A DNA stretch of 32,000 bases, from contig OY969425.1 of assembly GCA_963699255.1 (NCBI GenBank), positions 1,080,001 through 1,112,000 on the forward strand, read 5' to 3'. This DNA is from an uncultured bacterium (GTDB lineage: Bacteria; Margulisbacteria; WOR-1; CAVSGV01). The notes under the pieces were generated by a model. The model ran no database searches and was not told where the DNA came from. It saw nothing but the letters and a program-made list of their open reading frames with translations. The translations under genes and the position numbers were made by a program. The first letter of the stretch is position 1; each line of letters starts with the position of its first letter. Positions 1 through 32,000 of this stretch are shown here, one piece after another.

Positions 1-1
1 C

Positions 2-3000
2 TATGGCACAGTCGTATCAAATGTCATATCAAGCCAGCTGCAGGAAGCTAAGGGCAATTCCGTTAGTTTCAGCAAAGATAAATTGATGGGCGGAGGCGTG
101 TTTGAGCCGGGTGAATACTCCATAAGATTGAAAATGGTCGATGAGGCGGGGAACGAAGAAACGCTCAATAAGGCGAACTTCACTATCATTTCAGGATTGA
201 GCATTTCAAATGCTGTCGCATCGCCGTTAATATTCACCCCGAACGGAGATAATCACGATGACTATGTCACTTTCAAATATAAAGTATCCGGCGGCGTTGG
301 AGATGTCACGGCAAAAGTAAAGATAAAGTCTTTAGCTGGAGCCACAGTTAAGACCTTCACCTCTCAGCTTGCGTCTTCGGGCTATGATCAAGAGATTTGG
401 GATGGAAAGGATGAACATAATAACCTTTGTCCCGATGGGCAATACCAGTATGAAATATCCGCAGCCGACAGCGCAGGCAACCAAGCATCTGCAATAACAG
501 GGAGCCTTACTCTCATAAGTAAACCAACCATAGTCGTTTATGCGGATCCGAAGACTCTTTCTTCCAGCGGGAATGACATGACTATCTACTATAACATCAA
601 TTATCAGGGGCAGCTTATTACGGGTAATTCGCAGGTAACCGCGACCATATATGATCAATCTAATACAATAGTTTATTATTTTTCCGACACAAAAGGGGAA
701 GGAAATTATTCTAATAAGTGGGCCGGGCAAAACAATCAAACCGGAGGGATCGTTCCTAACGGAACTTACAGGCTGGAGGTCAAGTCATCAGATCCTACGG
801 GGACCATTTATTATTATGCGACAGATCTCGTTGTTGGCGCGCCGTTGCAGATAACGGGAGAAAGCGCCTCTCCGGCTATATTCACGCCGAACGGCGACAA
901 CCATGATGATAATACGACCATAGGATATGTCGTGAGCGGCGGGTTTGGAAGTGTTGTGTCAACGGTTGAAATAAAGACTCTATCCGGAACAACAGTAAAA
1001 ACGTTTACAGATTCGGATGTTGGAACTCCCGTTACATGTTCTTTTACATGGGATGGTAAGAACGGATCAAACAACCTGTGTCCGGATGGAAAATATCAAT
1101 ATGAGATAACCGCGGCTGATTCCACAGGGGACTTATCCGCTCAAATTACGGGAGAAATTGTTCTTGCCGCGAATCCGACGATAACTATGTCCGCAACGCC
1201 AACAACAATATCCCCGAATAGCAATGCTTCCACAATTCACTGCACGATCAATTACGGGGGATTATTTTCCGGCAATTCGCAATTAACGATTGAGGTATTC
1301 AATGGATCCGGAATCAAAGTTTACTCACTTACCGGTTCAAAAGGAGAAGGCAGCTATTCATATCTCTGGGGAGGAGAGAATAATCAGACAAGCGGCTATG
1401 TCCCGGACGGAACATACACATTGGAAGTACAGGCAACGGATCCTACGGGGACAATTTATTCATATACTGCCGATCTTGTTGTCAGCGCGGGATTACAGGT
1501 AACAGGAGAGAGTGCTGTGCCGATAATATTTTCGCCAAACGGGGATAATCATTATGACACAACGACCATTTCATATTTTGTTTCCGGCGGTGTCGGAAAT
1601 GGTGTATCAACGGTAGAGATAAAGTCATTAGCGGGCACTACAGTGAAAGTCTTTTCTAGTCCCTATTCCCCAGGCTCTAATCCCTCCTTTACTTGGGACG
1701 GCAAAGATATATCAGGCAGTTTATGTCCCGACGGCGAGTATACTTATGTGATAACAGCATCCGATTCCGCGGGCAATTCATCTCCAATAGTTTCAGGCGG
1801 CATTGTTCTTGCCGCAAACGCAGCAATATCCATGTATGCGGATCCAAAAACATTGTCTCCAAATGGCGATGGGATAACTAATGCTTCAACAATGTACTGT
1901 GTGATCAGCTACGGAGGCTTGATCTCTGGTGATTCGCAAATAGCGATGGATATTTTCGATCATTCCGGCATTAAAGTTTACTCGCTTACCGATACAAAGG
2001 GAGAAGGCAGCTATTCATATGCCTGGGGTGGTGTGAACAACCAGGCAGGCGTATTTGTGCCGGACGGGACTTACACTCTAAAAATGCAAGCGTCGGATCC
2101 CACAGGAACCATTTACTCATATACAACTGACCTTCTGGTCAGCGCGGAATTAAAGATAACCGGAGAAAGCGCCGTGCCGGTAATATTTACGCCTAACGGA
2201 GATGGACATGACGATACTACGACAATTTCATACCTTGTTTCCGGTGGTGTCAGCAGCGTCACTGCAACAGTAGAGATTAAGTCCTTAGCAAGAACCATAG
2301 TTAAGTCTTTTACTGATACTGTACACAGTACACCGTCAACTATAAATGTTACATGGGATGGAAATGATGGATCGGGCAGCATGTGTCCAGATGGAAAATA
2401 TATATGTGAAATATCAGCTTTGGACAGCGCCGGCAATGTAAGTTCATTAACCGGCGGCGATATTACATTGGTTAAAAGCACGACCATATCCTTAGAGGCG
2501 GCCCCGCTAAAGATCTCTCCAAACGGAGGTGGAGTCGATGAATACACGGTGATTTCATATTCCATTGACTATAAAGGCGGCTTGATCTCCGGTAATTCGC
2601 AGATAGCTATAAATATCTATGATAAAACAGGAACAAAAGTCTATAGTTTTACCGATACAAAAGGAGAAGGAAACTACTCGCTTAACTGGGGCGGACTGAA
2701 TAACCAGATCGGCGGTAAAGTCCTGGATGGAACTTATACGCTGGAGGTACAGGCAACGGATCCGACAGGGACAGTTTATCCGTTCATAGCTGATATTATA
2801 ATTGACAGAGGTCCGCCCAAGATAACGGATAACGGTATAAGCCCTACAGAGCCGATAACACCAAATGGAGATCGCCAGCAAGACGACGTCACCATTAAGT
2901 ATCAAGTTACTGATGTGGGAAATCCTATATCGTCTATAGAAGTCGAAATATACAATTCTGCTGTTACATTTGATGCATCTACTCTTGTCCGGCGCATTAT

Positions 3001-6000
3001 TGGATCGGCGGGCGGTGATACTTTATGGGATGGAAGAGTAGATGTTACAGGTGGCAACGGAGACAAAGATGGTAATGGATACGCGGACGAAGGCTTATAT
3101 AAATATGTCATAAAGGCGTCGGATATATTTGGAAACACCGCTACACTTGTCTCTACAAACAGCATACAGGTTGATAAAGTTTATCTGAGTTTTGGCGAGA
3201 TATTAAGCGATCCAAGTAACCCGTATTTTTCGCCGAACGGTGACAGCGTAAAAGATTCTACTGTCATTTCATTCAATCTTGAGACCACGGAGGAAGTTCA
3301 TCCATATTATCTGCAGTCGAAAGGGATGAAGATCGCCGGAATGAAGATCCTGTCGTCCGGCTACAATGTAGGAAAAGTCACGATGAAGATCAAGGATATG
3401 TCTGGAAACACAATTAGAACACTTATGGATTCAGTTTCGCGCGAAGCAGGAATAACATATGAGGTCACGTGGGACGGGAAGGATTCATCTGGCATAGTCG
3501 TACCAGATGGTTCCTACACAATAGAAGTTAAAGCCGTTGATATGATAGGCGACCCGGCAACGAACAGCATTATTTCCGGCATAACTTCAAATTGCAGCCA
3601 GGCTGTTGTTGATACTGTATCACCGATCGCGCAGATCACCAGCCCGGCGGATGGTTCATGGCAGAAAGGGATCATTAATATTGTCGGGAGCGCTTCTGAT
3701 GCAAATCCCATGAGTTATTCTCTTGGATATGACGGTTCATCCACGAATATCGGGTCTGGTGCGGGGAATAAGATAAATGAAGCCATTGTTTCCTGGGATG
3801 CGTCCGCTGTCAATAAGACCTGCACGTTAGAGCTTTATGCGGTTGATGCGGCTGGAAATACGGCTGAAGCGATCAGGACATTCAATGTGGACAATCTGCC
3901 TCCGCAAATATCAAACATATCGATCATGTCAAACGGCCAGCAAAGAAGTTATTTTAATCCCTATCTTGACGGTTCAATTTCAGTCGAGTGTCAGATAGAT
4001 GATAACTCTTTCAACGCTGGCGCGGGTGGTTATTCTGTCCCCTGCTCCACCATTACCATCGATTCAGATGTATGGAACGGCGCGACGAAGATAGCCACGC
4101 TTAAAAGTAATCAACCTGTGACAAGCGGTAATAAATATGTTAGCTGGACCGGTCTTAACGATTCCAGTCCCAGCGATTACGTAAATGAAGGCGATTATCA
4201 GATAAGATTATCCGTGACCGATCTCGCGGGAAATAATACTATTGTTACAAGAACAGTATCTCTGGTCGATGACCAGAAGATAACAAGCCGTGAAGGTGGC
4301 TCATATTCGCACGATCCGAATTTGGCGTTATCAGGCACAAGTCTAAACTTAAGGTTTATTACAGGAGAAAGCTGGGGCCAAGCACAGATAAAGTCTGACA
4401 GGCTTAGTGTTTCGGGCAGAGACAAATGTCAACAAAAATGGGTTGGCAGCGTTCAATGTGACAAATCGCAAACTGTGGAGGTGATAGACAGCTATCATGT
4501 TCAAACCCAATATCAAGATCAAATATATTGCTGGAATTATTTAAATAATGCATCGGGCGTGAATGTATGGAACAACGGCCATTCTCATTACACGAACAGC
4601 AGTGCTACATATAATGCAACTGTATCAAAGGCAATGAGATGTCAAACTATTTTCTGGCTTGATTCGGAATTAATGAATCCGTATGGTTATGGTGTTGGCG
4701 ATGCGGATATGACCGTAATATTTCAAGAAAGAAAATATAATCTCAACAAAACCTGTAATGTCACTAGCTTACAGGCTTTGAATAACGCTTCTTCGCCAAT
4801 ATTTGAAGGCGATACATACGAATCTTTTGCTTGTGGCGGTGCGACCAAACATTTGGTATGGGCTTCTAAATTCTATACGGTGGCGGGCAATGGGCCATCA
4901 GGAGGAGGCCCTTATGTTTACACCAATAATTATGAGATTATATATAACAAAAGTGTGAACGGGATATTAAATTATGACAATAATGGCAATACCTACTATC
5001 CTTTAGAGATAAAATTGACAAATAAATCTGCTGGCGATTCCATAAACCCTGCCGTTGCCACCGATTCTACCACCGGCAATAAAGTCTATGTTGTCTGGGA
5101 GGATTATCGAAACGGAAGCGGACAAATATTCATCAATAGATCAACCACATCTGGTGAAGTTTGGGCAGGGGATGTTCCTCTAACTTCAGAAACGAATTGT
5201 TCAACCCCGTCGATCGCAACAGACTCATCCGGAAATACAATCTATGTCGCTTTTGCGAAGCAGGTGAACGGGCATAAAGAACTCAATGTTATGAAAAGCG
5301 ATAATGGCGGAACTCGATGGCATGGCCCAGTAAGAATAACAAGATATGAATTTTCCACCTGTGAAGCTTCAAAGTCATCGATAGTCTGTGACGCGTCCGG
5401 CAATGCCTATGTCGCCTGGGAAGATACAAGGGCAGGCACATCAGAAATATTCTTCCAGAAAATACCATCAAATTTTGCGCCATTTTCAAGCCCTGGAATG
5501 ACGATAATGTCCATGCCTCAACAGCCAATAGTTCAGGCTCCGATCACTATAACATCCACCTCAAGCACGCCGGAGCTTATTTCCCCGGTCGATAAAGCAA
5601 CTGTTAAAGCCCTTCGTCCGACATTCAAATGGTATGGGGTACAAAATGTTACGGATTATCGAATAGAATGCGCGACTTCATCAGATGAATCATCTCTTGC
5701 CAATTCACTTGATTATTTCACGGCAACGATCTCCGATGTATCAGGCGCCAAACCTGTGTGCGAATTTACTCAGAACGAACACTTCATGGGGCTTGATGAA
5801 AGCACTCCTAGCAATCCTTACTGGTATTGGAGAGTGCAGACTATCACTTCAGAAGCTTCGACATCTGAAGTCGGTTCTTTCAGGATCGAACTGCCCACAA
5901 GCCTATCAGGCGTTACCAACTGGCCCAATCCATTCGATCCTAATAAAGAAAGAACGAAGATCCGATATCGGCTCGGCAGAGAACCCAATTCAGTAACGAT

Positions 6001-6217
6001 TAGGATATATGACATCACTGGAGCATTGGTTAAAGAACTTGACGGAACTACGAATCCCGAAGGAGCCAGTATTTGGAATAAATATAACGATGTTGAATGG
6101 GATGGACGCAACGGCAGAGGCGACTTAGTTCTTAACGGCATTTATCCGTTTGAGATAACCGTTAATTACGGTGATAAGTCCGTGACGGGAAGAGGAAATA
6201 TAGCAGTGCTAAAATGA
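2..6217 (+). CDS. Giant secreted surface/adhesin-like protein, 5'-partial. Contains multiple FlgD-Ig-like domains, a BNR/Asp-box propeller-like region and a C-terminal FlgD-Ig/T9SS-CTD-like sorting domain
   Basis: The 2044-aa ORF (83..6217) stays open in frame back to nt 2, so the true N-terminus lies outside the window. It has recurrent (F/I)(T/S)PNGDxxDD ... WDGKD ... CPDG(Q/K/E)Y ... A(A/S)DSAGN modules of FlgD-Ig type. An Asp-box KSDNGGTRW and repeated VWED(Y/T)R.G...IF motifs occur in the C-terminal third. The tail NWPNPFDPNKERTKIRYRL..VTIRIYDITGALVKEL..WDGRNGRGDLVLNGIY resembles T9SS/FlgD-type C-terminal domains. Confidence 0.85.
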   Translation, partial: YGTVVSNVISSQLQEAKGNSVSFSKDKLMGGGVFEPGEYSIRLKMVDEAGNEETLNKANFTIISGLSISNAVASPLIFTPNGDNHDDYVTFKYKVSGGVGDVTAKVKIKSLAGATVKTFTSQLASSGYDQEIWDGKDEHNNLCPDGQYQYEISAADSAGNQASAITGSLTLISKPTIVVYADPKTLSSSGNDMTIYYNINYQGQLITGNSQVTATIYDQSNTIVYYFSDTKGEGNYSNKWAGQNNQTGGIVPNGTYRLEVKSSDPTGTIYYYATDLVVGAPLQITGESASPAIFTPNGDNHDDNTTIGYVVSGGFGSVVSTVEIKTLSGTTVKTFTDSDVGTPVTCSFTWDGKNGSNNLCPDGKYQYEITAADSTGDLSAQITGEIVLAANPTITMSATPTTISPNSNASTIHCTINYGGLFSGNSQLTIEVFNGSGIKVYSLTGSKGEGSYSYLWGGENNQTSGYVPDGTYTLEVQATDPTGTIYSYTADLVVSAGLQVTGESAVPIIFSPNGDNHYDTTTISYFVSGGVGNGVSTVEIKSLAGTTVKVFSSPYSPGSNPSFTWDGKDISGSLCPDGEYTYVITASDSAGNSSPIVSGGIVLAANAAISMYADPKTLSPNGDGITNASTMYCVISYGGLISGDSQIAMDIFDHSGIKVYSLTDTKGEGSYSYAWGGVNNQAGVFVPDGTYTLKMQASDPTGTIYSYTTDLLVSAELKITGESAVPVIFTPNGDGHDDTTTISYLVSGGVSSVTATVEIKSLARTIVKSFTDTVHSTPSTINVTWDGNDGSGSMCPDGKYICEISALDSAGNVSSLTGGDITLVKSTTISLEAAPLKISPNGGGVDEYTVISYSIDYKGGLISGNSQIAINIYDKTGTKVYSFTDTKGEGNYSLNWGGLNNQIGGKVLDGTYTLEVQATDPTGTVYPFIADIIIDRGPPKITDNGISPTEPITPNGDRQQDDVTIKYQVTDVGNPISSIEVEIYNSAVTFDASTLVRRIIGSAGGDTLWDGRVDVTGGNGDKDGNGYADEGLYKYVIKASDIFGNTATLVSTNSIQVDKVYLSFGEILSDPSNPYFSPNGDSVKDSTVISFNLETTEEVHPYYLQSKGMKIAGMKILSSGYNVGKVTMKIKDMSGNTIRTLMDSVSREAGITYEVTWDGKDSSGIVVPDGSYTIEVKAVDMIGDPATNSIISGITSNCSQAVVDTVSPIAQITSPADGSWQKGIINIVGSASDANPMSYSLGYDGSSTNIGSGAGNKINEAIVSWDASAVNKTCTLELYAVDAAGNTAEAIRTFNVDNLPPQISNISIMSNGQQRSYFNPYLDGSISVECQIDDNSFNAGAGGYSVPCSTITIDSDVWNGATKIATLKSNQPVTSGNKYVSWTGLNDSSPSDYVNEGDYQIRLSVTDLAGNNTIVTRTVSLVDDQKITSREGGSYSHDPNLALSGTSLNLRFITGESWGQAQIKSDRLSVSGRDKCQQKWVGSVQCDKSQTVEVIDSYHVQTQYQDQIYCWNYLNNASGVNVWNNGHSHYTNSSATYNATVSKAMRCQTIFWLDSELMNPYGYGVGDADMTVIFQERKYNLNKTCNVTSLQALNNASSPIFEGDTYESFACGGATKHLVWASKFYTVAGNGPSGGGPYVYTNNYEIIYNKSVNGILNYDNNGNTYYPLEIKLTNKSAGDSINPAVATDSTTGNKVYVVWEDYRNGSGQIFINRSTTSGEVWAGDVPLTSETNCSTPSIATDSSGNTIYVAFAKQVNGHKELNVMKSDNGGTRWHGPVRITRYEFSTCEASKSSIVCDASGNAYVAWEDTRAGTSEIFFQKIPSNFAPFSSPGMTIMSMPQQPIVQAPITITSTSSTPELISPVDKATVKALRPTFKWYGVQNVTDYRIECATSSDESSLANSLDYFTATISDVSGAKPVCEFTQNEHFMGLDESTPSNPYWYWRVQTITSEASTSEVGSFRIELPTSLSGVTNWPNPFDPNKERTKIRYRLGREPNSVTIRIYDITGALVKELDGTTNPEGASIWNKYNDVEWDGRNGRGDLVLNGIYPFEITVNYGDKSVTGRGNIAVLK
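188..2810 (+). repeat. Four tandem ~650-660-bp (~220-aa) intragenic repeat units, each with two Ig-like modules
   Basis: Unit boundaries are marked by (L/S)(Q/K/S)I(T/S)G(E/L)SA.P.IF(T/S)PNGD at about nt 188, 845, 1493 and 2150, with a degenerate fifth boundary near 2810. Each unit ends with GEG(N/S)YS..W(A/G)G.NNQ.G..VPDGTY.LE(V/M)(K/Q)(S/A)(S/T)DPTGTIY. Confidence 0.85.
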
Positions 6218-7230
6218 AAAACATTCAACATCAAACAGCAAACTTCCAAATAATATCCGCAACCAAAAAACCAGCATTTGGGATCTGGATATTGATAATT
6301 GGGATTTGTTTTGGATTTTGTAGTTGGATGTTGGAAGTCCCATGCTTTGCCACTGACACCGGTCAAGCCGGTCTGGATATCGCAGTCCTTGAAGCCGGTG
6401 TTGGAGCCAGAGCTTTGGGAATGGGCGGCGCTTTTACAGCCGTGGCTGATAACGCCGACGCACCATTCTGGAACCCGGCGGGGCTAGCCCAAATAAACAA
6501 CAATGAAATAACGGCTATGCAGACAAAGTTGTCCACCGATGCTGATCATTATTATGTCAGCTATGTCACTCCCCTTTTGGGCGGAGGCTTAGGTATAAGC
6601 TGGATACAGGTGGGAATGAATTCTATTACCCAGACAGGGAATTCCACGAGCGAATACAACGAAGTGACCAATCTTGGCATATTCAGTTATTTCTCAAATG
6701 CCTATCTTCTCGCTTACGGAAGGAACATTACAGATAATTTAAGCTTCGGTATCACCGCCAAGTATCTCACATCTGACATGCCGGGGTTGGTATCTATCGA
6801 AGGTGCCAGCGCATACGGATATTCTATCACTCCTGGACTGCTCTACAAACCGACAAGAGAACTTTCAATCGGCCTCAAGATAGACGAACTTATCAATTAC
6901 CAGAAGTGGGGAACGGATGCAGAGGAAATAGTGCCGTCGATATCCAGGCTTGGAATATCTTATGCAACACGGGTCCCATTGCTCGGCAATCCGCTGTTGT
7001 TATCCGGGGATATAAGCCAGATAAATAAAGCCGGATATGTTCCTGAAGGAAGTGCTGGAGCCGAAGCTAAATTTGGACAGATCGCTTTTAGAATTGGATA
7101 TAGCGAACAATCAATGACCGGAGGGGCCGGTTTTGAAGCAGACCACATCAGTATAGATTATGCATATGTAACTCAAACCAGTTTGACGAAAGATAACGTG
7201 CATAGGGTCAGTTTGACCGGTCGGTGGTAG
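6214..7230 (+). CDS. PorV/PorQ-like outer-membrane beta-barrel protein
   Basis: The start ATG overlaps the stop of the giant gene (ATGA at 6214-6217). The N-terminal stretch is hydrophobic. The diagnostic motif GVGARALGMGGAFTAVADNADAPFWNPAGLA is present, followed by alternating beta-strand-like sequence to the C-terminus. Confidence 0.7.
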   Translation: MKNIQHQTANFQIISATKKPAFGIWILIIGICFGFCSWMLEVPCFATDTGQAGLDIAVLEAGVGARALGMGGAFTAVADNADAPFWNPAGLAQINNNEITAMQTKLSTDADHYYVSYVTPLLGGGLGISWIQVGMNSITQTGNSTSEYNEVTNLGIFSYFSNAYLLAYGRNITDNLSFGITAKYLTSDMPGLVSIEGASAYGYSITPGLLYKPTRELSIGLKIDELINYQKWGTDAEEIVPSISRLGISYATRVPLLGNPLLLSGDISQINKAGYVPEGSAGAEAKFGQIAFRIGYSEQSMTGGAGFEADHISIDYAYVTQTSLTKDNVHRVSLTGRW

Positions 7231-7260
7231 ATCGATCTCGATAGCAGATTGGGAGGGAAA

Positions 7261-8235
7261 ATGAAAATAACTTTCTTGACCATATTAATTATTGCAGTTT
7301 ACTGCTCGATCGTTTTTTCCATGGGAACTACGCCGCCGACTAGTGAAGTTGCTATTGTCCCTTCCGTTGCGTTCGTGAGATCGATAGGCTCCGCCGGTTC
7401 CGGGAACGGCCAATTCCTTTATACCCGTGATGTTTGTGTCGGGGCCTACGGCGACCTTTCAACCGGCCTTGGGAACATCTTTGTCGCTGATACGGGAAAT
7501 AACAGGATCCAGGTCTTTGACAGCGGCGGCGATTTTTTGTTCCAGTTCGGGAGCTTTGGAAGCGACATAGGAAAGTTCAACTCGCCGTCAAATGTCGTGG
7601 TCGATTTCAATTTCAGTATCTATGTTATGGACAGGGAGAACAGCAGAGTGCAGAAATTCGACATTAGAGGCAATTATTTATCCCAATTCGGCTCTTTTGG
7701 AACGGACTCAGGACAATTCAGTGACCCCTGCGGCTTGGCAGTTGATTCCTGGGGAAGGATATTTGTCGCAGACACCGGCAACAACAGAATACAAGAATTT
7801 GATTCATCTAGTTCTTTTCTGGCTTCAATAGGAGCGTTCGGTTGGGGTGATGGCTTCTTTGACACACCTCGTGATGTCGCAATAGATAAAGACAAGAATA
7901 TCTATGTTGCGGATACGAAGAACGACAGGGTCCAGAAACTTGATGAATTCGGGAAACCGATACTCTCTTTTGGGAAATCCGGCAGCGGTGACGGCGAGTT
8001 CCACAGTCCCTCAGGGATCGCAGTCGATGATAAATTCATATGTGTGAGTGACAGCGGGAACAACAGGGTGCAGGTATTTAACAAGAGTGGAGTGTTTCTC
8101 GCGAAATTCGGATCGATAGGCTCAAAGAACGGTGAGTTCAACGATCCAACCGGCATATCGATCGGCAAACCCGGTCAGCTTTTTATTGCTGACACAAATA
8201 ACCATCGCGTGCAGGAATTTAAAATAAGTTTCTGA
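7261..8235 (+). CDS. Secreted NHL-repeat (six-bladed beta-propeller) protein
   Basis: There are six repeats of (F/V)ADTGNNR(I/V)Q(V/E/K)F(D/N)..G.F...FGS.GS..G.F..P.G(I/L/V)(A/V)VD. I prefer ATG 7261 (MKITFLTILIIAVY signal peptide) with RBS GGGAGGG at 7251-7257 over the TTG at 7249 in the ORF track. Confidence 0.85.
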   Translation: MKITFLTILIIAVYCSIVFSMGTTPPTSEVAIVPSVAFVRSIGSAGSGNGQFLYTRDVCVGAYGDLSTGLGNIFVADTGNNRIQVFDSGGDFLFQFGSFGSDIGKFNSPSNVVVDFNFSIYVMDRENSRVQKFDIRGNYLSQFGSFGTDSGQFSDPCGLAVDSWGRIFVADTGNNRIQEFDSSSSFLASIGAFGWGDGFFDTPRDVAIDKDKNIYVADTKNDRVQKLDEFGKPILSFGKSGSGDGEFHSPSGIAVDDKFICVSDSGNNRVQVFNKSGVFLAKFGSIGSKNGEFNDPTGISIGKPGQLFIADTNNHRVQEFKISF

Positions 8236-8309
8236 CCCGAAATTAGAACTTGCCAGTATCCATCGGGCCGGTTCCGCATCTGCAATTCGGATCCAAAGGA
8301 CCATACGAT

Positions 8310-11300
8310 ATGGGTGTAACTAATAATGGATGCAATGCGGGATACAATATGGCGCCGAAGGTGTTCCCCTCGGGATATTTTCTTTTTGTTCTGTTAGCGA
8401 TTATTGTGATATTTTTCATCAATTCTTTCGCCTTTGCCATTTCAAAACCCAGTTCCGAGTTCCGCCATTTAAAAGGTGCAAGTACTGAGGCTTACGACAT
8501 CCTTCTTAATCCGTATCCGATACCCATTGGAAAAGATGTCGGGATCAGGGTTTCCGTCCCGCACGATCCACAAAAGGTAGTTTTCGTTTTTGATAAGAAT
8601 GCCAAATACACGCTCGGCAAGGTTGGGAATTACTGGAGAGGCATCATAAGATTGCCAGATAACCATGCGGAAGGATGGAATCTTTCTTTTGTCTATATCA
8701 AATACAAAAGATCAGATATCGATCGTGCGGCAGCGCAAAAGTTGCTGACGTTCTTTAAAAAGCTGTTCGCCAGTGTCAGGCTGACTAATAAATACAGCGA
8801 TTATATAATGTTCGAGGGCAAGATATGGATTAGAGCATACAGAGTGCCTGAGAACCAATTGATAAGCATTAAGTCTAAACCTGCGACTTCCGTTGAAGCG
8901 ATCTCAACACCTGAAGTTGTGCCCGTTATTATGACGCCTTCCGTTGAATCGGTTTTAACATCAGAAGCCATACCTTTTAAGGTTGTAACGTCCCTAGAAT
9001 CTAATCCGATCATTACGGCCAAACCTTCCATTGAAGCAGCTACAACTCTTGAAGCAGCCCCTTTAACGGTTCCGGTTTCTACCGGATCGCTTTTTTCGCC
9101 TGAAGCTACAATAACATCAGAAGCGGGATCGACCGGAGAGGCCTTTTGTTTTAAGATAAAAGGGACAAAATCGATCAATTTTGTTAGCAGGTCAATAGAG
9201 GGCAGCAAGGAAGGCTTTGTGCCGGGGCTGACAAGGGATGAGGCTCTTAGGATAAACATTTCCGGTGCCGCCAAGGATGGGACTGAGGTGGACGCGAGTT
9301 TCATTTCCACATCAACATCTGGCACGACAGCCTTAACGCAGAACGATGACAAAATATCGATCCTGGTAAAAAGAGCGAGCACCGAAGCCTACCTTGGGGA
9401 TTTCATAGGCGATTTTAACGATACCGAATTCGCGCGGCTTAATAAGAGCTTATCCGGCGTCAAGATTTCCGGTGATTATGCTACATGGGGTTTCAAGGCG
9501 CTCTATGCGACTCCTCGCGGTGACGCGAAGTATTACAGAGCCTACGGCAATGGAACGCAGGGGCCTTATTCCCTTGGCACTTCGCCGGTCGTAGTGGACA
9601 GCGATAAAGTTTATCTTGACGGGGCTCAGCAGAGACGCGGCAGCGATTACACGATCGACTATCAGGCAGGGACGATCACGTTCAAGAGCGCAGTGGTCAT
9701 AAGCACTTCGATAATCGAAGCTTATTACGACTGGAGCGAGACCCTTTATCAGCACTCGACCATCGGATTAAGATACAGGCAGACCGTCAATGATGACCTT
9801 AAGCTTGGGTTCACGTATATTAACGATTCGGATAGTACTTATAAAGCTTCGGAGATAAGAGACTCGCTTTCTGCGACAATTGAGCCGACAAGCCACTACA
9901 TCGTCGGCATCGACGGTTCAACAAAACTATTCGGCAACACGCTTATAAACTCCGAGCTCGCGTATTCGAATATAGACCTTAATATCCTTGAGCCTAACAA
10001 GACAATGGAGATAGGCAAGGCGTTCAAAATGGACACGACTACCGCGCAGGGGCCATTCACTTTGTTAACTAACTATAAAAGAGTTGGGGCGGGATTCAGC
10101 GCTATCGGAGACGCCGCGCCGCAGCAGGATGTGGATCAGTATGGCGGACTGTTCAGTTTCAGGCCGAGCAATATATATTATTTGGAAACGAATTATGCCT
10201 ACGATAAGTATAAACTCCTGGGAACACAATATTTGACAACCGACAAAAGCTTTAAGTCCAAATTCACTCCAGAGGATATCCCTTCTTTGAATTATGTTTA
10301 CAGGGAGACTGAGGATTCGAACGACCCAGTGACGGCTGCGCAGATAGACCGTTTAACGACACAGAATAATGTGGATTCAAGCTATAAATACGCGGGATTT
10401 TTGGTCTCGACACTGCAAGGAGGGATAGAGGAGAGAAGGAACAGGGAGCCTTCACTGGAAGTGACGACTTACAGGACCGTTAATTTCGGCACAGCCACTT
10501 ACGGCCTTGATAGGATATCCGCCTCCGGGAACATCGAATTAAAGGATACACAACTCCCGGATAAAACGAATCCTTTGACCAAGACATACAGCGCACTTGT
10601 TTCTGCAACGCCGACCAAAGACTATTTCGGCTCTCTTTCGCTCCAGATAATCGACGATTCCATCCAGGGAACAACAAATGTTACGGATCTTAATTACAAA
10701 GCAACTCCCGTGAATAATTTCTCAACTGACGGAAAATACACGATATCTTCCGTCCGGGAGGATTTTAACGGGACGTCGGAAGCGGTTTCAAAGCAAACAG
10801 GGTCCTTCCGATTTGATTACAGGCCGATCGATCCCATAAAGCTTAGGTATTATTACAAGCCGAATTTTACCCGGGTAGAGAGCTCCAATGCTTTAAGTTT
10901 CAACGATGAGGTTAATCAAGCCGAAATATATTATGCACCGCTCAGGGAGCTTTCAACGGGACTTGTTTATAAGACCGAAAATCTGATGAACCTAGATAGG
11001 ACCGACCCGGATTTTAAAAGAGAAGCCAACCGGCAGAATACGTATGACACGACCCTGCTCATTAATTCAGCTCCTTACAGGTTCTTATCGCTTGAACTCA
11101 GCTGCCAGAATACAGACCTTTTCCTTACTGAGCAGACCACTCCGGGGGCAACCGCTTATGACAGTTCGATCGGGAACACAAAGAAGTATGATATTAGCGC
11201 GAAGACATCGCTTTCGGAGCAATTCTCGATCGATTCGAGTTATTCTTACCAGAATCAGAACCAGTCGAGCACCAGCACAGCAGAAGAAATCGATGCACTT

Positions 11301-11657
11301 ACCCAGACGATAAATCTAAAAGGATTGTGGAACATTGATCAGTCCTGGTCGGTGTTTGCCAGTTATTCTTATTCGGAAATGGACAACCGCCTTTTAACGG
11401 ATGATGACATGACATATACTGTGTCGCCGGGAATGGGGGCCACATATAAAATAGGGGATATTCTAAGGGTTGACGCGCAATACACCAGATCCCAGTCTTT
11501 TGCCGCTTCAACCGCTCAGGTAGATACTTATTCGCTCAATACCAAATATGATCCCAATCAATACGTTCATATAAATATTCGTGGAACGCGGGAGATAAGC
11601 GTTGACCCGGATTACAAGTCTACTGAAATAATGGGAAGCTTTGATATCGTGTTGTGA
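8310..11657 (+). CDS. Large predicted outer-membrane protein: signal peptide, Ser/Thr/Pro/Glu-rich linker and a long beta-barrel-like C-terminal region
   Basis: The ORF is 8250..11657. Likely starts are ATG 8310 or ATG 8349 (MAPKVFPSGYFLFVLLAIIVIFFINSFAFA signal peptide). A low-complexity repeat TSVEAISTPEVVPVIMTPSVESVLTSEA... is followed by about 750 aa of alternating Y/S/T/N/D-rich strands typical of OM barrels. No specific family was recognised. Confidence 0.6.
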   Translation: MGVTNNGCNAGYNMAPKVFPSGYFLFVLLAIIVIFFINSFAFAISKPSSEFRHLKGASTEAYDILLNPYPIPIGKDVGIRVSVPHDPQKVVFVFDKNAKYTLGKVGNYWRGIIRLPDNHAEGWNLSFVYIKYKRSDIDRAAAQKLLTFFKKLFASVRLTNKYSDYIMFEGKIWIRAYRVPENQLISIKSKPATSVEAISTPEVVPVIMTPSVESVLTSEAIPFKVVTSLESNPIITAKPSIEAATTLEAAPLTVPVSTGSLFSPEATITSEAGSTGEAFCFKIKGTKSINFVSRSIEGSKEGFVPGLTRDEALRINISGAAKDGTEVDASFISTSTSGTTALTQNDDKISILVKRASTEAYLGDFIGDFNDTEFARLNKSLSGVKISGDYATWGFKALYATPRGDAKYYRAYGNGTQGPYSLGTSPVVVDSDKVYLDGAQQRRGSDYTIDYQAGTITFKSAVVISTSIIEAYYDWSETLYQHSTIGLRYRQTVNDDLKLGFTYINDSDSTYKASEIRDSLSATIEPTSHYIVGIDGSTKLFGNTLINSELAYSNIDLNILEPNKTMEIGKAFKMDTTTAQGPFTLLTNYKRVGAGFSAIGDAAPQQDVDQYGGLFSFRPSNIYYLETNYAYDKYKLLGTQYLTTDKSFKSKFTPEDIPSLNYVYRETEDSNDPVTAAQIDRLTTQNNVDSSYKYAGFLVSTLQGGIEERRNREPSLEVTTYRTVNFGTATYGLDRISASGNIELKDTQLPDKTNPLTKTYSALVSATPTKDYFGSLSLQIIDDSIQGTTNVTDLNYKATPVNNFSTDGKYTISSVREDFNGTSEAVSKQTGSFRFDYRPIDPIKLRYYYKPNFTRVESSNALSFNDEVNQAEIYYAPLRELSTGLVYKTENLMNLDRTDPDFKREANRQNTYDTTLLINSAPYRFLSLELSCQNTDLFLTEQTTPGATAYDSSIGNTKKYDISAKTSLSEQFSIDSSYSYQNQNQSSTSTAEEIDALTQTINLKGLWNIDQSWSVFASYSYSEMDNRLLTDDDMTYTVSPGMGATYKIGDILRVDAQYTRSQSFAASTAQVDTYSLNTKYDPNQYVHINIRGTREISVDPDYKSTEIMGSFDIVL

Positions 11658-11718
11658 TAAAAGGCTCCCATAAAGTTAGTCTAACTGGAAAATGGTAGAA
11701 ATATTTTGCTCCACAGGC

Positions 11719-12015
11719 TTTCCAGTATAGCATTTTACCGCCTTTCCCTGTAAAGCGCGCTCACGTTAGGACTTCGTATAAAGCTCTCTGTCCCGAAAAA
11801 AGTCCTCATCCTTGCGGATTTTTTCGGGTATTTGTTCGCGCCCTCCTCCAGTCGCCCGACTAAAGTCGAGGCTCCTTCCGGCCCTCCGCTCCTTACGCTC
11901 ATTCACCATAATTAGATAATAGGTAGGGTTCATTCGCTCCTCTCGCTTCGGGTGACAGGGGCGGTAAAATGCTGTTCCTTCCTGTGTGTTTTCATTTCAC
12001 AGGGAGGTGGTTTTC
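11719..12015 (+). ncRNA. Conserved ~295-nt structured non-coding leader upstream of the DprA-like gene (copy 1). Could be a cis-RNA or a DNA element such as an origin
   Basis: It aligns with 25297..25591: ttccagtatagca..., gacttcgtataaagc, cctcatccttgcgga, ctcctccagtcgccc, gaggctccttccggccctccgct, ctcgcttcgggtgacagg. Single-base indels break any common reading frame. Two hairpins show compensatory changes between copies (11792..11828 and 11854..11872). Confidence 0.5.
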
Positions 12016-12551
12016 ATGTCTCGTTTAGCAGGTGTCATTGGTTCCCGTTCATTGCCCGTTTCTTTTGCCCCGCTTGTCTCCCACATTGTTTCCCTTCTCC
12101 TTTCCCGTGGCTACGGCATTGCCTCTGGCGGCGCTGTCGGCGCTGATTCATTTGCTCTTGCAGCGGTTATTCATCGGGGGGTGGCTTCACGCTGTGTCAT
12201 TTACTCCGCTTGGTCTTCTGCTTCGGGCTTTCCTTCCTCTGTTCAGCCTCAGGTTTCTCGTTTCCTTGCTTCTGGTGGTCAGGTTATATGGGGTTCCTGT
12301 CCGGTTGGTGCTTTGCGTCAGGAGGCGGTTTCTGCTCTTCTCGGCAGGAACAGGCGTCTTGTTTCTGCTTCCTCAGTCATTGTTGCCTTCCTACACACCT
12401 ACACAGCCAGTCTCGTGGCTCTCTTTACACGGTCCGTCAGGCTGTTGAGCAGGGTGTTCCGGTCATCGTGTTCCTTTGCGGCGGCGGTGCGTCTTTGCCC
12501 GCTGATCTTGCTTCCAGGTGTTTAGTGTTTACAGAAAAGGAGGTGGTTTAG
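12016..12551 (+). pseudogene. Minimal DprA-like (DNA_processg_A Rossmann core) gene, disrupted by an 8-bp tandem duplication
   Basis: RBS GGGAGGTGG precedes ATG 12016. MSRLAGVIGSRSLP...IASGGAVGADSFALAAV...LLGRNRRLVSASSVIVAFLH then shifts frame to SQSRGSLYTVRQAVEQGVPVIVFLC...EKEVV*. The duplication is cctacaca x2 at 12390..12405. Removing one copy restores AFLHSQSRG, colinear with AFIHGQSRG in the intact copy 25592..26116. Confidence 0.75.
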
Positions 12552-12552
12552 T

Positions 12553-12729
12553 ATGTCAGCTTCAGTTTTGTCTCCATGCATATGCTGTCAGGATCGATTT
12601 CCTGATATGGCTTGCTGTTCAAGAGAAAAGTCTCGCTGTTATAGGTTTCTTGAATATATCGAGAGTCTTAGTAAAGCAAGGGCGCATAGCATCCTGATAA
12701 AAGAGCTCATAAGCTTGATTAACAAATAA
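12553..12729 (+). CDS. Cys-rich 58-aa protein conserved in both elements (absent from the ORF track because it is under 60 aa)
   Basis: The product is MSASVLSPCICCQDRFPDMACCSREKSRCYRFLEYIESLSKARAHSILIKELISLINK. It aligns with 26118..26309 (PCCYC...YAC..EK..CFKFLNYIQKLNRMRAQKVLIKEL). The same coupling sequence AAGGAGGTGGTTTAGTATG spans the DprA-like stop in both copies. Confidence 0.7.
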   Translation: MSASVLSPCICCQDRFPDMACCSREKSRCYRFLEYIESLSKARAHSILIKELISLINK

Positions 12730-12744
12730 AAAGGAGAGAATAAA

Positions 12745-13269
12745 ATGGGTGAGTACATTAAGAATAGAAAGACTGGAGAAGAAATTAAGATTGGAGTATT
12801 AGACCGCTGCTTTTTCAGCCGTAAACAAGTTGAAGATTGGCACAATGATCCAAATTGGGTGGGTTGGTATGCGGGAAAAGAAGAGAAGGGTACGCTTGAA
12901 AATTATCTCAAGGATCCCAATTCCCTTTATGAAATGATCGATGGGTTGCATCATAAAGAATTTGCCTTCAAATTCCAATTACCAGATACTGAAATTATTG
13001 AGCACAGTAATGTATATGTATGGAAAAAGGGTCAAAGAGGCAATGGCTATCAGTATAAGGTCGGATGCCAATTTGAGAAACAGAAAGAGGTTTGGGCAGT
13101 AATTGTCGGTGAACGGTTTAACGAGAAAGGAGAAGCAAGGACGATCTTTGCCTGCGATTGCTGTGAGGTTTTGTTTAGCCTGCCGCAAGATCTAATAGAT
13201 CAATCCTTGGATGATATAGATAAATCCTCAAGAGATTATTTTCAAGGAATTCTTAAAGGAAGAAAGTAA
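12745..13269 (+). CDS. Hypothetical protein (element cargo, copy 1 only)
   Basis: The ORF is 174 aa with RBS AAAGGAGAG seven nt upstream. No family was recognised. It contains a CDCC motif near the C-terminus. Confidence 0.6.
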   Translation: MGEYIKNRKTGEEIKIGVLDRCFFSRKQVEDWHNDPNWVGWYAGKEEKGTLENYLKDPNSLYEMIDGLHHKEFAFKFQLPDTEIIEHSNVYVWKKGQRGNGYQYKVGCQFEKQKEVWAVIVGERFNEKGEARTIFACDCCEVLFSLPQDLIDQSLDDIDKSSRDYFQGILKGRK

Positions 13270-13279
13270 GGTGAAAATT

Positions 13280-13453
13280 ATGAGAATTTGTAAAGTATGC
13301 GGCTCGCTCCTAGTTCCATGCAACGAAGGCATAGATCATATCGGTTTACAGCCATATACACTTCCAAGAACTGTATATATCTGCCAGAGTTGCCTTACAG
13401 CGATACAAAATATCCTCGAATACGGTTTTTCCTCTCAATATATCAACGCTTAA
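13280..13453 (+). CDS. Small zinc-ribbon-like protein (CxxC...CxxC)
   Basis: The product is MRICKVCGSLLVPC...YICQSCLTAIQ. ATG 13280 is preceded by TAAGGTGA. The ORF track starts it at GTG 13271. It is followed directly by a terminator. Confidence 0.5.
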   Translation: MRICKVCGSLLVPCNEGIDHIGLQPYTLPRTVYICQSCLTAIQNILEYGFSSQYINA

Positions 13454-13459
13454 TCTCCA

Positions 13460-13492
13460 AGGCCTGATCCATCATCGGAACAGGCCTTTTTT
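13460..13492 (+). terminator. Rho-independent terminator ending the DprA-like/cargo operon of copy 1
   Basis: The structure is AGGCCTG-(14 nt)-CAGGCCT followed by TTTTTT. Confidence 0.7.
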
Positions 13493-14743
13493 GGTCGCGT
13501 TAACTTTCTTTCCCTTCCCATTCAAAACAAATCATTTCCGCGCCTCTCCAAGCACGAACACAAAAAAGACGACGCAGGCAGATACAGCTGGCTTGAAATG
13601 AAGACAAAGTCAACAGTTCTTGTAGTTAGCGATGAATTGCTGACAACCAAGGACATCTTTAGCAAAGCATGGGGAAACTAGGTCAAATGGTCCAAGCGAA
13701 AACACACGATGAAACCTGCTCCCTGCTTGCCTGCCTTTGTAGGGATTGCCTCTGGCTGGTATGATGGTATAAGTCTTGGTGTAGGCGGGTCTTGATAGAA
13801 AGCGATCAGCTGAAGCTGCTTTTTTTGCCTGCTTGTCTTTGGCCTGATAACCATTCATTGTTCCGCTGCCTTACTGTTGAAATGTAAAATATGTGCGGGA
13901 TTCCGACTTGTCTGCCGACAGGCAGGCTTTACGTCGGGAGTCATCGCCTGTCCCCCTCTTTACGAACTGTAAGGCTGGCGGAAGCCTCGGCAAAAGCGGA
14001 TGTCATTGTTAATTGTGTAACTGTCTCAATCTGAGTCTGAGAATGAAGCAAAACAAATGTTACATTTCAGCCAACGTGAAATAGCATGGATAATCGCCTT
14101 GCCCCGTTTTCAGTAGTGGGAAATGCTCACTGTTCTTTTTCAAAGCCGGTAGCTCCCTGCCAGCCTGCCCCGCCGCAGGCGGTAGCTTGTTCTGCCTACC
14201 CACCTTTGACGAGATCGGCCTGTCCGCCTCTCTACGAGCTGTATGGCTGGCGGAAGTATCGGGATAATGAACTTGCTTACCACACCACAGGGGGTAGCTT
14301 GCATCAACCGGAGCATCGGGGCGATGAGTTTACTTGTCCCGCCTGTTCGCCTCTGGAGAAAGCGAAGCCGTAAGCCGAGGACTCCGACCAAGCTCAGTCG
14401 AGGTCTTGAAGGAGTAGGTTTTGCAGCAATAGTTTCAAACTCCCAGCGTGTCTAAAACTCTTTGGGTCAGGTTCTTCTGTCTTTTGTTCGTATTCATATC
14501 TAACATCATTGATCCTTTGTCTTTCTCTACTGCTAATGAACAACATCTATGTATCAACTGTTAAAATGAATATCCTTGTGTACCGAAGTAACAAATAAAA
14601 TCCCAATTTGGCCGGTCTGGCCGCGCGCCTGCGCTCGTGCGTATGTGCCTGTGTACGCGTATCGTATATAGAGGGATACTGTGAAGTTCCCCGGCTAAGT
14701 CACAGTATCGGGAGATCATTCTGAACGCCGCAAATTCAGCTTC

Positions 14744-14772
14744 TTGCACCCGTGAATTGTATTAGGTAGAAT
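14744..14772 (+). promoter_or_regulatory. Sigma70-type promoter TTGCAC-17-TAGAAT, homologous to the tRNA-Pro promoter
   Basis: cTTGCACccgtgaattgtattaggTAGAAT compared with cTTGCACccgtgaatagtgttgggTATAAT (minus strand, 21156..21184). Confidence 0.55.
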
Positions 14773-14778
14773 AATGCT

Positions 14779-14861
14779 AACAGTTCGACCTGAAGAAGGT
14801 TGCGCTACCAAGAAATTGGAGCAAACCGCTGATTTTCCTAGATCGGCGGTTTTTCTTTTTT
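14779..14861 (+). ncRNA. Candidate small transcript: tRNA-3'-end-like stub fused to a copy of the tRNA-Glu trailer and terminator
   Basis: It lies downstream of promoter 14744..14772. The sequence is ...cagTTCGAcctgaagaaggttgcGCTACCA, then the trailer, then the terminator CCGCTGAT-N8-ATCGGCGG-TTTTTCTTTTTT (14826..14861). From GCTACCA onward it is identical to the sequence following tRNA-Glu. Confidence 0.3.
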
Positions 14862-14956
14862 GGGAAGGTGTTCGGCGGTCGGCGTTTGGGCGGCGGCAAA
14901 CGCCGACCGCCGGAAAAGAACCTCCGTTCAGATTTTCCGCGCCAAAATCACTATAA
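14804..14956. repeat. IR1-L: left copy of a perfect 153-bp inverted repeat
   Basis: It is the reverse complement of 16581..16733, checked base by base with 153/153 matches. Confidence 0.95.
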
Positions 14957-15027
14957 CTAATTACTATTGTTGTTTTTCTTTTTGTAAATTGGCGCCCAAT
15001 ACTCAATATCCAAATGAATCCGGCCTT

Positions 15028-15234
15028 TTAAGATAAGCCCAAAAGCTTGTCTACTGAAACCCCCAAACCCACAGCTATCGCCTTCACCATCTCGATTCCC
15101 GGATTTTTCACCATCCCTTTTTCAACTCTTAACAAGTGATGTGAAGTAAACTTACCGCCACATTTAAAAGCTAATTTCTCTCGCGACAGACCTGTTTTTT
15201 TTCGATATTTCTCGATATTTTCACCTAAGTGCAT
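15028..15234 (-). CDS. Xre-family helix-turn-helix transcriptional regulator
   Basis: The 68-aa product contains LGENIEKYRKKTGLSREKLAFKCG...LLRVEKG..NPGIEMVKAIAVGLGVSVDKLL (HTH_3 pattern). It is divergent from the recombinase gene. Confidence 0.8.
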   Translation of the reverse strand: MHLGENIEKYRKKTGLSREKLAFKCGGKFTSHHLLRVEKGMVKNPGIEMVKAIAVGLGVSVDKLLGLS

Positions 15235-15271
15235 AACGGATAGATTATAACATAATTGTCATAATATTTAT

Positions 15272-15300
15272 TTGACATGGTGGCATATATGTATTAACAT
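15272..15300 (+). promoter_or_regulatory. Promoter TTGACA-17-TAACAT for recombinase 1
   Basis: The sequence is TTGACAtggtggcatatatgtatTAACAT, followed by RBS GGAGGG and ATG 15325. Confidence 0.55.
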
Positions 15301-15324
15301 ACACCCCACTATAGGAGGGCCAAT

Positions 15325-16767
15325 ATGAAAATAGCTATATATACGCGTGTTTCAACCGACACCCAGGCCGACAAAGAATTCAATTCCTGTGAAGCTCAGG
15401 AGCAGAAGATAAGGTCATTTGTCTTAAGTCAGGAAAATATGATGGTTTATAAAGTCTATTCCGACCAGGGTTATACAGGGGCTAACACTGACCGCCCCGC
15501 TCTAACGGAAATGCTTAACGACATACAGAATAGCAAGGTCGATCTTGTCGCTGCCTATAAAATTGACCGTCTCACTAGGTCGCCGAAAGACTTTTATCAT
15601 TTAATTGATATATTTGAACAACACAAGGTCAATTTTATATCCGTTACTGAACGATTCGATACCTCCACCCCATCGGGACGGCTTCTCAGGAATATCATGC
15701 TTACTTTCGCGCAATTCGAAAGAGAGCTTATCAGTGAAAGAACAAGAGATAAAATGCACGAATGCGCGAAAAAAGGCCTCTGGACTTGCGGCCATACGCC
15801 ATTTGGTTATAAAAGGCTAGAAAAGAAACTGATCATTGAGCCGGTAGAAGCAAAGATTGTAAGGGCTATCTTTGAAATCTTTATCTCTACAGGTTCAACT
15901 GCTGAGGTTTATAAGAAACTGAAAGAGAAAAGTTTGTTTAACAGGCGCGGATTGCCTATATCTCAAGAAGAAATCGGGAAAATACTCAAACGGATTGTAT
16001 ATATCGGTAAAATCGAATTTAAAGGCAATATTTATCAGGGAATTCATGAGCCGATAATTTCTGCTGAGTTACTTGAGGCTGCTCAGGGACTTCGCAAAGA
16101 AAGGGCAAAGAAAAGTAAAGTATTCAATTTCTCTCTTTTCCCCGGAATAGTTCTCTGTAAGGAATGCGGCTCAGTAATGAGCGCATCTTTCTCTAATAAG
16201 TTTAAAGATGCCCGCCGCATTAGATATTTTTATTATCGATGCTCAAGCGTTACAAAAAGGGACATTTCTTTTTGCGCCACCAGATATGTCAGTGCCGACC
16301 GCCTTGACTCGTTCATCATCGATAGTCTTGATAAGATATCGAAAAATCGGCAGTATCTTGAGAGTTTGATCTTCACGCTCAACTATCAGCAGGATGGGTG
16401 CCAAAAGGGAATCGAACCGGTGGGGTCGGCTTCATCCTATTCTCCTGAAAGGTTGAAAGATATCCTTCGAGATATTACTATGGTCCCGAAGTTTAAGTCC
16501 AAAACTGAAAAGGAAATTATCATTCAGAAGCATATTAAACAGATCAATTATTCAAAGGAAGCTATTGAAGTCGTGATAAATTATAGTGATTTTGGCGCGG
16601 AAAATCTGAACGGAGGTTCTTTTCCGGCGGTCGGCGTTTGCCGCCGCCCAAACGCCGACCGCCGAACACCTTCCCAAAAAAGAAAAACCGCCGATCTAGG
16701 AAAATCAGCGGTTTGCTCCAATTTCTTGGTAGCCCCACGGGGAATCGAACCCCGATCGTCAGCTTGA
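15325..16767 (+). CDS. Large serine recombinase (resolvase catalytic domain, recombinase domain and zinc ribbon)
   Basis: The N-terminus is MKIAIYTRVSTDTQ (catalytic Ser), followed by YKIDRLTRS and LRNIMLTFAQFERELISERT. A CKECGS...YYRCS zinc ribbon is present. It is about 70-75% identical by eye to 26312..27790 over the N-terminal domain. The last ~62 codons are encoded by IR1-R, and the ORF stops inside antisense tRNA-Glu (...APRGIEPRSSA). Confidence 0.9.
   Translation: MKIAIYTRVSTDTQADKEFNSCEAQEQKIRSFVLSQENMMVYKVYSDQGYTGANTDRPALTEMLNDIQNSKVDLVAAYKIDRLTRSPKDFYHLIDIFEQHKVNFISVTERFDTSTPSGRLLRNIMLTFAQFERELISERTRDKMHECAKKGLWTCGHTPFGYKRLEKKLIIEPVEAKIVRAIFEIFISTGSTAEVYKKLKEKSLFNRRGLPISQEEIGKILKRIVYIGKIEFKGNIYQGIHEPIISAELLEAAQGLRKERAKKSKVFNFSLFPGIVLCKECGSVMSASFSNKFKDARRIRYFYYRCSSVTKRDISFCATRYVSADRLDSFIIDSLDKISKNRQYLESLIFTLNYQQDGCQKGIEPVGSASSYSPERLKDILRDITMVPKFKSKTEKEIIIQKHIKQINYSKEAIEVVINYSDFGAENLNGGSFPAVGVCRRPNADRRTPSQKRKTADLGKSAVCSNFLVAPRGIEPRSSA
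16581..16733. repeat. IR1-R: right copy of the 153-bp inverted repeat, comprising the last 7 nt of tRNA-Glu plus its 3' trailer
   Basis: See IR1-L. On the tRNA strand it contains the tRNA terminator (16676..16711) and a 15-bp perfect hairpin GGCGGTCGGCGTTTG-N8-CAAACGCCGACCGCC. Confidence 0.95.
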
Positions 16768-16801
16768 AAAGCTGATGTCCTAACCGTTAGACGATGGGGC
16801 C
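16727..16801 (-). tRNA. tRNA-Glu (anticodon UUC), CCA encoded
   Basis: The sequence is GGCCCCATCGTCTAACGGTTAGGACATCAGCTTTTCAAGCTGACGATCGGGGTTCGATTCCCCGTGGGGCTACCA. It forms a cloverleaf with a 7-bp acceptor stem, TTCGATT T-loop and anticodon loop TTTTCAA. Confidence 0.9.
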
Positions 16802-16978
16802 ATGCTCCGCCTCTGGCGGAGAAACTCCAATGACCAAATTCCAAATCCCAAACAAATTTAAATCCCAAAATCCAAATCAACACGCTAGTACAACAAAATA
16901 CAGTAGAAACTATCCGGATATCAGTTTATCAGAAAAACGGGATTTTTCAATAAGGGGTATGGGAACAATCCGCTGCTG

Positions 16979-17746
16979 TTACTTGATCAACCTTCTCTTC
17001 ATGAAAAAAAGGCCAAGAAAGAAGGCGACGGCTTCAAATGCCACAATAACGAACAGATTTACCAGCAGCCCCTTGTCATAAACTCCGCTGAAGATAGCCC
17101 TTGAGAGCACCACCCCGTGCGTCAACGGGAGAAAATTCGCAAGGGCCGCGACCCAACCCGGGAATTTATTAAGAGGAAAAAAGACGCCGGAGAAAAAGAA
17201 CATCGGCGTGATGAACAGCTCGGAATAATAGTTGAAAAAGTCGAAATTCGGCGCGAATGCCGTGACTATCATCGCCAGCGAAGAAAAAAGGAAACCCATC
17301 ATCACCATTAAGAGGAGCATAAGAACGATCCCCATCAATGAGAGATGCACCACTCCAAGCAGCGCCGCCACTATCACAAGCAGCAGGCCGTTGATCATCC
17401 CCCTCGTCACACCCCACGCGACATCCCCCGCGACGACATCCTCCGCCGAAACCGGCGAAGATATCAGCGCGTCATATATCTTTTCATGGATCATCCTCAC
17501 GAACGTACCGTACAGGCACTCGAACGTGGAAGCCATCATGACGGTAGAGATCAATATGCCGGGGACAAGGAATTCAAGGTATGGACGGTCGCCGATCACG
17601 CCGATATATGACCCCAGCCCTATCCCGAAAGTAATCAGGTAGAAAAGCGGCTCGCCGAGGCTCACAAGAAAAGTGGGAATGACGAACCTCTTGTATGACA
17701 TCAGGTTCCTTTTCCAAACATAATATATCCTGTACGAAAGGTTCAT
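16979..17746 (-). CDS. ABC-2 type transporter permease
   Basis: The 255-aa product has six predicted TM segments. Its start overlaps the upstream ATPase stop by 4 bp. The architecture is NodJ/DrrB-like. Confidence 0.8.
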   Translation of the reverse strand: MNLSYRIYYVWKRNLMSYKRFVIPTFLVSLGEPLFYLITFGIGLGSYIGVIGDRPYLEFLVPGILISTVMMASTFECLYGTFVRMIHEKIYDALISSPVSAEDVVAGDVAWGVTRGMINGLLLVIVAALLGVVHLSLMGIVLMLLLMVMMGFLFSSLAMIVTAFAPNFDFFNYYSELFITPMFFFSGVFFPLNKFPGWVAALANFLPLTHGVVLSRAIFSGVYDKGLLVNLFVIVAFEAVAFFLGLFFMKRRLIK

Positions 17747-18660
17747 TCAAGTAAACTCCTTCCCGTAAGCTTAAGGAAAACATCTTCAAGAGAAGCCGGA
17801 CGGTTGAAATAATTCGTCAGGTTGAGCTCGACCAGTTTTTTCATCAGCTCGTGGCCATCCCTGCAGTAGAAATACAGGGTGTCCCCCACCCTTTCATACC
17901 CGCAACTTGAACCGGAAAGAAGCCCTATCAGCCTGTCGTCCCCCTCTTTCGGCATCCTGATCTCAACGACCTCCCTGCCGATCTCTTTTTCTATGAGGTC
18001 TTTCGGAACGCCTTCCTTCAGCACCTTTCCCTTGTGCATTATGATGAGCCTGTCGCACAGCTGTTCGGCCTCTTCCATATATTGTGTAGTAAGTATAAGA
18101 GTTACACCCTTGGATTTAAGCTGCCTCAGCCTCTGCCATATAAGATGCCTGGCCTGAGGGTCAAGGCCGGTCGTGGGTTCATCAGCGATTATGAGCTTGG
18201 GCTCGTTGATCAACGCCCTCGCGATAAGTAGCCGACGCTTCATTCCGGTGGAGAGCTCGTCGATCCTGCTATCCGCCTTGGCCTCCAGCTCAACGAACTT
18301 CAGAAGTTCCTTTATCCTTTTCTTGCCGGTACTATTTGGAATGTCAAAGAATTGGGAAAAAATGATCAGATTCTCGTATACGGTGAGGTCCGAGTCAAGA
18401 TTGACCTCCTGAGGCATTACCCCTGTGATCTTCCTTATCTGGCGGCTGTCAACGCTGACGGTCGCACCGTTAACCTTAAGCTCCCCGCTTGTGACGGGGG
18501 AAACGCAGTTGATCATTTTGACGGTGCTTGTCTTTCCCGCTCCGTTCGGCCCCAATATCCCGAAACACTCGCCTTCATATATATCGAATGATATGCCGTC
18601 AACAGCAGTAACATCATTGAATTTTTTTGTAAGATCTTTTGCGGTGATAAAATATCGCAT
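17743..18660 (-). CDS. ABC transporter ATP-binding protein (DrrA/NodI-like)
   Basis: It has Walker A GPNGAGKTS, signature LSTGMKRRL and Walker B LIIADEPTTGLD. Confidence 0.9.
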   Translation of the reverse strand: MRYFITAKDLTKKFNDVTAVDGISFDIYEGECFGILGPNGAGKTSTVKMINCVSPVTSGELKVNGATVSVDSRQIRKITGVMPQEVNLDSDLTVYENLIIFSQFFDIPNSTGKKRIKELLKFVELEAKADSRIDELSTGMKRRLLIARALINEPKLIIADEPTTGLDPQARHLIWQRLRQLKSKGVTLILTTQYMEEAEQLCDRLIIMHKGKVLKEGVPKDLIEKEIGREVVEIRMPKEGDDRLIGLLSGSSCGYERVGDTLYFYCRDGHELMKKLVELNLTNYFNRPASLEDVFLKLTGRSLLE

Positions 18661-18702
18661 CCAGCATATTATACTTTATCAGGAAGAAAAATTAAAGCGT
18701 CA

Positions 18703-18731
18703 TTGACCTCAACACGCCGGCCTGATAGTAT
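18703..18731 (+). promoter_or_regulatory. Promoter TTGACC-17-TAGTAT upstream of the TPP riboswitch
   Basis: The hexamers are TTGACC (18703..18708) and TAGTAT (18726..18731). Confidence 0.55.
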
Positions 18732-18737
18732 TTGCGC

Positions 18738-18830
18738 GTCGATAAGGGGAGCCCATGAATGTGGGGCTGAGAACTCCGAATTGATCGGAGGACCCGTTGA
18801 ACTTGATCAGGTTAAAACCTGCGAAAGGAG
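18738..18830 (+). promoter_or_regulatory. TPP (THI-box) riboswitch, probably acting on translation
   Basis: The sequence AGGGGAGCC...GGGGCTGAGA...ACCCGTTGAACTTGATCAGGTTAAAACCTGCGAAAGGAG matches the conserved THI-box cores (GGGG.GC, CUGAGA, ACCC..GAACcUGAUC.GG.UAA.aCC.GCG.AGG). The RBS AAGGAG lies in the 3' closing strand, 7 nt before ATG 18837. Confidence 0.85.
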
Positions 18831-18836
18831 AAAATA

Positions 18837-19877
18837 ATGAACACAGACAAACTGCCCGAACTCGGAAAGATCCATCCTGACTTCTTCGACCGCGTGATAT
18901 ATCCCCGCTTGGGGGCTGATGATAAGAACATAGTGATCGGGCCCAGGCACGGCGTTGATTACGGGGTATTAAAGGTCGGCGACAAATATCTGGCGATATC
19001 CACAGACCCGTTCTTCATAGTCCCTTCCTTCGGATTCTCAAAAGCCGCGTGGTTCGGATTACATATAATACTATGCGATGTCGCGGTATCGGGACTTAAA
19101 CCAAGATACCTGACGATCGACCTCAACCTGCCTCCCGAGATGACCGAAGTTCAGCTGGAAGAAATGTGGGAGACCGTACATTCGGAATCGAAAAAATACG
19201 GCATAAGCGTGATCACAGGCCACACCGCGCGCTATACCGGATGTAACTATCCCATGGTCGGCGGAGCGACCGCCATCGCTATCGGCGGTGAAAAAGACCT
19301 GAGAGGCCCTCAAAAGGTGAAAGCCGGGGACAAGATCATCATAACGAAAGGCCCCGCAATAGAGACGACCGGCCTGCTTGCAGTCCTGTTCCCTCAAAAA
19401 TTCATTGAGGCCGGCGGCAAAGCTTTCCAGAAAGAGGCCGCGGATATTTTTGCCCAGATGTCGGTGATGGATGACTGCGCCATCGCGCGTGAATTTCCCG
19501 GGACCCGCGTTATGCACGACGCGACGGAGTGCGGGATATGGGGCGGACTTTACGAGATGGCGAAGGCGGGGAAATATGGAATAAGGGTTGAGGAGGAATT
19601 GATACCTATTCAGCCCGTAATCAAGAAGACCGCTGAACTTTTCAAGTTCGATCCTTTCTGCTCGATAAGCGAAGGAACTCTCATTGCGATCGTTGACGGG
19701 AAGGAAGCCGATGAACTCGTTGCTGCGTTTAAGAGAAACGGGATATTAAGCGCGGTCGTCGGCGATGTTCTGGCAGGGAACAAGGGGATCAAGATAGTCA
19801 GCGAAGGAAAAGAAAGAACGCTCGAACACCCTAAGATCGATCCTTACTGGAAATTAGCCGCGGAGTTTTCCAAGTGA
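18837..19877 (+). CDS. AIR-synthase-related (PurM/HypE/ThiL superfamily) protein under TPP riboswitch control
   Basis: The 346-aa product has a PurM-like N-domain pattern (GVDYGVLKVGDKYLAISTDPFFI, LHIILCDVAVSGLKPRYL, SVITGHTARY) and a C-domain pattern (MHDATECGIWGGLYE). Confidence 0.7.
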   Translation: MNTDKLPELGKIHPDFFDRVIYPRLGADDKNIVIGPRHGVDYGVLKVGDKYLAISTDPFFIVPSFGFSKAAWFGLHIILCDVAVSGLKPRYLTIDLNLPPEMTEVQLEEMWETVHSESKKYGISVITGHTARYTGCNYPMVGGATAIAIGGEKDLRGPQKVKAGDKIIITKGPAIETTGLLAVLFPQKFIEAGGKAFQKEAADIFAQMSVMDDCAIAREFPGTRVMHDATECGIWGGLYEMAKAGKYGIRVEEELIPIQPVIKKTAELFKFDPFCSISEGTLIAIVDGKEADELVAAFKRNGILSAVVGDVLAGNKGIKIVSEGKERTLEHPKIDPYWKLAAEFSK

Positions 19878-19885
19878 GCTTTGAA

Positions 19886-20791
19886 CTAAAGGCTTGGTTT
19901 TAATTCTTTCTTCAGGCCCGTGTCTATCTTTAGCTTCATGCCGACTTTAAGCTGGCTTAAATTGGCGAGCCCGTTCATCTGGGCAATTTCTTTATAATAA
20001 GATGCCGATCCGTTGAAATATTTCCTTGAGATGCTCATCAGCGTTTCCTTGGGCATGACAACATGATAAACGATCCCGCCTGTTGAGGGTTTTATTGAAG
20101 GCTTTATGGAGGGCTTCGGCGAAACCTTATGCGCCGCCTCTACCGTGCCGACCTTTCCGCCTTTTATGTTCAGATCTATCATCAAGCTTGTGCCCTGGGG
20201 AAGATATCCGATATCCGTGATATTGTTCATTTTCGCGATATCCCTGTAATAAGCCGGCGTTCCGAAATATTTCCTTGAAATGCTCATCAGCGTATCGCCC
20301 ATCATTACTTCATGATAAACAATATTGCGGGTCACGGTTTTTGGCTTCTCCGCCTTTTCAGGTATCACAACACCGGCCTGTTCTTCAGGTTTCAATTCGG
20401 GATACTTTTGTTTTATTGCCAGGATCCTCTGTCCTATTTTATTTTCCCGGTCAGCCATGACGCGCTCCGCTGCCTGAAGCTCTGATACCTTTTTTGTGTC
20501 ATCAGCCGTTTTTGCCTTAATGATCTTCTTGTTCAGATTGTCCATATAATTATCGATATTCTCACGCTGTGCCTCCAACGATGTCAGTTCTGTTTTAGCA
20601 TTTTCAGTTTCCGTGTTTCCGGCTGTAACTTCAACTGTCGGGGCAACGGGTTTGGATTCGGTCGTTTGCGTTTGAATAGGGGCGGTTTCTTCCTTTGGAG
20701 CTTCAGGGGCGGGGCCACCCATTGCAAAGGCAGCAGTTCCCACAAGGACCGCGAACAAAAAAGCCGAAATTAAGATCGCTCTATGTTTCAT
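19886..20791 (-). CDS. Secreted protein with two LysM domains
   Basis: I prefer ATG 20791 (MKHRAILISAFLFAVLVGTAAFA signal peptide) over the longer ORF reaching 20887. A coiled-coil-like middle region is present. There are two LysM motifs: IVYHEVMMGDTLMSISRKYFGTPAYYRDIAKMNNI and IVYHVVMPKETLMSISRKYFNGSASYYKEIAQMNGL. Confidence 0.8.
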   Translation of the reverse strand: MKHRAILISAFLFAVLVGTAAFAMGGPAPEAPKEETAPIQTQTTESKPVAPTVEVTAGNTETENAKTELTSLEAQRENIDNYMDNLNKKIIKAKTADDTKKVSELQAAERVMADRENKIGQRILAIKQKYPELKPEEQAGVVIPEKAEKPKTVTRNIVYHEVMMGDTLMSISRKYFGTPAYYRDIAKMNNITDIGYLPQGTSLMIDLNIKGGKVGTVEAAHKVSPKPSIKPSIKPSTGGIVYHVVMPKETLMSISRKYFNGSASYYKEIAQMNGLANLSQLKVGMKLKIDTGLKKELKPSL

Positions 20792-20923
20792 ATCTGTGCG
20801 GATTCTATCACACATTAATTCACGAGTAAATATACGCACCAAAATTTTCAATCGATCGGGTCCTCCCTCATAACCTAACAATTTCACGATCCCCTCAATT
20901 CCATCGAGGCGCTCTAAGAAAAA

Positions 20924-20998
<75 letters not shown>

Positions 20999-21117
20999 AC
21001 GGCTACGCCATAATGTCCAATTTCAAATGGCAAATGTCAAATTAAATCCAGTTTAAAATCCCTAATTTGGCATTTGTCATTGGTCATTTGTCATTCCATT
21101 CCGACCCCCGGTCGGGA

Positions 21118-21146
21118 TGGTGGCTCGACCCGTTTCCTGCCGAGCC
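21118..21146 (-). other. Acceptor-stem-like microhelix with an encoded ACCA end, in the tRNA-Pro leader
   Basis: The minus strand reads GGCTCGG-CAGGAAACGGG-TCGAGCC-ACCA, with a 7-bp stem (the last pair is G-T). It sits 9 nt downstream of the -10 box. Confidence 0.45.
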
Positions 21147-21155
21147 ATCCCTCTG

Positions 21156-21184
21156 ATTATACCCAACACTATTCACGGGTGCAA
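21156..21184 (-). promoter_or_regulatory. Promoter TTGCAC-17-TATAAT reading toward tRNA-Pro
   Basis: The minus strand reads cTTGCACccgtgaatagtgttgggTATAATcagaggg. It lies about 160 nt upstream of the mature tRNA-Pro 5' end. Confidence 0.6.
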
Positions 21185-21217
21185 GAAAAAGGATTTACAT
21201 AGGCTATAGCTAGAGGG

Positions 21218-21262
21218 AACAGCGGTCTTCGCTTCCCCCACACCCCCGCGAAGACCGCTGTT
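21218..21262 (-). terminator. Perfect 15-bp stem hairpin immediately after the protease stop codon, a likely operon terminator
   Basis: The structure is AACAGCGGTCTTCGC-(15 nt)-GCGAAGACCGCTGTT. There is no clear U-tract, so intrinsic termination is not certain. Confidence 0.5.
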
Positions 21263-21268
21263 AATTAA

Positions 21269-22000
21269 TCATGATTCTTTCTTTTTTTGAGATAGCGCAC
21301 TTTCTATGCCAAATAAAATTAAATGTGCTGAGCAAGCCAAGGAGATGCCGGAATTATAAGGTAGCTTTGCAACGCGTTTATTATTATCATCATATAAAGA
21401 AATTGAGTCGGGCAAAAACCCATATATTATTCCAATAAATTTCCCATCTTCTTGGGAGAATACTGGGGAGCCACTATTCCCGTGGCTGGCAGCCCCGTCA
21501 ATCAATAAAACATTTTTATCTTTTGTGATATTGGCAATGCTCCCTCGTCTAATAAACGGCTTAAATTGCAATTCTTCATTAGCAAGTCCCAATGGGTATC
21601 CTAAATATACAACAAATAAGCCCTCTTTAATCTCGCTATGCTGTTTCAGCTCGTCAACATCTAGTAATTCGCGCGGCCCAAACACTTCCTCCAGCGTTTT
21701 ACCAACATCCTCTTGCCTATGTGGTATTGAAAATAATGCCAAATCAAGGTTTGTATGAGCAGTTTCAAACTTGACTTTTCTTATTATCCTCTTATCGGGA
21801 TTAAGAAGCACTTTTATTTCACCATTTCTTGCAAGTTGGCCTACATGTTTATTTGTTAAAATAAAAGGAACAAATTCATCTTGCGATATCTTCTTTTGTA
21901 TAAGTGTGCCAGTCATTGATGGTGTTTCACGCTCCCAATCCAATATTGCAACAACACTTTTGTGACGTTTAATGTAAATTTCCCTGGTATCAATCGCCAT
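21269..22000 (-). CDS. Trypsin-like (S1/Trypsin_2-type) serine protease, with no signal peptide
   Basis: The catalytic-triad context is ILTNKHV (His), NLDLALF (Asp) and GAASHGNSGSPVF (Ser). The product is 243 aa. Confidence 0.75.
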   Translation of the reverse strand: MAIDTREIYIKRHKSVVAILDWERETPSMTGTLIQKKISQDEFVPFILTNKHVGQLARNGEIKVLLNPDKRIIRKVKFETAHTNLDLALFSIPHRQEDVGKTLEEVFGPRELLDVDELKQHSEIKEGLFVVYLGYPLGLANEELQFKPFIRRGSIANITKDKNVLLIDGAASHGNSGSPVFSQEDGKFIGIIYGFLPDSISLYDDNNKRVAKLPYNSGISLACSAHLILFGIESALSQKKKES

Positions 22001-22124
22001 ATTGTTTCATGCCCCCTTTCTCAATCATCTCTTTACCCTGCCATTCTATTAATTATTTCCTGAATCATCTCAAGATGTTTAATTTTGTTTGACATCATTT
22101 AGCCTTCAATAAATCGCTCTAAAA

Positions 22125-23114
22125 TTATTTGCACAACAAATATTTAACTTTATTGCCTGACCCAACACATTTAATTTTACCTTCAGAAGCGAGTTCTTTT
22201 ACATATTTACAGACCGTGAGATATCCCCTTCTAATTGTATGTGATATTTCATTTATAGATAGTTTGTCCGCAGTTTGCAACAATTGAATAATTTGCTGCT
22301 TACTTTCCATCTTTCTTTCTTTAGCCTCTCTTGATCTTGCTTCCACGGTTTTTGAAAATGCTGCTAATGTATTAGGATGCATTCTATGTTTAGGCCTTTC
22401 GATACCATATTCTATTCTAAATTTATGTATATTCCCCCAATACCGATTAATCTTCCTCCAAGTTAACGCCCAAGACATCCTCGAGCTTAGTTCTGTTGTG
22501 CTGGGATGATGCCCTAAGCAATCAACTATCTGCTGATACCCTTGCAAGCATTTCCCAATCCTTTGTTGCCTTTTGTATTCACCATAATCAATATTAAAAT
22601 GCTTAATAAGTAACTTTAAGTCAATATTATCAATATTAAGCTTCTCGCATAATTCGTTTGTATTAAATGTTTCTCTGATAGCCGCGATAATCCTATCCCT
22701 TGAATATGAGGTGACAAGCTTTTCAATGTTATGCACCTTGTGCCTTTCATAAACAAATAACCCGTACTTACCGCCCTTTTCCAATAATTGTCTTACGCGT
22801 TCCCTTGTAACATTTAATTCATCTCCAACTTTTTGTAACGTTAAATATTTATCATATAGTGTTTTTACCTCCATCAAATGTTTTGCTACATCAGGGGAAA
22901 CAGGCCTCTCTATCCCCAACCTTTTTCGAAGTTCAAATATTCCAATCCCTCCATCAGGATCAAGCAACTCTAAAAGAAATGAATACGGCACATTAAGTAT
23001 TTGTGCTACCTTAACCAAGGAATAAGCATTTCGCCACATTCTAATAATCTCATACTTAATGGCCTCAGAATTCTTGGTGTTAAACAATAACTGCAGTTTT
23101 TTTAATGGCTTCAT
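22125..23114 (-). CDS. Multi-HTH DNA-binding protein with sigma-70 region-4-like repeats and a C-terminal winged helix
   Basis: It contains LTLQKVGDELNVTRERVRQLLEKG (sigma r4-like), SLVKVAQILNVPYSFLLELL and RYWGNIHKFRIEYGI. The C-terminal region is LSINEISHTIRRGYLTVCKYVKELASEGKIK. Its start overlaps the GHKL gene stop by 4 bp (ATGA). Confidence 0.6.
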   Translation of the reverse strand: MKPLKKLQLLFNTKNSEAIKYEIIRMWRNAYSLVKVAQILNVPYSFLLELLDPDGGIGIFELRKRLGIERPVSPDVAKHLMEVKTLYDKYLTLQKVGDELNVTRERVRQLLEKGGKYGLFVYERHKVHNIEKLVTSYSRDRIIAAIRETFNTNELCEKLNIDNIDLKLLIKHFNIDYGEYKRQQRIGKCLQGYQQIVDCLGHHPSTTELSSRMSWALTWRKINRYWGNIHKFRIEYGIERPKHRMHPNTLAAFSKTVEARSREAKERKMESKQQIIQLLQTADKLSINEISHTIRRGYLTVCKYVKELASEGKIKCVGSGNKVKYLLCK

Positions 23115-24853
23115 TCTTCTGTCTCTTTAGGCGCCTGTTTTGAGGCAAGCCGGGCTAACTCATTGTAGACTTGATTAAAAATAATAAGGTTCCCTTCGCT
23201 ATAGTCATGGGAAATTTCAGTAAAAGCAACATCACGAACAAGGCTATCCAGACAAGCATCCTTTGAAGCTCTTATATAAAAACTATGCTTTTCGTTGATC
23301 TCAATTAAATTGCTATCCTTTGTAAACTTCACTAAATCTCCTGTTTCTGACATATCTACAGTATTTATATTATAATTCTTGCCTGAATATGCCATTTTTT
23401 CTGCTTTATTAAGACTTTGGTTCCTTCTTTCCCTTTTATCTTTCCCTCTAGTTACAACACCAGCTGCTTTTTTTGCCTCTTCTTCAACCTTATCTAAATT
23501 CGGATAAGGATTATCGGGCGCGTTCTCAATTTCCTTTGTAAACTCTTTTTTAATTTTTGCTTCTAAACTACCCAGAGTAAGCGGATCATCAAGTTTAGAA
23601 ACAATAGTATTTACTTCGGTCTCAACTCGCTTTACTATATTTCGATCCTGTTCCTTCTTTGCAGTTTCATCTTTTTTTAATAACTTATTTTGAACATCAG
23701 AAATTGACTTGTGTCCAAAATCCCAATACTCCCGATATTCAGGACAATCTACGAAATCGTTTTTTGCAAATGTAACAAAGTTTTTAAGCCCGTCCGCTTC
23801 CCCATATCCAAATAACCTATATCGATATCTTCCTCCTGATGTTAATCTAAACAAATCAAACCATTCAGCTTTCTCATTGACAATTCTGCCATTTACTCGC
23901 GTCCATACCCCCTGCTTTGTTACAGGGATAGGCTCTTTGGTGAAATAGATAACTAATTTTACATGGCCAATTAGCTTGAGATCTTTCTCATATTCAAATT
24001 TTTCGTTATACTCAAATTTTGGCTCCTCTATTTCAATATCTTTTCTTTCTCTCTCTTTAATAATTGACATAATTATTTTAAAGTTTTGACTTTTTGGCAT
24101 TTTATTTTCAAATCGTTCAATCAAGCGATCACTATCAATAGTTTTAGCGTTTAATTGTTCCATATAAATTGCTGTACCATGTAAGTCTTTTCCACATTGC
24201 TTTGTGAACACTTTGCTTCTTATTGCACTTACATATTTTGCCTTGTCCAATTCTGCTCTATTCATATTGAAAATATGTTCTTTTCCATCTTTTTTCGTTA
24301 TTATCTTGCATACCTTACATATATTTGTTATTGCTAATTTACCACCCATTCCATATTCGCCAATTGGAGATCTACTAAATTTTGGGGATTTTGAATCAGC
24401 AGTTTTATTACTTTCTCCGTATATTACATATGATGCGAGAGCTTCTTCGTCCATCCCATTTCCATCATCAATAATATTTAAAGCATTTTTGTCATAATCT
24501 AATATTATCTGGACCGTAGTTGCGTCTGCATCATATGCGTTAACAATTAATTCTTCGATATTTGAAGCAAGTTCTTGAAAGGTTCTTTTTGCCATCTTTT
24601 TAATGCCGACTGTTGCAAAATCTCCCCTTAATTCCCATTCCTTAAATTCTTCTCCTTCATTTTCCGATTTAATATTCTCATGGTCATGAATGTAATCCGT
24701 AACAGTCTTTTTTGAGAATTTGTATCTTGATCCAACTTTCCTTCCGGGAAGATCCCCTTTTTCAGCTAATTTATAAAGTGTCTGTCTCGTAATTCCAAGC
24801 AATTTACATGCTTCTTCGGTAGATATTGGTTCCAATAAATTATTTTCATTCAT
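23111..24853 (-). CDS. Fusion of an excisionase/MerR-type HTH with a GHKL (HATPase_c_3, MORC-like) ATPase and a large uncharacterised C-terminal region
   Basis: The HTH is EEACKLLGITRQTLYKLAEKGDLPGRKVGSRYKF. The Bergerat-fold motifs are N-box EELIVNAYDADAT, G1 IIDDGNGMD and G2 IGEYGMGGKLA. The product is 580 aa. RBS GGGAGG is present. Confidence 0.75.
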   Translation of the reverse strand: MNENNLLEPISTEEACKLLGITRQTLYKLAEKGDLPGRKVGSRYKFSKKTVTDYIHDHENIKSENEGEEFKEWELRGDFATVGIKKMAKRTFQELASNIEELIVNAYDADATTVQIILDYDKNALNIIDDGNGMDEEALASYVIYGESNKTADSKSPKFSRSPIGEYGMGGKLAITNICKVCKIITKKDGKEHIFNMNRAELDKAKYVSAIRSKVFTKQCGKDLHGTAIYMEQLNAKTIDSDRLIERFENKMPKSQNFKIIMSIIKERERKDIEIEEPKFEYNEKFEYEKDLKLIGHVKLVIYFTKEPIPVTKQGVWTRVNGRIVNEKAEWFDLFRLTSGGRYRYRLFGYGEADGLKNFVTFAKNDFVDCPEYREYWDFGHKSISDVQNKLLKKDETAKKEQDRNIVKRVETEVNTIVSKLDDPLTLGSLEAKIKKEFTKEIENAPDNPYPNLDKVEEEAKKAAGVVTRGKDKRERRNQSLNKAEKMAYSGKNYNINTVDMSETGDLVKFTKDSNLIEINEKHSFYIRASKDACLDSLVRDVAFTEISHDYSEGNLIIFNQVYNELARLASKQAPKETEE

Positions 24854-24905
24854 AATAGTTCAACCTCCCAATTACTTATTTTAACACATTTACTAATACA
24901 TACAG

Positions 24906-24934
24906 ATATTAACACATATTAACATTTATGTCAA
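24906..24934 (-). promoter_or_regulatory. Strong promoter TTGACA-17-TAATAT for the GHKL operon, overlapped by a tandem 9-bp direct repeat
   Basis: The minus strand reads cTTGACAtaaatgttaatatgtgtTAATATctg. The repeat TGTTAATAT-g-TGTTAATAT (plus-strand coordinates 24906..24924) covers the spacer and the -10 box. Confidence 0.65.
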
Positions 24935-25002
24935 GAGGCAAAATGCTGGGCGCCATTTATAAGAGTGGGGGTCTAAGGAACGCGCCCGCATGTAGTGAAT
25001 GC

Positions 25003-25048
25003 GTTGGGTATAATCAGAGGTCTGGCTCGGCAGGAAACGGGTCGAGCC
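25003..25048. repeat. Inverted copy of the tRNA-Pro promoter and microhelix module
   Basis: gttgggTATAATcagaggtctGGCTCGGCAGGAAACGGGTCGAGCC is the reverse complement of 21122..21167, with a 3-nt difference (tct versus gat). Weaker identity extends to gtgaat (24995..25000). Confidence 0.9.
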
Positions 25049-25081
25049 ATTTTATCGTTCCCGCAAACCATTGCGGATTTT
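25021..25081 (+). ncRNA. Candidate ~60-nt transcript: microhelix fused at the discriminator position to a copy of the tRNA-Met trailer and terminator (a tRNA-gene mimic)
   Basis: The -10 TATAAT lies at 25009..25014. The microhelix GGCTCGG..TCGAGCC-A is at 25024..25049. The trailer follows, with terminator CCGCAA-acca-TTGCGG-ATTTT at 25061..25081. Confidence 0.3.
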
Positions 25082-25231
25082 GGGCGGCTTGGAGCGGCGC
25101 TTGCGTCGCGACAAGCCGCCTTATTCTTAGCTGAAAGCAAGTTCTCTTCCGCCGAAGGGTCGCAAAGCGGGCCGTAGGCGGCATTTTTAGCGTCAGCGCA
25201 GGAAGGATCTCCGCTCTCGGAATACAATAAC
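25047..25231. repeat. IR2-L: left copy of a 185-bp inverted repeat
   Basis: It is the reverse complement of 27568..27752 with 184/185 matches. The single mismatch is at 25206. Confidence 0.95.
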
Positions 25232-25296
25232 ATGCCTTCTATTGCCTCTATCGAATATTATGCCACTTTCCGATGTGCCATTTAATTTTTCCATCA

Positions 25297-25591
25297 TTTC
25301 CAGTATAGCATTTTTTTGCTTTTCTCCTGTAAAGGTCGCTCACGGAGGGACTTCGTATAAAGCACTCTATCCAGAAAAATCCTCATCCTTGCGGATATTT
25401 TCTGGTAAAAGTTCGCTCCCTCCTCCAGTCGCCCGCCTCCGGCGAGGCTCCTTCCGGCCCTCCGCTTCGTTACGCTCTCTCGCCCATATCTCCGCTTAAG
25501 GTAGGCTCGTTCGCTTCACTCGCTTCGGGTGACAGGCGCAAAAAAATGCTCCTCCTTCCTTGTATTCATATTTTTTACAGGAGGTGGTCAT
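25297..25591 (+). ncRNA. Conserved structured non-coding leader (copy 2)
   Basis: It is homologous to 11719..12015. The hairpins are at 25371..25405 (CCAGAAAA...TTTTCTGG) and 25431..25448 (GCCCGCC-tcc-GGCGAGGC). ORF 25242..25499 is not conserved in frame in copy 1. Confidence 0.5.
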
Positions 25592-26116
25592 ATGTCTCGT
25601 ATTGTTGGTATTGTTGGTTCCAGGTCTCTTCCCGCTTCTTTTTCCTCGCTCATTTCCTCGCTTGTGTCCGCGTTAGTTGCTCGTGGTTTCAGGGTGGCCT
25701 CAGGCGGCGCTGTAGGGGCTGATCAGTTTGCTCTTTCAGCCCTCGTTGAGCAGGGTTTGTCTGCATCGGGTGTTGTTTTTTCTGCCTGGGCTTCCGCTTC
25801 CGGTTTTCCTGTTCCGGTCCGGCCTCTTGTTTCCCGTTTTCTTGCTTCCGGTGGTCAGGTTGTTTGGGGTTCCGGTTCGTCGTCTCAGCCTCGTTCAGCG
25901 GTGGTTTCCGCGCTTCTCGGCAGGAACAGCCGTCTTGTTTCAGCCTGTTCGCTTGTCATTGCTTTCATTCACGGCCAGTCCCGGGGAACGCTTTACACCA
26001 TCCGTCAGGCTGTCAGGCGCGGTATTCCTGTTTATGTGTTCCTTTGCAGTGAGGCTTCATTGCCAGCTGATTTGGCTCCTCACTGTTTAGTTATAAATAA
26101 AAGGGAGGTGGTTTAG
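25592..26116 (+). CDS. Minimal DprA-like protein (DNA_processg_A Rossmann core only, 174 aa), with an extremely adenine-poor coding strand
   Basis: RBS AGGAGGTGG precedes ATG 25592. The product contains IVGIVGSRSLP...VASGGAVGADQFALSAL...ALLGRNSRLVSACSLVIAFIHGQSRGTLYTIRQAVRRGIPVYVF. This follows the DprA pattern (GSR ... SG.A.G.D ... RN.... S..V.V.E....SG.L.T...A...G..V...). The SAM and winged-helix domains of full-length DprA are absent. Confidence 0.65.
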   Translation: MSRIVGIVGSRSLPASFSSLISSLVSALVARGFRVASGGAVGADQFALSALVEQGLSASGVVFSAWASASGFPVPVRPLVSRFLASGGQVVWGSGSSSQPRSAVVSALLGRNSRLVSACSLVIAFIHGQSRGTLYTIRQAVRRGIPVYVFLCSEASLPADLAPHCLVINKREVV

Positions 26117-26117
26117 T

Positions 26118-26309
26118 ATGGTTTTCATTCCCATTCATCCGTGCTGTTACTGTGGAAAAACCGAGACAGGATATGCCTGTACGACAGCAGAAAAAGTCGA
26201 GTGTTTTAAATTTCTGAATTATATTCAGAAACTCAACAGAATGAGGGCGCAGAAAGTGCTGATAAAAGAGCTTAAATATTTACTAGAAACAAACAAAGGA
26301 GGTAAATAA
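26118..26309 (+). CDS. Cys-rich 63-aa protein conserved in both elements
   Basis: The product begins MVFIPIHPCCYCGKTETGYACTTAEKVECFKFLNYIQKLNRMRAQKVLIKELKYLL... It is coupled to the DprA-like stop (TAGTATG). Its homologue is 12553..12729. Confidence 0.7.
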   Translation: MVFIPIHPCCYCGKTETGYACTTAEKVECFKFLNYIQKLNRMRAQKVLIKELKYLLETNKGGK

Positions 26310-26311
26310 TC

Positions 26312-27821
<1,510 letters not shown>

Positions 27822-27922
27822 CGGCCCCGACTACGTCGGGGAAATTCCAATCATCAAATCCCAATAACCAAATAAATCCTAAATTTAAAATCTAAACCCC
27901 AAATTTGGATGTTGGAATTTGG

Positions 27923-28099
27923 TTATTTCATCCCTTCGGGGCGGCTTGGCCATTTTGAAGTATCGGAACCATACTTCGCTTTGTTTTCTACCAATTTGGA
28001 CTTGAATGTTTTAATGTTCTCCAAAAGGCCCGAAACCGTCTTCTCGAATTCCTCTACTCTCTTCATAAGCTCTTCAAAAGTCGTTGGTTTTTCCGCCAT
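27923..28099 (-). CDS. Small 58-aa hypothetical protein, helical and charged (not in the ORF track)
   Basis: The product is MAEKPTTFEELMKRVEEFEKTVSGLLENIKTFKSKLVENKAKYGSDTSKWPSRPEGMK. A perfect RBS AGGAGG sits 6 nt upstream of the ATG, directly after the stop of the upstream membrane-protein gene. Confidence 0.6.
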   Translation of the reverse strand: MAEKPTTFEELMKRVEEFEKTVSGLLENIKTFKSKLVENKAKYGSDTSKWPSRPEGMK

Positions 28100-28108
28100 A
28101 TAAACCTC

Positions 28109-28534
28109 CTATTTGCCGGTGACATTCCTGAAACCGCCAGAAGCATTAGAGAATAATGAAGTGACCGAAGAGAATATCTGGGCTACCAATGCCGCGGTGC
28201 GTTCCGGCCCCAACACCCCGGCAATGATACCAATAACCGTGATCAAAATGAACACAATAGTAAGATTGATCATCAGGGCGTTCTGTTTGGATGTGCCTTT
28301 CATCTCATTTATAAGGTTTTTGTGCAGGTCCACGATCAGCTTGTGCGGATCCGAAGCCTTATGTGCTTCATGCTCGGCATGGTCATGGTCGCCAACAAAT
28401 GATAATATAATGAGGAAGAAAAAAATGAACGCAAATACCGCGACCGCGGCGATACCCGCCATGAGAACATTATCCGGCACATTGCTCAAGCTGGGCAGCT
28501 TCCTTAATGTAGATATTATATTTATCACTAACAT
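28109..28534 (-). CDS. Hypothetical membrane protein with two TM segments and a His-rich loop (DHDHAEHEAH)
   Basis: The ORF is 28109..28576 (GTG at 28576). Likelier ATG starts are 28534 or 28462 (MAGIAAVAVFAFIFFFLIILSFV). The start is uncertain. Confidence 0.55.
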   Translation of the reverse strand: MLVINIISTLRKLPSLSNVPDNVLMAGIAAVAVFAFIFFFLIILSFVGDHDHAEHEAHKASDPHKLIVDLHKNLINEMKGTSKQNALMINLTIVFILITVIGIIAGVLGPERTAALVAQIFSSVTSLFSNASGGFRNVTGK

Positions 28535-28699
28535 GCGGATGCAGATTATATCAGAATTTGCGCTTTTTGTGAACACCCTGTAAAATATAATGACAAATAT
28601 TCAATGACCAATGTCAAATGAATGAATGTATAATCATTATTCTTTAACTTGTCATTTGTAATTTGTTCATTGGGAATTATCCCGCGAAAGCGGGATTGC

Positions 28700-28774
28700 G
28701 GGCGGTTAGTTCAGCGGTAGAACGCTTGCTTCACACGCAAGAAGTCAAAGGTTCGATTCCTTTACCGCCCACCA
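28700..28774 (+). tRNA. tRNA-Val (anticodon CAC), CCA encoded
   Basis: The sequence is GGGCGGTTAGTTCAGCGGTAGAACGCTTGCTTCACACGCAAGAAGTCAAAGGTTCGATTCCTTTACCGCCCACCA. Confidence 0.9.
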
Positions 28775-28892
28775 CTCCGCCTTTGGCGGAGAATGACAAA
28801 TGTCCAATGACCAATGTCAAATTAATGTATAATCATTATTCCTTAATTTGTCATTTGTAATTTGTTCATTGGAAATTATCCCGAAGGGATCA

Positions 28893-28964
28893 GGGCGCGT
28901 AGTTCAGCGGTAGAATGCCTCGCTTACACCGAGGAGGTCAGAGGTTCGACACCTCTCGCGCCCA
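28893..28964 (+). tRNA. tRNA-Val (anticodon UAC)
   Basis: The sequence is GGGCGCGTAGTTCAGCGGTAGAATGCCTCGCTTACACCGAGGAGGTCAGAGGTTCGACACCTCTCGCGCCCA. Confidence 0.9.
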
Positions 28965-28972
28965 TTAGTTTT

Positions 28973-29302
28973 ATGAAAAAGAGATTATATAAGTTAGTTG
29001 TTTTCGTTCCTCAAACACATATTGAACAGGTCCGACTGGCCGCCGCGAACGCGGGCGCGGGCGGGATCGGCAAATATGACAGCTGCTTTTTTATGACCTC
29101 AGGCATCGGCACATACAGGCCGCTTAAAGGAGCAAAACCCGCCAAAGGAGAGATTGGAAGGCTTGAGAGGGTCGGCGAGGTCAGGTTGGAGACGATAGTT
29201 CCAAAGAATAAACTTAAGAAAGTGATGGCCGCGATCAAAAAGGTCCACCCTTATGAAAAAGTAGCCTGTGATATTTACGAGCTAGCCGGAATAAACCCTT
29301 AG
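28973..29302 (+). CDS. YqfO/NIF3-family-like small protein (stand-alone PII-like insert domain)
   Basis: The product is MKKRLYKLVVFVPQTHIEQVRLAAANAGAGGIGKYDSCFFMTSGIGTYRPLKGAKPAKGEIGRLERVGEVRLETIVPKNKLKKVMAAIKKVHPYEKVACDIYEL. The longer track ORF (28862) runs across tRNA-Val and is rejected. Confidence 0.7.
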   Translation: MKKRLYKLVVFVPQTHIEQVRLAAANAGAGGIGKYDSCFFMTSGIGTYRPLKGAKPAKGEIGRLERVGEVRLETIVPKNKLKKVMAAIKKVHPYEKVACDIYELAGINP

Positions 29303-30049
29303 CTTCCCCGTCTTAGGATTTTTCCTTACTTCCAATTTCATCTTATATGCGAGCCTCAGATTGTCATTCGTAAGGACCGCATCCGATCTTCCAAAAGCCA
29401 CGACTTCTCCGCCCTTTAGGAGCATGAGCTTCCTGCTGAACCTCGCCGCCAGATTAATATCGTGGAACGTGGCTATGATCACCTTGTCCTCACGCATGCG
29501 CCTGAGCATCCTTAATACTTTAACCTGGAACCTGAAATCAAGATGGGAGGTCGGCTCATCCAGCAGCAGGATCTTTGGTTCCTGCGCGAGAGCGCGAGCT
29601 ATCGCCACCCTCTGGAATTCACCGCCTGACAGACTTGTTACGGGAGTGTCGATCAGGTGCTCCACCTTGAGCTCCTCGGCCGCCTTATCGGCTTCTTTAT
29701 AATCTTTATCCGTTTCGAAAGCGAACCTTCCGATATACGGCGTCCTGCCCAGCAGCACCGTCTCTTCTACCGTGAACCCGGCCGTGGGCACCATCATCTG
29801 GGGAACAAAAGCTATCCGCTTCGCGAGCTCCCTCCTGTTTATTCTTCTTATGTCTTTTCCTCTTACCTTTACCTGACCGTTGGTTATGTTTATCAATCCC
29901 GATATGGCTCTGAGGAGGGTGGTCTTGCCGGACCCGTTAGGCCCGATTATCCCGATAAAATCCCCGACATCAGCGTCAAAATTTACGTTCTTTATCACCA
30001 CATTGTTTTCATAACCTGCATCAAGGGCTTCTACTTTCAGCATTTCCAT
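29282..30049 (-). CDS. ABC importer ATP-binding protein (FecE/BtuD/FhuC-like)
   Basis: It has Walker A GPNGSGKTT, signature LSGGEFQRV and Walker B LLLDEPTSHLD. Confidence 0.9.
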   Translation of the reverse strand: MEMLKVEALDAGYENNVVIKNVNFDADVGDFIGIIGPNGSGKTTLLRAISGLINITNGQVKVRGKDIRRINRRELAKRIAFVPQMMVPTAGFTVEETVLLGRTPYIGRFAFETDKDYKEADKAAEELKVEHLIDTPVTSLSGGEFQRVAIARALAQEPKILLLDEPTSHLDFRFQVKVLRMLRRMREDKVIIATFHDINLAARFSRKLMLLKGGEVVAFGRSDAVLTNDNLRLAYKMKLEVRKNPKTGKLRVYSG

Positions 30050-30870
30050 TATAATCCCAACCTCCTTCTCTGCATTGCGTATATGAACAGCGGACCGCTT
30101 AAAACCATCATGACGATCCCCAGCGGTACTTCCGTCGGGAATATTATCCTTGAGAATATATCGATCAAAATAACAAGCGAAGCAGATGTCAATATTGAAG
30201 CGGGGATCATGTACTTATAATTGAACCCGGTCACAAGCCTGACATAATACGGGATTATCAAGCCCGCAAGGCACAAAAGGCCGCAGGCGTATACGGCAGC
30301 AGCCGACAGGATCAAAGTGACGATGAAAAGAAATACCCTGATCCATCTCACTTCCACTCCCAACGTTTTTGCCGTATATCCGCCGAACAAAAGCGCATTC
30401 AGGTCCTTGTAATAAAACACATAAACCACAAGTCCCGCCAGTATGAACAGGAACGTGATAAATACTTTATACCATGTAGTTCCGGTCAGGCTCCCCAGAA
30501 GCCAGGGGTATAATGAATGCAGGTTCAATCCGAAAGCGATCATGAAAACGGAAACCGCCGCGACAGCGGATGCGGCCAGGTAAAATAATTTAACGGCCAG
30601 ATTATCGATAATTATCACGCCGAATATGCCGAGCATTATGGAGCCGGCCATGGCGAGCAGCGTGCCGGAAAGTATCTCAAGAAAAAGGCGGGGCATCCTT
30701 ATTTGCCAGATCATCAAGGAAACATTTGTGCCGCCAAAAGCAAAGACGGACGTGAAAACTTTCTGGGCGGATATTTTTGTGGAACCTATAAGCAGTGAAA
30801 GGAAAGACAGGATAACGATGACGATCAAAAGATAAACAACAAAAGGCAGCCGGGTCTTTAGTCTGCTCAT
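30049..30870 (-). CDS. FecCD/BtuC-family ABC permease, unusually short at 273 aa
   Basis: It contains IRMPRLFLEILSGTLLAMAGSIM... and a C-terminal PLGIVMMVLSGPLFIYAM, both typical of the family. About 50-60 aa appear to be missing after the second TM region relative to BtuC-like proteins. Confidence 0.75.
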   Translation of the reverse strand: MSRLKTRLPFVVYLLIVIVILSFLSLLIGSTKISAQKVFTSVFAFGGTNVSLMIWQIRMPRLFLEILSGTLLAMAGSIMLGIFGVIIIDNLAVKLFYLAASAVAAVSVFMIAFGLNLHSLYPWLLGSLTGTTWYKVFITFLFILAGLVVYVFYYKDLNALLFGGYTAKTLGVEVRWIRVFLFIVTLILSAAAVYACGLLCLAGLIIPYYVRLVTGFNYKYMIPASILTSASLVILIDIFSRIIFPTEVPLGIVMMVLSGPLFIYAMQRRRLGL

Positions 30871-30884
30871 TTACTCCCCCCGAT

Positions 30885-31787
30885 CTATGGTAGGGACCAT
30901 CCATGTGCAAATGCCGCTATTTCCTCCAGCGCCTGCACAACCCTGGGTCCGGGCCTTGAAAAAACATCTGTCTCTATCGATACCGCCTTCTTGTTCTTCC
31001 CGGCGCTGGTCTTCCTGAAGTCCCTACTATTATATATACCTCTCGGATCGTTTGCAACATTTGTCCCTGTGATTATTACATCCGGATCGGCCTTTGATAT
31101 TTCATCCCTTTTCATCTCGGGGTACATACCTTTTCCCTTGGGAGAGACATCGATGAGGCCGGAAAGCTTAAGCAGGTCATGAAGATATGTGCCATCCGCA
31201 GCGACCGTAAGCGGGCGCTTTTTAACTACGACTACCGCCTTAAGCCTTCTCTCTTTCATTGCCCGCGCCTCGACCCATTCAACGCGGCGTTTCATTTTCT
31301 GAAGAAGGCTGTATGCCGAATGCTCCTTGTTCGTTACGGTCCCTATCACCGAGATCGTATTGTATATGTCGCGAAGGCTGTGAGGGTCCACCGCGAAGAC
31401 CTTTATAGGGCTCGGCTGAGATTCGCCCGATGCCGGCGGAAGCATTGTCCGCCTCAGCTGCGCAATGTCCGATTTTTGAGCCTCCAGGTTTGCCAGGACC
31501 AGGTCCGGCTTAAGTTCAGCGATCTTTCTGATGTCCGCCCTGTCATTGCCGACCTTCTCCGTCTGCTTTGCGTCTTCGGGATAATTGCAATTCTTCGTGA
31601 TCCCGACTATCTTGTCGTTCAGGTTCAAGGCAAAAAGTATTTCTGTAATGGCCGGATCGATAGATATTATCCTGGCCGGAGGCTGCTTTTGTTCCAGTAT
31701 GTCGCCGGACGCGTCCCTGGTCTTTATAGGATAAATGATCCTGTTAAAGCTTATTGCAGAGGCAATACCTGAAGCCAGAAACAACAT
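30885..31787 (-). CDS. Periplasmic substrate-binding protein (BtuF/FhuD-like, Peripla_BP_2)
   Basis: It contains RIISIDPAITEILFALNLNDKIVGIT and PDLVLAN, consistent with the cluster-A binding-protein pattern. The true start may be a non-ATG codon about 27-33 nt upstream (see findings). Confidence 0.8.
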   Translation of the reverse strand: MLFLASGIASAISFNRIIYPIKTRDASGDILEQKQPPARIISIDPAITEILFALNLNDKIVGITKNCNYPEDAKQTEKVGNDRADIRKIAELKPDLVLANLEAQKSDIAQLRRTMLPPASGESQPSPIKVFAVDPHSLRDIYNTISVIGTVTNKEHSAYSLLQKMKRRVEWVEARAMKERRLKAVVVVKKRPLTVAADGTYLHDLLKLSGLIDVSPKGKGMYPEMKRDEISKADPDVIITGTNVANDPRGIYNSRDFRKTSAGKNKKAVSIETDVFSRPGPRVVQALEEIAAFAHGWSLP

Positions 31788-31859
31788 TATAAGAATAATG
31801 GATGCTTTTCTAATTTTAATCTCCCCTTTTAGCCGGACAATGATACATTATGTTATGAT

Positions 31860-32000
31860 TTACTTTATCCCTAGCGACCTTAACATTTCGCTTGTGGCGA
31901 TAATCTTGCGCGGCTTATTGTCATCTTCAAGAGCTGATACTATCCCAGCGGCTTCCATTTCATCCATAAGCCTGGCGGCGCGATTGTACCCGATCCTTAA
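31860..32000 (-). CDS. ftsK: DNA translocase FtsK/SpoIIIE, C-terminal gamma-domain fragment (the gene continues beyond the window)
   Basis: Reverse translation gives LRIGYNRAARLMDEMEAAGIVSALEDDNKPRKIIATSEMLRSLGIK*. The RIGYNRAARL(I/M)D.(M/L)E..GIV motif is characteristic of the FtsK gamma winged helix. Confidence 0.75.
   Translation of the reverse strand, partial: LRIGYNRAARLMDEMEAAGIVSALEDDNKPRKIIATSEMLRSLGIK

Follow-up and report, generated by a model that had tools for sequence, protein, structure and literature searches.

What kind of element abuts the tRNA-Glu(UUC) gene of this genome, and how far does it reach? The question is raised by positions 11719-16801 of the window (the whole 32,000-nt stretch of DNA that was analysed; positions are window positions unless marked as genome positions). 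The original prediction described this segment as an element of about 5 kb, an expanded and partly decayed copy of a compact element at tRNA-Met. All the features that it listed were recovered where it had placed them, but their setting turned out to be different. Taken jointly with insertion by a serine recombinase at tRNA-Glu(UUC) and with a duplicated attP, it is very probable that the segment is the right-hand, ~5-kb recombination end of a mobile genomic island of 42,662 bp. The island and its target are delimited as follows.

Genome 1054069-1096730: the tRNA-Glu island, bounded by the discriminator base of tRNA-Glu(UUC) on one side and by the original trailer with the methyltransferase gene on the other.
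1-11718, continuing upstream past the window to genome 1055361: cargo segment A of the island, delimited by empty sites, the inverted Y arm and GC content.
16727-16801, minus strand: tRNA-Glu(UUC) (ARAGORN and Rfam), the integration target.

Two genomes of the same family (G001 and G004) preserve empty sites, in which the ATG of the methyltransferase gene lies 8 nt after tRNA-Glu(UUC). In the source genome the same two genes, on the same strand, are separated by 42,662 bp; the tRNA-Glu gene is 100% identical to those of G001-G004, and the sequence downstream of it differs. The insertion is precise when set against the empty sites of these relatives, which is the mark of an integrative island at a tRNA gene. 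The 5′ (upstream) flank of tRNA-Glu shows no synteny with G001 or G002, so the insertion is anchored solely by the adjacency of the tRNA and methyltransferase genes. The left end lies at genome 1054069, 25.9 kb upstream of the window start, and the island has a GC content of 0.419 versus 0.475 for the genome. The 38-kb segment A carries, among other cargo, a tyrosine recombinase-AAA fusion, YdjM, Poly_export, M78 peptidase and Beta_protein. The island also bears defence genes and giant surface-protein genes. At the right end, the tRNA gene proper stops at 16730, and the CCA at 16727-16729 comes from the island. No direct repeat of a tRNA 3′ fragment is present at the far end of the island: only the 4-nt core is directly repeated, and the long repeats are inverted. 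These repeats, together with the genes that they surround, make up the recombination end.

13516-14803, plus strand: Y arm belonging to R1, the internal attP repeat; an inverted match to the left end of the island.
14744-14749 and 14767-14772: TTGCAC and TAGAAT, 17 nt apart, the putative outward promoter P_Y in the Y arm; the motif is found again at every Y.
14783-14788: P-arm motif GTTCGA in the Y arm.
14804-14807, plus strand: core GCTA of the internal attP-like Y|I junction.
14804-14964, plus strand: left copy of the I arm, a perfect inverted copy of 16573-16733, with the P′-arm motif GCAAACC.
15028-15234, minus strand: xre, encoding an Xre-type HTH regulator (PF01381, HTH_3, E 3.6e-8), divergent from the recombinase gene.
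15272-15300, plus strand: sigma-70-like promoter upstream of the recombinase gene (TTGACA-17-TAACAT, 10 of 12 matches), a consensus match only.
15325-16767, plus strand: large serine recombinase, 480 aa (PF00239, PF07508, PF13408).
16573-16733, minus strand: right copy of the I arm, terminating in attL, with the core reading TAGC at 16730-16733 on the plus strand.

The Y arm (1,292 nt) is 100% identical, in inverted orientation, to genome 1055360-1054069, the far left end of the island beyond the window. What had been taken for an ORF-poor spacer of 1.3 kb (13516-14807) is thus a functional-looking repeat arm; its inner 365 nt are conserved among sister islands, with 78-80% identity to the Y arms of the tRNA-Gln island of the same genome (copy 3) and of G002. 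The I arms form a second inverted repeat, 14799-14964 with 16573-16738, perfect from the core for ~157 nt. The left I arm supplies CCA, a terminator match with a 13-bp stem and a second hairpin. As predicted, this repeat encloses xre and the recombinase gene only, and both the divergent regulator and a separate recombinase promoter were found. Its reading as a captured tRNA trailer did not hold: it is island DNA, missing from the empty sites, and the true trailer T lies at the opposite end of the island. The junctions can accordingly be named attL (tRNA|I), attR (Y|T) and attP-like (the internal Y|I, inverted and intact), and GCTA is all that the three have in common.

Long inverted repeats around each half (Y...Y around A, I...I around B, the xre-recombinase segment) would also be expected if two independent transposon-like units lay side by side by chance, or if the assembly were at fault, and many metagenome contigs do break exactly at the arms. 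Against this, the end of Y and the start of I form a single dyad-symmetric site, with constant spacing and always abutting. The junctions lack the target-site duplications of an insertion sequence or transposon, the repeat ends form serine-integrase att sites, and no transposase occurs in segment A of minimal elements. The layout is found repeatedly, at different tRNA genes, in one genome assembled as a single contig, in further genomes and in independent metagenomes. We consider such a juxtaposition or artefact very improbable.

We favour a serine-integrase island with a duplicated attP, in which the large serine recombinase of the island would join attP (end of Y with start of I) to attB (tRNA 3′ end with trailer T), giving attL and attR. 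The attP-bearing repeat R (Y plus I, ~1.45 kb in the tRNA-Glu island) would be carried twice, in inverted orientation; integration would split one copy into the two ends of the island, and the other would be kept intact between segments A and B. One split and one intact copy would account for the two adjacent pairs of long inverted repeats, and we infer that a circular island would hold two unique segments parted by inverted repeats. The I arm could furnish a replacement terminator for the tRNA, and the outward promoter of the Y arm could drive host genes severed from the tRNA promoter.

The protein fits the role of integrase. PF00239 (Resolvase, the N-terminal catalytic domain) matches with E 1.4e-39 over positions 1-144 of 145, the motif YTRVSTD with an invariant S10 is present in the eight family members compared, and PF07508 (Recombinase, E 6e-13) and PF13408 (Zn_ribbon_recom, E 9e-10) follow C-terminal to the catalytic domain. 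The nearest NCBIfam model is CcrB (E 8e-57), at 193 bits versus a cut-off of 900. The reading frame continues through the I arm and the att core and ends within the antisense strand of tRNA-Glu; at 44 of the 45 family loci the recombinase gene lacks its own stop codon and borrows one from outside the element. We recognised no family-wide conserved candidate for a recombination directionality factor; the minimal relatives contain only the recombinase and unrelated cargo, and such factors share no common signature.

The geometry of the sites offers a second line of evidence. In all cleanly aligned elements, the P-arm motif GTTYG is 4 nt more distant from the junction than GTTCG of the tRNA T-loop (17/13, 16/12, 15/11, 14/10 or 13/9), and the P and P′ motifs are always 34-35 nt apart. 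For the B′ arm of attB, the motif has only a weak counterpart. In the LI integrase system the zinc-ribbon motif is shifted 5 bp inward in attB (PMC3783163). Judged from motif positions, the 4-nt offset matches this known attP/attB geometry of serine integrases, and the sites combine a short shared core, GCTA, with an outer motif nearer the centre in attB than in attP. It is tempting to suggest that the universal T-loop sequence GTTCG serves the recombinase as its outer (zinc-ribbon) motif, which would explain why relatives of the island occupy more than 15 different tRNA genes as well as tmRNA genes.

The arrangement is not confined to this locus. In the 20.4-kb sister island at tRNA-Gln, the same backbone occupies both ends of segment A and Y|I, xre and the recombinase gene are arranged in the same way; xre homologues occur there and in the G015 element. 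In the islands of G002 and G001, the inverted Y arms are separated by 17 and 14 kb, respectively, and the same tyrosine recombinase-AAA gene is present. The tRNA-Met element (copy 2) follows the same junction logic, and the corresponding tRNA-Met/tRNA-Pro site is empty in G001. Altogether, some 40-odd relatives lie at tRNA or tmRNA genes, and the double repeat is present in all those with readable flanks; adjacent Y and I pairs were found in many metagenome contigs and at no fewer than seven of the 20 loci from related genomes. Three features are constant across the family: the recombinase, the pair of inverted repeats bearing attP, and the outward promoter within Y.

The remainder of the segment is an operon transcribed toward the Y arm.

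11719-12015, plus strand: conserved non-coding leader, recognised by alignment with other leaders.
12016-12525, plus strand: DprA-like pseudogene (PF02481, E 4.6e-7).
12553-12729, plus strand: Cys-rich micro-ORF, 58 aa, with homologues in copies 2 and 3.
12745-13269, plus strand: 174-aa ORF unique to this copy (copy 1), in a lower-GC insert.
13271-13453, plus strand: CxxC..CxxC zinc-ribbon ORF, 60 aa, a backbone gene of the large island type.
13458-13495, plus strand: intrinsic terminator of the operon (hairpin of -18.4 kcal/mol, then a T run).

The leader is 85-96% identical to those of copies 2 and 3 and to a truncated fragment at genome 1068217-1068360. The predicted frameshift in the DprA-like gene is real: relative to copies 2 and 3, an 8-nt insertion, ACACACCT (~12393-12400), breaks the frame, and the homologous C-terminus persists intact in a different frame when compared with the intact gene of copy 3. 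The coding strand contains 9% adenine. With a PF02481 score of 29.7 bits versus a cut-off of 29.6, and 43.6 bits for the intact copy 2 protein versus a TIGR00732 cut-off of 191, the gene is DprA-like only; it has neither the curated score nor the intact frame of a DprA family member. Neither the micro-ORF nor the 174-aa ORF matched any family in Pfam, PHROGs or NCBIfam. Both the 174-aa ORF and the zinc-ribbon ORF had been interpreted as gained cargo. This holds for the former; the latter belongs to the backbone, since copy 3 has a close 60-aa counterpart directly after the micro-ORF, with no 174-aa ORF, and the G002 island encodes an ORF with 76% identity. Similarly, leader, DprA-like gene and micro-ORF had been counted with the recombinase and the repeat as the core of the element, but more than 40 metagenomic relatives lack these three. 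The DprA-like operon is an accessory module specific to the lineage, with a dead first gene in copy 1.

Can the segment still be understood as a ~5-kb decaying duplicate of the tRNA-Met element, with a captured tRNA trailer as its inverted repeat and filler between its halves? Leader, DprA gene, micro-ORF and recombinase are indeed homologous to copy 2; outside the recombinase, leader and DprA gene align over 848 nt at 73%, so the similarity between the copies is significant, as the original prediction had supposed, and the frameshift would fit decay. On the other hand, the recombinase gene, xre and both repeats are intact, the supposed filler is one arm of a perfect 1,292-nt repeat, the trailer-like repeat is missing at empty sites, the true trailer is 42.7 kb away, and the large layout is conserved in four islands. 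Its recurrence at tRNA-Gln and in two related genomes also speaks against a chance juxtaposition in copy 1. A decaying duplicate therefore seems most unlikely.

More weight has to be given to the idea that the repeats bound invertible segments. The recombinase would then flip B, and perhaps A, between Y|I and tRNA|I, switching its own expression or its C-terminal tail (from ...VAPRGIEPRSSA to ...VAQPSSGRTV...), and the duplicated site would serve this purpose. In the C segment of phage P1, the crossover sites lie at the outer ends of 0.6-kb inverted repeats, and in the island family the crossover points likewise lie at the outer ends of the I arms. Within most elements the arms are 94-100% identical, versus differences of 20-50% between elements, a pattern of concerted evolution, and two loci (L040 and L149) have B reversed, in the order tRNA, I, recombinase. 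Nevertheless, Y|I has attP geometry and tRNA|I attL geometry, a pairing that serine integrases reportedly do not recombine: only attP with attB, or attL with attR in the presence of a directionality factor, are reported to do so (PMC3783163). Inversion would alter neither junction, both flanks have the same promoter-terminator layout with no obvious on/off difference, and rare flips can be explained by RecA-type recombination between the arms. Orientation across assemblies is also strongly skewed, at ~43 standard to 2 flipped. We regard inversion by the recombinase as improbable. The skew bears on the serine-integrase island as well: if the two copies of R were equivalent, roughly every second island should have its recombinase pointing away from the tRNA, so either integration favours one copy of R or selection acts against the flipped state.

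How does the island compare with known systems? With large serine integrases such as LI/A118, Bxb1, phiC31 and SPbeta it shares the resolvase, recombinase and zinc-ribbon domains, a short core and a ~45-bp dyad-symmetric attP. It differs from them in targeting tRNA and tmRNA genes at their extreme 3′ end, in retaining a second, inverted and intact attP inside the integrated element, and in a stop-less recombinase frame that crosses the att site, with no directionality factor recognised. The tDNA target, adjoining integrase gene, variable defence and surface cargo, lower GC and empty sites in relatives recall the tyrosine-integrase islands at tRNA and tmRNA genes (Islander; PMC4383910); here, however, the enzyme is a serine recombinase, crossover occurs at the discriminator base with 3-6 nt shared and no tRNA fragment duplicated, and the flanking repeats are long and inverted rather than direct. 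SCCmec is likewise a cargo island inserted at the 3′ end of a conserved housekeeping gene, and its CcrA/CcrB system provides the best NCBIfam match, CcrB, but the score is far under the cut-off, there is a single recombinase gene, and the target is a tRNA gene rather than rlmH. Two unique segments parted by inverted repeats that bear the recombination site are also found in the yeast 2-micron plasmid and in the invertible segments of phages P1 and Mu. Those elements use Flp, a tyrosine recombinase, or small serine invertases, and their inversion has been demonstrated, whereas in the tRNA-Glu island inversion would run against the canonical rules for serine integrases. In SSV1-type archaeal integrases, in which attP lies within the gene (PMC8371274), the recombinase frame also spans the att site and integration alters the product; theirs is a tyrosine recombinase split mid-gene, whereas in the island enzyme only the last 10-30 codons would change. 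Finally, the tycheposons of Prochlorococcus are small cargo-carrying elements at tRNA genes, of which 27 of 937 encode a large serine recombinase (10.1101/2020.12.28.424599); the inverted attP duplication is undescribed there, and their frequent replication genes were not seen here.

Why would the inverted att site be retained? We suggest, tentatively and with more doubt than confidence, that these serine-integrase islands form a widespread, undescribed family that reads the universal T-loop and inserts behind any tRNA or tmRNA gene, and that its life cycle depends on the duplication, which selection maintains. It is conceivable that the internal attP keeps P_Y, with attP as operator, in front of the stop-less recombinase gene, in which case both its expression and its protein tail would signal the state of the element, integrated or free. 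Alternatively, it could conceivably allow the enzyme to reverse or invert without a separate directionality factor.

With the 5-kb ‘decayed copy’ reinterpreted as one end of an island of 42.7 kb, a quarter of the window needs a different annotation. Serine integrases are tools of genome engineering, and a family whose target motif occurs in every tRNA gene should be of interest to recombinase specialists, as should two traits that current models of serine integrases do not predict, an inverted attP that is retained and a reading frame without a stop. Integration at tRNA genes has been regarded as the province of tyrosine integrases (PMC4383910). The sites described here point to a serine-integrase family that would integrate at tRNA genes by reading the T-loop, and that apparently switches its tRNA target through a change in the 3-4-nt core alone.

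All the features that the original prediction had listed for copy 1, the element next to tRNA-Glu(UUC) at window positions 11719-16801, were found by ARAGORN, Rfam, domain searches and repeat comparison.

Features of copy 1 (window positions)
11986-12525: DprA-like ORF, weak match to the DprA family
14799-14964 and 16573-16738: inverted repeat, perfect for about 157 nt inward from the junction
15028-15234, minus strand: Xre-type HTH protein, 68 aa
15325-16767: large serine recombinase, 480 aa, with the three domains of large serine recombinases
16727-16801, minus strand: tRNA-Glu(UUC), called by ARAGORN and Rfam

The proposed homology to copy 2, the tRNA-Met element, also extends outside the recombinase, over the leader, the DprA-like gene and the start of the micro-ORF (848 nt, 73%). 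For the recombinase, the alignment covers 533 nt of the genes at 71%, and the proteins are 59% identical. The DprA-like gene of copy 1 is indeed frameshifted, by an 8-nt insertion relative to copy 2 and to copy 3, the tRNA-Gln island. The break is recent, since past the insertion the homologous C-terminus (SQSRGSLYTVRQAVEQG...) is still intact in another frame. The micro-ORF, the 174-aa ORF and the zinc-ribbon ORF had no match in Pfam, PHROGs or NCBIfam.

The genome is a single 1.77-Mb contig, on which the window occupies 1080001-1112000, and a blast search against it changed the outline of the element. Window 13516-14807, which had been taken for a 1.3-kb ORF-poor spacer, is instead one arm, Y, of a repeat R: over all its 1,292 bp it matches genome 1055360-1054069, 38 kb upstream and beyond the window, at 100% identity and in the opposite orientation. 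After this far Y copy comes a trailer of the kind usual for tRNA genes here, with a hairpin and AATGACAAATG-type repeats, and then a methyltransferase gene. In two genomes of the same family, G001 and G004, the tRNA-Glu gene is 100% identical and the start codon of the orthologous methyltransferase gene lies 8 nt downstream. Because these empty sites join tRNA-Glu to the methyltransferase gene, comparison shows an insertion of 42,662 bp placed exactly after the tRNA-Glu discriminator base, as anchored by this 3'-side adjacency only. On the 5' side, orthologues of the 255-aa neighbour in G001 and G002 do not adjoin tRNA-Glu. The inverted repeat next to the tRNA gene (the other arm of R, I) had been read as a tRNA trailer; it is missing from the empty sites and is therefore island DNA. 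The GC content is 0.419 in the island and 0.475 in the genome. The integrated order is T-Y'-A-Y/I-B-I'-tRNA. Here primes mark inverted copies, T stands for the old tRNA trailer, A for the 38-kb cargo segment with the DprA-like operon at its end, and B for the 1.6-kb segment that contains xre and the recombinase. In G002 (C8:221101-222110), tRNA-Glu(UUC) and the methyltransferase gene are divergent, not tandem, which is a local rearrangement at the site used by the copy 1 island.

Copy 2 follows the same junction logic: tRNA-Met is directly followed by tRNA-Pro at the empty site of G001, and 6.6 kb separate them in this genome. Within that insert, a 47-56-nt Y pair flanks a low-GC cassette and a 212-nt I pair flanks the DprA-recombinase operon. 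Copy 3 occupies 20.4 kb at tRNA-Gln(CUG) (genome 868564-888958), with a Y pair of 914 nt (99.2%) and an I pair of 173-197 nt. Three genes at the left of A are common to copies 1 and 3, at 84-89% nucleotide identity; they encode a fusion of a tyrosine recombinase with an AAA ATPase, a membrane protein of the YdjM family and a Poly_export protein. At the right of A, the operon of DprA-like gene, micro-ORF and zinc-ribbon ORF is 89% identical between the two islands, the inner 365 nt of Y are 80% identical, and xre plus the recombinase reach 70% nucleotide identity over the first 0.7 kb and 50% as protein. A 24-codon small ORF in the conserved part of Y is common to both copies and shortened in G002. 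Rfam gave no family for the Y arm and leader, its sole match being a chance-level sRNA (E 0.25). In copy 3 the DprA-like gene is intact, the zinc-ribbon ORF is present and the 174-aa ORF is missing. Of the two cargo ORFs that copy 1 was thought to have gained, only the 174-aa ORF is a private gain. In the islands of G002 (at tRNA-Arg) and G001, the inverted Y copies are separated by 17 and 14 kb, respectively, and the tyrosine recombinase-AAA genes show 85-93% protein identity. Since these sister islands share layout and genes, copy 1 is a member of a conserved large island type and not a small element that was expanded and partly decayed. Recurrence of the layout in copy 3, G002 and G001 likewise speaks against a chance juxtaposition of unrelated elements.

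In the fusion protein of these islands (491 aa), a catalytic domain of the tyrosine-recombinase type (PF00589) is joined to an AAA ATPase, and a membrane segment lies at the C-terminus. The fusion is encoded at the left end of the copy 1 island (genome 1055524-1056999), at 869500-871114, and on contig C3 of both G002 and G001. In each of the four large islands it lies beside the left Y arm, and it is far better conserved than the serine recombinases. The rest of the cargo was surveyed in genome 1060496-1066940 and window 1-11657. It includes an M78 (IrrE-type) peptidase gene (PF06114), a Beta_protein (PF14350) and, judged by eye, a 1,028-aa protein resembling a fused methyltransferase-restriction enzyme, a histidine kinase and response regulator pair, and a 3,552-aa ORF neighboured by NHL-repeat-like and outer-membrane-like ORFs. 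A truncated 144-nt DprA-operon leader lies in segment A beyond the window (genome 1068217-1068360); it is 96.5% identical to the copy 3 leader, gives way to unrelated sequence, and may be left over from an earlier element or be a portable promoter module. A TPP riboswitch (window 18735-18846; 57.1 bits, above the gathering score) stands upstream of a 346-aa ORF at 18837-19877.

The three junctions of the island, tRNA-I (attL), Y-T (attR) and the internal Y-I, have only GCTA in common. Recombination of attL with attR would regenerate exactly the Y-I sequence, which suggests that the internal Y-I is an attP. The geometry of the sites, aligned for attP-like and attL sequences of 31 distinct elements, points the same way. 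Wherever the alignment is clean, the distance from the junction to a GTTYG motif in the Y end exceeds that to the GTTCG of the tRNA T-loop by exactly 4 nt (17/13, 16/12, 15/11, 14/10 and 13/9). I contains an inverted CRAAC motif at a depth of 17-22 nt, and the motif-to-motif spacing of attP is constant at 34-35 nt. In serine integrases, attB has its zinc-ribbon motif 5 bp nearer to the centre (PMC3783163). The fit to this architecture identifies Y-I as the probable true attP and the T-loop as the likely recognised host motif. Two 50-nt direct repeats within the Y arm (window 13946-13995 and 14218-14267; 84-87% identical) contain TACGAACTG and may be fossil att half-sites, as this motif resembles the P'-arm motif of the family att sites.

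The simplest source of this precise insertion, with its junctions, perfect repeats, att geometry and recurrence, would be a free circle carrying two inverted copies of R (Y + I, about 1.45 kb). The recombinase would have catalysed attP x attB recombination at one R copy, now divided between the island ends. After integration, I would give the tRNA a terminator (a 13-bp stem) and, in copy 1, an encoded CCA, and P_Y, an outward promoter in the Y arm, would allow the host gene downstream to be transcribed again. Speculative alternatives were also considered, namely folding back as a hairpin or single strand and replicative ways of arriving at the duplication, and none yields the observed order from a circle with a single attP. 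Arms are identical within an element and at most 80% identical between sister elements, so they recombine or are copied, and Y and I evolve in concert. L035 and L034 are orthologues inserted at tRNA-Lys in genomes of the same genus (G012 and G016, respectively); the two I arms of L035 are only 78% identical, and its internal copy is similar to the I arm of another element, suggesting an exchange of the internal repeat between elements.

With two inverted sites in one element, the recombinase might itself invert the segments. This is unlikely, as under the canonical rule only attP x attB pairs react (PMC3783163) and recombinase orientation is strongly skewed, with about 43 loci standard and 2 flipped (L040 and L149). 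A fully symmetric two-R circle is just as hard to reconcile with this skew, which suggests that the R copy at the recombinase 3' end is preferred or that there is selection against a recombinase gene downstream of a tRNA promoter. Metagenome and viral contigs ending exactly at the repeat arms were considered as circular forms and look like assembly breakage. In 44 of 45 loci, the recombinase frame remains open for 100-280 nt past the conserved ...YSKE.IEV core, crosses I and the att core, and ends in or beyond the tRNA or tmRNA gene. The integrated copy 1 tail reads ...FLVAPRGIEPRSSA, and across the Y-I junction it would be ...FLVAQPSSGRTVSIILPN....

The enzyme and sites of this family are like those of serine integrases and its target class is like that of tyrosine-integrase islands (PMC4383910), whereas the retained inverted attP resembles the 2-micron plasmid and the P1 C segment in layout only. 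In the full-text literature searched, neither serine-integrase islands that contain an inverted attP internally nor the combination of serine integrase, tRNA target and retained inverted attP was described.

Some relatives lie at tmRNA 3' ends on metagenome contigs, as called by ARAGORN for L089 and by eye from the flank for L109, L110, L117 and L148; the latter four have the same Y-I junction motifs. The recombinase most similar to that of copy 1 (71% identity; L042, G015 C4) lies at tRNA-Glu(CUC) with xre present. No I pair was detected there; the left arm was probably displaced by an IS3-family transposase pair that is inserted immediately upstream of xre. A fourth serine recombinase, only distantly related (32% identity; genome 1585233-1586763), overlaps an antisense tRNA-Glu(CUC), and no inverted copy of its 3' region occurs anywhere in the genome.

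The recombinase family is present in 22 of 146 genomes of the phylum, all of one class and often in multiple copies. At the 20 loci fetched, the end of the recombinase gene runs into a tRNA gene on the opposite strand (Met, Val, Ile, Lys, Leu, Ala, Glu, Asn, Arg, Tyr or Gln); 15 have an I pair, and 7 also have an adjacent Y pair enclosing 2.6-6.5 kb of cargo. A metagenome scan added 80 loci, many with both repeat pairs; in minimal elements, B contains nothing but the recombinase, and 1-2 kb of unrelated cargo make up A. The metagenome loci have no DprA-like gene, save two contigs matching genome loci already in the set, and B lacks xre in those few minimal elements that were inspected. The constant parts are therefore the recombinase, two inverted R copies and a predicted sigma-70-type promoter in Y firing across the junction. 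From the core proposed earlier, the recombinase is retained, the DprA-like gene drops out, and the inverted repeat is constant as R and not as a tRNA trailer. Among closely related elements, those at tRNA-Met, tRNA-Ile and tRNA-Lys share one P arm (GGGTCGAG), and the only difference is in the core, CCA or GCA, so a change of target may need little beyond a change of core.

What the first reader, a model, noticed from the sequence alone, without database searches (positions are those of the whole stretch)
11719..12015. Conserved ~295-nt non-coding region with covarying hairpins upstream of the DprA-like gene
The two copies (11719..12015 and 25297..25591) share long identical blocks, but single-base indels destroy any common frame. 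For example, tttttt-c-ggg against ttttt-c-tgg shifts the conserved block ctttatacgaagtcc into different frames on the reverse strand. Two stems show compensatory substitutions. The first is CCCGAAAAAA..TTTTTTCGGG against CCAGAAAA..TTTTCTGG (C->A paired with G->T), around an invariant loop cctcatccttgcgga. The second is GCC-CGAC-taaa-GTCG-A-GGC against GCC-CGCC-tcc-GGCG-A-GGC (A->C paired with T->G). Conservation of structure rather than of coding potential points to one of three things: a cis-regulatory RNA, a small RNA, or an orientation-specific DNA structure such as a single-strand origin. The last would fit an ssDNA-binding DprA-like partner, but that link is inference only.
Basis: partly seen in the sequence, partly recalled or inferred. 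Interest (0 to 1): 0.65.

Follow-up and report, generated by a model that had tools for sequence, protein, structure and literature searches.

The report
Fold-back promoter for single-stranded DNA
The conserved non-coding stretch is real and folds, but it looks less like a regulatory RNA than like a DNA hairpin that rebuilds a normal bacterial promoter only when the DNA is single-stranded, which would let a small mobile island switch on its first gene before it becomes double-stranded.

Summary
Both copies (11719-12015, 25297-25591) are about 85% alike against about 70% for the gene behind them. They hit no Rfam family and carry no shared ORF.

I collected about 45 relatives from Saganbacteria/WOR-1 genomes and metagenomes. 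The 5' end pairs with the 3' end: 22 pairs, 92% paired, 13 pairs with double changes, 0 of 500 shuffles as good.

The 5' arm is the reverse complement of a sigma-70 promoter. On the minus strand it reads TTGACA, then 19-20 nt, then TGnTAnnnT in 34 of 34 sequences. The helix stops exactly between -12 and -11. A CA start-site signal sits at a fixed 10-11 nt beyond it on the gene side.

There is no forward promoter, and in many copies homology to other copies ends about 22 nt upstream of the helix. The first gene after the hairpin, whatever it encodes, has 8% adenine; the DNA after it has 30%.

Best reading (about 0.6): a promoter active only on the folded minus strand, like the Frpo/ssi promoters of conjugative plasmids. 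It shares no sequence with them, and no conjugation genes were found.

This scan reached the same reading earlier for this window and for other genomes. No RNA data could be checked.

The parts
11704..11723 (.). Conserved block (TTTGCTCCACAGGCTTTCC) at the left edge of the element, copy A. On the minus strand it lies just downstream of the -10 element and is unpaired.
   Evidence: In many copies homology between copies at different loci stops at TTTTGCTCC / TGCTCCCAGC. Positions -6 to -4 are conserved but pair only at chance level.
11724..11732 (-). Extended -10 element of copy A, read on the minus strand: TGC TATACT.
   Evidence: TGnTAnnnT is present at this aligned place in 34 of 34 relatives. 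T-12, A-11 and T-7 are invariant while positions 3-5 vary.
11728..11742 (.). P1, 5' arm (TAGCATTTTACCGCC), copy A. It pairs with 11960-11974.
   Evidence: 15 pairs, 93.6% paired, 9 pairs with changes on both sides. Predicted in the folds of both strands.
11743..11745 (.). Bulge of 3 nt in copy A (3-5 nt in relatives), always on the promoter-bearing arm.
   Evidence: Pairwise arm alignments. One relative (L028) carries an 18-nt hairpin inserted here.
11746..11754 (-). P2 5' arm. It holds the -35 element read on the minus strand (TTTACA here, TTGACA in 22 of 34 relatives). It pairs with 11953-11959.
   Evidence: helix 2 has 7 pairs, 87.8% paired, 4 with double changes.
11755..11952 (.).
   Evidence: The hairpins are replaced wholesale between relatives and are weak or absent in some subfamilies. 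The linker blocks are conserved and remain unexplained.
11953..11974 (.). 3' arms of P2 (11953-11959) and P1 (11960-11974), copy A. On the minus strand this is the template side of the rebuilt promoter.
   Evidence: This arm carries no -10 of its own: the bases after ATGCT are not conserved.
11984..11986 (+). Predicted transcription start of copy A, 10-12 nt after the end of P1 (GTG here).
   Evidence: In relatives, CA sits at offsets 10-11 in 17 of 31 distinct sequences and a pyrimidine-purine step in 24 of 31. No other offset exceeds 5 (CA) or 10 (pyrimidine-purine). The distance to the ribosome-binding site varies.
12002..12018 (+). Ribosome-binding site GGGAGGTGG and ATG (12016) of the DprA-like gene, copy A.
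12016..12551 (+). DprA-like gene of copy A. It is adenine-poor (9% A) and broken by an 8-nt duplication near 12395.
25302..25310 (-). Extended -10 element of copy B on the minus strand (TGC TATACT).
25306..25333 (.). Copy B: P1 5' arm (25306-25320), bulge (25321-25325), and P2 5' arm with the -35 (minus-strand TTTACA, 25328-25333).
   Evidence: Three consecutive P1 pairs differ from copy A on both sides: ACC/GGT in copy A, TTT/AAA in copy B.
25530..25551 (.). Copy B: 3' arms of P2 (25530-25536) and P1 (25537-25551).
25562..25564 (+). Predicted transcription start of copy B.
25592..26116 (+). Intact DprA-like gene of copy B (174 aa, 10% A).
   Evidence: PF02481 at 50.8 bits, E 1.6e-13. Composition.

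Best explanation
The region is a fold-back promoter that works only on single-stranded DNA.

When the minus strand (the template strand of the DprA-like gene) is single-stranded, its two ends pair. Window 11728-11753 pairs with 11953-11974 in copy A, and 25306-25332 with 25530-25551 in copy B. The resulting duplex carries a sigma-70 -35 box and the TG and T-12 of an extended -10 box. The rest of the -10 (A-11 to T-7) stays unpaired, so RNA polymerase meets a ready-made fork junction.

The polymerase then reads the minus strand out of the base of the hairpin. It starts about 11 nt past the helix and makes a short-leadered mRNA for the first gene. In double-stranded DNA the same boxes point away from the gene and are 19-20 bp apart, so the gene should be silent.

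Shown by sequence analysis: the helix and its covariation, the promoter boxes and their orientation, the exact end of the helix at -12/-11, the fixed CA, the lack of a forward promoter, and the adenine-poor first gene.

Inferred: that RNA polymerase uses this structure, that the element passes through a minus-strand single-stranded stage, and that the adenine-poor stretch serves transcription from a single strand. It leaves the template less folded and would give a weak rU:dA-rich RNA-DNA hybrid. The transcript might also prime complementary-strand synthesis, as reported for Frpo.
For: 1. Long-range helix. Of 22 pairs, 91.8% of cells are paired, 13 pairs have changes on both sides, 0 of 500 shuffles reach this, and slid controls give 45-64% paired.

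2. Promoter boxes. The minus strand of the distal arm reads TTGACA (22/34; TTG in 32/34), then 19-20 nt, then TGnTAnnnT (34/34). This class does use TTGACA-17-TATAAT promoters.

3. Helix end. Position -12 is paired in 26/27 sequences and -11 in 8/27. Positions -10 to -4 pair at chance level, while A-11 and T-7 are invariant. The same holds by eye in a distant Endomicrobiales relative.

4. Start signal. CA lies 10-11 nt after the helix in 17/31 distinct sequences, against at most 5 at any other offset. It is anchored to the helix, not to the ribosome-binding site.

5. No forward promoter. None was found in front of either copy. In many copies homology to other copies ends about 22 nt upstream of the helix.

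6. Adenine-poor first gene. The first ORF after the hairpin has mean A of 0.084 against 0.30 in the next 450 nt. The small Cys-rich ORF is A-poor (0.10-0.17) when it comes first and A-rich (0.29-0.38) when second.

7. Paralogue control. DprA-like paralogues with an ordinary forward TTGACA-17-TATAAT promoter (L040, L052, L053/L055, L054) have no hairpin, and the three measured have 0.22-0.28 A.

8. Pair types. The helices are almost purely Watson-Crick: 510 of 557 cells, 9 G-T and 7 A-C. About 2% of pairs in whole-region folds are G-T.

9. Published precedent. ssDNA promoters are large stem-loops that rebuild -35 and -10 boxes and are silent once double-stranded (PMC9849209, PMC11541004, PMC12672017).
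Against:
- The spacer is canonical in neither form. It is 19-20 nt on the promoter arm and 15 nt on the opposite arm, with a 3-5 nt bulge.
- The source of minus-strand ssDNA is unknown. No relaxase (PF03432) or coupling protein (PF02534) was found in the genome, there is no Rep gene, and no copy was found on IMG/VR viral contigs.
- Two conserved pyrimidine-rich linkers inside the hairpin (11841-11854, 11872-11889) have no role in this model. On the plus strand they resemble anti-Shine-Dalgarno sequence, which suits an RNA leader.
- Only the first gene is adenine-poor, although the recombinase would also need expression.
- The extended -10 could fire leftward in double-stranded DNA regardless of -35 spacing.
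- I could not locate the boxes of plasmid F Frpo2 with a simple scan. The geometric comparison therefore rests on the papers' descriptions, not on my own check.
Confidence: 0.6

Rival explanations
1. It is a plus-strand RNA leader (riboswitch-like or a translational or processing element). It would be transcribed by read-through, for instance from the recombinase gene across the joint of the excised circular element. The closing helix and hairpins would form in RNA, and the C-rich linkers would mask the strong ribosome-binding site.
For: The region lies directly upstream of the ribosome-binding site and on the same strand as the gene. It has a multi-branch architecture with conserved unpaired CCUCC-type linkers that could pair with GGAGGUG. 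Covariation supports RNA and DNA pairing equally well.
Against: No Rfam match, even at E up to 10. No forward promoter, and in many copies homology to other copies ends about 22 nt upstream of the helix. G-U pairs are rare, about 2%. The interior hairpins are not conserved and are absent in some subfamilies. This model does not explain the perfect reverse-strand TGnTAnnnT and TTGACA, the helix ending at -12/-11, or the CA fixed relative to the helix. The minus strand folds better than the plus strand in 26 of 27 sequences.
Confidence: 0.15
2. The boxes form an ordinary double-strand promoter that fires leftward, out of the element or into the inverted repeat to its left. The second arm would be a second copy of a protein-binding site or a product of local homogenisation, not part of a folded strand.
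For: An extended -10 can work without a well-spaced -35. In copy B the promoter points into IR-L (25047-25258), an inverted 98% copy of the recombinase 3' end. Outward promoters at element ends are known in insertion sequences (my own knowledge).
Against: Where homology to other copies stops near the promoter, a leftward transcript would leave the element after about 15 nt and reach unrelated host DNA. -35 spacing of 19-20 is kept in 32 of 34 sequences, and TTGACA is kept in a copy where an inserted hairpin puts it 38 nt away. Two protein sites would not need a bulge on one side only, a mismatch zone exactly over the -10, or covariation in 13 of 22 positions with freely changing sequence. This model does not explain the adenine-poor first gene on the other side.
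Confidence: 0.08
3. It is chiefly a single-strand origin. RNA polymerase would bind the folded strand only to make a short primer for complementary-strand synthesis (like ssoA of rolling-circle plasmids or the filamentous-phage minus-strand origin), and gene expression would be secondary.
For: The same promoter-mimic hairpin logic applies. Frpo was first described as both promoter and primer source (PMC9849209, and the Fraikin preprint 10.64898/2026.01.09.698686).
Against: No Rep or phage replication gene lies in or near the elements. The predicted start is followed within 0-40 nt by a strong ribosome-binding site and an ORF in every copy. The composition of that ORF is tied to its position behind the hairpin, which argues for mRNA production.
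Confidence: 0.1

Closest known systems
Frpo/ssi (class 1) and class 2 and 3 single-stranded-DNA promoters in the leading regions of IncF and IncI1 conjugative plasmids (Masai & Arai 1997 as cited; PMC9849209; PMC11541004; PMC12672017)
   Same: A stretch of about 150-330 nt upstream of an early gene folds, in the strand that serves as the gene's template, into a large stem-loop that rebuilds sigma-70 -35 and -10 boxes. It is expected to be silent once double-stranded. The downstream genes deal with incoming DNA.
   Different: No sequence similarity to F Frpo2 or to any PLSDB plasmid. The carrier is a small tRNA-targeting serine-recombinase island in uncultured Saganbacteria/WOR-1, not a conjugative plasmid, and no relaxase or coupling protein was found in the genome. 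The -10 lies at the open base of the hairpin as a fork junction with a TG extension. The interior is branched and variable. The first gene is stripped of adenine, a trait the papers I read do not describe for plasmid leading regions (one reports them as GC-rich, PMC13478746).
Minus-strand origin of filamentous phages (f1/M13) and ssoA-type single-strand origins of rolling-circle plasmids (my own knowledge of the field)
   Same: Folded single-stranded DNA mimics a promoter and recruits host RNA polymerase in a strand-specific way.
   Different: Those make a short primer and sit in replicons with a Rep protein or phage genes. Here there is no such gene, and every copy is followed at once by a ribosome-binding site and an ORF.
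Fork-junction promoter DNA used in vitro to study sigma-70 (duplex to -12, single non-template strand from -11; my own knowledge)
   Same: The natural helix ends exactly at -12/-11, with invariant A-11 and T-7 in the unpaired part.
   Different: That is a laboratory substrate. Here the junction would be formed by folding of one natural strand.

Membership tests
ssDNA promoters of conjugative plasmids (Frpo/ssi class 1; classes 2 and 3) | One strand folds into a large stable stem-loop. | tested here: met
   The minus strand of copy A has z = -5.2. The closing helix is supported by covariation. The minus strand is more stable than the plus strand in 26 of 27 sequences.
ssDNA promoters of conjugative plasmids (Frpo/ssi class 1; classes 2 and 3) | The stem rebuilds -35 and -10 boxes oriented so that the folded strand is the template of the downstream gene. 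| tested here: met
   TTGACA-N19/20-TGnTAnnnT lies on the distal arm of the minus strand. The helix ends at -12/-11. CA sits at the predicted +1. The spacer length is not canonical.
ssDNA promoters of conjugative plasmids (Frpo/ssi class 1; classes 2 and 3) | Sequence similarity to a described Frpo/ssi element. | tested here: not met
   No blastn match in PLSDB plasmids. Only chance 8-9-mers are shared with the F Frpo2 region.
ssDNA promoters of conjugative plasmids (Frpo/ssi class 1; classes 2 and 3) | Lies in the leading region of a conjugative or mobilisable element, next to oriT, with genes templated by the transferred strand. | tested here: not met
   The elements hold only the hairpin, a DprA-like gene, a small Cys-rich ORF and a serine recombinase. 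No PF03432 relaxase or PF02534 coupling protein is in the genome. Only these two families were searched.
ssDNA promoters of conjugative plasmids (Frpo/ssi class 1; classes 2 and 3) | Transcription only from the single-stranded form, with a mapped start site. | not testable with these tools
This needs in vitro transcription or 5' RACE.
ssoA-type or filamentous-phage single-strand origins | A rolling-circle Rep or phage replication genes in the same replicon. | tested here: not met
   Pfam scans of the neighbouring ORFs.
ssoA-type or filamentous-phage single-strand origins | Conserved RSB and CS-6 motifs. | not tested
   No model of these motifs was at hand.
Curated cis-regulatory RNAs and riboswitches (Rfam 15) | Match to a family covariance model. 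| tested here: not met
   Nothing at gathering score in the region. Only chance-level hits at E up to 10.
Curated cis-regulatory RNAs and riboswitches (Rfam 15) | A promoter upstream, so that the whole structure is transcribed with the gene. | tested here: inconclusive
   No sigma-70-type forward promoter was found, and in many copies homology to other copies ends about 22 nt upstream of the helix. Read-through from outside or across a circular joint cannot be excluded.
DprA / DNA_processg_A (PF02481), for the downstream gene | Pfam domain match above the gathering score. | tested here: met
   Copy B scores 50.8 bits against a cut-off of 29.6. The frameshifted copy A scores 29.2 bits, just below it. 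Only the Rossmann-like core is present (about 174 aa). The genome also has a canonical DprA in a 331-aa open frame.

The most novel reading that the evidence does not exclude
The hairpin lets a small, non-conjugative chromosomal island express its first gene, and perhaps prime its own second strand, directly from single-stranded DNA taken up by natural transformation. The host has ComEC and DprA but no detectable conjugation genes. The island would then be a mobile element adapted to transformation. Its adenine-poor first gene would be a built-in adaptation for transcription from a naked single strand, giving an unstructured template and a weak RNA-DNA hybrid.
Probability: 0.2. Interest if true: 0.9.

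Novelty: new variant of a known kind. Interest (0 to 1): 0.72.

Why it matters
Promoters that work only on single-stranded DNA have been shown experimentally only on conjugative plasmids of enterobacteria. There they give incoming DNA a head start against host defences.

A family with the same logic but unrelated sequence would extend the mechanism in three ways. It sits on tiny recombinase islands, in an uncultured candidate phylum, and without conjugation genes. That would mean the mechanism is older and more widespread than plasmid conjugation in Proteobacteria, and that these islands pass through a single-stranded stage nobody has described.

The natural fork-junction design gives clear predictions that can be tested with E. 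coli RNA polymerase and synthetic DNA: the helix stops at -12, A-11 and T-7 are free, and CA sits at +1.

The adenine-poor first gene, tied to position and not to the protein, points to an unrecognised constraint on genes transcribed from a single strand. It could serve as a search signature for more such systems.

Tried and rejected
- **Rfam.** Searched at gathering score and at E up to 10. Nothing real.
- **Phage and plasmid collections.** blastn found no match.
- **First protein-based locus search.** It used the frameshifted copy A protein and found nothing. An alignment of intact proteins worked.
- **Assigning the functional strand from wobble pairs.** 9 G-T against 7 A-C in the arms, and 34 against 41 in whole folds. 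Not informative.
- **Pairing between the C-rich linkers and the ribosome-binding site.** The site hardly varies, so there is no covariation to test.
- **Conserved small ORF.** None: indels and hairpin swaps break every frame.
- **ssDNA from replication gaps.** In this genome all three copies have the minus strand as lagging-strand template (origin near 1.43 Mb, terminus near 0.5 Mb). In the complete relative G012 both copies lie the other way. Rejected.
- **Checking box geometry on plasmid F Frpo2.** The T strand folds as a long hairpin, but a simple scan did not find its boxes. No direct comparison was made.
- **The same hairpin in front of other genes.** A pattern scan of 65 genomes hit only these loci, plus three where the DprA-like gene is missing. 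The reversed-pattern control gave zero hits.
- **Other adenine-poor genes in the genome.** The three DprA-like loci are the three most extreme 300-nt windows. The others looked unrelated.
- **Viral contigs.** 14 pattern hits, none with the matching second arm.

Full report
**What is there.** The window lies at 1,080,001-1,112,000 of a 1.77-Mb single-contig genome. Record titles of its relatives name them Saganbacteria / candidate division WOR-1, Margulisiibacteriota.

Blocks of the non-coding region are 82-88% identical, while the coding region behind it is 70-77% identical.

Each copy precedes a small DprA-like gene (PF02481). Copy B is intact (174 aa). Copy A is broken by an 8-nt duplication. 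Next come a roughly 60-aa Cys-rich ORF and a large serine recombinase whose 3' end abuts a tRNA gene: tRNA-Glu for copy A and tRNA-Met for copy B.

The genome has a third full copy at 882,087 and two truncated ones. Rfam gives nothing, and neither do the phage and plasmid collections.

**More relatives.** A DNA search in relatives and a protein search with the DprA-like gene across all 65 genomes of the class (27 positive) gave 43 distinct upstream regions, 34 of which carry the fold-back. A pattern scan of metagenomes added 11. None of 14 hits on viral contigs had the second arm.

Lengths range from about 140 to 260 nt. Interior hairpins are swapped wholesale between relatives, and no reading frame is shared.

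**The structure.** The dominant feature, however, is a closing helix between the two ends of the region:
- P1, 15 bp: 11728-11742 with 11960-11974.
- P2, 7-8 bp: 11746-11753 with 11953-11959.
- A 3-5-nt bulge that always lies on the 5' arm.

On an alignment of the arms of 27 distinct sequences, 91.8% of cells are paired and 13 of 22 pairs show changes on both sides. None of 500 shuffles reaches the observed values. Sliding one arm by 1-3 columns drops pairing to 45-64%.

The arms are almost purely Watson-Crick: 510 of 557 cells, with 9 G-T and 7 A-C. Whole-region folds use about 2% G-T on either strand, and the minus strand is the more stable one in 26 of 27 cases.

The interior is strongly structured in some subfamilies (z down to -8) and not at all in others. 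The universal core is therefore the pair of arms.

**The promoter hidden in the 5' arm.** Read on the minus strand, the 5' arm is TTGACA (22 of 34; TTG in 32), then 19-20 nt, then TGnTAnnnT (34 of 34). T-12, A-11, T-7 and the TG are invariant while hexamer positions 3-5 vary freely. This is the usual conservation pattern of an extended -10 element.

Bacteria of this class use that consensus. DprA-like paralogues (L040, L052-L055) carry forward TTGACA-17-TATAAT promoters, and so does the neighbouring gene at 24934-24906. The 3' arm has no -10 of its own. No forward sigma-70 promoter is found in front of either copy.

**Geometry.** On the folded minus strand, the arm next to the gene is the template and the far arm supplies the non-template boxes. 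RNA polymerase would therefore leave through the base of the hairpin and copy the minus strand into DprA-like mRNA. Three observations fit this closely.
- The helix stops exactly at the point where sigma-70 opens a promoter. Position -12 is paired in 26 of 27 sequences and -11 in 8 of 27. Positions -10 to -4 pair at chance level.
- A CA step, the usual start-site signal, lies 10-11 nt after the end of the helix in 17 of 31 distinct sequences, and a pyrimidine-purine step in 24 of 31. No other offset exceeds 5 (CA) or 10 (pyrimidine-purine). Its distance to the ribosome-binding site varies from 0 to about 40 nt, so it is anchored to the helix.
- A distant relative in an Endomicrobiales genome has a much simpler hairpin, yet shows the same helix end at -12/-11 and the same CA offset (read by eye).

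**The gene behind it.** The first ORF after the hairpin has on average 8.4% adenine, against 30% in the next 450 nt and 26% upstream (window values). The three DprA-like loci are the three most adenine-poor 300-nt windows of the genome.

The trait goes with position, not with the protein. In three genomes the DprA-like gene is missing and the hairpin drives the Cys-rich ORF. That ORF then has 10-17% A, whereas as second gene it has 29-38%.

The paralogues with ordinary forward promoters have no hairpin, and the three measured have 22-28% A. As single-stranded DNA, the adenine-poor stretch folds 18-26 kcal/mol more weakly than its G+C content predicts (z about +1.8 to +2.6).

**What argues against an RNA leader.** In many copies, homology between copies at different loci stops about 22 nt upstream of the helix, at TTTTGCTCC / TGCTCCCAGC. 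That leaves no room for an internal promoter. G-U pairs are nearly absent. The interior is not conserved as a fold.

Read-through transcription, for instance across the joint of an excised circle, cannot be excluded. The two conserved pyrimidine-rich linkers (11841-11854 and 11872-11889) resemble anti-Shine-Dalgarno sequence. They are the best point in favour of an RNA reading, and my preferred model does not explain them.

**What remains weak.**
- The box spacing is canonical in neither form: 19-20 nt on one arm and 15 nt on the other.
- I found no source for the single strand. There is no relaxase or coupling protein and no Rep gene. The genome does have ComEC and a canonical DprA, so uptake by transformation is conceivable, but that is only an inference.
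- The idea that replication gaps expose the strand fails. The three copies here lie on the lagging-strand template, but both copies in a complete relative lie on the leading-strand template.
- In copy B the hairpin abuts a 212-nt inverted copy of the recombinase 3' end (25047-25258 against 27541-27752, 98%). A leftward double-strand promoter reading into it is therefore a live, if less explanatory, rival.

**Comparison with what is known.** Single-stranded-DNA promoters (Frpo/ssi class 1, plus classes 2 and 3) are described as large stem-loops that rebuild -35 and -10 boxes. They drive early genes from the transferred strand of IncF and IncI1 plasmids and are silent after second-strand synthesis. 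Their start sites have been mapped (PMC9849209, PMC11541004, PMC12672017, preprint 10.64898/2026.01.09.698686).

The present element works like these on every feature I could test in silico. It is not a member by sequence or by genetic context. A full-text search found no paper linking ssDNA promoters with serine-recombinase islands or DprA-like genes.

**Earlier notes of this scan.** They reached the same reading for this window (e1-2551884) and for adenine-free DprA-like genes in other genomes (e1-4432232, e1-2564748, e1-1354703). The idea of a backwards promoter came to me from the first of these notes. All the tests reported here are my own.

**Verdict.** The best explanation is a fold-back promoter specific to single-stranded DNA (confidence about 0.6). 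It is a new variant of a known kind.

Noticed in passing
window 12390-12405: An 8-nt tandem duplication frameshifts the DprA-like gene of copy A. The downstream frame is still conserved up to 12551.
   Followed up: partly
window 25047-25258 and 27541-27752: A 212-nt inverted repeat, 98% complementary. The left arm abuts the hairpin. The right arm is the 3' end of the recombinase gene up to the tRNA-Met junction. As single-stranded DNA the module would form a panhandle.
   Followed up: partly
L066 (G050), L073 (G030), L075 (G015): The same hairpin sits directly upstream of the small Cys-rich ORF, with no DprA-like gene. In L066 and L073 the ORF is followed by a clear intrinsic terminator.
   Followed up: partly
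L028 (G009) and L133 (metagenome): Natural insertions lie inside the promoter arm. L028 has an 18-nt hairpin in the bulge. L133 has a CTGCCCGCCT-type repeat between the -10 and P1. Either would wreck a double-strand promoter but could loop out of a folded strand.
   Followed up: no
L096 (Endomicrobiales MAG) and L097: Distant DprA-like relatives (46-52% identity, 14-16% A) have a much shorter fold-back with TTGAC on both arms. L097 lacks the A at -11.
   Followed up: partly
L098-L102 (other Margulisiibacteriota): More distant DprA-like genes carry a forward CTTGAC followed by a hairpin that includes the ribosome-binding site. This is a different upstream design, and I did not analyse it.
   Followed up: no
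window 11841-11854 and 11872-11889 (copy A); 25418-25431 and 25448-25465 (copy B): Two pyrimidine-rich linker blocks between the interior hairpins are conserved across families. No model explains them.
   Followed up: partly
genome C1:1068232-1068360 (L004) and 922109-922176 (L005): These are truncated remnants holding only the first 129 nt and 68 nt of the region. L005 also shares about 25 nt of the left flank of copy A (agttagtctaactggaaaatggta).
   Followed up: no
window 18735-18846: A TPP riboswitch above the Rfam gathering score (57.1 bits), upstream of the ORF at 18837-19877.
   Followed up: no
L231 and L238 (metagenome contigs): The hairpin and DprA-like gene occur without an adjacent serine recombinase. 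Neighbours are a radical-SAM protein, an AbiU2-like HEPN protein and a histidine kinase.
   Followed up: partly

Follow-up and report, generated by a model that had tools for sequence, protein, structure and literature searches.

The stretch of DNA analysed in this work (the window: 32,000 nucleotides from an uncultured WOR-1 bacterium) quite probably carries two paralogous elements integrated by large serine recombinases (LSRs) at the 3′ ends of tRNA genes, each with its attP (half-sites P and P′) present twice, in inverted orientation, bracketing the recombinase cassette. The 153-bp perfect inverted repeat around the first of the two recombinase genes, which the original prediction described as an IS-like TIR structure, would thus be the P arm of an LSR attachment site, carried by the element itself and present in two inverted copies. 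Judged by its sequence, the right-hand copy, joined to tRNA-Glu, appears to be attR (16573-16738 plus the tRNA), and the left-hand copy, together with the P′ beside it, appears to form a complete second attP, inverted, at 14743-14964. The features of both elements are collected in Table 1.

Table 1. Predicted features of elements A and B (positions are those of the window; evidence or remarks in the last column)
Feature	Positions	Strand	Evidence or remarks
DprA-like gene (11986..12525) and 58-aa ORF	11719..12729	+	DNA_processg_A; outside the left arm of A
Putative P′ half of the inverted attP, element A	14743..14803	+	Has homologues in the P′ of element B and in over 12 further loci
Left arm, element A	14799..14964 (perfect core 14804-14956)	.	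Putative inverted copy of the attP/attR P arm
Intrinsic terminator, left arm	14823..14852	+	Terminator scan
Xre-type HTH gene, 68 aa	15028..15234	-	HTH_3, E 3.6e-08; divergent from the recombinase gene
Promoter-like TTGACA-17-TAACAT	15272..15300	+	Consensus match alone; lies immediately before the start codon of the recombinase gene
Large serine recombinase A, 480 aa	15325..16767	+	Resolvase, Recombinase and Zn_ribbon_recom domains
Right arm, element A	16573..16738 (perfect core 16581-16733)	.	Putative P arm of attR
tRNA-Glu(ttc)	16727..16801	-	ARAGORN and Rfam
Native tRNA-Met trailer hairpin, then TGG core (B half of attL)	21097..21123	-	Aligns with the tRNA-Pro/tRNA-Met spacer of L003
P′ half of attL, left end of composite element B	21121..21185	+	Promoter-like motif reading outwards
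Low-GC cargo of element B	21186..25002	-	Trypsin-like protease, HTH/sigma70_r4 protein, HATPase_c_3+HTH_17 protein
Internal inverted attP of B	25003..25258	+	P′ unit 25003-25049 joined to left P arm 25047-25258
DprA-like gene and 63-aa ORF, element B	25529..26309	+	Profile/ORF evidence
Large serine recombinase B, 492 aa	26312..27790	+	57% identical to A; reading frame crosses the right P arm and continues into antisense tRNA-Met
Right P arm of B, attR at the tRNA-Met 3′ end	27541..27752	.	TGG core 27750-27752
tRNA-Met(cat), integration target of B	27750..27821	-	ARAGORN and Rfam

Results

The clearest boundaries are those of element B, which has the same geometry as element A, with arms of 212 nt at 98%, and for which a relative (L003) offers the empty site. 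There, tRNA-Pro and tRNA-Met are adjacent and the native trailer reads ..gcagtggTGG followed by gccctg. The window has a homologous trailer hairpin, which ends at 21120-21123 with ..gatggTGG followed by CTCGACCC, whilst the junction with tRNA-Met reads ..cgataaaaTGG followed by gccctg; compared to L003, element B is an insertion of 6.6 kb that has TGG at each of its junctions, and the native trailer has been displaced by this length. The junction inside the element, at 25022-25070, is the exact reverse complement of the right end, TGG and the left end put together. Element B therefore has the attL, the attR, the short core and the unduplicated target of a conservative attP x attB integration. 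The junctions share only the 3-nt TGG core and no target-site duplication, as expected for conservative site-specific recombination. Nor are the arms transposon ends, since the left arm of B is internal, the true left end lying 3.9 kb further left, and the left arms of A and of more than 12 other loci (L092 being the exception) adjoin a conserved P′ and not target DNA; the description of the repeat as a TIR has to be given up. Between the same P′ units, the cargo of B differs in the relatives L003 and L001.

In element A, a repeat finder places the two arms, each 166 nt long and together 97% complementary, at a spacing of 1608 nt. Their mismatches are confined to offsets 2, 4, 158, 160 and 163, and recomputation by script reproduced the perfect core that had been found by hand (153 of 153 positions), a length at which an origin by chance is impossible in 32 kb. 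Being inverted and with a perfect core, the arms have the geometry for inversion and not for excision, as had been pointed out. The order of a terminator and then a GC hairpin in the repeat holds as well, the terminators having been found in both arms by the scan and the hairpin being read directly from the sequence. The terminator of the right arm (16714-16685, minus strand) now serves tRNA-Glu, and that of the left arm would halt transcripts arriving from the promoter-like site of P′. The last 7 nt of the tRNA, GCTACCA (16727-16733), lie inside the right arm and are the att core common to attR and the internal attP. When the arms and the non-coding stretch 13450-14740 were checked for structured RNAs with Rfam, the only matches were five tRNAs and a TPP riboswitch.

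The P′ of element A directly adjoins the left arm, and in it a T-loop-like GTTCGA comes after a promoter-like TTGCAC-17-TAGAAT that reads towards the core; this promoter-like site was read by eye and a consensus scan gave no flag for it. The sequence TTCACGGGTGCAAG occurs in the window only here (14743-14756, minus strand) and at 21172-21185 (plus strand), and searches with seeds down to 8 nt and with 3 mismatches found no second copy of the core-proximal part of this P′ in the window. For element A we thus find attR and an intact attP and, anywhere in the window, no attL (i.e., native tRNA-Glu trailer plus P′); its left end is therefore undefined, and element A could be a copy that has undergone rearrangement or lost a part. 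Outside its left arm, the region 11719..12729 is a paralogue of the inner part of element B (25297-26309, with 70-88% nucleotide identity) and, by this similarity, probably represents either cargo or what is left of a further copy of an element; an OMP gene (8250-11657) lies to the left of it. The xre and recombinase genes are also found as a pair in the relatives L085 and L088. In the LSR family a separate RDF protein controls directionality; none was identified here, and the xre gene, the small ORFs and the DprA-like protein would be speculative candidates. Dyad symmetry at the inferred att cores is weak in an ungapped test (9-11 of 26 positions), so no claim is drawn from symmetry.

By their domains and alignments, both recombinases can be assigned to the large serine recombinase family. 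PF00239 is matched with E 1.4e-39 by A and 2e-40 by B, PF07508 and PF13408 are present in both, and the motif YTRVST is invariant in an alignment of 31 recombinase sequences. In addition, recombinase A matches the catalytic domain of the TP901-1 integrase (E 4.6e-27), its residues 153-341 align with the structure of the C-terminal domain of the A118 integrase, and its residues 25-339 with the SPbeta integrase.

Conservation of recombinase A stops at ..YSKEAIEV (about 16572), and its last ~62 codons are made up of the P arm and the antisense tRNA, the frame coming to its stop within antisense tRNA-Glu with the tail ..APRGIEPRSSA, in agreement with the original prediction. It is also correct that the two recombinases lose their homology just past YSKE(A/T)IEV; the claim that each repeat begins exactly there fails for element B, the repeat of which begins ~9 codons earlier, within the codons of IYSKETIEV. 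Flipping 14957-16580 in silico indeed gives the predicted tail ..VAQPSSGRTVSIILPNTIHGCKKLNLRRSE, and near-identical recombinases from other samples carry either a tRNA-derived tail or one of the flipped type, ..SIILPNTIHGCKK... Across the arms of 16 loci, the LSR frame contains 8 stop codons, whereas the two alternative frames contain 33 and 53; in 14 of these loci the LSR frame is stop-free. Within clusters of at least 90% identity, one and the same arm-encoded tail runs on into P′ in some members and into various tRNAs in others. Tails lead into a tRNA in 86 of 154 family proteins and into P′ in about 33 (25 by motif search and about 8 by eye among the unclassified tails), although short-read assemblies may choose the orientation of a segment between inverted repeats arbitrarily and such counts of ‘states’ across MAGs are, consequently, soft evidence. 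Both tail types exist, then, and the suggestion of an att site inside the recombinase frame, with a C-terminus tied to the state of the DNA, is borne out.

The same layout recurs in at least 15 homologous loci from several phyla, including Saccharibacteria and other Patescibacteria, Omnitrophota, Planctomycetia and WOR-1/Saganbacteria. In these further loci the arms measure 130-250 nt, the right arm overlaps the 3′ end of the LSR gene and ends 3-11 nt into an antisense tRNA (Asn, Gln, Ala, Lys, Ser or Glu), and the 50-70 nt outside the left arm have a conserved P′ architecture. A curated complete WOR-1 genome (L005) has the same composite layout next to tRNA-Lys, with paired P′ units at 383-429 and 6747-6794 and paired P arms at 6784-6998 and 9211-9426; these arms are only 78% identical and, having diverged to this extent, are no assembly artefact. 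The context may also vary around a single enzyme: one LSR (99.9% DNA identity) is found as P′rc.Prc-M-P.tRNA-Leu in L091, as Prc-M-P.P′ in L090 and, between two convergent tRNAs, as tRNA-Arg.Prc-M-P.tRNA-Leu in L092. The relatives L085 and L088 are without the repeat, which is, therefore, not obligatory; a search of 8 kb at the left end of L085 turned up no P′ motif. In the literature searched we found no account of this layout, of a natural inverted or double attP, of LSR elements at tRNAs, or of such integrative elements in the CPR.

Discussion

We propose that the right-hand attP of element A would have recombined with tRNA-Glu to become attR, the left-hand attP staying intact and inverted, and that the perfect repeat would be nothing but the P arm present twice. 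This arm, 150-250 bp long across the family, holds the last conserved recombinase codons, a stop-free extension of the frame, the GC hairpin and the terminator, and the latter would serve whatever is transcribed towards it across the core: the tRNA at attR and, at attP, P′, a promoter-like mimic of a tRNA 3′ half. The recombinase gene is without a stop codon of its own; one is supplied from beyond the crossover point, so that the attR and attP contexts give the protein different tails. We infer that the spare attP in inverted orientation is active: it could let the cassette flip, by the action of the LSR or of host RecA on the perfect arms, it could recombine in cis with a second tRNA gene, giving inversions or deletions, or it could insert the cassette between two tRNAs by double recombination. 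As for the origin of the duplicated inverted attP from single-attP circles, we considered tandem integration, attP x attL/attR recombination and antiparallel synapsis, and no simple canonical route gives the observed order.

A dedicated invertible switch, in which the LSR or RecA flips 14957-16580 and thereby toggles the tail and the direction of the cassette between the tRNA and the P′ side, is possible but, in our opinion, doubtful. It overlaps with the explanation just given, and the sole difference is that inversion becomes the purpose of the repeat. The inverted geometry and the perfect arms are what such a switch would have, but canonical LSRs do not recombine attP with attR, and arms of just 78% identity in L005 and L089 mean that homogenisation by frequent flipping is not universal. 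Both cassette orientations, LSR-to-tRNA and LSR-to-P′ with an upstream arm, do occur among relatives (L091 vs L090; L001), and the share of family tails into P′ is about 30%; the orientations are uneven, however, with LSR-to-tRNA predominating, and L090 and L091 differ beyond the orientation of the cassette, even the flanks past P′ being different. Many contigs stop in the left arm or 46-49 nt past it, which is expected where assemblies meet alternative paths. Nevertheless, the flipped forms of recombinases A and B were absent, as exact sequences, from a collection of 15 billion proteins, the genome itself being known from a single contig.

It is more unlikely still that attP is a palindrome (the P arm plus its own reverse complement) on a small circle consisting of the cassette only, which would integrate into tail-to-tail halves resembling tRNA 3′ ends, making the arms genuine TIRs and P′ a target-side mimic of a tRNA half. 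In L092 the cassette does fill the exact interval between two intact tRNAs that converge on it, a P arm being fused to each of them, but in nearly all loci the left arm adjoins P′ and not a tRNA or native trailer. The T-loop-like GTTCGA of P′ and its ending in tRNA 3′-end nucleotides would suit a mimic on the target side; yet element B and L005 would each need an extra, non-canonical step, when a P.P′ attP explains both in one. Furthermore, the left arm is missing from some relatives, whether integrated (L085) or reading into P.P′ (L088). A perfectly symmetric site would mean random orientation relative to the tRNA, although with identical flanks on both sides of the cassette such randomness would leave no trace.

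We regard it as very improbable that the left arm is a relic of the host, i.e., the trailer of a second tRNA-Glu brought to this place by an inversion or duplication of the chromosome in which the element had no part. The tRNA cluster is indeed rearranged between the window and L003, and the arm opens with 7 nt identical to the 3′ end of tRNA-Glu, the GCTACCA that had been taken for a possible trace of another tRNA-Glu; it reads instead as the homology of the attP core to attB. The repeat is no host trailer either, as had been supposed, because the arm is present at occupied tRNA-Glu sites of other genomes (L087, L085) and missing from the empty tRNA-Glu of L003, to which similarity ends at 16729. 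Moreover, it is a conserved P′ unit, and not a tRNA, that lies left of the arm, and the geometry recurs at many different tRNAs in several phyla. Hardly credible, finally, is a chimera of assembly or amplification, the collapse of the repeat that the original prediction had allowed for: the arms are perfectly identical and the genome comes from a single metagenome-derived contig, but a second element with a different arm sequence is present in the same window, the layout is shared by more than 15 independent assemblies from different projects, some arms have diverged (78-97%) in a way that no assembler would create, and the reading frame is conserved across the arm.

An attP duplicated in inverted orientation at a tRNA 3′ end, our preferred interpretation, can be set against several known systems. 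The integrases of phiC31, Bxb1, TP901-1, A118 and SPbeta (SprA) likewise have Resolvase, Recombinase and zinc-ribbon domains, and likewise integrate conservatively by attP x attB, with a very short core (TGG in element B) and an unduplicated target. Known LSR systems have one attP of about 50 bp, whereas here an arm of 150-250 bp is duplicated and inverted and the integrated element keeps an intact attP; also unlike in these systems, the integrase frame lacks its own stop codon and continues past the crossover, and integration is directed to the 3′ ends of a wide variety of tRNA genes. In archaeal tyrosine integrases of the SSV1 type the gene is split by integration, and in Tn4451/TnpX and some ICEs a promoter is assembled on the circular form. 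By analogy, the state of the DNA (integrated or not) may here too alter the product or expression of the recombinase, with the difference that the enzyme is a serine recombinase and the change is confined to its non-conserved C-terminal tail, the catalytic and DNA-binding domains being left untouched.

Serine invertases (Hin, Gin, Cin, Pin) also combine a serine recombinase gene with a segment bracketed by inverted repeats. They are, however, enzymes of about 190 aa acting on 26-bp sites with the requirement of a Fis-bound enhancer, in contrast to the conserved core of 420 aa with Recombinase (RD) and zinc-ribbon (ZD) domains and to the arms of 150-250 bp, doubling as tRNA integration site, that we see here. 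The bracketed segment is known in both orientations among relatives and in one in this genome (one contig). In engineered cassette exchange with inverted phiC31 att sites a cassette can, as here, be placed between two targets by double recombination, and L092 has the geometry of its end product, at which it may have arrived by such a pathway. Cassette exchange with phiC31 is a laboratory design, for which the literature searched yielded no natural counterpart.

A bolder version of this interpretation, which we put forward tentatively and think rather unlikely as a whole, is that of an undescribed class of LSR elements with a natural dual-attP cassette. Each long inverted attP would be able to capture a tRNA 3′ end, the cassette could be exchanged or trapped between tRNAs and could drive inversions and deletions of tRNA clusters, and the tail, rewritten at every event, would act as a read-out or controller of the site state, in an RDF-like or auto-inhibitory manner.

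LSRs are major tools of genome engineering, and the att logic of natural ones is thought to be simple, with one short attP and one attB. The family described here seems to depart from this in four respects: its targets are numerous tRNA genes, at their conserved 3′ end and T-loop region; a spare attP survives intact within the element after integration; the arms, 150-250 bp long, also carry the terminator for the targeted tRNA; and the frame of the integrase stays open across the crossover, the protein varying with the state of the DNA. It could supply integrases with a programmable or state-reporting C-terminus. The layout also explains why short-read assemblies are fragmented at these loci. 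Patescibacteria (CPR), Omnitrophota and Saganbacteria, whose mobile elements are poorly characterised, harbour the family in abundance, and, if the spare site is active, it would provide a natural precedent for cassette exchange and a mechanism for the rearranged tRNA clusters between related genomes.

Inverted attP copies at two tRNA genes

The recombinase module at tRNA-Glu (element A) is a real and recurrent architecture, best described as an integrative cassette of a large serine recombinase (LSR), i.e., the recombinase gene and its companion genes, with a long attP arm on either side in inverted orientation, one of the two arm copies being already fused to the tRNA. Judged by sequence, its recombinase belongs to the LSR family on every criterion tested; it carries Resolvase, Recombinase and Zn_ribbon_recom domains and shows homology to the integrases of TP901-1, A118 and SPbeta. 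The perfect 153-bp inverted repeat and the recombinase ORF ending in antisense tRNA-Glu, both claimed in the original prediction, are confirmed by a repeat finder, by a script placing the arm mismatches at offsets 2, 4, 158, 160 and 163, and by the tRNA and ORF coordinates. Each arm contains the same intrinsic terminator, which lies on the plus strand in the left arm and on that of the tRNA in the right arm.

Features of the window and of related loci (P and P', the two halves of attP; P arm, the repeat arm; rc, reverse complement)
Feature	Position	Description
Element A arms	14799-14964 / 16573-16738	166 nt, 97% complementary, spacing 1608 nt
Perfect part of A arms	14804-14956 / 16581-16733	153/153
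P' unit of A	14743-14803	60 nt left of left arm
LSR-A ORF	15325..16767	480 aa, stop inside tRNA-Glu
tRNA-Glu(ttc)	16727-16801	minus strand
DprA-like module near A	11719-12729	outside arms
Direct-repeat pairs	13946-14301	50 nt at 84%; 27 nt at 78%
LSR-B	26312..27790	paralogue of LSR-A, 57% identical; reads into antisense tRNA-Met (27750-27821)
Element B inverted repeat	25047-25258 / 27541-27752	212 nt, 98%
B internal junction	25022-25070
B cargo	21168-25002	GC 0.30-0.36
DNA at DprA-like genes	12001-12500, 25501-26000	AT skew about -0.6, GC 0.54-0.55
TPP riboswitch	18735-18846	57.1 bits vs gathering score 54.3
AIR-synthase-related (ThiL-like) gene	18837..19877
Repeat-containing ORF	83-6217	2044 aa; ~650-nt repeats, three to five copies
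AT-rich motifs	21012-21096, 28589-28883	AATGACAAATG-type
L003 inverted repeat	9314-9434 / 11226-11346	perfect, 121 nt
L003 palindrome	6849-6869, 9311-9331, 11336-11355	20-21 nt, cctgcc(t)tgccggcaggcagg
L089 P-arm copies	9-262, 1698-1948, 4887-5123	70-79% identity
L091		P'rc.Prc - cassette - P.tRNA-Leu
L090		Prc - cassette - P.P', then other genes
L092		tRNA-Arg.Prc - cassette - P.tRNA-Leu

What did not hold was the reading of the repeat as the tRNA-Glu trailer. The arm of A, including its terminator and GC hairpin, is common to two more occupied tRNA-Glu sites (L087 and L085) and is missing at the empty tRNA-Glu of a related genome, L003, where homology ends at the tRNA 3' end. The P' unit left of the left arm is homologous to that of element B, and contains a promoter-like TTGCAC-17-TAGAAT directed towards the core. 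Together, the P' homology and the presence of the arm at occupied but not empty sites identify 14743-14964 as an intact, inverted attP, and 16573-16738 with tRNA-Glu as attR (P arm joined to tRNA). In the left arm, GCTACCA represents the homology of the attP core to attB, the tRNA 3' end target; its reading as a relic of another tRNA was rejected. No attL (native trailer joined to P') of element A was found, as there is no second copy of its P' anywhere in the window. The DprA-like module is within the arms in B, but outside them in A, which may be rearranged. The imperfect direct repeats nearby, which have no Rfam match, sit in ~1.3 kb of DNA that holds no convincing ORF and is flanked by a 60-aa ORF and the P' unit.

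Element B lies at tRNA-Met. In L003, whose LSR is 94% identical to LSR-B, tRNA-Pro and tRNA-Met are adjacent and the native tRNA-Met trailer reads ..ggcggcagtggTGG up to gccctg. The window's homologous spacer and trailer hairpin reach 21120-21123 (..ggtcgggatggTGG) and give way to CTCGACCC..., and on the other side of the element the tRNA-Met junction is ..cgataaaaTGG followed by gccctg. From this comparison, element B is an insert of 6.6 kb (about 21121-27752) that sits precisely at the 3' end of the tRNA and has TGG at either junction. The 212-nt ‘trailer’ was accordingly rejected as host sequence, since the tRNA-Met of L003 lacks it and L003 has this arm at the far end of the element copy it carries. 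With P for the right end and P' for the left one, B reads attL (trailer.P') - cargo - [P'rc.Prc] - cassette - attR (P.tRNA), the cassette holding a DprA-like gene, a 63-aa ORF and the LSR. The internal junction, an exact reverse complement of the right end + TGG + the left end, is an intact inverted attP within the integrated element. An IS-like structure with terminal inverted repeats, as originally proposed, is thus not what is seen: the arms are attP arm copies, and the left arm of B is internal to the insertion.

Recurrence across bacteria

The arm sequences of A and B are unrelated, and two sequence-distinct instances in one window argue against chance, a local accident or an assembly artefact. 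The latter is ruled out by this difference together with L005, a curated complete WOR-1 genome bearing the full composite (P' pair and P pair), whose P arms are just 78% identical and so no assembler's invention. The family is very large (5181 matches at E below 1e-20), and about two thirds of 34 loci, drawn mainly from one-genome-per-species contigs, have an inverted repeat with its right arm at the LSR 3' end. A long right arm that stops 3-11 nt within an antisense tRNA (Asn, Gln, Ala, Lys, Ser, Glu, Met) is seen in at least 12 loci, A, B and L087 among them, and the host groups include Saccharibacteria, other Patescibacteria, Omnitrophota, Planctomycetia, Caldisericales, Chitinivibrionales and WOR-1/Saganbacteria. 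Outside the left arm, the flank everywhere has the order of P': promoter-like motif, T-loop-like GTT(C/T)GA, last tRNA nucleotides. Many contigs terminate inside the left arm or 46-49 nt past it, which is consistent with a repeat or alternative path there. Some relatives (L085, L088) are without a left arm, so that arm duplication is common but not obligatory.

In L089, three diverged P-arm copies, in alternating orientation, surround one LSR cassette and one block of cargo, which suggests that chains of cassettes and cargo linked by attP copies can form.

Compared with described LSR elements, attP is here duplicated and inverted, the arm differs in length and content, and the recombinase frame is left open across the crossover. 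No account of this LSR architecture was found in the literature searched, although absence there is not proof of novelty.

Cargo and neighbouring genes

The cargo of B, between 47-nt P' units, encodes a trypsin-like protease matching the PADLOC candidate PDC-S45 (E 3e-16), an HTH/sigma70_r4 protein and a HATPase_c_3+HTH_17 protein, and may be a defence-type cassette; relatives have unrelated cargo between the same P' units. Both DprA-like genes, for which Pfam gives modest support (DNA_processg_A, E 4.6e-07 and 4.6e-14), lie in strongly A-poor, T-rich DNA with all three forward frames open. Elsewhere in the window, a TPP riboswitch is found immediately upstream of the ThiL-like gene, and the 2044-aa ORF, which probably encodes a large surface protein, precedes NHL-repeat and outer-membrane-like genes. 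The AT-rich motifs upstream of tRNA-Pro and both tRNA-Val genes are probably promoter or UP elements of host tRNAs, as is a related aaatcccaaa-type motif that precedes tRNA-Glu and tRNA-Met.

The spare site

The second, intact inverted attP could be a spare site for recombination. One LSR, 99.9% identical at the DNA level, occurs in three contexts (L091, L090 and L092), and the LSR of L001 likewise reads into P.P', with an arm upstream. L092, where two convergent tRNAs, both intact, are each joined to an arm, would be the expected product of an in-cis reaction between the spare attP and a second tRNA, or could have arisen by double recombination (cassette exchange). Between the window and L003 there are several inversions within the same tRNA cluster, with different tRNA order and orientation; the inverted repeat of L003, a tRNA-Val 5' fragment with its upstream region, brackets a 1.8-kb block of four tRNAs (Val(cac), Glu, Pro, Met). 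These contexts and rearrangements are consistent with an active second site without proving it. The orientation that short-read assemblers give to a repeat-flanked segment may be arbitrary; cassette orientation is not the sole difference between L090 and L091. No flipped form of LSR-A or LSR-B is on record for this genome, known from one contig only. Use of the spare site is inferred, as is any mechanism by which attP was duplicated.

The L003 palindrome, found at rearrangement junctions, inside both element arms and interrupting a tRNA-Val 5' fragment, could stem from a small palindromic insertion or be a scar left by recombination.

The recombinase C-terminal tail

Among 31 family members conservation stops at ..YSKE(T/A)IEV, past which tails differ in length and sequence, most ending in G(I/F/L/V)EP, the antisense translation of the tRNA T-arm. 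Across the arms of 16 loci there are 8 stops in the LSR frame, compared with 33 and 53 in the two remaining frames, and in 14 loci the LSR frame is stop-free over the whole arm, which places the LSR stop codon beyond the crossover. Among the 154 family proteins whose core end could be recognised, the tail enters a tRNA in 86 and P' in about 33 (25 by motif search and about 8 read by eye among unclassified tails), the latter bearing ..(S/T)(I/L)I(I/L)PN(T/L)IH.., which is the promoter-like motif translated in antisense. Among proteins clustered at 90% identity or more, a single arm-encoded tail runs into up to three different tRNAs or P'. Flipping the cassette of A in silico yields exactly the tail that had been predicted, and the frame left open across the arm in 14 of the 16 loci gives real support to the proposal that the C-terminus of the recombinase depends on the state of the DNA.

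What the first reader, a model, noticed from the sequence alone, without database searches (positions are those of the whole stretch)
21218..24934. AT-rich three-gene operon: HTH-GHKL ATPase, multi-HTH protein and cytoplasmic trypsin-like protease, a candidate conflict or defence module
The operon lies on the minus strand between tRNA-Pro and element copy 2. It has a near-consensus promoter (TTGACA-17-TAATAT). The first two genes overlap by 4 bp, a 124-nt gap precedes the third, and a 15-bp-stem hairpin follows the last stop. Gene 1 fuses an excisionase-type HTH to a MORC-like GHKL ATPase (ELIVNAYDADAT, DDGNGMD, GEYGMGGK) and ~350 aa of unknown function. Gene 2 consists of several sigma-r4-like and winged HTHs. 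Gene 3 is a signal-peptide-less S1 protease (H in TNKHV, D in DLALF, S in GNSGSPVF). The region is visibly more AT-rich than its neighbours and sits in a tRNA/MGE hotspot. GHKL/MORC ATPases and intracellular trypsin-like proteases each recur in prokaryotic immune systems, but I do not recognise this particular trio as a named system.
Basis: partly seen in the sequence, partly recalled or inferred. Interest (0 to 1): 0.75.

Follow-up and report, generated by a model that had tools for sequence, protein, structure and literature searches.

The report
Mobile MORC-like ATPase gene pair
This AT-rich cassette beside a mobile-element recombinase carries a widely transferred, apparently self-regulated gene pair (a MORC-like DNA-clamp ATPase and a partner built from promoter-binding domains) whose function is unknown but is probably defence or genetic conflict; the protease next to it is a local add-on, not part of a conserved trio.

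Summary
The three genes are not a conserved trio. The conserved unit is the pair g1 and g2. g1 has an excisionase-type HTH, a MORC-like GHKL+S5 ATPase, a coiled coil and a small C-terminal domain. g2 has sigma-70 region 4, an optional RNAP alpha-CTD and winged HTHs. A g2 homologue directly follows g1 in all 21 other distinct loci that could be checked, from CPR phyla, Omnitrophota, Margulisiibacteriota, Gammaproteobacteria and Eubacteriales. A sister-clade protein fuses the g1 architecture to sigma-r4 and DnaA-C HTH domains. The pair travels with its own TTGACA promoter and a tandem GTTAW operator at 10-bp spacing. The S1 protease g3 recurs in only one other locus. Elsewhere its family sits next to TIR, type I RM and HEPN/MNT genes. 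In this window the cassette abuts a tRNA-targeting large-serine-recombinase element. It is bracketed by a 47-nt inverted repeat whose only two mismatches are a central TC kept in direct orientation, the pattern expected of serine-recombinase attL/attR sites. PADLOC, NCBIfam and the searched literature contain no matching named system. The best reading is a mobile MORC-type conflict module with a variable downstream gene. Its function is untested.

The parts
21121..21167 (.). Left arm of the 47-nt inverted repeat (I3-L). It reads X (27 nt, TGGCTCGACCCGTTTCCTGCCGAGCCA), then TC, then Y (18 nt, CCTCTGATTATACCCAAC). Candidate attL-like junction.
21218..21262 (-). 15-bp-stem hairpin after the g3 stop codon. 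It is a possible transcript end but has no U-tract.
21269..22000 (-). g3: cytoplasmic S1 (Trypsin_2) serine protease, 243 aa. It is a locus-specific accessory gene, not part of the conserved module.
22001..22124 (-). g2-g3 spacer. No terminator-like structure (z 0.01); only a weak promoter-like match, so co-transcription is likely.
22125..23114 (-). g2: multi-HTH DNA-binding partner, 329 aa. It has HTH_23, sigma-70 region 4, a conserved LGHHPSTTEM...WGS..FR.EFGIE motif and a C-terminal wHTH.
23111..24853 (-). g1: 580-aa HTH plus MORC-like ATPase (whole gene).
24686..24826 (-). g1 residues 10-56: excisionase/MerR-type HTH (HTH_17, TIGR01764).
23774..24643 (-). g1 residues 71-360: GHKL ATP-binding domain plus S5-type transducer. 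Motifs E100/N105, D129-G131-G133 and G165..K172 are invariant in 32 homologues.
23450..23743 (-). g1 residues 371-468: long helices, predicted coiled coil.
23135..23371 (-). g1 residues 495-573: conserved small beta-beta-beta-alpha-alpha-alpha domain (invariant S502, G505, D506, E518, N520, H523, Y526, D550). Function unknown.
24906..24934 (-). Promoter TTGACA-17-TAATAT. The -35 box is conserved across loci.
24881..24923 (-). Operator-like GTTAW repeats. A tandem GTTAATATGTGTTAA lies at 24909-24923 inside the promoter spacer and -10 region, and a third GTTAA at 24881-24885. The same 10-nt-phased motif is found upstream of g1 in other loci.
25003..25049 (.). Right arm of the 47-nt inverted repeat (I3-R), reading rcY, then TC, then rcX. 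It also holds a TATAAT box of a promoter-like site facing the recombinase operon. It abuts the recombinase element's inverted repeat.
25047..27752 (+). Adjacent recombinase element, copy 2. It consists of a 212-nt inverted copy of the recombinase 3' end (25047-25258), a DprA-like gene (25529-26116), a 63-aa ORF (26118-26309), a large serine recombinase (26312-27790) and the other repeat arm (27541-27752), which abuts tRNA-Met. Together with g1-g2 it forms the block shared with L040.

Best explanation
The functional unit is a horizontally mobile, apparently self-regulated two-gene module, g1 plus g2. It is not the trio. g1 is a DNA-binding MORC-type GHKL+S5 ATPase. By analogy with MORC, MutL and Hsp90, it should dimerise on ATP binding and act as a clamp on DNA or on a partner protein. 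g2 supplies further DNA contacts through domains of the kind RNA polymerase uses to read promoters (sigma-70 region 4, and alpha-CTD in some members). The pair probably works as one complex. It most likely represses its own promoter through the GTTAW repeats spaced one helical turn apart. I infer that it acts in genetic conflict, such as defence against or exclusion of invading DNA, by ATP-driven clamping or silencing of target DNA or transcription. A non-conserved gene downstream sometimes adds an enzymatic activity. In this window that extra gene is the cytoplasmic S1 protease g3, which is probably co-transcribed. It is either a facultative effector or an independent defence-island gene. Here the cassette is cargo attached to a tRNA-targeting large-serine-recombinase element and is bounded by att-like junctions. 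What the data show: pair conservation, the fusion protein, the fold, the operator motif, the mobility context and the non-conservation of g3. What is inferred: complex formation, autoregulation, the clamp or silencing mechanism, the defence role and excision.
For: Pair conservation: g2 follows g1 in all 21 other distinct loci with downstream sequence, often overlapping or within about 20 nt. The g2 homologues found lie on contigs whose lengths match those carrying g1 homologues. Fusion: P0191 has the sister-clade g1 architecture followed by Sigma70_r4 and Bac_DnaA_C HTH domains. Fold: the top PDB matches are MORC3, MORC4, MORC2 and SMCHD1 ATPase modules (E 6e-14, TM 0.57 on the target), and the ATP-binding motifs are invariant. 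g2 domains: Sigma70_r4 in 19/20 members, RNA_pol_A_CTD in 5/20, Sigma70_r3 in 3/20. Cis element: GTTAA occurs at 17.6 per kb upstream of g1 against 1.3 per kb background. There are 32 occurrences, against a mean of 4.3 and a maximum of 15 in 2000 shuffles, with 10-nt spacing recurring in 9 loci. Mobility: g1 is 46-81% identical across very distant phyla. Contiguous homology of window 27686-22134 with L040 covers the recombinase, DprA-like gene, g1 and g2, while the flanks are unrelated. GC is 0.35 against 0.45-0.49. The central dinucleotide of the 47-nt repeat is TC on the + strand in both arms. Conflict context: genes downstream of or next to the pair include GmrSD plus type I RM (L048), FRG plus HNH (L051), an AAA_15/21 ATPase (L065), DUF2130 three times, GIY-YIG, and serine and tyrosine recombinases. 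The validated mzaABCDE system also pairs a sigma-like protein with a GHKL ATPase. g3 relatives lie next to a TIR protein, type I RM and HEPN/MNT genes, and g3 hits PADLOC PDC-S45 at 3e-16.
Against: There is no experimental evidence. The conserved pair has no recognisable nuclease or other toxic effector. The g1 C-terminal domain gave only weak zincin-like fold hits (E 0.28) and lacks HEXXH. Several loci sit among housekeeping genes such as ruvABC, POR and truA, so defence-island enrichment was not shown statistically. No PADLOC system model matches. Autoregulation is inferred from motif position only. The two most divergent loci, L005 and L008, lack GTTAA. The att-like reading of the 47-nt repeat rests on one locus. 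The same sequence contains a sigma-70-like promoter also found beside element copy 1, so it could be a duplicated promoter or leader.
Confidence: 0.5

Rival explanations
1. g1-g2 is a regulatory or accessory module of the serine-recombinase mobile element. The excisionase-type HTH of g1 and the HTHs of g2 would control recombinase expression or act as a recombination directionality or DNA-looping factor. The pair would therefore serve the element rather than defend the host.
For: The pair is arranged divergently next to a large serine recombinase in the window, in L040 and in L001. The junction between recombinase element and operon is homologous between the window and L040. g1 carries a bona fide excisionase-family HTH. 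The two promoters lie back to back within about 115 bp. The operon is bounded by att-like junctions.
Against: Only 2 of the other loci surveyed have a serine recombinase within about 4 kb, and 2 more have a tyrosine integrase. Many pairs sit alone between housekeeping genes. Element copy 1 in this window lacks g1-g2. The operator motif lies in the g1 promoter and was not found at the recombinase promoter.
Confidence: 0.2
2. One reading: a genuine three-component system in which the HTH-GHKL ATPase and the multi-HTH protein sense a trigger and activate the cytoplasmic trypsin-like protease as the effector.
For: The three genes share one promoter, no terminator separates g2 and g3, composition is similar and one hairpin follows g3. 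A second locus, L001, also has a Trypsin_2 gene directly after g2. Two of about 22 loci is more than chance for such a rare gene type. Proteases serve as effectors in other immune systems (general knowledge).
Against: A g3-family HMM finds no protease in the other 20 distinct loci. The closest relative, L040 (79% g1 identity), has an unrelated 220-aa ORF there, and homology ends after g2. The L001 protease has an N-terminal membrane segment and is 29% identical over 85 aa. g3 relatives occur without g1-g2, next to a TIR protein, type I RM or ruvB.
Confidence: 0.12
3. The pair is an ordinary chromosomal transcription or nucleoid-organisation factor with no conflict role.
For: The conserved pair has no effector domain. 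All recognisable domains bind DNA. Some loci lie among housekeeping genes.
Against: The distribution is patchy across unrelated phyla at 46-81% identity. Composition is foreign to the host. The pair is linked to recombinases and restriction genes. It carries its own conserved promoter and operator. All of this points to an accessory, horizontally moving module.
Confidence: 0.08

Closest known systems
Prokaryotic MORC / paraMORC GHKL+S5 ATPases of restriction-modification-like operons (Iyer, Abhiman and Aravind 2008, PMC2292703)
   Same: Both have an N-terminal GHKL domain plus an S5 transducer with intact ATP motifs, a family-specific C-terminal extension, a sporadic laterally transferred distribution and a proposed DNA-looping or clamping role.
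   Different: Those families are defined by linkage to superfamily-II helicases, methylases and nucleases. Here the invariant partner is a multi-HTH protein. No helicase, methylase or nuclease is conserved, and g1 carries an N-terminal excisionase-type HTH.
mzaABCDE anti-phage system (Gao et al. 2020, as cited in PMC9523054 and in bioRxiv 10.1101/2022.06.16.496414)
   Same: Both have a sigma-70-like HTH protein encoded next to a MutL/MORC-like GHKL ATPase.
BbrUII/HgiDII-family restriction enzymes (NCBIfam NF050001)
   Same: This is the best-scoring curated model for the GHKL domain of g1 (7.7e-23) and for all 40 sister-clade proteins tested.
   Different: Only the N-terminal ~180 residues align, at 80.9 bits against a cut-off of 550. 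The endonuclease part is absent.
GHKL-fused Shedu (VcSduA, PMC12137116)
   Same: Both are defence-associated proteins with an N-terminal GHKL ATPase proposed to gate a C-terminal domain.
   Different: VcSduA has a DUF4263 PD-(D/E)xK nuclease. g1 has no such hit and has a different C-terminal fold.
PADLOC candidate PDC-S45 and other stand-alone cytoplasmic Trypsin_2 proteases (for g3)
   Same: g3 matches the PDC-S45 profile at 3e-16 and has a catalytic triad, no signal peptide and no PDZ domain. Its relatives lie in defence-island-like contexts.
   Different: Only profile positions 35-215 of 293 align. PDC-S45 is itself an untested candidate.
Large-serine-recombinase integrative elements (attL/attR with a non-palindromic 2-bp core); the integron is a looser analogy
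   Same: The junctions are about 47 bp with inverted arms and a directly oriented central dinucleotide. A serine recombinase is encoded next to them.
   Different: The recombinase lies outside the bracketed segment. The inferred attB and attP would have perfectly palindromic arms. No recombination was demonstrated.

Membership tests
MORC / paraMORC GHKL ATPases | GHKL ATP-binding domain with motifs I-IV, followed by an S5-fold transducer | tested here: met
   HATPase_c_3 4e-21. Motifs are invariant in 32 sequences. The AF2 model has pLDDT 77, and its top PDB hits are MORC3, MORC4 and MORC2 over about 390 columns.
MORC / paraMORC GHKL ATPases | The MORC-specific sequence motif that separates true MORCs from paraMORCs | not tested
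   The motif is described in PMC2292703, but I did not align g1 to reference MORC sequences.
MORC / paraMORC GHKL ATPases | Conserved operon linkage to SFII helicase, DNA methylase or restriction-fold nuclease | tested here: not met
   A census of 116 neighbouring proteins from 19 loci found no such family recurrent. The only invariant neighbour is g2.
mzaABCDE | MzaB-type GHKL ATPase | tested here: not met
   NCBIfam NF041932 scored 18.3 bits against a cut-off of 850.
mzaABCDE | MzaA sigma-70-family protein | tested here: not met
   NF041931 scored 15.1 bits against a cut-off of 800, and only about 20 residues aligned.
[not shown]
   The operon has three genes and none gives such a hit.
BbrUII/HgiDII restriction enzymes | Full-length match to NF050001, including the endonuclease part | tested here: not met
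   The score was 80.9 bits against a cut-off of 550, and only profile positions 21-198 of 659 aligned.
Shedu (GHKL type) | DUF4263 PD-(D/E)xK nuclease domain | tested here: not met
   No Pfam hit in g1 beyond residue 262. The C-terminal model gave no nuclease fold hits.
Excisionase-family HTH (TIGR01764 / HTH_17) | Domain score above the curated cut-off | tested here: met
   TIGR01764 scored 49.6 bits (cut-off 28.8) and PF12728 46.8 bits (cut-off 27).
S1 / Trypsin_2 serine peptidases (g3) | Domain above cut-off and a His-Asp-Ser triad | tested here: met
   PF13365 scored 55.4 bits (cut-off 27.6). H is in TNKHV, D in DLALF and S in GNSGSP.
HtrA/DegP proteases (g3) | PDZ domain(s), export signal and family-level score | tested here: not met
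   NF047968 scored 22.7 bits against 470. There is no PDZ hit, and the N-terminus is hydrophilic.
PADLOC PDC-S45 (g3) | Match to the PDC-S45 profile | tested here: inconclusive
   E 3e-16, 57 bits, profile positions 35-215 of 293. The tool gives no curated cut-off.
Serine-recombinase attL/attR pair | Sites of about 40-50 bp with inverted arms and a non-palindromic central dinucleotide in the same orientation at both sites | tested here: met
   The left arm reads X(27)-TC-Y(18) and the right arm rcY-TC-rcX. The only two mismatches of the 47-nt repeat are this dinucleotide. My estimate of the chance probability is about 0.005.
Serine-recombinase attL/attR pair | Recombination between the sites (circle junction or empty site observed) | not testable with these tools
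   Collection scans were exhausted and no read data are available.

The most novel reading that the evidence does not exclude
A MORC-like ATPase and a partner assembled from RNA-polymerase promoter-reading domains form a nuclease-free immune or exclusion system. It would clamp and silence invading DNA or hijacked transcription, a bacterial counterpart of eukaryotic MORC silencing. The module would move as an excisable cassette captured at a dedicated site beside a tRNA-targeting serine-recombinase element, an integron-like cassette capture performed by a serine recombinase.
Probability: 0.1. Interest if true: 0.85.

Novelty: new variant of a known kind. Interest (0 to 1): 0.58.

Why it matters
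Eukaryotic MORC ATPases silence transposons by compacting DNA. Their bacterial relatives have only been predicted to work in restriction-like systems and have hardly been tested. This pair is a compact, strongly conserved and widely transferred version. Its obligatory partner is a promoter-type DNA binder rather than a nuclease or helicase, and it comes with its own conserved operator. That makes it a tractable two-gene system for asking what a prokaryotic MORC does. It also shows that the apparent three-gene system is a core pair plus a swappable third gene, which matters when defining candidate defence systems from single loci. The att-like junctions suggest that a serine-recombinase element may acquire cargo cassettes site-specifically.

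Tried and rejected
1. A conserved trio was rejected. A g3-family HMM over six-frame ORFs of all related loci hit only L001.
2. A nuclease in the g1 C-terminus was not found. Pfam and a PDB profile search gave nothing. A separate AF2 model of residues 365-580 (pLDDT 77) gave only weak minigluzincin, Wss1 and PprI hits (E at least 0.28), and g1 has no HEXXH, so I make no peptidase claim.
3. A phage or plasmid origin was not supported. There is no full-length relative in 50,697 phage records, 72,556 plasmids or IMG/VR. BFVD gave only generic GHKL folds.
4. A functional link to RuvB was rejected. L005 has a RuvB-like AAA gene after g2, but the RuvB genes beside L003 and L057 are host-type (61% identical to each other), so this looks like a shared insertion site.
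5. The pair as a transposon with terminal inverted repeats was not supported. Only the window and L006 have flanking repeats, and the L006 repeat lacks the core-dinucleotide signature (and inspection).
6. A structured RNA in the region was not found. Rfam returned only the tRNAs.
7. A distant annotated plasmid relative (Agrobacterium pAt1) sits beside a DEAD/DEAH helicase, the classical paraMORC context, and has no HTH partner.
8. Literature searches for a named HTH-GHKL, MORC-like or HATPase_c_3 defence system found none.

Full report
**Observation.** The window holds three minus-strand ORFs at the stated positions. g1 is 23111-24853 (580 aa), g2 is 22125-23114 (329 aa) and g3 is 21269-22000 (243 aa). 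g1 and g2 overlap by 4 bp, and a 124-nt gap separates g2 from g3. The promoter TTGACA-17-TAATAT lies at 24934-24906. A 15-bp-stem hairpin at 21218-21262 has dG -27.6 kcal/mol and no U-tract. The g2-g3 gap has no terminator-like fold (z 0.01), so one transcript is likely. GC is 0.34-0.37 for the three genes against 0.45-0.49 for the flanks. tRNA-Pro, tRNA-Met and two copies of a serine-recombinase element flank the region.

**Domains.** g1 has an excisionase-family HTH (TIGR01764 49.6 bits, cut-off 28.8; HTH_17 4e-12) and a HATPase_c_3 GHKL domain (4e-21).
- An AF2 model built on 32 homologues (pLDDT 77) shows the HTH at residues 1-59 and GHKL plus an S5-like transducer at 71-360. Long helices occupy 371-468 and a small beta-beta-beta-alpha-alpha-alpha domain 495-573.
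- Foldseek against the PDB ranks the MORC3, MORC4, MORC2 and SMCHD1 ATPase modules first, with E 6e-14 and TM 0.57 on the target. Hsp90 family members follow.
- The ATP-binding motifs are invariant across the family, so g1 is probably an active ATPase.
- g2 has HTH_23, sigma-70 region 4 and weak C-terminal winged-helix hits.
- g3 is a Trypsin_2 protease with the triad motifs, no PDZ domain and a hydrophilic N-terminus. It matches the PADLOC candidate PDC-S45 at 3e-16.

**The conserved unit is the pair, not the trio.** g1 has 108 homologues at 46-81% identity. They come from Margulisiibacteriota, Peregrinibacteria, Omnitrophota, Pseudomonadota, Amesbacteria, Levybacteria, Roizmanbacteria and Eubacteriales MAGs.
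- In every one of the 21 other distinct loci where sequence continues past g1, the next gene is a g2 homologue (28-42% identity, 248-553 aa). It is often overlapping or a few bases away.
- The g2 homologues retrieved lie on contigs of the same lengths as g1-bearing contigs.
- Across 20 g2 family members, Sigma70_r4 is found in 19, RNA_pol_A_CTD in 5, Sigma70_r3 in 3 and the homing-endonuclease-associated repeat weakly in 2. Winged HTHs are common.
- An exhaustive profile search of 1.84 billion representatives shows a sister clade of roughly 500-aa proteins. They share the GHKL, S5, coiled-coil and C-terminal architecture but lack the N-terminal HTH.
- One sister-clade protein, P0191, carries Sigma70_r4 and DnaA-C HTH domains fused to its C-terminus. 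This Rosetta-stone fusion argues that g1-type and g2-type proteins act together.

**g3 is not conserved.** A profile HMM of the g3 family, searched against all six-frame ORFs of the related loci, hits only the gene after g2 in L001 (Omnitrophota). That protein has an N-terminal membrane segment and is 29% identical to g3 over 85 aa.
- In other loci the position after g2 holds different things. Some have unknown proteins (L006, L008, L040, L047, L052) and L005 has a RuvB-like AAA protein. Others have GmrSD (L048, with type I RM upstream), FRG plus HNH (L051), DUF2130 (L041) or an AAA_15/21 ATPase (L065). L003, L046 and L050 have host genes there.
- The g3 family itself is small, with 28 hits and a best identity of 53%. 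Its members occur without g1-g2: after a host ruvB (L057), beside type I RM and HEPN/MNT genes (L058), and in a TIR-protein operon (L060).
- Two proteases among about 22 loci is more than chance for such a rare gene. g3 may therefore be a facultative effector, but it is not a defining component.

**A conserved cis element.** Upstream of g1, 11 of 14 loci have a TTGACA -35 box followed by GTTAW motifs spaced 10 nt apart.
- GTTAA in the gene's orientation occurs 32 times in 1820 nt (17.6 per kb). Background in the same loci is 1.3 per kb. In 2000 shuffles the mean was 4.3 and the maximum 15.
- In the window, the only GTTAW-N5-GTTAW match is at 24909-24923, inside the promoter spacer and -10 region.
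- The module thus carries its own promoter and operator across phyla. The simplest inference is autorepression by its own HTH proteins.
- The two most divergent loci, L005 and L008, lack the motif.

**Mobility and the recombinase element.** The closest relative is L040 (Margulisiibacteriota, 79% g1 identity). It has the same divergent layout: a tRNA gene, a large serine recombinase, a small ORF and a DprA-like gene. An inverted copy of the recombinase 3' end follows, then the promoter, g1 and g2.
- Nucleotide homology is contiguous from window 27686 to 22134 and stops just after g2. The outer flanks are unrelated.
- The recombinase module and g1-g2 therefore form one shared mobile block, and g3 lies outside it.
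- A 47-nt inverted repeat brackets the operon at 21121-21167 and 25003-25049. Its only two mismatches are adjacent. The left arm reads X(27)-TC-Y(18) and the right arm rcY-TC-rcX, so the dinucleotide is TC on the + strand in both arms while the flanks are inverted.
- This is the signature expected of serine-recombinase attL and attR sites, where a non-palindromic 2-bp core sets polarity (established knowledge). I estimate the chance probability at about 0.005.
- Recombination between the arms would excise a 3.9-kb circle carrying g1-g2-g3.
- There is a caveat. The Y side contains a sigma-70-like promoter (TTGCAC-17-TATAAT) that faces the recombinase operon. It is also present beside element copy 1, at 14741-14772, with 28/32 identity to the reverse complement of 21156-21187. 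The repeat could therefore be a duplicated promoter or leader.
- Only 2 of the other loci surveyed carry a serine recombinase nearby, so the pair is not obligatorily tied to this element.

**Comparison with known systems.** No PADLOC system model matches g1 or g2 beyond single-domain hits (mad1 HTH, TmtA GHKL).
- NCBIfam's best model for the GHKL domain is the BbrUII/HgiDII restriction enzyme, at 80.9 bits against a cut-off of 550 and over the N-terminus only. MzaB and MzaA score 18 and 15 bits against cut-offs of 850 and 800.
- All 40 sister-clade proteins tested behave the same way.
- The MORC and paraMORC families of Iyer et al. are defined by linkage to helicases, methylases and nucleases. 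That linkage is absent here.
- The GHKL-Shedu protein VcSduA has a DUF4263 nuclease.
- Full-text searches found no description of an HTH-MORC plus multi-HTH pair.
- The family is absent from cultured phage and plasmid records and from IMG/VR.

**Mechanism.** The shown results are a strictly conserved, translationally coupled gene pair, a fusion in a sister clade and a MORC-like fold with intact ATPase motifs. Also shown are promoter-type DNA-binding domains in g2, a conserved operator, horizontal mobility, occasional restriction-gene neighbours and a variable downstream gene.
- From these I infer that g1 dimerises on ATP binding and acts with g2 as a DNA clamp or silencer, that the pair represses its own promoter, and that it serves defence or exclusion. 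g3 would act here as an add-on effector or as an independent neighbour.
- I give the pair-as-conflict-module reading 0.5 and a recombinase-element regulatory role 0.2. The true three-component system gets 0.12 and an ordinary chromosomal regulator 0.08.

**Verdict.** The finding is real and the domain reading is right, but the unit must be redrawn as a two-gene module with a swappable third gene, carried here as cargo of a serine-recombinase element. It is a new variant of the prokaryotic MORC/paraMORC kind and is of moderate-to-good interest. The operator and the att-like junctions give directly testable handles.

Noticed in passing
window 14799-14964 / 16573-16738 (copy 1, tRNA-Glu); 25047-25258 / 27541-27752 (copy 2, tRNA-Met); L040 5218-5381 / 7697-7860 (tRNA-Glu): Each large-serine-recombinase element is bracketed by a 164-212-nt near-perfect (94-98%) inverted repeat made of the recombinase gene's own 3' end. 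The outer boundary is sharp at the 3' end of a tRNA gene, and the recombinase ORF reads on into the antisense of the tRNA. The arms stay almost identical within an element, although the recombinases of different copies are only about 57% identical. That suggests ongoing inversion or gene conversion.
   Followed up: partly
window 25529-26116 and 11986-12525; L040 6829-7431: Every element copy carries a short DprA-like gene (DNA_processg_A, 4.6e-14) with high GC (0.52) and strong AT skew. In copy 2 and L040 it lies inside the inverted repeat. In copy 1 it lies outside, 2.8 kb upstream of the recombinase.
   Followed up: partly
window 14741-14772 (+), 21156-21187 (-), about 24990-25016 (+): There are three related copies of a sigma-70-like promoter (TTGCAC-17-TATAAT or TAGAAT). 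The copy at 21156-21187 is a hybrid. Its -35 side is identical to the copy beside element copy 1, and its -10 side is identical to the copy beside element copy 2. It points towards tRNA-Pro. The origin is unexplained.
   Followed up: partly
L003 10644-11678; L057 3-638: A g1-g2 pair (L003) and the closest g3 homologue (L057, 53%) both sit directly at the 3' end of a host-type ruvB gene. The two RuvB proteins are 61% identical. This may be an insertion hotspot.
   Followed up: partly
L006 9673-9715 / 13703-13745: A 43-nt, 86% inverted repeat brackets the Amesbacteria g1-g2-218aa cassette, with 3987 nt between the arms (3835 nt in the window). It has no sequence similarity to the window's repeat and no core-dinucleotide signature.
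   Followed up: partly
L001 12178-12203 and 13394-13419: 26-nt direct repeats (TGTTATCAACATYGAYCAG...) flank the unknown 336-aa gene that follows the protease in the Omnitrophota locus, as if it were a separately inserted cassette.
   Followed up: no
L063 / L064 ends (about 0.8 kb after g2): Two independent assemblies of the Margulisiibacteriota contig break at the same point downstream of g1-g2. A repeat may lie there.
   Followed up: no
window 15028-15234 (-): A 68-aa Xre-type HTH ORF (judged from the sequence only) lies divergent from the copy 1 recombinase. Copy 2 has no counterpart.
   Followed up: no
window 28621-28684 and 28820-28883: A 64-nt, 94% direct repeat precedes each of the two tRNA-Val genes. 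It is probably a duplicated promoter or leader.
   Followed up: no
window 575-2179 within ORF 83-6217: The 2044-aa ORF contains three repeats of about 300 nt spaced about 650 nt apart (60-75% identity), so it is a repeat-domain giant protein.
   Followed up: no
L001 7544-7846: Three copies of ACTTTAAAGTTTTAAAGTAA lie between the recombinase operon and g1 in the Omnitrophota locus. They form a second, locus-specific repeat set in the divergent control region.
   Followed up: no

Follow-up and report, generated by a model that had tools for sequence, protein, structure and literature searches.

A tRNA-like promoter-hairpin unit is probably an internal attP-like site of a large serine recombinase element in a WOR-1 bacterium

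The closest described counterparts of the locus studied here are the attachment sites of serine integrases. In the model of Rutherford et al. 2013 (PMC3783163) for the A118/LI integrase and others, the zinc-ribbon-domain motif lies at positions 16-24 in attP and is found in attB 5 bp nearer to the centre. Further counterparts are the end-borne, state-dependent promoters of integrative elements, namely the 3'-end promoter of ICEKp1 and that of ICEclc (Liu et al. 2026, PMC13023037). We compared with these systems a promoter-hairpin unit at positions 24995-25081 of a 32,000-nt stretch of DNA (hereafter the window, which is the whole stretch analysed; contig OY969425.1, forward-strand positions 1,080,001 to 1,112,000) from an uncultured bacterium of the Margulisbacteria lineage WOR-1. 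The studied genome comprises 1.77 Mb in one contig and encodes 44 tRNAs. A sequence-only reading had described the unit as a tRNA-gene mimic. We assign instead a probability of about 0.72 to the reading that it is the centre of an intact, internal and inverted attP-like site of a large serine recombinase (LSR) element, with the hairpin as the P arm of that site.

The described layout of the unit was borne out by the sequence. On the plus strand, the perfect -10 box TATAAT of the internal copy of the promoter (25009-25014) is followed by a 9-nt spacer, GGCTCGG (25024-25030), an 11-nt loop, TCGAGCC (25042-25048), and A25049. The predicted stem reaches 9 bp with the T25023-A25049 pair included, and from the fold and the family alignment the "acceptor-like" hairpin was delimited to 25023-25049 (plus strand). 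Folded as RNA, the 26-mer hairpin gave -15.1 kcal/mol (z = -4.45), which was equalled by one of 200 shuffled sequences. The -10 box and the hairpin (47-56 nt) are present again, inverted, at 21121-21176 with 93-96% identity, approximately 120 nt upstream of tRNA-Pro, and the promoter-hairpin sequence is conserved in other genomes too. Due to this inverted copy and this conservation, we do not regard the hairpin unit as a chance occurrence.

The sequence-only reading had placed the downstream join of the hairpin at the discriminator position of tRNA-Met (27750-27821, minus strand), and this held as well; the join falls at the CCA shared by the two arms of a 212-nt inverted repeat (25047-25258 and 27541-27752, 98% identical), which corresponds to the discriminator end of the tRNA. 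The repeat flanks three genes, a DprA-like gene, a 63-aa ORF, and an LSR gene of 492 aa (26312-27790, plus strand). The LSR matched the Pfam domains Resolvase (PF00239, 2e-40), Recombinase (PF07508, 3.8e-11), and Zn_ribbon_recom (PF13408, 6.4e-10), and its ORF traverses the right repeat arm and enters tRNA-Met on the antisense strand. That right arm (27541-27752, minus strand) abuts tRNA-Met and holds a second copy of the segment T, whose first copy (25050-25258, plus strand) consists of the P' arm and the remainder of the left repeat arm. In a tblastn search, LSR residues 405-481 were found to be encoded at 25050-25258 on the minus strand, so that T is an inverted duplicate of the 3' end of the LSR gene. 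Homologues of T, approximately 70% identical, occur as inverted pairs in elements of 11 other genomes at other tRNAs; counted by tRNA species, at least 14 others are represented. Because T encodes the LSR tail and has homologues in elements at other tRNAs, the supposed copied trailer of tRNA-Met is element DNA. The native trailer sits 6.6 kb away, at 21120.

The position of the unit in the element also had to be revised, since the unit had been taken for the outer left boundary, whereas the element runs on to 21121 and the unit is internal. In an empty-site comparison, the sequence from 27750 onward was joined to the sequence up to 21120, and the product ran collinear with the tRNA-Met/spacer/tRNA-Pro locus of a same-family genome (G001), in which this locus is uninterrupted. 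The collinearity covers the native trailer hairpin and the AATGACAAATG repeats. Because the rejoined flanks match this uninterrupted locus, the stretch 21121-27749 is an insertion, a 6.6-kb integrative element seated at the discriminator/CCA end of tRNA-Met. The native trailer, here called z (CCATCCCGACCGGGGGTCGG..., 21000-21120, minus strand), runs to tRNA-Pro (20923-20999) and is likewise collinear with G001.

Three junction types were distinguished. The attL junction joins the tRNA to T (27750), the attR junction joins M, the element segment that carries the promoter and the hairpin, to z (21121), and the studied stretch joins M to T (M|T). The attR end (21121-21184, minus strand) contains the second copy of the P-arm hairpin (21147-21121) behind an outward-facing promoter. 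The CCA at 25047-25049 is the sole stretch common to attL, attR, and the internal M|T junction; the corresponding cores at two further units of the same genome are GCTA (tRNA-Glu unit) and CCCAG (tRNA-Gln unit). Three hybrid junctions that share only a short core are the pattern expected of an attP x attB exchange by a serine integrase, and the M|T junction of both ends within the integrated element amounts to a second attP. Replicative transposition was rejected as the origin of the inverted copies, because the junction types fit an attP x attB exchange together with a resident second site. We also considered the folding of the two inverted sites, as single strands, into a double-stranded attP; this was rejected on paper, as exchange in a double strand would leave hairpin-capped chromosome ends.

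For the comparison with related elements, LSR homologues were collected at E<=1e-80; they occurred in 23 of the 65 genomes of the class, and 33 loci were fetched. In most of these loci the LSR gene is convergent on a tRNA gene, and the targets comprise tRNAs for Met, Val, Lys, Tyr, Ile, Ala, Glu, Asn, Gln, Leu, and Arg. The recombinase module is bracketed by a repeat of approximately 130-260 nt (mostly 210-220 nt). In at least eight loci, a second repeat pair begins exactly where the first ends and brackets a cargo module of approximately 2.5-7 kb. The alignment set paired each of 22 internal junctions with its attL partner, took the discriminator as anchor, and covered 15 tRNA species (defined by anticodon).

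We looked among the related loci for a free, unintegrated form, in which M would flank both sides, and found none. Two candidates were explained otherwise; one locus (L033) has a tRNA-like end that ARAGORN missed, and the other (L012, contig G037:C4, 5747-8342, at tRNA-Tyr) contains a recombinase module that is flipped between the repeat arms and whose recombinase gene is frameshifted. The flipped module indicates that the repeat arms recombine in nature. In another search, the exact 15-mer GGTCGAGCCATTTTA was matched across the genome contigs at at least 120 loci, which on inspection were chance matches, and only one of them had even one flanking box.

The alignment gave a consensus for the P arm from 22 elements, aATgGTTcGa.aA.gA...GgtCGagCCA, in which two boxes are recognised. 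The distal box, GGCTCGG (25024-25030, plus strand; family form RGTTYGR), resembles a tRNA T-loop, forms the 5' strand of the hairpin, and is a putative zinc-ribbon binding motif. Counted from the discriminator position, it begins at -25 in 17 of the 22 elements and at -24 in two more, where the partner box is also off by one. In the tRNA itself, GGTTCGA begins at -21, so that in most elements the attP box is set 4 bp outward relative to it (3 bp in two). Within the P' arm, a small hairpin (25061-25076) contains GCAAACC (25063-25069, plus strand), which is complementary to the T-loop-like box; in family form, GCRAACY was found at +14 or +15 in 20 of 22 elements, with a constant start-to-start distance of 39 nt and a constant site of 46 bp. 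The crossover-proximal box, GTCGAGCCA (25041-25049, plus strand), forms the 3' strand of the hairpin and ends in the core CCA (25047-25049), and GTCGAG(S)CA is kept among the elements at tRNAs for Met, Lys, Ile, and Leu. The distal box and its complement in the P' arm are placed unevenly about the allowed crossover, by 2 nt with CC or CA as the core. On the host side of attR, no consistent box was recognised by eye in the B' arm.

Taken with its surroundings, the site thus has a cognate LSR adjacent to it, hybrid attL and attR junctions, an empty attB in G001, an imperfect dyad with distal motifs, and a shifted motif in attB. The sequence-only reading had also named, among its options, a part of the recombinase target in the form of a junction between acceptor end and trailer, and this option was essentially right, M|T being an attP-like junction. 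It had further proposed that the idea would fall if the hairpin or the position of the junction were unconserved; related elements keep both. We also considered that the unit might be a decayed form of the target tRNA and judged this unlikely, because the offset is constant over 15 tRNA species and the T-loop box alone is tRNA-like, not the target-specific T-stem.

The same data bear on the view that the unit is a rearrangement scar, a non-functional remnant of an inversion or duplication between the upstream region of tRNA-Pro and the trailer of tRNA-Met. The unit is indeed a chimera of two stretches that are each present elsewhere in the window. However, the same M|T junction and box spacing recur in at least 20 elements, spread over several families in the class and 15 tRNA species, and identity between the two repeat arms of one element is mostly 92-99% (78-99% overall), against approximately 70% between elements. 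We therefore consider a scar extremely improbable.

If the attP-like reading is correct, the LSR would have inserted the element at the discriminator/CCA end of tRNA-Met, and the crossover dinucleotide would lie within CCA. The zinc-ribbon domain of the LSR would read the T-loop box in both attP and attB, and the 4-bp shift of the box would distinguish the two sites, as in the published serine-integrase model. The tRNA likeness of the unit would then operate at the level of DNA, with the attP arm imitating the T-loop and the 3' end that the recombinase reads in its target. The hairpin is accounted for in the same way, because the two boxes are near-complementary; TGG pairs with CCA, and both boxes have a TCGA-like core.

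For the question of whether the hairpin structure itself is selected, 12 relatives of this subtype were compared. In these sequences, 80.6% of the cells were paired, against 76.4% after the partners were shuffled among sequences, and 30-44% when the partners were slid by 1-3 columns. Two of nine hairpin pairs change on both sides, and elements with a GCA core retain TGG in the box, which breaks one pair. RNAalifold did not call the hairpin on the family alignment, whereas the same alignment yielded a stem-loop in T with nine compensatory pairs. Pairing thus appears to be mostly a consequence of the conserved boxes for protein recognition. In foldability, 10 of 22 P arms were better than shuffled sequence at p <= 0.03 (mean z -1.5), and complementarity was 5.68 of 9 pairs within elements and 5.10 between elements (permutation p = 0.002, uncorrected for relatedness). 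The T.G wobbles are confined to the promoter-sense strand. From the foldability, the complementarity within elements, and the strand-specific wobbles, some selection for the hairpin in RNA or in single-stranded DNA is possible, and the P arm may have a secondary role as a 5' stem-loop of an RNA.

These results also weigh on the tRNA-gene mimic, according to which the unit encodes a minihelix RNA of approximately 60 nt, with an acceptor stem, which RNase P, CCA-adding enzyme, or an aminoacyl-tRNA synthetase would accept as a substrate or bind as a decoy. The hairpin is stable, its 7-9-bp stem ends at the discriminator A or one nucleotide short of it, the sequence ...GAGCC-A-CCA is present, by coincidence, in the attR copy, and copy 1 of the element (the studied unit being copy 2) has an analogous hairpin flush with its own discriminator. 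Against this, the stem was compared with all 44 acceptor stems of the genome, and none matched, the best having 4 mismatches of 14. No tRNA-like sequence or RNA family was detected at 24995-25081 by ARAGORN or Rfam (gathering threshold, and E<=5 on 24850-25550 and 13400-15000). The T-loop-like box lies in the stem and not in the loop, many family members lack a flush hairpin, and there is almost no covariation beyond the motifs. Moreover, the flush discriminator end is fully explained by the position of the crossover, and the ACCA at attR belongs to host DNA that was shifted by the insertion. A mimic of this kind is therefore very unlikely, and a short RNA from the M|T unit would most likely be a by-product or a leader.

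Of the promoter that had been claimed for the unit, the -10 box is perfect, whereas the -35 position at 17-nt spacing reads CCGCAT, and the internal promoter was not listed in a sigma-70 consensus scan. The -35 is also absent from the closest relative of this copy. At the attR copy, TTGCAC (21184-21179) is followed by a 17-nt spacer and TATAAT (21161-21156), facing outward, although this promoter falls below the 4-of-6 rule of the scan; in relatives, the attR ends carry a conserved outward TTGCAN-17-TATAAT. The outward promoter at attR probably drives again the host genes that the insertion severed from the tRNA promoter. The internal TATAAT would be the end-borne promoter of the element, facing T and the recombinase operon, with its -35 lost.

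Another outward promoter was observed at locus L009 (G028:C1, 4081-4131), where the promoter and hairpin end 4 nt before a tRNA-Val(UAC) gene. In this genome, which is 95% complete, the tRNA-Val(UAC) beside the element is the only such gene found. The layout implies that tRNA-Met and tRNA-Val were adjacent before the insertion, and the tRNA-Val(UAC) gene is predicted to rely now on element DNA for its upstream region. Upstream sequences of a different kind were noted in the studied genome, as a AATGACAAATGACCAATG-type motif is repeated upstream of many tRNA genes and some protein genes (for example, window 21012-21110 and 28589-28830), with at least 30 blast hits genome-wide; it may be an upstream promoter element of the host organism.

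The terminator proposed for the unit (25061-25085), which includes the small hairpin with the P' box, did not hold up, as its 6-bp stem is followed by only four T's, the scan did not list it, and most relatives lack a T tract. A GC-rich, covarying stem-loop followed by TTATTCTT lies beside it (25082-25121, plus strand; inverted copy at 27669-27708). In this stem-loop, 99% of the cells were paired, 9 of 16 pairs were compensatory, and on the tRNA-sense strand one G.U was invariant; the opposite strand here codes for the recombinase tail. For transcripts that enter T, the stem-loop is the likelier candidate for an intrinsic terminator, and it probably terminates the transcripts from the tRNA and from M. 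A further stem-loop in the M region, SL0 (24950-24990, unstranded; GGGCGC ... GCGCCC, loop ..AGAGTGGGGG.. / ..TTATAAGAGTGGGGGTCTAAGG..), lies between the promoter of the cargo operon and the -10 box of M. Across 13 related elements, four of its nine stem pairs showed compensatory changes. SL0 could be a site for a regulator or a directionality factor, or an RNA.

Promoter and stem-loops together allow the view that the attP-like site is also an expressed gene, transcribed into a small RNA of approximately 60-110 nt or into a 5' leader for the recombinase operon. The hairpin at the 5' end would add stability to this RNA, whose T-sense body, complementary to the final ~200 nt of the recombinase mRNA, could make the level of recombinase depend on the state of the element. 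In agreement with this, most elements keep a -10 box 9-10 nt ahead of the T-loop-like box, the hairpin begins a few nucleotides past the predicted transcription start, and its wobble pairs are specific to one strand. T adds the strongly covarying stem-loop, with the invariant G.U on the same strand and then a T-rich run. In addition, the end-borne promoters of ICEKp1 and ICEclc drive integrase genes in a state-dependent manner (PMC13023037). The DprA-like gene, a micro-ORF, and the LSR gene follow the internal copy in the same direction, so that this copy may function as a leader with attenuation. However, the -35 has been lost here and in the closest relative, the covariation in T may partly stem from the reading frame of the recombinase on the other strand, and conservation of the G.U pair is the sole basis for the strand assignment. 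On balance, we hold an expressed gene at this site to be unlikely.

A more elaborate form of this view makes the spare attP a working gene, whose RNA of approximately 100 nt (P-arm hairpin, small hairpin, and covarying terminator stem-loop) would match the tail of the recombinase mRNA in perfect antisense. This RNA and the read-through transcript from the tRNA would jointly tune the recombinase according to the integrated, excised, or flipped state. We regard this as quite unlikely; if true, the attachment site would double as an RNA regulator.

The attP-like reading can be set beside two further units of the studied genome, at tRNA-Glu (window 14799-16738) and at tRNA-Gln (genome 887041-888958), which have inverted repeats of 160-200 nt with 97-98% identity. 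In all three units, the flank outside the tRNA-distal arm has a distant inverted duplicate, which comprises 56 nt at 3.8 kb in the tRNA-Met unit, 1292 nt (100%) at 38 kb in the tRNA-Glu unit, and 914 nt (99%) at 17 kb in the tRNA-Gln unit. For the tRNA-Glu element, the far end was located at genome 1054069-1055360, a 1292-bp, 100% inverted copy of the internal M region (window 13516-14807), 38 kb apart. If the same logic holds, this element would span approximately 42.7 kb and take in the first 16.7 kb of the window together with an ORF of 2071 aa. In its GC-rich M region, we found no convincing ORF and no Rfam match.

Beside the far-end M copies of two elements, a protein of approximately 450-490 aa was noted (genome 1055524-1056999 and 869639-871003). 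From its translation, read by eye, it appears to combine an N-terminal region resembling tyrosine recombinases with a P-loop ATPase (GPLGIGKTHLL).

The reading as an attP-like site replaces the tempting reading as a tRNA-mimic small RNA with a DNA mechanism that can be tested. The LSR family appears to read a near-universal T-loop box and to discriminate between its own site and the target through the 4-bp displacement of that box. The 22 natural attP/attB pairs at 15 tRNA species form a comparative series for testing the zinc-ribbon-shift model of directionality, and the same series can show which part of the site sets the choice of target, which would be useful for reprogramming serine integrases. 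The outward promoter, in turn, suggests how such elements can sit in tRNA operons without silencing the downstream tRNA.

We compared the locus with four kinds of described systems; in the literature searched, we found no description of a T-loop recognition box, of an ORF that crosses its own site, or of a spare inverted attP kept in an integrated element. With tRNA acceptor minihelices and tRNA-like structures, the hairpin shares a 7-9-bp stem followed by an unpaired purine at the discriminator position. In contrast to them, it has no stack of T-stem and T-loop and no match to an acceptor stem, its 3' end is undefined, its covariation is minimal, and its tRNA-like box lies within the stem.

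Tyrosine-integrase elements, such as P4-like islands and ICEs, have an attP with a copy of the tRNA 3' end; like the present element, they insert at the 3' end of a tRNA gene and supply a new downstream sequence. Here, 3-7 nt are shared, whereas those elements have a direct repeat of 20-50 nt, the tRNA likeness is a displaced motif and not a collinear copy, and the enzyme is a serine recombinase. As in ICEKp1 and ICEclc, the end promoter faces outward over the attachment site and is joined to the other end on reconstitution, and downstream stem-loops can attenuate it. The difference is that the reconstituted arrangement is here also kept permanently inside the integrated element, and that the outward copy, whose activity is predicted, appears to serve host tRNA genes.

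The likeness to the attP of serine integrases (Listeria A118/LI, Bxb1, phiC31, and SPbeta) comprises a short site of approximately 46 bp, two inverted boxes around a short core, the same box nearer the crossover in the target, an adjacent enzyme with Resolvase, Recombinase, and Zn_ribbon_recom domains, and hybrid attL and attR junctions that share only the core. The shift is 4 bp here and 5 bp in the published sites (PMC3783163). Unlike in those systems, the recombinase ORF crosses the site, a second, inverted and intact attP is kept, and the recombination is predicted from sequence. The box here is, moreover, the near-universal T-loop sequence of tRNAs, and through it a single recombinase family reaches 15 tRNA species.

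What the first reader, a model, noticed from the sequence alone, without database searches (positions are those of the whole stretch)
25592..26116. Extreme adenine depletion of the DprA-like coding strand, leaving all three forward frames open
I counted A residues by hand in 60-nt lines. The counts were 4/60 (12061-12120), 3/60 (12181-12240), 3/60 (25621-25680) and 1/60 (25801-25860). The adjacent recombinase gene has 21/60 (26341-26400). Every stop codon contains A, so both copies show long ORFs in all three + frames (11986/12032/12210 and 25529/25728/25864). The protein is built almost entirely from S, R (CGN), L, V, G, A, F and P, with almost no K, N, D, E, T or I. Codons are T-rich at the third position (tct cgt gtt ggt gct), a style reminiscent of ssDNA-phage genes. 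The bias is conserved in two copies that differ at about one third of residues, and it stops abruptly at the micro-ORF. This argues for selection on this segment rather than a replicon-wide mutational bias. Possible explanations are evasion of an A-dependent endoribonuclease or toxin, a requirement for mRNA or ssDNA structure, or mosaic acquisition from an ssDNA replicon.
Basis: seen in the sequence. Interest (0 to 1): 0.75.

Follow-up and report, generated by a model that had tools for sequence, protein, structure and literature searches.

The report
Adenine-purged DprA-like gene on mobile element
One small gene carried by a mobile element of Margulisbacteria has had almost every adenine removed from its coding strand, and this has held in more than 100 relatives over long evolutionary time, which is most simply read as selection to give its messenger RNA no sites for an adenine-dependent RNA-cutting enzyme.

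Summary
The DprA-like CDS (25592-26116) is 10% A overall and 5.5% in its core. The window mean is 28% (z = -3.9). The second copy (12016-12551) shows the same depletion.

The trait is family-wide. 104 homologous genes from Margulisbacteria/Saganbacteria average 8.4% A. In 0.59 Mb of their surroundings, nothing else has A or T below 10%.

The depletion begins at the start codon and ends at the Shine-Dalgarno sequence of the next gene. It affects synonymous sites (A at 4-fold sites is 5% against 22%) and amino-acid choice (K, E, N, D, T and I are lost). It persists although synonymous sites are saturated (dS about 1.1, dN/dS 0.21). This points to continuing strand-specific selection.

New result: the purge depends on neighbouring bases and not on reading frame. 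GA and AA are nearly forbidden, TA is intermediate, CA is tolerated, and CAG is not depleted. This argues for an agent that reads the nucleic acid rather than a tRNA or codon effect.

Rejected explanations: mRNA structure (z = +0.2), overlapping or open reading frames, acquisition from an ssDNA replicon, and a DGR.

Best explanation (confidence about 0.35): an mRNA segment made resistant to an A-dependent endoribonuclease, paired with a conserved, covarying 5' hairpin domain. The agent itself is unidentified.

The parts
25592..26116 (+). DprA/ShosA-like CDS, copy 2 (174 aa). This is the adenine-purged cistron, and it is intact.
   Evidence: Pfam PF02481, E = 1.6e-13. AlphaFold2 pLDDT 90. Foldseek matches ShosA 8zva and DprA 3maj/4ljk/3uqz. 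A is 10.1% overall and 5.5% in the core. Family dN/dS is 0.21.
12016..12551 (+). DprA-like CDS, copy 1. It is adenine-purged (9% A) but frameshifted by an 8-bp tandem duplication, CCTACACA x2, at 12390-12405. It is probably a recent pseudogene.
   Evidence: Alignment of the two copies. Removing 8 nt restores the family C-terminus ...LHSQSRGSLYTVRQAV...KEVV*. As written, the reading frame ends at 12525.
25307..25550 (+). Conserved structured domain upstream of copy 2. The closing stem pairs 25307-25332 with 25530-25550. Inside it are variable hairpins and conserved pyrimidine-rich single-stranded blocks (CTCCCTCCTCCAGTC, CCTTCCGGCCCTCCGC).
   Evidence: It is more conserved than the CDS between the two copies. 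The closing stem is 96.6% paired in 42 sequences, with 82 double-change cells against 23 in shuffles. Inner helices also covary. Fold z = -3.9 as RNA on the + strand and -3.0 as DNA on the - strand. There is no Rfam match.
11729..11973 (+). The same structured domain upstream of copy 1.
25579..25586 (+). Shine-Dalgarno sequence AGGAGGTG of the DprA-like cistron. The adenine purge starts immediately after the ATG.
26118..26309 (+). Micro-ORF (63 aa, Cys-rich CxxC...C). It is translationally coupled: its SD lies in the last codons of the DprA-like gene (TAG-T-ATG). Its A content is normal (38%).
   Evidence: It is conserved in position across loci. It has no Pfam or PADLOC hit.
26312..27790 (+). 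Large serine recombinase, the third gene of the operon. Its A content is normal (32%).
   Evidence: Pfam Resolvase + Recombinase + Zn_ribbon_recom. Composition.
25047..25258 (.). Left arm of a 212-nt inverted repeat (98% complementary). It is an inverted copy of the 3' end of the recombinase gene.
   Evidence: The same architecture occurs in 7 or more other loci and at the ends of metagenomic contigs.
27541..27752 (.). Right arm of the inverted repeat. It is the 3' end of the recombinase gene and ends at the CCA end of tRNA-Met (27750-27821, - strand).
   Evidence: In 19 loci the right arm abuts a tRNA 3' end, and the tRNAs differ between loci.
12553..12729 (+). Micro-ORF of element 1 (58 aa).
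15325..16767 (+). Large serine recombinase of element 1. It is flanked by a 166-nt inverted repeat (14799-14964 / 16573-16738) and abuts tRNA-Glu (16727-16801, - strand).

Best explanation
The segment is a genuine, translated gene. It encodes a single-domain DprA/ShosA-like ssDNA-binding Rossmann protein. It is the first cistron of a three-gene operon (DprA-like, Cys-rich micro-ORF, large serine recombinase) on a small element that sits at the 3' ends of tRNA genes in Margulisbacteria.

Long-term, strand-specific purifying selection has removed adenine from its sense strand wherever the protein tolerates the change. Synonymous A is replaced mostly by T. K, E, N, D, T, I and Y are replaced by S, V, A, G, R and Q. 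About half of the remaining A-containing codons sit in 23 conserved codon columns.

The purge is limited to one cistron, is independent of reading frame, and depends on the flanking bases (GA and AA much stronger than UA, UA stronger than CA, CAG exempt). The most likely selective agent is therefore an enzyme that reads single-stranded sense RNA and needs adenine to cut. Each A would be a potential cleavage site, and one cut anywhere between the SD and the stop codon would inactivate the message.

An A-free body gives such an enzyme nothing to hold. The conserved 5' stem-loop domain would additionally block decay that depends on the 5' end. The result would be a cistron that outlasts the rest of the transcript (the recombinase part has normal A content) and the rest of the transcriptome. 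This is a natural counterpart of the engineered 'ACA-less mRNA' trick used with MazF.

There are two candidate agents. One is the housekeeping RNase E of the cyanobacterial lineage. In Synechocystis its cuts are positioned by A at -3/-4 and U at +2, and it is specifically needed for RNAs with strong 5' structure. The other is an A-directed toxin or defence RNase of the HigB, YafQ or HEPN kind.

Shown here: the gene, the selection, the boundaries, the context rule and the hairpin. Inferred: that the target is RNA, that the agent is a nuclease, and which nuclease it is.
For: - **Real protein under purifying selection.** Pfam DprA E = 1.6e-13, pLDDT 90, Foldseek matches to ShosA and DprA, dN/dS 0.21.
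- **Nucleotide-level constraint.** A at 4-fold sites is 5.1% against 21.6%. CAG:CAA is 118:2, GAG:GAA is 26:0, and AGY/AGR codons are avoided.
- **Continuing constraint.** dS is about 1.1 and third-position identity is 49.5%, yet A stays near 5% in 104 genes.
- **Limited to the cistron.** A falls from 18-25% to 1-2% within 30 nt of the ATG and recovers at the next gene's SD. The downstream genes of the same operon are normal.
- **Unique.** No other window with A or T below 10% exists in 591 kb.
- **Residual A is at constrained residues.** 53% of A-containing codons fall in 23 of 175 columns.
- **Context rule.** P(A|C_G) is 0.227 against 0.274 in background. GAN is depleted 9-49 fold and AAN 5-16 fold. 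The same C > T > G neighbour order appears independently at codon position 3 and at codon position 1 (AGR/AGY after C 13-16%, after T 2-7.5%, after G 0-0.3%).
- **Composition fits selection against A plus ordinary AT-biased mutation.** T rises to 52% and G does not rise.
- **The hairpin and the purge go together and scale together.** No hairpin goes with 24-26% A. A short hairpin goes with about 14-20% A. The large domain goes with 5-9% A.
- **Literature.** Cyanobacterial RNase E uses A(-3/-4) and U(+2) and handles RNAs with strong 5' structure (PMC8682795). HigB and YafQ cut A-rich codons (PMC4931118). ACA-less mRNAs escape MazF (PMC9102682 and PMC5408214, listed; the statement itself is from my own knowledge).
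Against: - No nuclease was identified in the window or in the related loci.
- Whether these bacteria have an RNase E with the cyanobacterial specificity was not tested.
- No known RNase that I could name has the observed rule (RA much stronger than UA, UA stronger than CA, CAG spared). RelE in fact prefers CAG and UAG.
- The SD and start codon still contain A.
- A test for avoidance of U at +4/+5 from residual A was inconclusive. The ratios were 0.69-0.73, but other offsets deviate as well.
- A housekeeping RNase would be expected to shape other genes too, and no other gene shows the bias.
- The data cannot separate selection on A in the RNA from selection on T in the template strand.
- The neighbour statistics pool related sequences, so the counts are not independent events.
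Confidence: 0.35

Rival explanations
1. Thymine avoidance in the template strand, linked to expression from single-stranded DNA. In this view the upstream hairpin is an Frpo-like ssDNA promoter (or single-strand origin) that forms in the minus strand. The first gene after it is transcribed from a naked ssDNA template. T in that template is selected against. Possible reasons are that T is the target of ssDNA-directed attack (DarT ADP-ribosylates thymidine in TNTC/TCT/TTT motifs; 6-4 photoproducts form at TC/TT and cannot be repaired in ssDNA), or that T-rich ssDNA is coated by SSB, RecA or DprA and blocks RNA polymerase.
For: - The minus strand of the 5' arm reads TTGACA-N20-TGnTAnAAT. The invariant -10 positions are not explained by base pairing, and they lie opposite non-complementary bases at the base of the hairpin.
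- No conserved + strand promoter faces the gene. The + strand has GTGACA-N15 and no -10.
- The geometry matches Frpo, in which the transferred strand is the template (PMC11541004).
- The context rule, read on the template, is TC and TT avoided and TG tolerated. That resembles DarT and 6-4 photoproduct specificity (enzyme specificities are from my own knowledge).
- The protein is an ssDNA-binding type.
- The hairpin and the purge scale together.
Against: - There is no relaxase, oriT, T4SS or Rep gene in the element, so no known route to ssDNA.
- The 20-nt spacer is atypical for sigma-70.
- The sister family has the homologous hairpin but no recognisable -10 on either strand.
- Non-Watson-Crick pairs in the stem are G.T on the + strand more often than on the - strand (14 against 5 in the core stem).
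- The micro-ORF and the recombinase would be read from the same template but are not T-poor.
- The 5' UTR is not purged.
Confidence: 0.17
2. Composition tuned for binding by the gene's own product, on the model of T4 gp32. The DprA-like ssDNA-binding protein binds its own U-rich, A-poor mRNA (or the + strand as ssDNA), nucleated at the 5' hairpin. This would serve autoregulation, cis-protection, or preferential loading of RecA at this segment.
For: - The protein has the DprA/ShosA fold. ShosA binds ssDNA and RecA (PMC12961424).
- A structured nucleation element followed by a long region without excess structure (z = +0.21) and with biased composition resembles the gene 32 autoregulatory site (the gp32 comparison is from my own knowledge).
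- The hairpin travels with the gene in two families that have different neighbours.
Against: - This predicts selection for U-richness or low structure, not for excluding A while keeping 27-30% each of G and C.
- It does not predict the neighbour rule or the exemption of CAG.
- It does not explain why the bias covers the whole CDS exactly.
- The base preference of this protein is unknown.
Confidence: 0.1
3. Robust transcription when adenine nucleotides are scarce. An A-poor transcript needs little ATP as a substrate. It could therefore still be made when a toxin or defence system depletes or deaminates ATP/dATP or disturbs purine pools. Examples are PRTase toxins such as ShosT, ATP nucleosidases and RADAR.
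For: - The closest characterised relative, ShosA, is the antitoxin of ShosT, an APRT-like phosphoribosyltransferase that disturbs purine metabolism (PMC11961720; PADLOC ShosA E = 1.2e-9).
- A hit-count logic explains why the first cistron matters most.
Against: - G is not depleted (29%), so this is not a general purine economy.
- ATP limitation should be blind to neighbouring bases, yet CAG is exempt and GA is nearly forbidden.
- Translation itself needs ATP.
- No ShosT-like gene lies next to any family member examined.
- The 5' UTR is not purged.
Confidence: 0.07
4. A locus-specific mutational process rather than selection. Examples are adenine-directed hypermutation (DGR-like mutagenic retrohoming, or an adenosine deaminase acting on an exposed strand) or transcription-associated damage to the non-template strand.
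For: - Repeated A-specific mutagenesis would erase A except where it is selected, which is the pattern seen.
- The effect is strand-specific.
Against: - There is no reverse transcriptase and no template/variable repeat pair in the element or near any of about 100 homologues.
- A-to-I deamination predicts a gain of G, but G at 4-fold sites is lower than background (19.5% against 22.5%) and the gain is in T.
- The boundaries coincide with the start codon and the next gene's SD to within about 30 nt, although the downstream genes share the transcript.
- The protein is under ordinary purifying selection.
Confidence: 0.07
5. Selection on the protein or on translation speed only. Either a lysine-free, acid-poor, highly basic protein is needed (for example to escape lysine-directed tagging), or there is extreme codon adaptation for fast early expression. 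In both cases adenine loss would be a side effect.
For: - K is at 0.01 times and E at 0.1 times background, while R is raised 1.4 fold.
- Genes behind ssDNA promoters in plasmid leading regions are GC-richer and codon-adapted (PMC13478746).
- The gene has a strong SD.
Against: - Protein composition cannot explain a four-fold loss of A at 4-fold sites, or CAG:CAA of 118:2.
- The neighbour effect crosses codon boundaries, which neither protein composition nor tRNA choice predicts.
- I know of no case in which codon adaptation removes half of the amino-acid alphabet (own knowledge).
Confidence: 0.06
6. The explanations implied or listed by the first reader and tested here. These are: selection to keep several reading frames open (overlapping genes), a requirement for mRNA secondary structure, and relic composition from an ssDNA replicon.
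For: A-poverty removes most stop codons on both strands. T-rich third positions recall ssDNA phages.
Against: - Alternative-frame stops equal the synonymous-shuffle expectation in all five frames. The +3 frame is never open, and the minus frames are open in 6% of sequences or fewer.
- TCA, which is a minus-strand stop, is among the best-tolerated A-containing codons.
- The CDS fold z-score is +0.21.
- The bias persists at dS about 1.1 in 104 genes and is absent from phage homologues.
- The family has no close relatives in IMG/VR.
Confidence: 0.03

Closest known systems
Cleavage-site-free mRNAs that escape sequence-specific mRNA interferases (ACA-less mRNAs under MazF, the 'single protein production' system; PMC9102682 and PMC5408214, listed)
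   Same: A coding sequence is rewritten, using synonymous and conservative changes, so that the message lacks the element a ribonuclease needs. It then remains translatable while other mRNAs are destroyed.
   Different: That case is engineered and removes one trinucleotide. Here the avoidance is natural and ancient, and it covers almost every adenine, to the point of reshaping the amino-acid alphabet. ACA itself is not specially targeted: 2 ACA remain in 525 nt. The nuclease has not been identified.
Cyanobacterial RNase E 'A-U clamp' cleavage signature (PMC8682795)
   Same: This is the main endoribonuclease of the sister lineage. It positions cuts by an adenine 3-4 nt upstream and a uridine 2 nt downstream in single-stranded RNA, and it is the route for degrading RNAs with strong 5' structure. 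An A-free message behind a 5' hairpin is what one would design to escape it.
   Different: It is not known whether Margulisbacteria have this enzyme or this specificity. The clamp does not predict the rule that C before A is tolerated. No other gene in these genomes shows the bias.
A-directed, ribosome-dependent toxins HigB and YafQ (PMC4931118), and A-preferring HEPN RNases such as Csx1/Csm6 (own knowledge)
   Same: These enzymes cut at adenosine-rich codons or after adenosines. HigB and YafQ act only within translated regions, which would explain a purge limited to the CDS.
   Different: The neighbour effect here is independent of reading frame, which argues against recognition of A-site codons. 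No such toxin was found near the element.
Frpo / ssi single-stranded DNA promoters and codon-adapted early genes in plasmid leading regions (PMC11541004; PMC13478746)
   Same: A long imperfect hairpin carrying -35 and -10-like sequences lies directly upstream of an ssDNA-related gene on a mobile element. The gene behind it has unusual, GC-richer composition.
   Different: There is no conjugation machinery or oriT. The spacing is 20 nt. There is no sequence relationship to Frpo. The compositional effect reported for plasmids is mild codon adaptation, not exclusion of a base.
ShosA, the DprA-like antitoxin of the ShosTA defence system (8zva; PMC11961720, PMC12961424)
   Same: It is the best structural match (Foldseek E = 1e-9, TM 0.73) and the best PADLOC match (1.2e-9). 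It has a DprA-like Rossmann domain that binds ssDNA.
   Different: ShosA is 303-308 aa with extra regions, and only profile positions 116-260 are matched. No ShosT toxin gene is adjacent. The gene is coupled instead to a micro-ORF and a serine recombinase. I did not examine the base composition of shosA genes.
Adenine-poor signal-sequence coding regions of vertebrate mRNAs (PMC2100149, listed; content from my own knowledge)
   Same: A stretch of coding sequence is depleted of adenine at the nucleotide level, and the depletion acts through the RNA rather than the protein.
   Different: That case is eukaryotic and covers about 60 nt. It is linked to nuclear export and is far less extreme. It is unrelated in mechanism and lineage.

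Membership tests
DprA/Smf (Pfam PF02481, DNA_processg_A) | Rossmann-like DprA core domain recognisable by sequence and by fold | tested here: met
   Pfam E = 1.6e-13, 50.8 bits against a cut-off of 29.6, profile positions 45-187 of 212. Foldseek matches DprA structures 3maj, 4ljk, 3uqz and 5mll with probability 1.00 and TM about 0.7.
DprA/Smf (Pfam PF02481, DNA_processg_A) | Full-length architecture of transformation DprA (N-terminal SAM-like domain and C-terminal winged-helix/DML1 extension, about 280-380 aa) | tested here: not met
   The protein is 174 aa and the core domain fills it. TM normalised to the targets is only 0.37-0.46 for full-length DprA.
DprA/Smf (Pfam PF02481, DNA_processg_A) | Binds ssDNA and loads RecA during natural transformation | not testable with these tools
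   This is a biochemical property. The net basic composition (R 7.6%, D+E 2%) is compatible with it.
ShosTA toxin-antitoxin defence system (ShosA antitoxin) | DprA-like antitoxin matching the ShosA profile or structure | tested here: inconclusive
   PADLOC ShosA E = 1.2e-9, but only positions 116-260 of 303 are matched. The top Foldseek hit is 8zva at 18% identity.
ShosTA toxin-antitoxin defence system (ShosA antitoxin) | Adjacent ShosT phosphoribosyltransferase toxin gene | tested here: not met
   The neighbours are a micro-ORF and a serine recombinase. No PRTase appears in the window annotation or in the sister-family loci.
Frpo-type single-stranded DNA promoter | Long hairpin whose stem carries -35 and -10 elements, oriented so that the folded strand is the template of the downstream gene | tested here: inconclusive
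   The hairpin is strongly supported. TTGACA and TGnTAnAAT lie on the minus strand in the correct orientation, but they are 20 nt apart. The sister-family hairpin lacks a -10. The G.T bias slightly favours folding of the + strand.
Frpo-type single-stranded DNA promoter | Located in the leading region of a conjugative element next to oriT | tested here: not met
   No relaxase, T4SS or oriT-like feature was found among the genes of the element or the flanks.
Diversity-generating retroelement (adenine-specific mutagenesis) | Reverse transcriptase plus a template repeat / variable repeat pair | tested here: not met
   No RT domain is present in the window ORFs. The only repeats are the inverted repeats of the recombinase 3' end.
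Large serine recombinase integrative element | Resolvase + Recombinase + zinc-ribbon domains, with the element bounded by an attachment site at a conserved host gene | tested here: met
   All three Pfam domains are present in both recombinases. The right end abuts the CCA end of a tRNA gene in the window and in 19 related loci.
Any Rfam RNA family (for the upstream domain) | Match to a curated covariance model | tested here: not met
   There is no hit at gathering thresholds and none up to E = 10 within the domain.

The most novel reading that the evidence does not exclude
Excluding adenine from a whole cistron is an evolved 'stealth message'. A mobile element writes the one protein it needs first in a three-letter RNA alphabet (plus CAG), so that the message is invisible to an adenine-dependent RNase or modifier. 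The message is paired with a dedicated 5' hairpin domain, which may also act as a single-strand promoter. This would be the first natural case of single-base exclusion used as an expression-insulation device. The neighbour rule (RA much stronger than UA, UA stronger than CA, CAG spared) would be the footprint of a nuclease specificity that has not yet been described.
Probability: 0.3. Interest if true: 0.85.

Novelty: new variant of a known kind. Interest (0 to 1): 0.78.

Why it matters
Avoidance of short motifs, such as restriction sites or toxin cleavage sites, is a familiar signature of conflict. Near-total exclusion of one of the four bases from a single gene is not something I could find described. 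The literature searches found no prokaryotic precedent.

Here the exclusion has been held for long enough to saturate synonymous sites and to cut the protein's amino-acid alphabet roughly in half.

If the explanation is right, three things follow:
- The pattern gives a sequence-only way to infer the specificity of an unknown RNase from its evolutionary footprint.
- It shows how far a folded enzyme-like domain can be rebuilt from about 10 amino acids (pLDDT 90).
- It offers a natural design rule for nuclease-proof mRNAs.

It also draws attention to three other features:
- An uncharacterised family of small elements that insert at tRNA genes, use a serine recombinase and carry 160-212-bp inverted repeats.
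- A new covarying structured element upstream of the gene.
- A possible orphan relative of a defence-system antitoxin.

Tried and rejected
1. **Overlapping genes or frames kept open.** I counted stops in the five alternative frames in 86 homologues and compared them with synonymous-codon shuffles. There was no difference.
2. **mRNA structure in the CDS.** The MFE z-score is +0.21.
3. **Known RNA family for the upstream domain.** Rfam gave nothing at gathering thresholds or up to E = 10.
4. **DGR or reverse-transcriptase mutagenesis.** There is no RT and no TR/VR pair.
5. **A-to-G deamination.** G is not enriched at 4-fold sites.
6. **Phage origin.** There are no close relatives in IMG/VR, and distant phage DprA-like genes have normal A.
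7. **RNA:DNA hybrid stability (own idea).** I compared nearest-neighbour hybrid energies, recalled from memory, for A against U in each context. They predict that CAG is least affected and GAC strongly affected. They also wrongly predict that U-flanked A should be the most avoided. I dropped the idea.
8. **CpG-to-CpA mutational input as the cause of CA tolerance.** The NCG precursor codons are no commoner than NTG or NGG, and CAC is not enriched although CGC is common. This is unlikely without CpG-specific hypermutation.
9. **Out-of-frame stop avoidance as the cause of the neighbour rule.** This fails because A after G is the most avoided although G|AG is not a stop.
10. **RNase E clamp test.** U at +4/+5 of residual A is mildly depleted, but so are other offsets. 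Inconclusive.
12. **RNA-guided targeting of different tRNAs by the upstream domain.** I considered this briefly. The variable hairpins do not track the tRNA identity: the window copies and L001 share a hairpin type but sit at Met, Glu and Val tRNAs. I did not pursue it.
Full report

Yes. The copy 2 CDS (25592-26116) contains 53 A in 525 nt (10.1%). The 200-nt window 25701-25900 is 5.5% A, 27% C, 30.5% G and 37% T. The longest A-free run is 91 nt, at 25766-25856. Across all other 525-nt windows on both strands of the 32-kb window, A averages 27.9% (sd 4.5%, minimum 15.2%), so the gene lies 3.9 sd below the mean. Copy 1 (12016-12551) is 9% A. A is low at all three codon positions: 12%, 11% and 7%.

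**2. What is the segment?**

It is a real protein-coding gene.
- Pfam assigns it to DprA (PF02481, E = 1.6e-13).
- An AlphaFold2 model built on 35 homologues has mean pLDDT 90 and a Rossmann-like alternation of strands and helices.
- Foldseek finds ShosA (8zva), several DprA structures (3maj, 4ljk, 3uqz), YpsA and LOG/SLOG proteins.
- PADLOC matches ShosA (1.2e-9) and PsyrA.
- ShosA is the DprA-like antitoxin of the ShosTA defence system and binds ssDNA and RecA (PMC12961424 and PMC11961720).

The annotated frame is under purifying selection. The median dN/dS is 0.21 with dS about 1.1, and identity by codon position is 76%, 84% and 49.5%.

Copy 1 carries an 8-bp tandem duplication (CCTACACA x2, 12390-12405) that shifts the frame. 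Deleting one unit restores the family C-terminus, so copy 1 is probably a recent pseudogene. Because the sequence has so few stop codons, the shifted frame runs on for about 40 codons. L021 has a different frameshift.

**3. Setting**

Both copies have the same layout: a conserved non-coding domain of about 250 nt, the DprA-like gene behind a strong AGGAGGTG Shine-Dalgarno sequence, a Cys-rich micro-ORF whose SD lies in the last codons of the DprA-like gene (TAG-T-ATG), and a large serine recombinase.

The host lineage is Margulisbacteria/Saganbacteria/WOR-1, going by the source names of the homologues.

Copy 2 is bracketed by a 212-nt inverted repeat, 98% complementary (25047-25258 and 27541-27752). 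Its right arm is the 3' end of the recombinase gene and stops at the CCA end of tRNA-Met. The same arrangement recurs in other genomes: arms of 160-207 nt, 76-100% identical within an element, about 2.3 kb apart. Some metagenomic contigs begin and end in the arms. In 19 loci the right arm abuts a tRNA 3' end, and ten different tRNA species are involved. In L004 the tRNA sits at the left arm instead. In element 1 of the window the repeat flanks only the recombinase, and extra genes lie between it and the micro-ORF. The family has no close relatives in IMG/VR. These are therefore small non-phage elements that insert at tRNA genes.

**4. How general is the adenine loss?**

A protein search returned 194 relatives. 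I obtained DNA for 26 genome loci and 80 metagenome loci.
- Among 104 CDS, A averages 8.4% with a minimum of 3.2%. All members at 60% identity or more lie between 3% and 13%.
- A-free runs reach 175 nt.
- In 591 kb of these loci, the only other 300-nt windows with A or T below 10% are truncated copies of the same gene.
- A sister family (46-52% identity, 35 proteins) has about 14-20% A.
- More distant DprA-like genes, including phage-borne ones, have 19-33% A.

The trait is derived, specific to one clade and graded.

**5. Anatomy of the depletion**

*Boundaries.* Averaged over 17 loci, A is 18-25% just upstream, 9% in the first 30 nt, and 1-2% at +30 to +90. It stays at 4-13% until 30 nt before the stop codon, where the next gene's SD restores it.

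*Synonymous sites.* At 4-fold sites the composition is A 5.1%, C 23%, G 19.5% and T 52%, against 21.6%, 25.8%, 22.5% and 30.1% in other long ORFs of the same loci. CAG:CAA is 118:2, GAG:GAA is 26:0 and AAG:AAA is 15:2. AGY makes up 5% of Ser codons against 31%, and AGR makes up 16% of Arg codons against 49%.

*Amino acids.* Relative to background, K is at 0.01 times, E 0.10, N 0.12, T 0.22, Y 0.25, I 0.26 and D 0.27. S, V, A and G are doubled and Q is raised 1.5 fold.

*Residual A.* 53% of A-containing codons fall in 23 of 175 alignment columns. These include M1, the invariant D44, Q54, Q89, N112, T136, Q139, D160 and the SD at the C-terminus.

A+T at 4-fold sites is about 57% here against 52% in background, while the A share moves almost entirely to T. 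This is what selection against A on top of ordinary AT-biased mutation would produce. An A-to-G deamination process would instead raise G, and G does not rise.

**6. A new clue: the purge depends on the neighbours of A and not on the reading frame**

The probability of A between C and G is 0.227, against 0.274 in background genes. CAG is therefore essentially not depleted and holds 39% of all residual A. The other contexts are depleted as follows:

| Context | Fold depletion |
|---|---|
| Other CAN | about 3 |
| TAN | 4-26 |
| AAN | 5-16 |
| GAN | 9-49 |

At codon position 3, NCA codons keep 16-42% of their background share, NTA 6-14% and NGA 0-5%.

At codon position 1, the neighbour belongs to the preceding codon, and the same order appears. 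AGR and AGY are used in 13-16% of cases after a C-ending codon, 2-7.5% after T and 0-0.3% after G. These counts pool related sequences, so the chi-square p-values (1e-11 and 1e-28) are overstated.

Because the rule crosses codon boundaries, it is a property of the nucleic acid. It is not a property of codons, tRNAs or amino acids.

**7. Explanations tested and rejected**

- *Open frames or overlapping genes.* Stops in the five alternative frames match synonymous-shuffle expectation. The +3 frame is never open.
- *mRNA structure.* The CDS folds no better than dinucleotide shuffles (z = +0.21).
- *Relic of an ssDNA replicon.* This is incompatible with saturation of synonymous sites and with the normal composition of phage homologues.
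- *DGR-type mutagenesis.* There is no RT and no repeat pair.
- *Protein-only selection.* This cannot explain the synonymous sites or the neighbour rule.

**8. The upstream domain**

Two conserved blocks pair with each other: TAGCATTTTTyCGCC...CCTGTCA and TGACAGG..GGCGrAAAAATGCT. They enclose about 200 nt. In 42 sequences, 96.6% of cells form pairs. There are 82 double-compensatory cells against 23 in shuffles. Slid controls pair only 37-54%. Inner hairpins covary too, while two pyrimidine-rich blocks stay single-stranded. The domain folds better than shuffles (z = -3.9 as RNA on the + strand, -3.0 as DNA on the - strand). It matches no Rfam family.

On the minus strand the 5' arm reads TTGACA-N20-TGnTAnAAT. 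The -10 positions are invariant but are not explained by pairing, and they lie opposite unpaired bases at the base of the hairpin. No + strand promoter is conserved in front of the gene. This geometry is that of an Frpo-type single-strand promoter with the minus strand as template (PMC11541004).

Three points count against that reading:
- The element has no conjugation or rolling-circle genes.
- The spacing is atypical.
- Stem wobble pairs slightly favour folding of the + strand (14 G.T against 5 A.C).

The sister family keeps a shorter, clearly homologous hairpin (AACATTTTGC..CCGTCAAGGC / GCCTTGACC..GCAAAATGTT) without a -10. There it sits beside restriction-modification and Hachiman genes rather than a recombinase. 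The hairpin therefore belongs with the DprA-like gene, and its size scales with the purge: none at 24-26% A, short at about 14-20% A, large at 5-9% A. I cannot decide whether it acts as an RNA leader or as folded DNA.

**9. Most likely mechanism**

The facts to explain are these. The purge is strand-specific and limited to a single cistron. It acts at the nucleotide level and is independent of frame. It is sensitive to neighbouring bases and maintained by selection. It is coupled to a 5' hairpin and sits on a mobile element.

The simplest model is hit avoidance. Each sense-strand adenine is a potential site at which the message can be inactivated, so the number of sites between the SD and the stop codon is driven toward zero.

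An A-dependent endoribonuclease fits best. In Synechocystis, from the sister phylum, RNase E places cuts using A at -3/-4 and U at +2 in single-stranded RNA, and it is the enzyme needed for RNAs with strong 5' structure (PMC8682795). A U-rich but A-free body behind a 5' stem-loop would escape both internal entry and 5'-end-dependent decay. The A-normal recombinase portion would decay as usual.

A-directed toxins such as HigB and YafQ (PMC4931118) or HEPN RNases are alternatives. The engineered precedent is ACA-less mRNA in cells expressing MazF (papers listed; the statement is from my own knowledge).

There are weaknesses. No agent was found. No RNase I know has the observed rule. No other gene shows the bias. 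A test for avoidance of U at +4/+5 was inconclusive. I put this explanation at about 0.35.

The main rival (about 0.17) places the target on the template strand. The rule then reads: T followed by C or T is avoided, and TG is tolerated. This rival links the purge to transcription from ssDNA through the hairpin. Smaller shares go to binding of the message by the gene's own product (0.10), ATP-sparing transcription (0.07), a local mutator (0.07) and protein or codon-speed selection (0.06).

**10. Comparison with known systems, and novelty**

The protein belongs to the DprA superfamily by domain, but it lacks the full DprA architecture. It resembles ShosA but has no ShosT partner. It should not be filed as either system.

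The principle of avoiding the target of an enzyme is well known. What I could not find described is the scale: one base excluded from a whole gene, conserved in more than 100 relatives, with the amino-acid alphabet rebuilt around it. The searches found only eukaryotic or metabolic uses of terms such as 'adenine-poor'. I therefore rate it as a new variant of a known kind, with high interest. The neighbour rule, the hairpin domain and the inverted-repeat elements are all open to direct experimental test.

Noticed in passing
window 25047-25258 and 27541-27752; 14799-14964 and 16573-16738; L001-L006, L010, L013, L034, L037, L100: Inverted repeats of 160-212 nt, 76-100% identical within each element although the elements differ by 25-35%. 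One arm is the 3' end of the serine recombinase gene. The arms flank the whole 2.3-kb module or, in element 1, only the recombinase. Some contigs start and end in the arms. The left arm carries an 86-aa ORF (24973-25233, - strand) that repeats recombinase residues 420-481. The function is unknown: terminal repeats of the element, an inversion substrate, or sequences kept alike by concerted evolution.
   Followed up: partly
window 27750-27821, 16727-16801; loci; L004 5472-5556 against L006 8131-8213: The right repeat arm abuts the CCA end of a tRNA gene on the opposite strand in 19 loci. Ten different tRNA species are involved (Met, Glu, Val, Lys, Ile, Tyr, Ala, Arg, Asn, Leu). In L004 the same tRNA-Tyr junction is at the left arm, so the module occurs in both orientations relative to a tRNA. 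This suggests generic targeting of tRNA 3' ends by these recombinases.
   Followed up: partly
window 25307-25550 and 11729-11973: A structured element of about 250 nt with strong covariation and no Rfam match. It contains conserved CCUCC-rich single-stranded blocks (anti-SD-like on the + strand, GGAGG-rich on the - strand) and a conserved sigma-70-like -35 / extended -10 on the minus strand. A shorter homologue precedes the sister-family genes (L119-L122, about 40-140 nt upstream of the start).
   Followed up: partly
window 12390-12405: An 8-bp tandem duplication (CCTACACA x2) frameshifts copy 1 of the DprA-like gene. L021 has a different frameshift. Because the sequence has almost no stop codons, the shifted frame stays open for about 40 codons.
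   Followed up: yes
window 21121-21167 and 25003-25049; genes 21269-22000, 22125-23114, 23111-24853 (all - strand): A 47-nt inverted repeat (96%) ends in a small hairpin plus CCA and directly adjoins the left arm of the 212-nt repeat. It brackets a 3.9-kb block of three genes: HATPase_c_3 + HTH_17, an HTH/sigma-70 region 4 protein with weak CARF-like hits, and a trypsin-like peptidase (PADLOC PDC-S45, 3e-16). This may be a defence-type cargo island.
   Followed up: partly
window 26118-26309 and 12553-12729: A conserved Cys-rich micro-ORF (58-63 aa; CxxC plus further Cys, with a conserved RAxxxLIKEL motif) is translationally coupled to the DprA-like gene. It has no family match. It may be a zinc-ribbon DNA-binding factor or a directionality factor for the recombinase.
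   Followed up: no
window 15028-15234 (- strand); L010 1483-1695, L012 8886-9089, L015 1240-1434: A small HTH protein (PADLOC 'Control_protein' 6e-8, capH-like) is divergently placed just upstream of the recombinase in a subset of elements.
   Followed up: no
L119 259-3849, L120 133-3877, L122 61-2492: Sister-family DprA-like genes lie directly beside restriction-modification genes (BsuBI/PstI-type endonuclease with N6 methyltransferases; EcoRII-C with a C5 methylase and HhH-GPD; BsobI-type) and a Hachiman HamA gene. These are defence-island contexts without a recombinase.
   Followed up: no
window 18735-18846; 83-6217: A TPP riboswitch (57 bits) lies upstream of the gene at 18837-19877. The window also contains a 2044-aa protein with FlgD-Ig, CHU_C and Por_Secre_tail (type IX secretion) domains. 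Both are ordinary host features.
   Followed up: no
window 12745-14700: Element 1 carries extra small genes with no family assignment between the micro-ORF and the left repeat arm (12745-13269, 13271-13453, 13610-13858 on the - strand, 14086-14373). Homologues of the first two recur in L008, L014, L021 and L022 (clusters c3 and c2).
   Followed up: no
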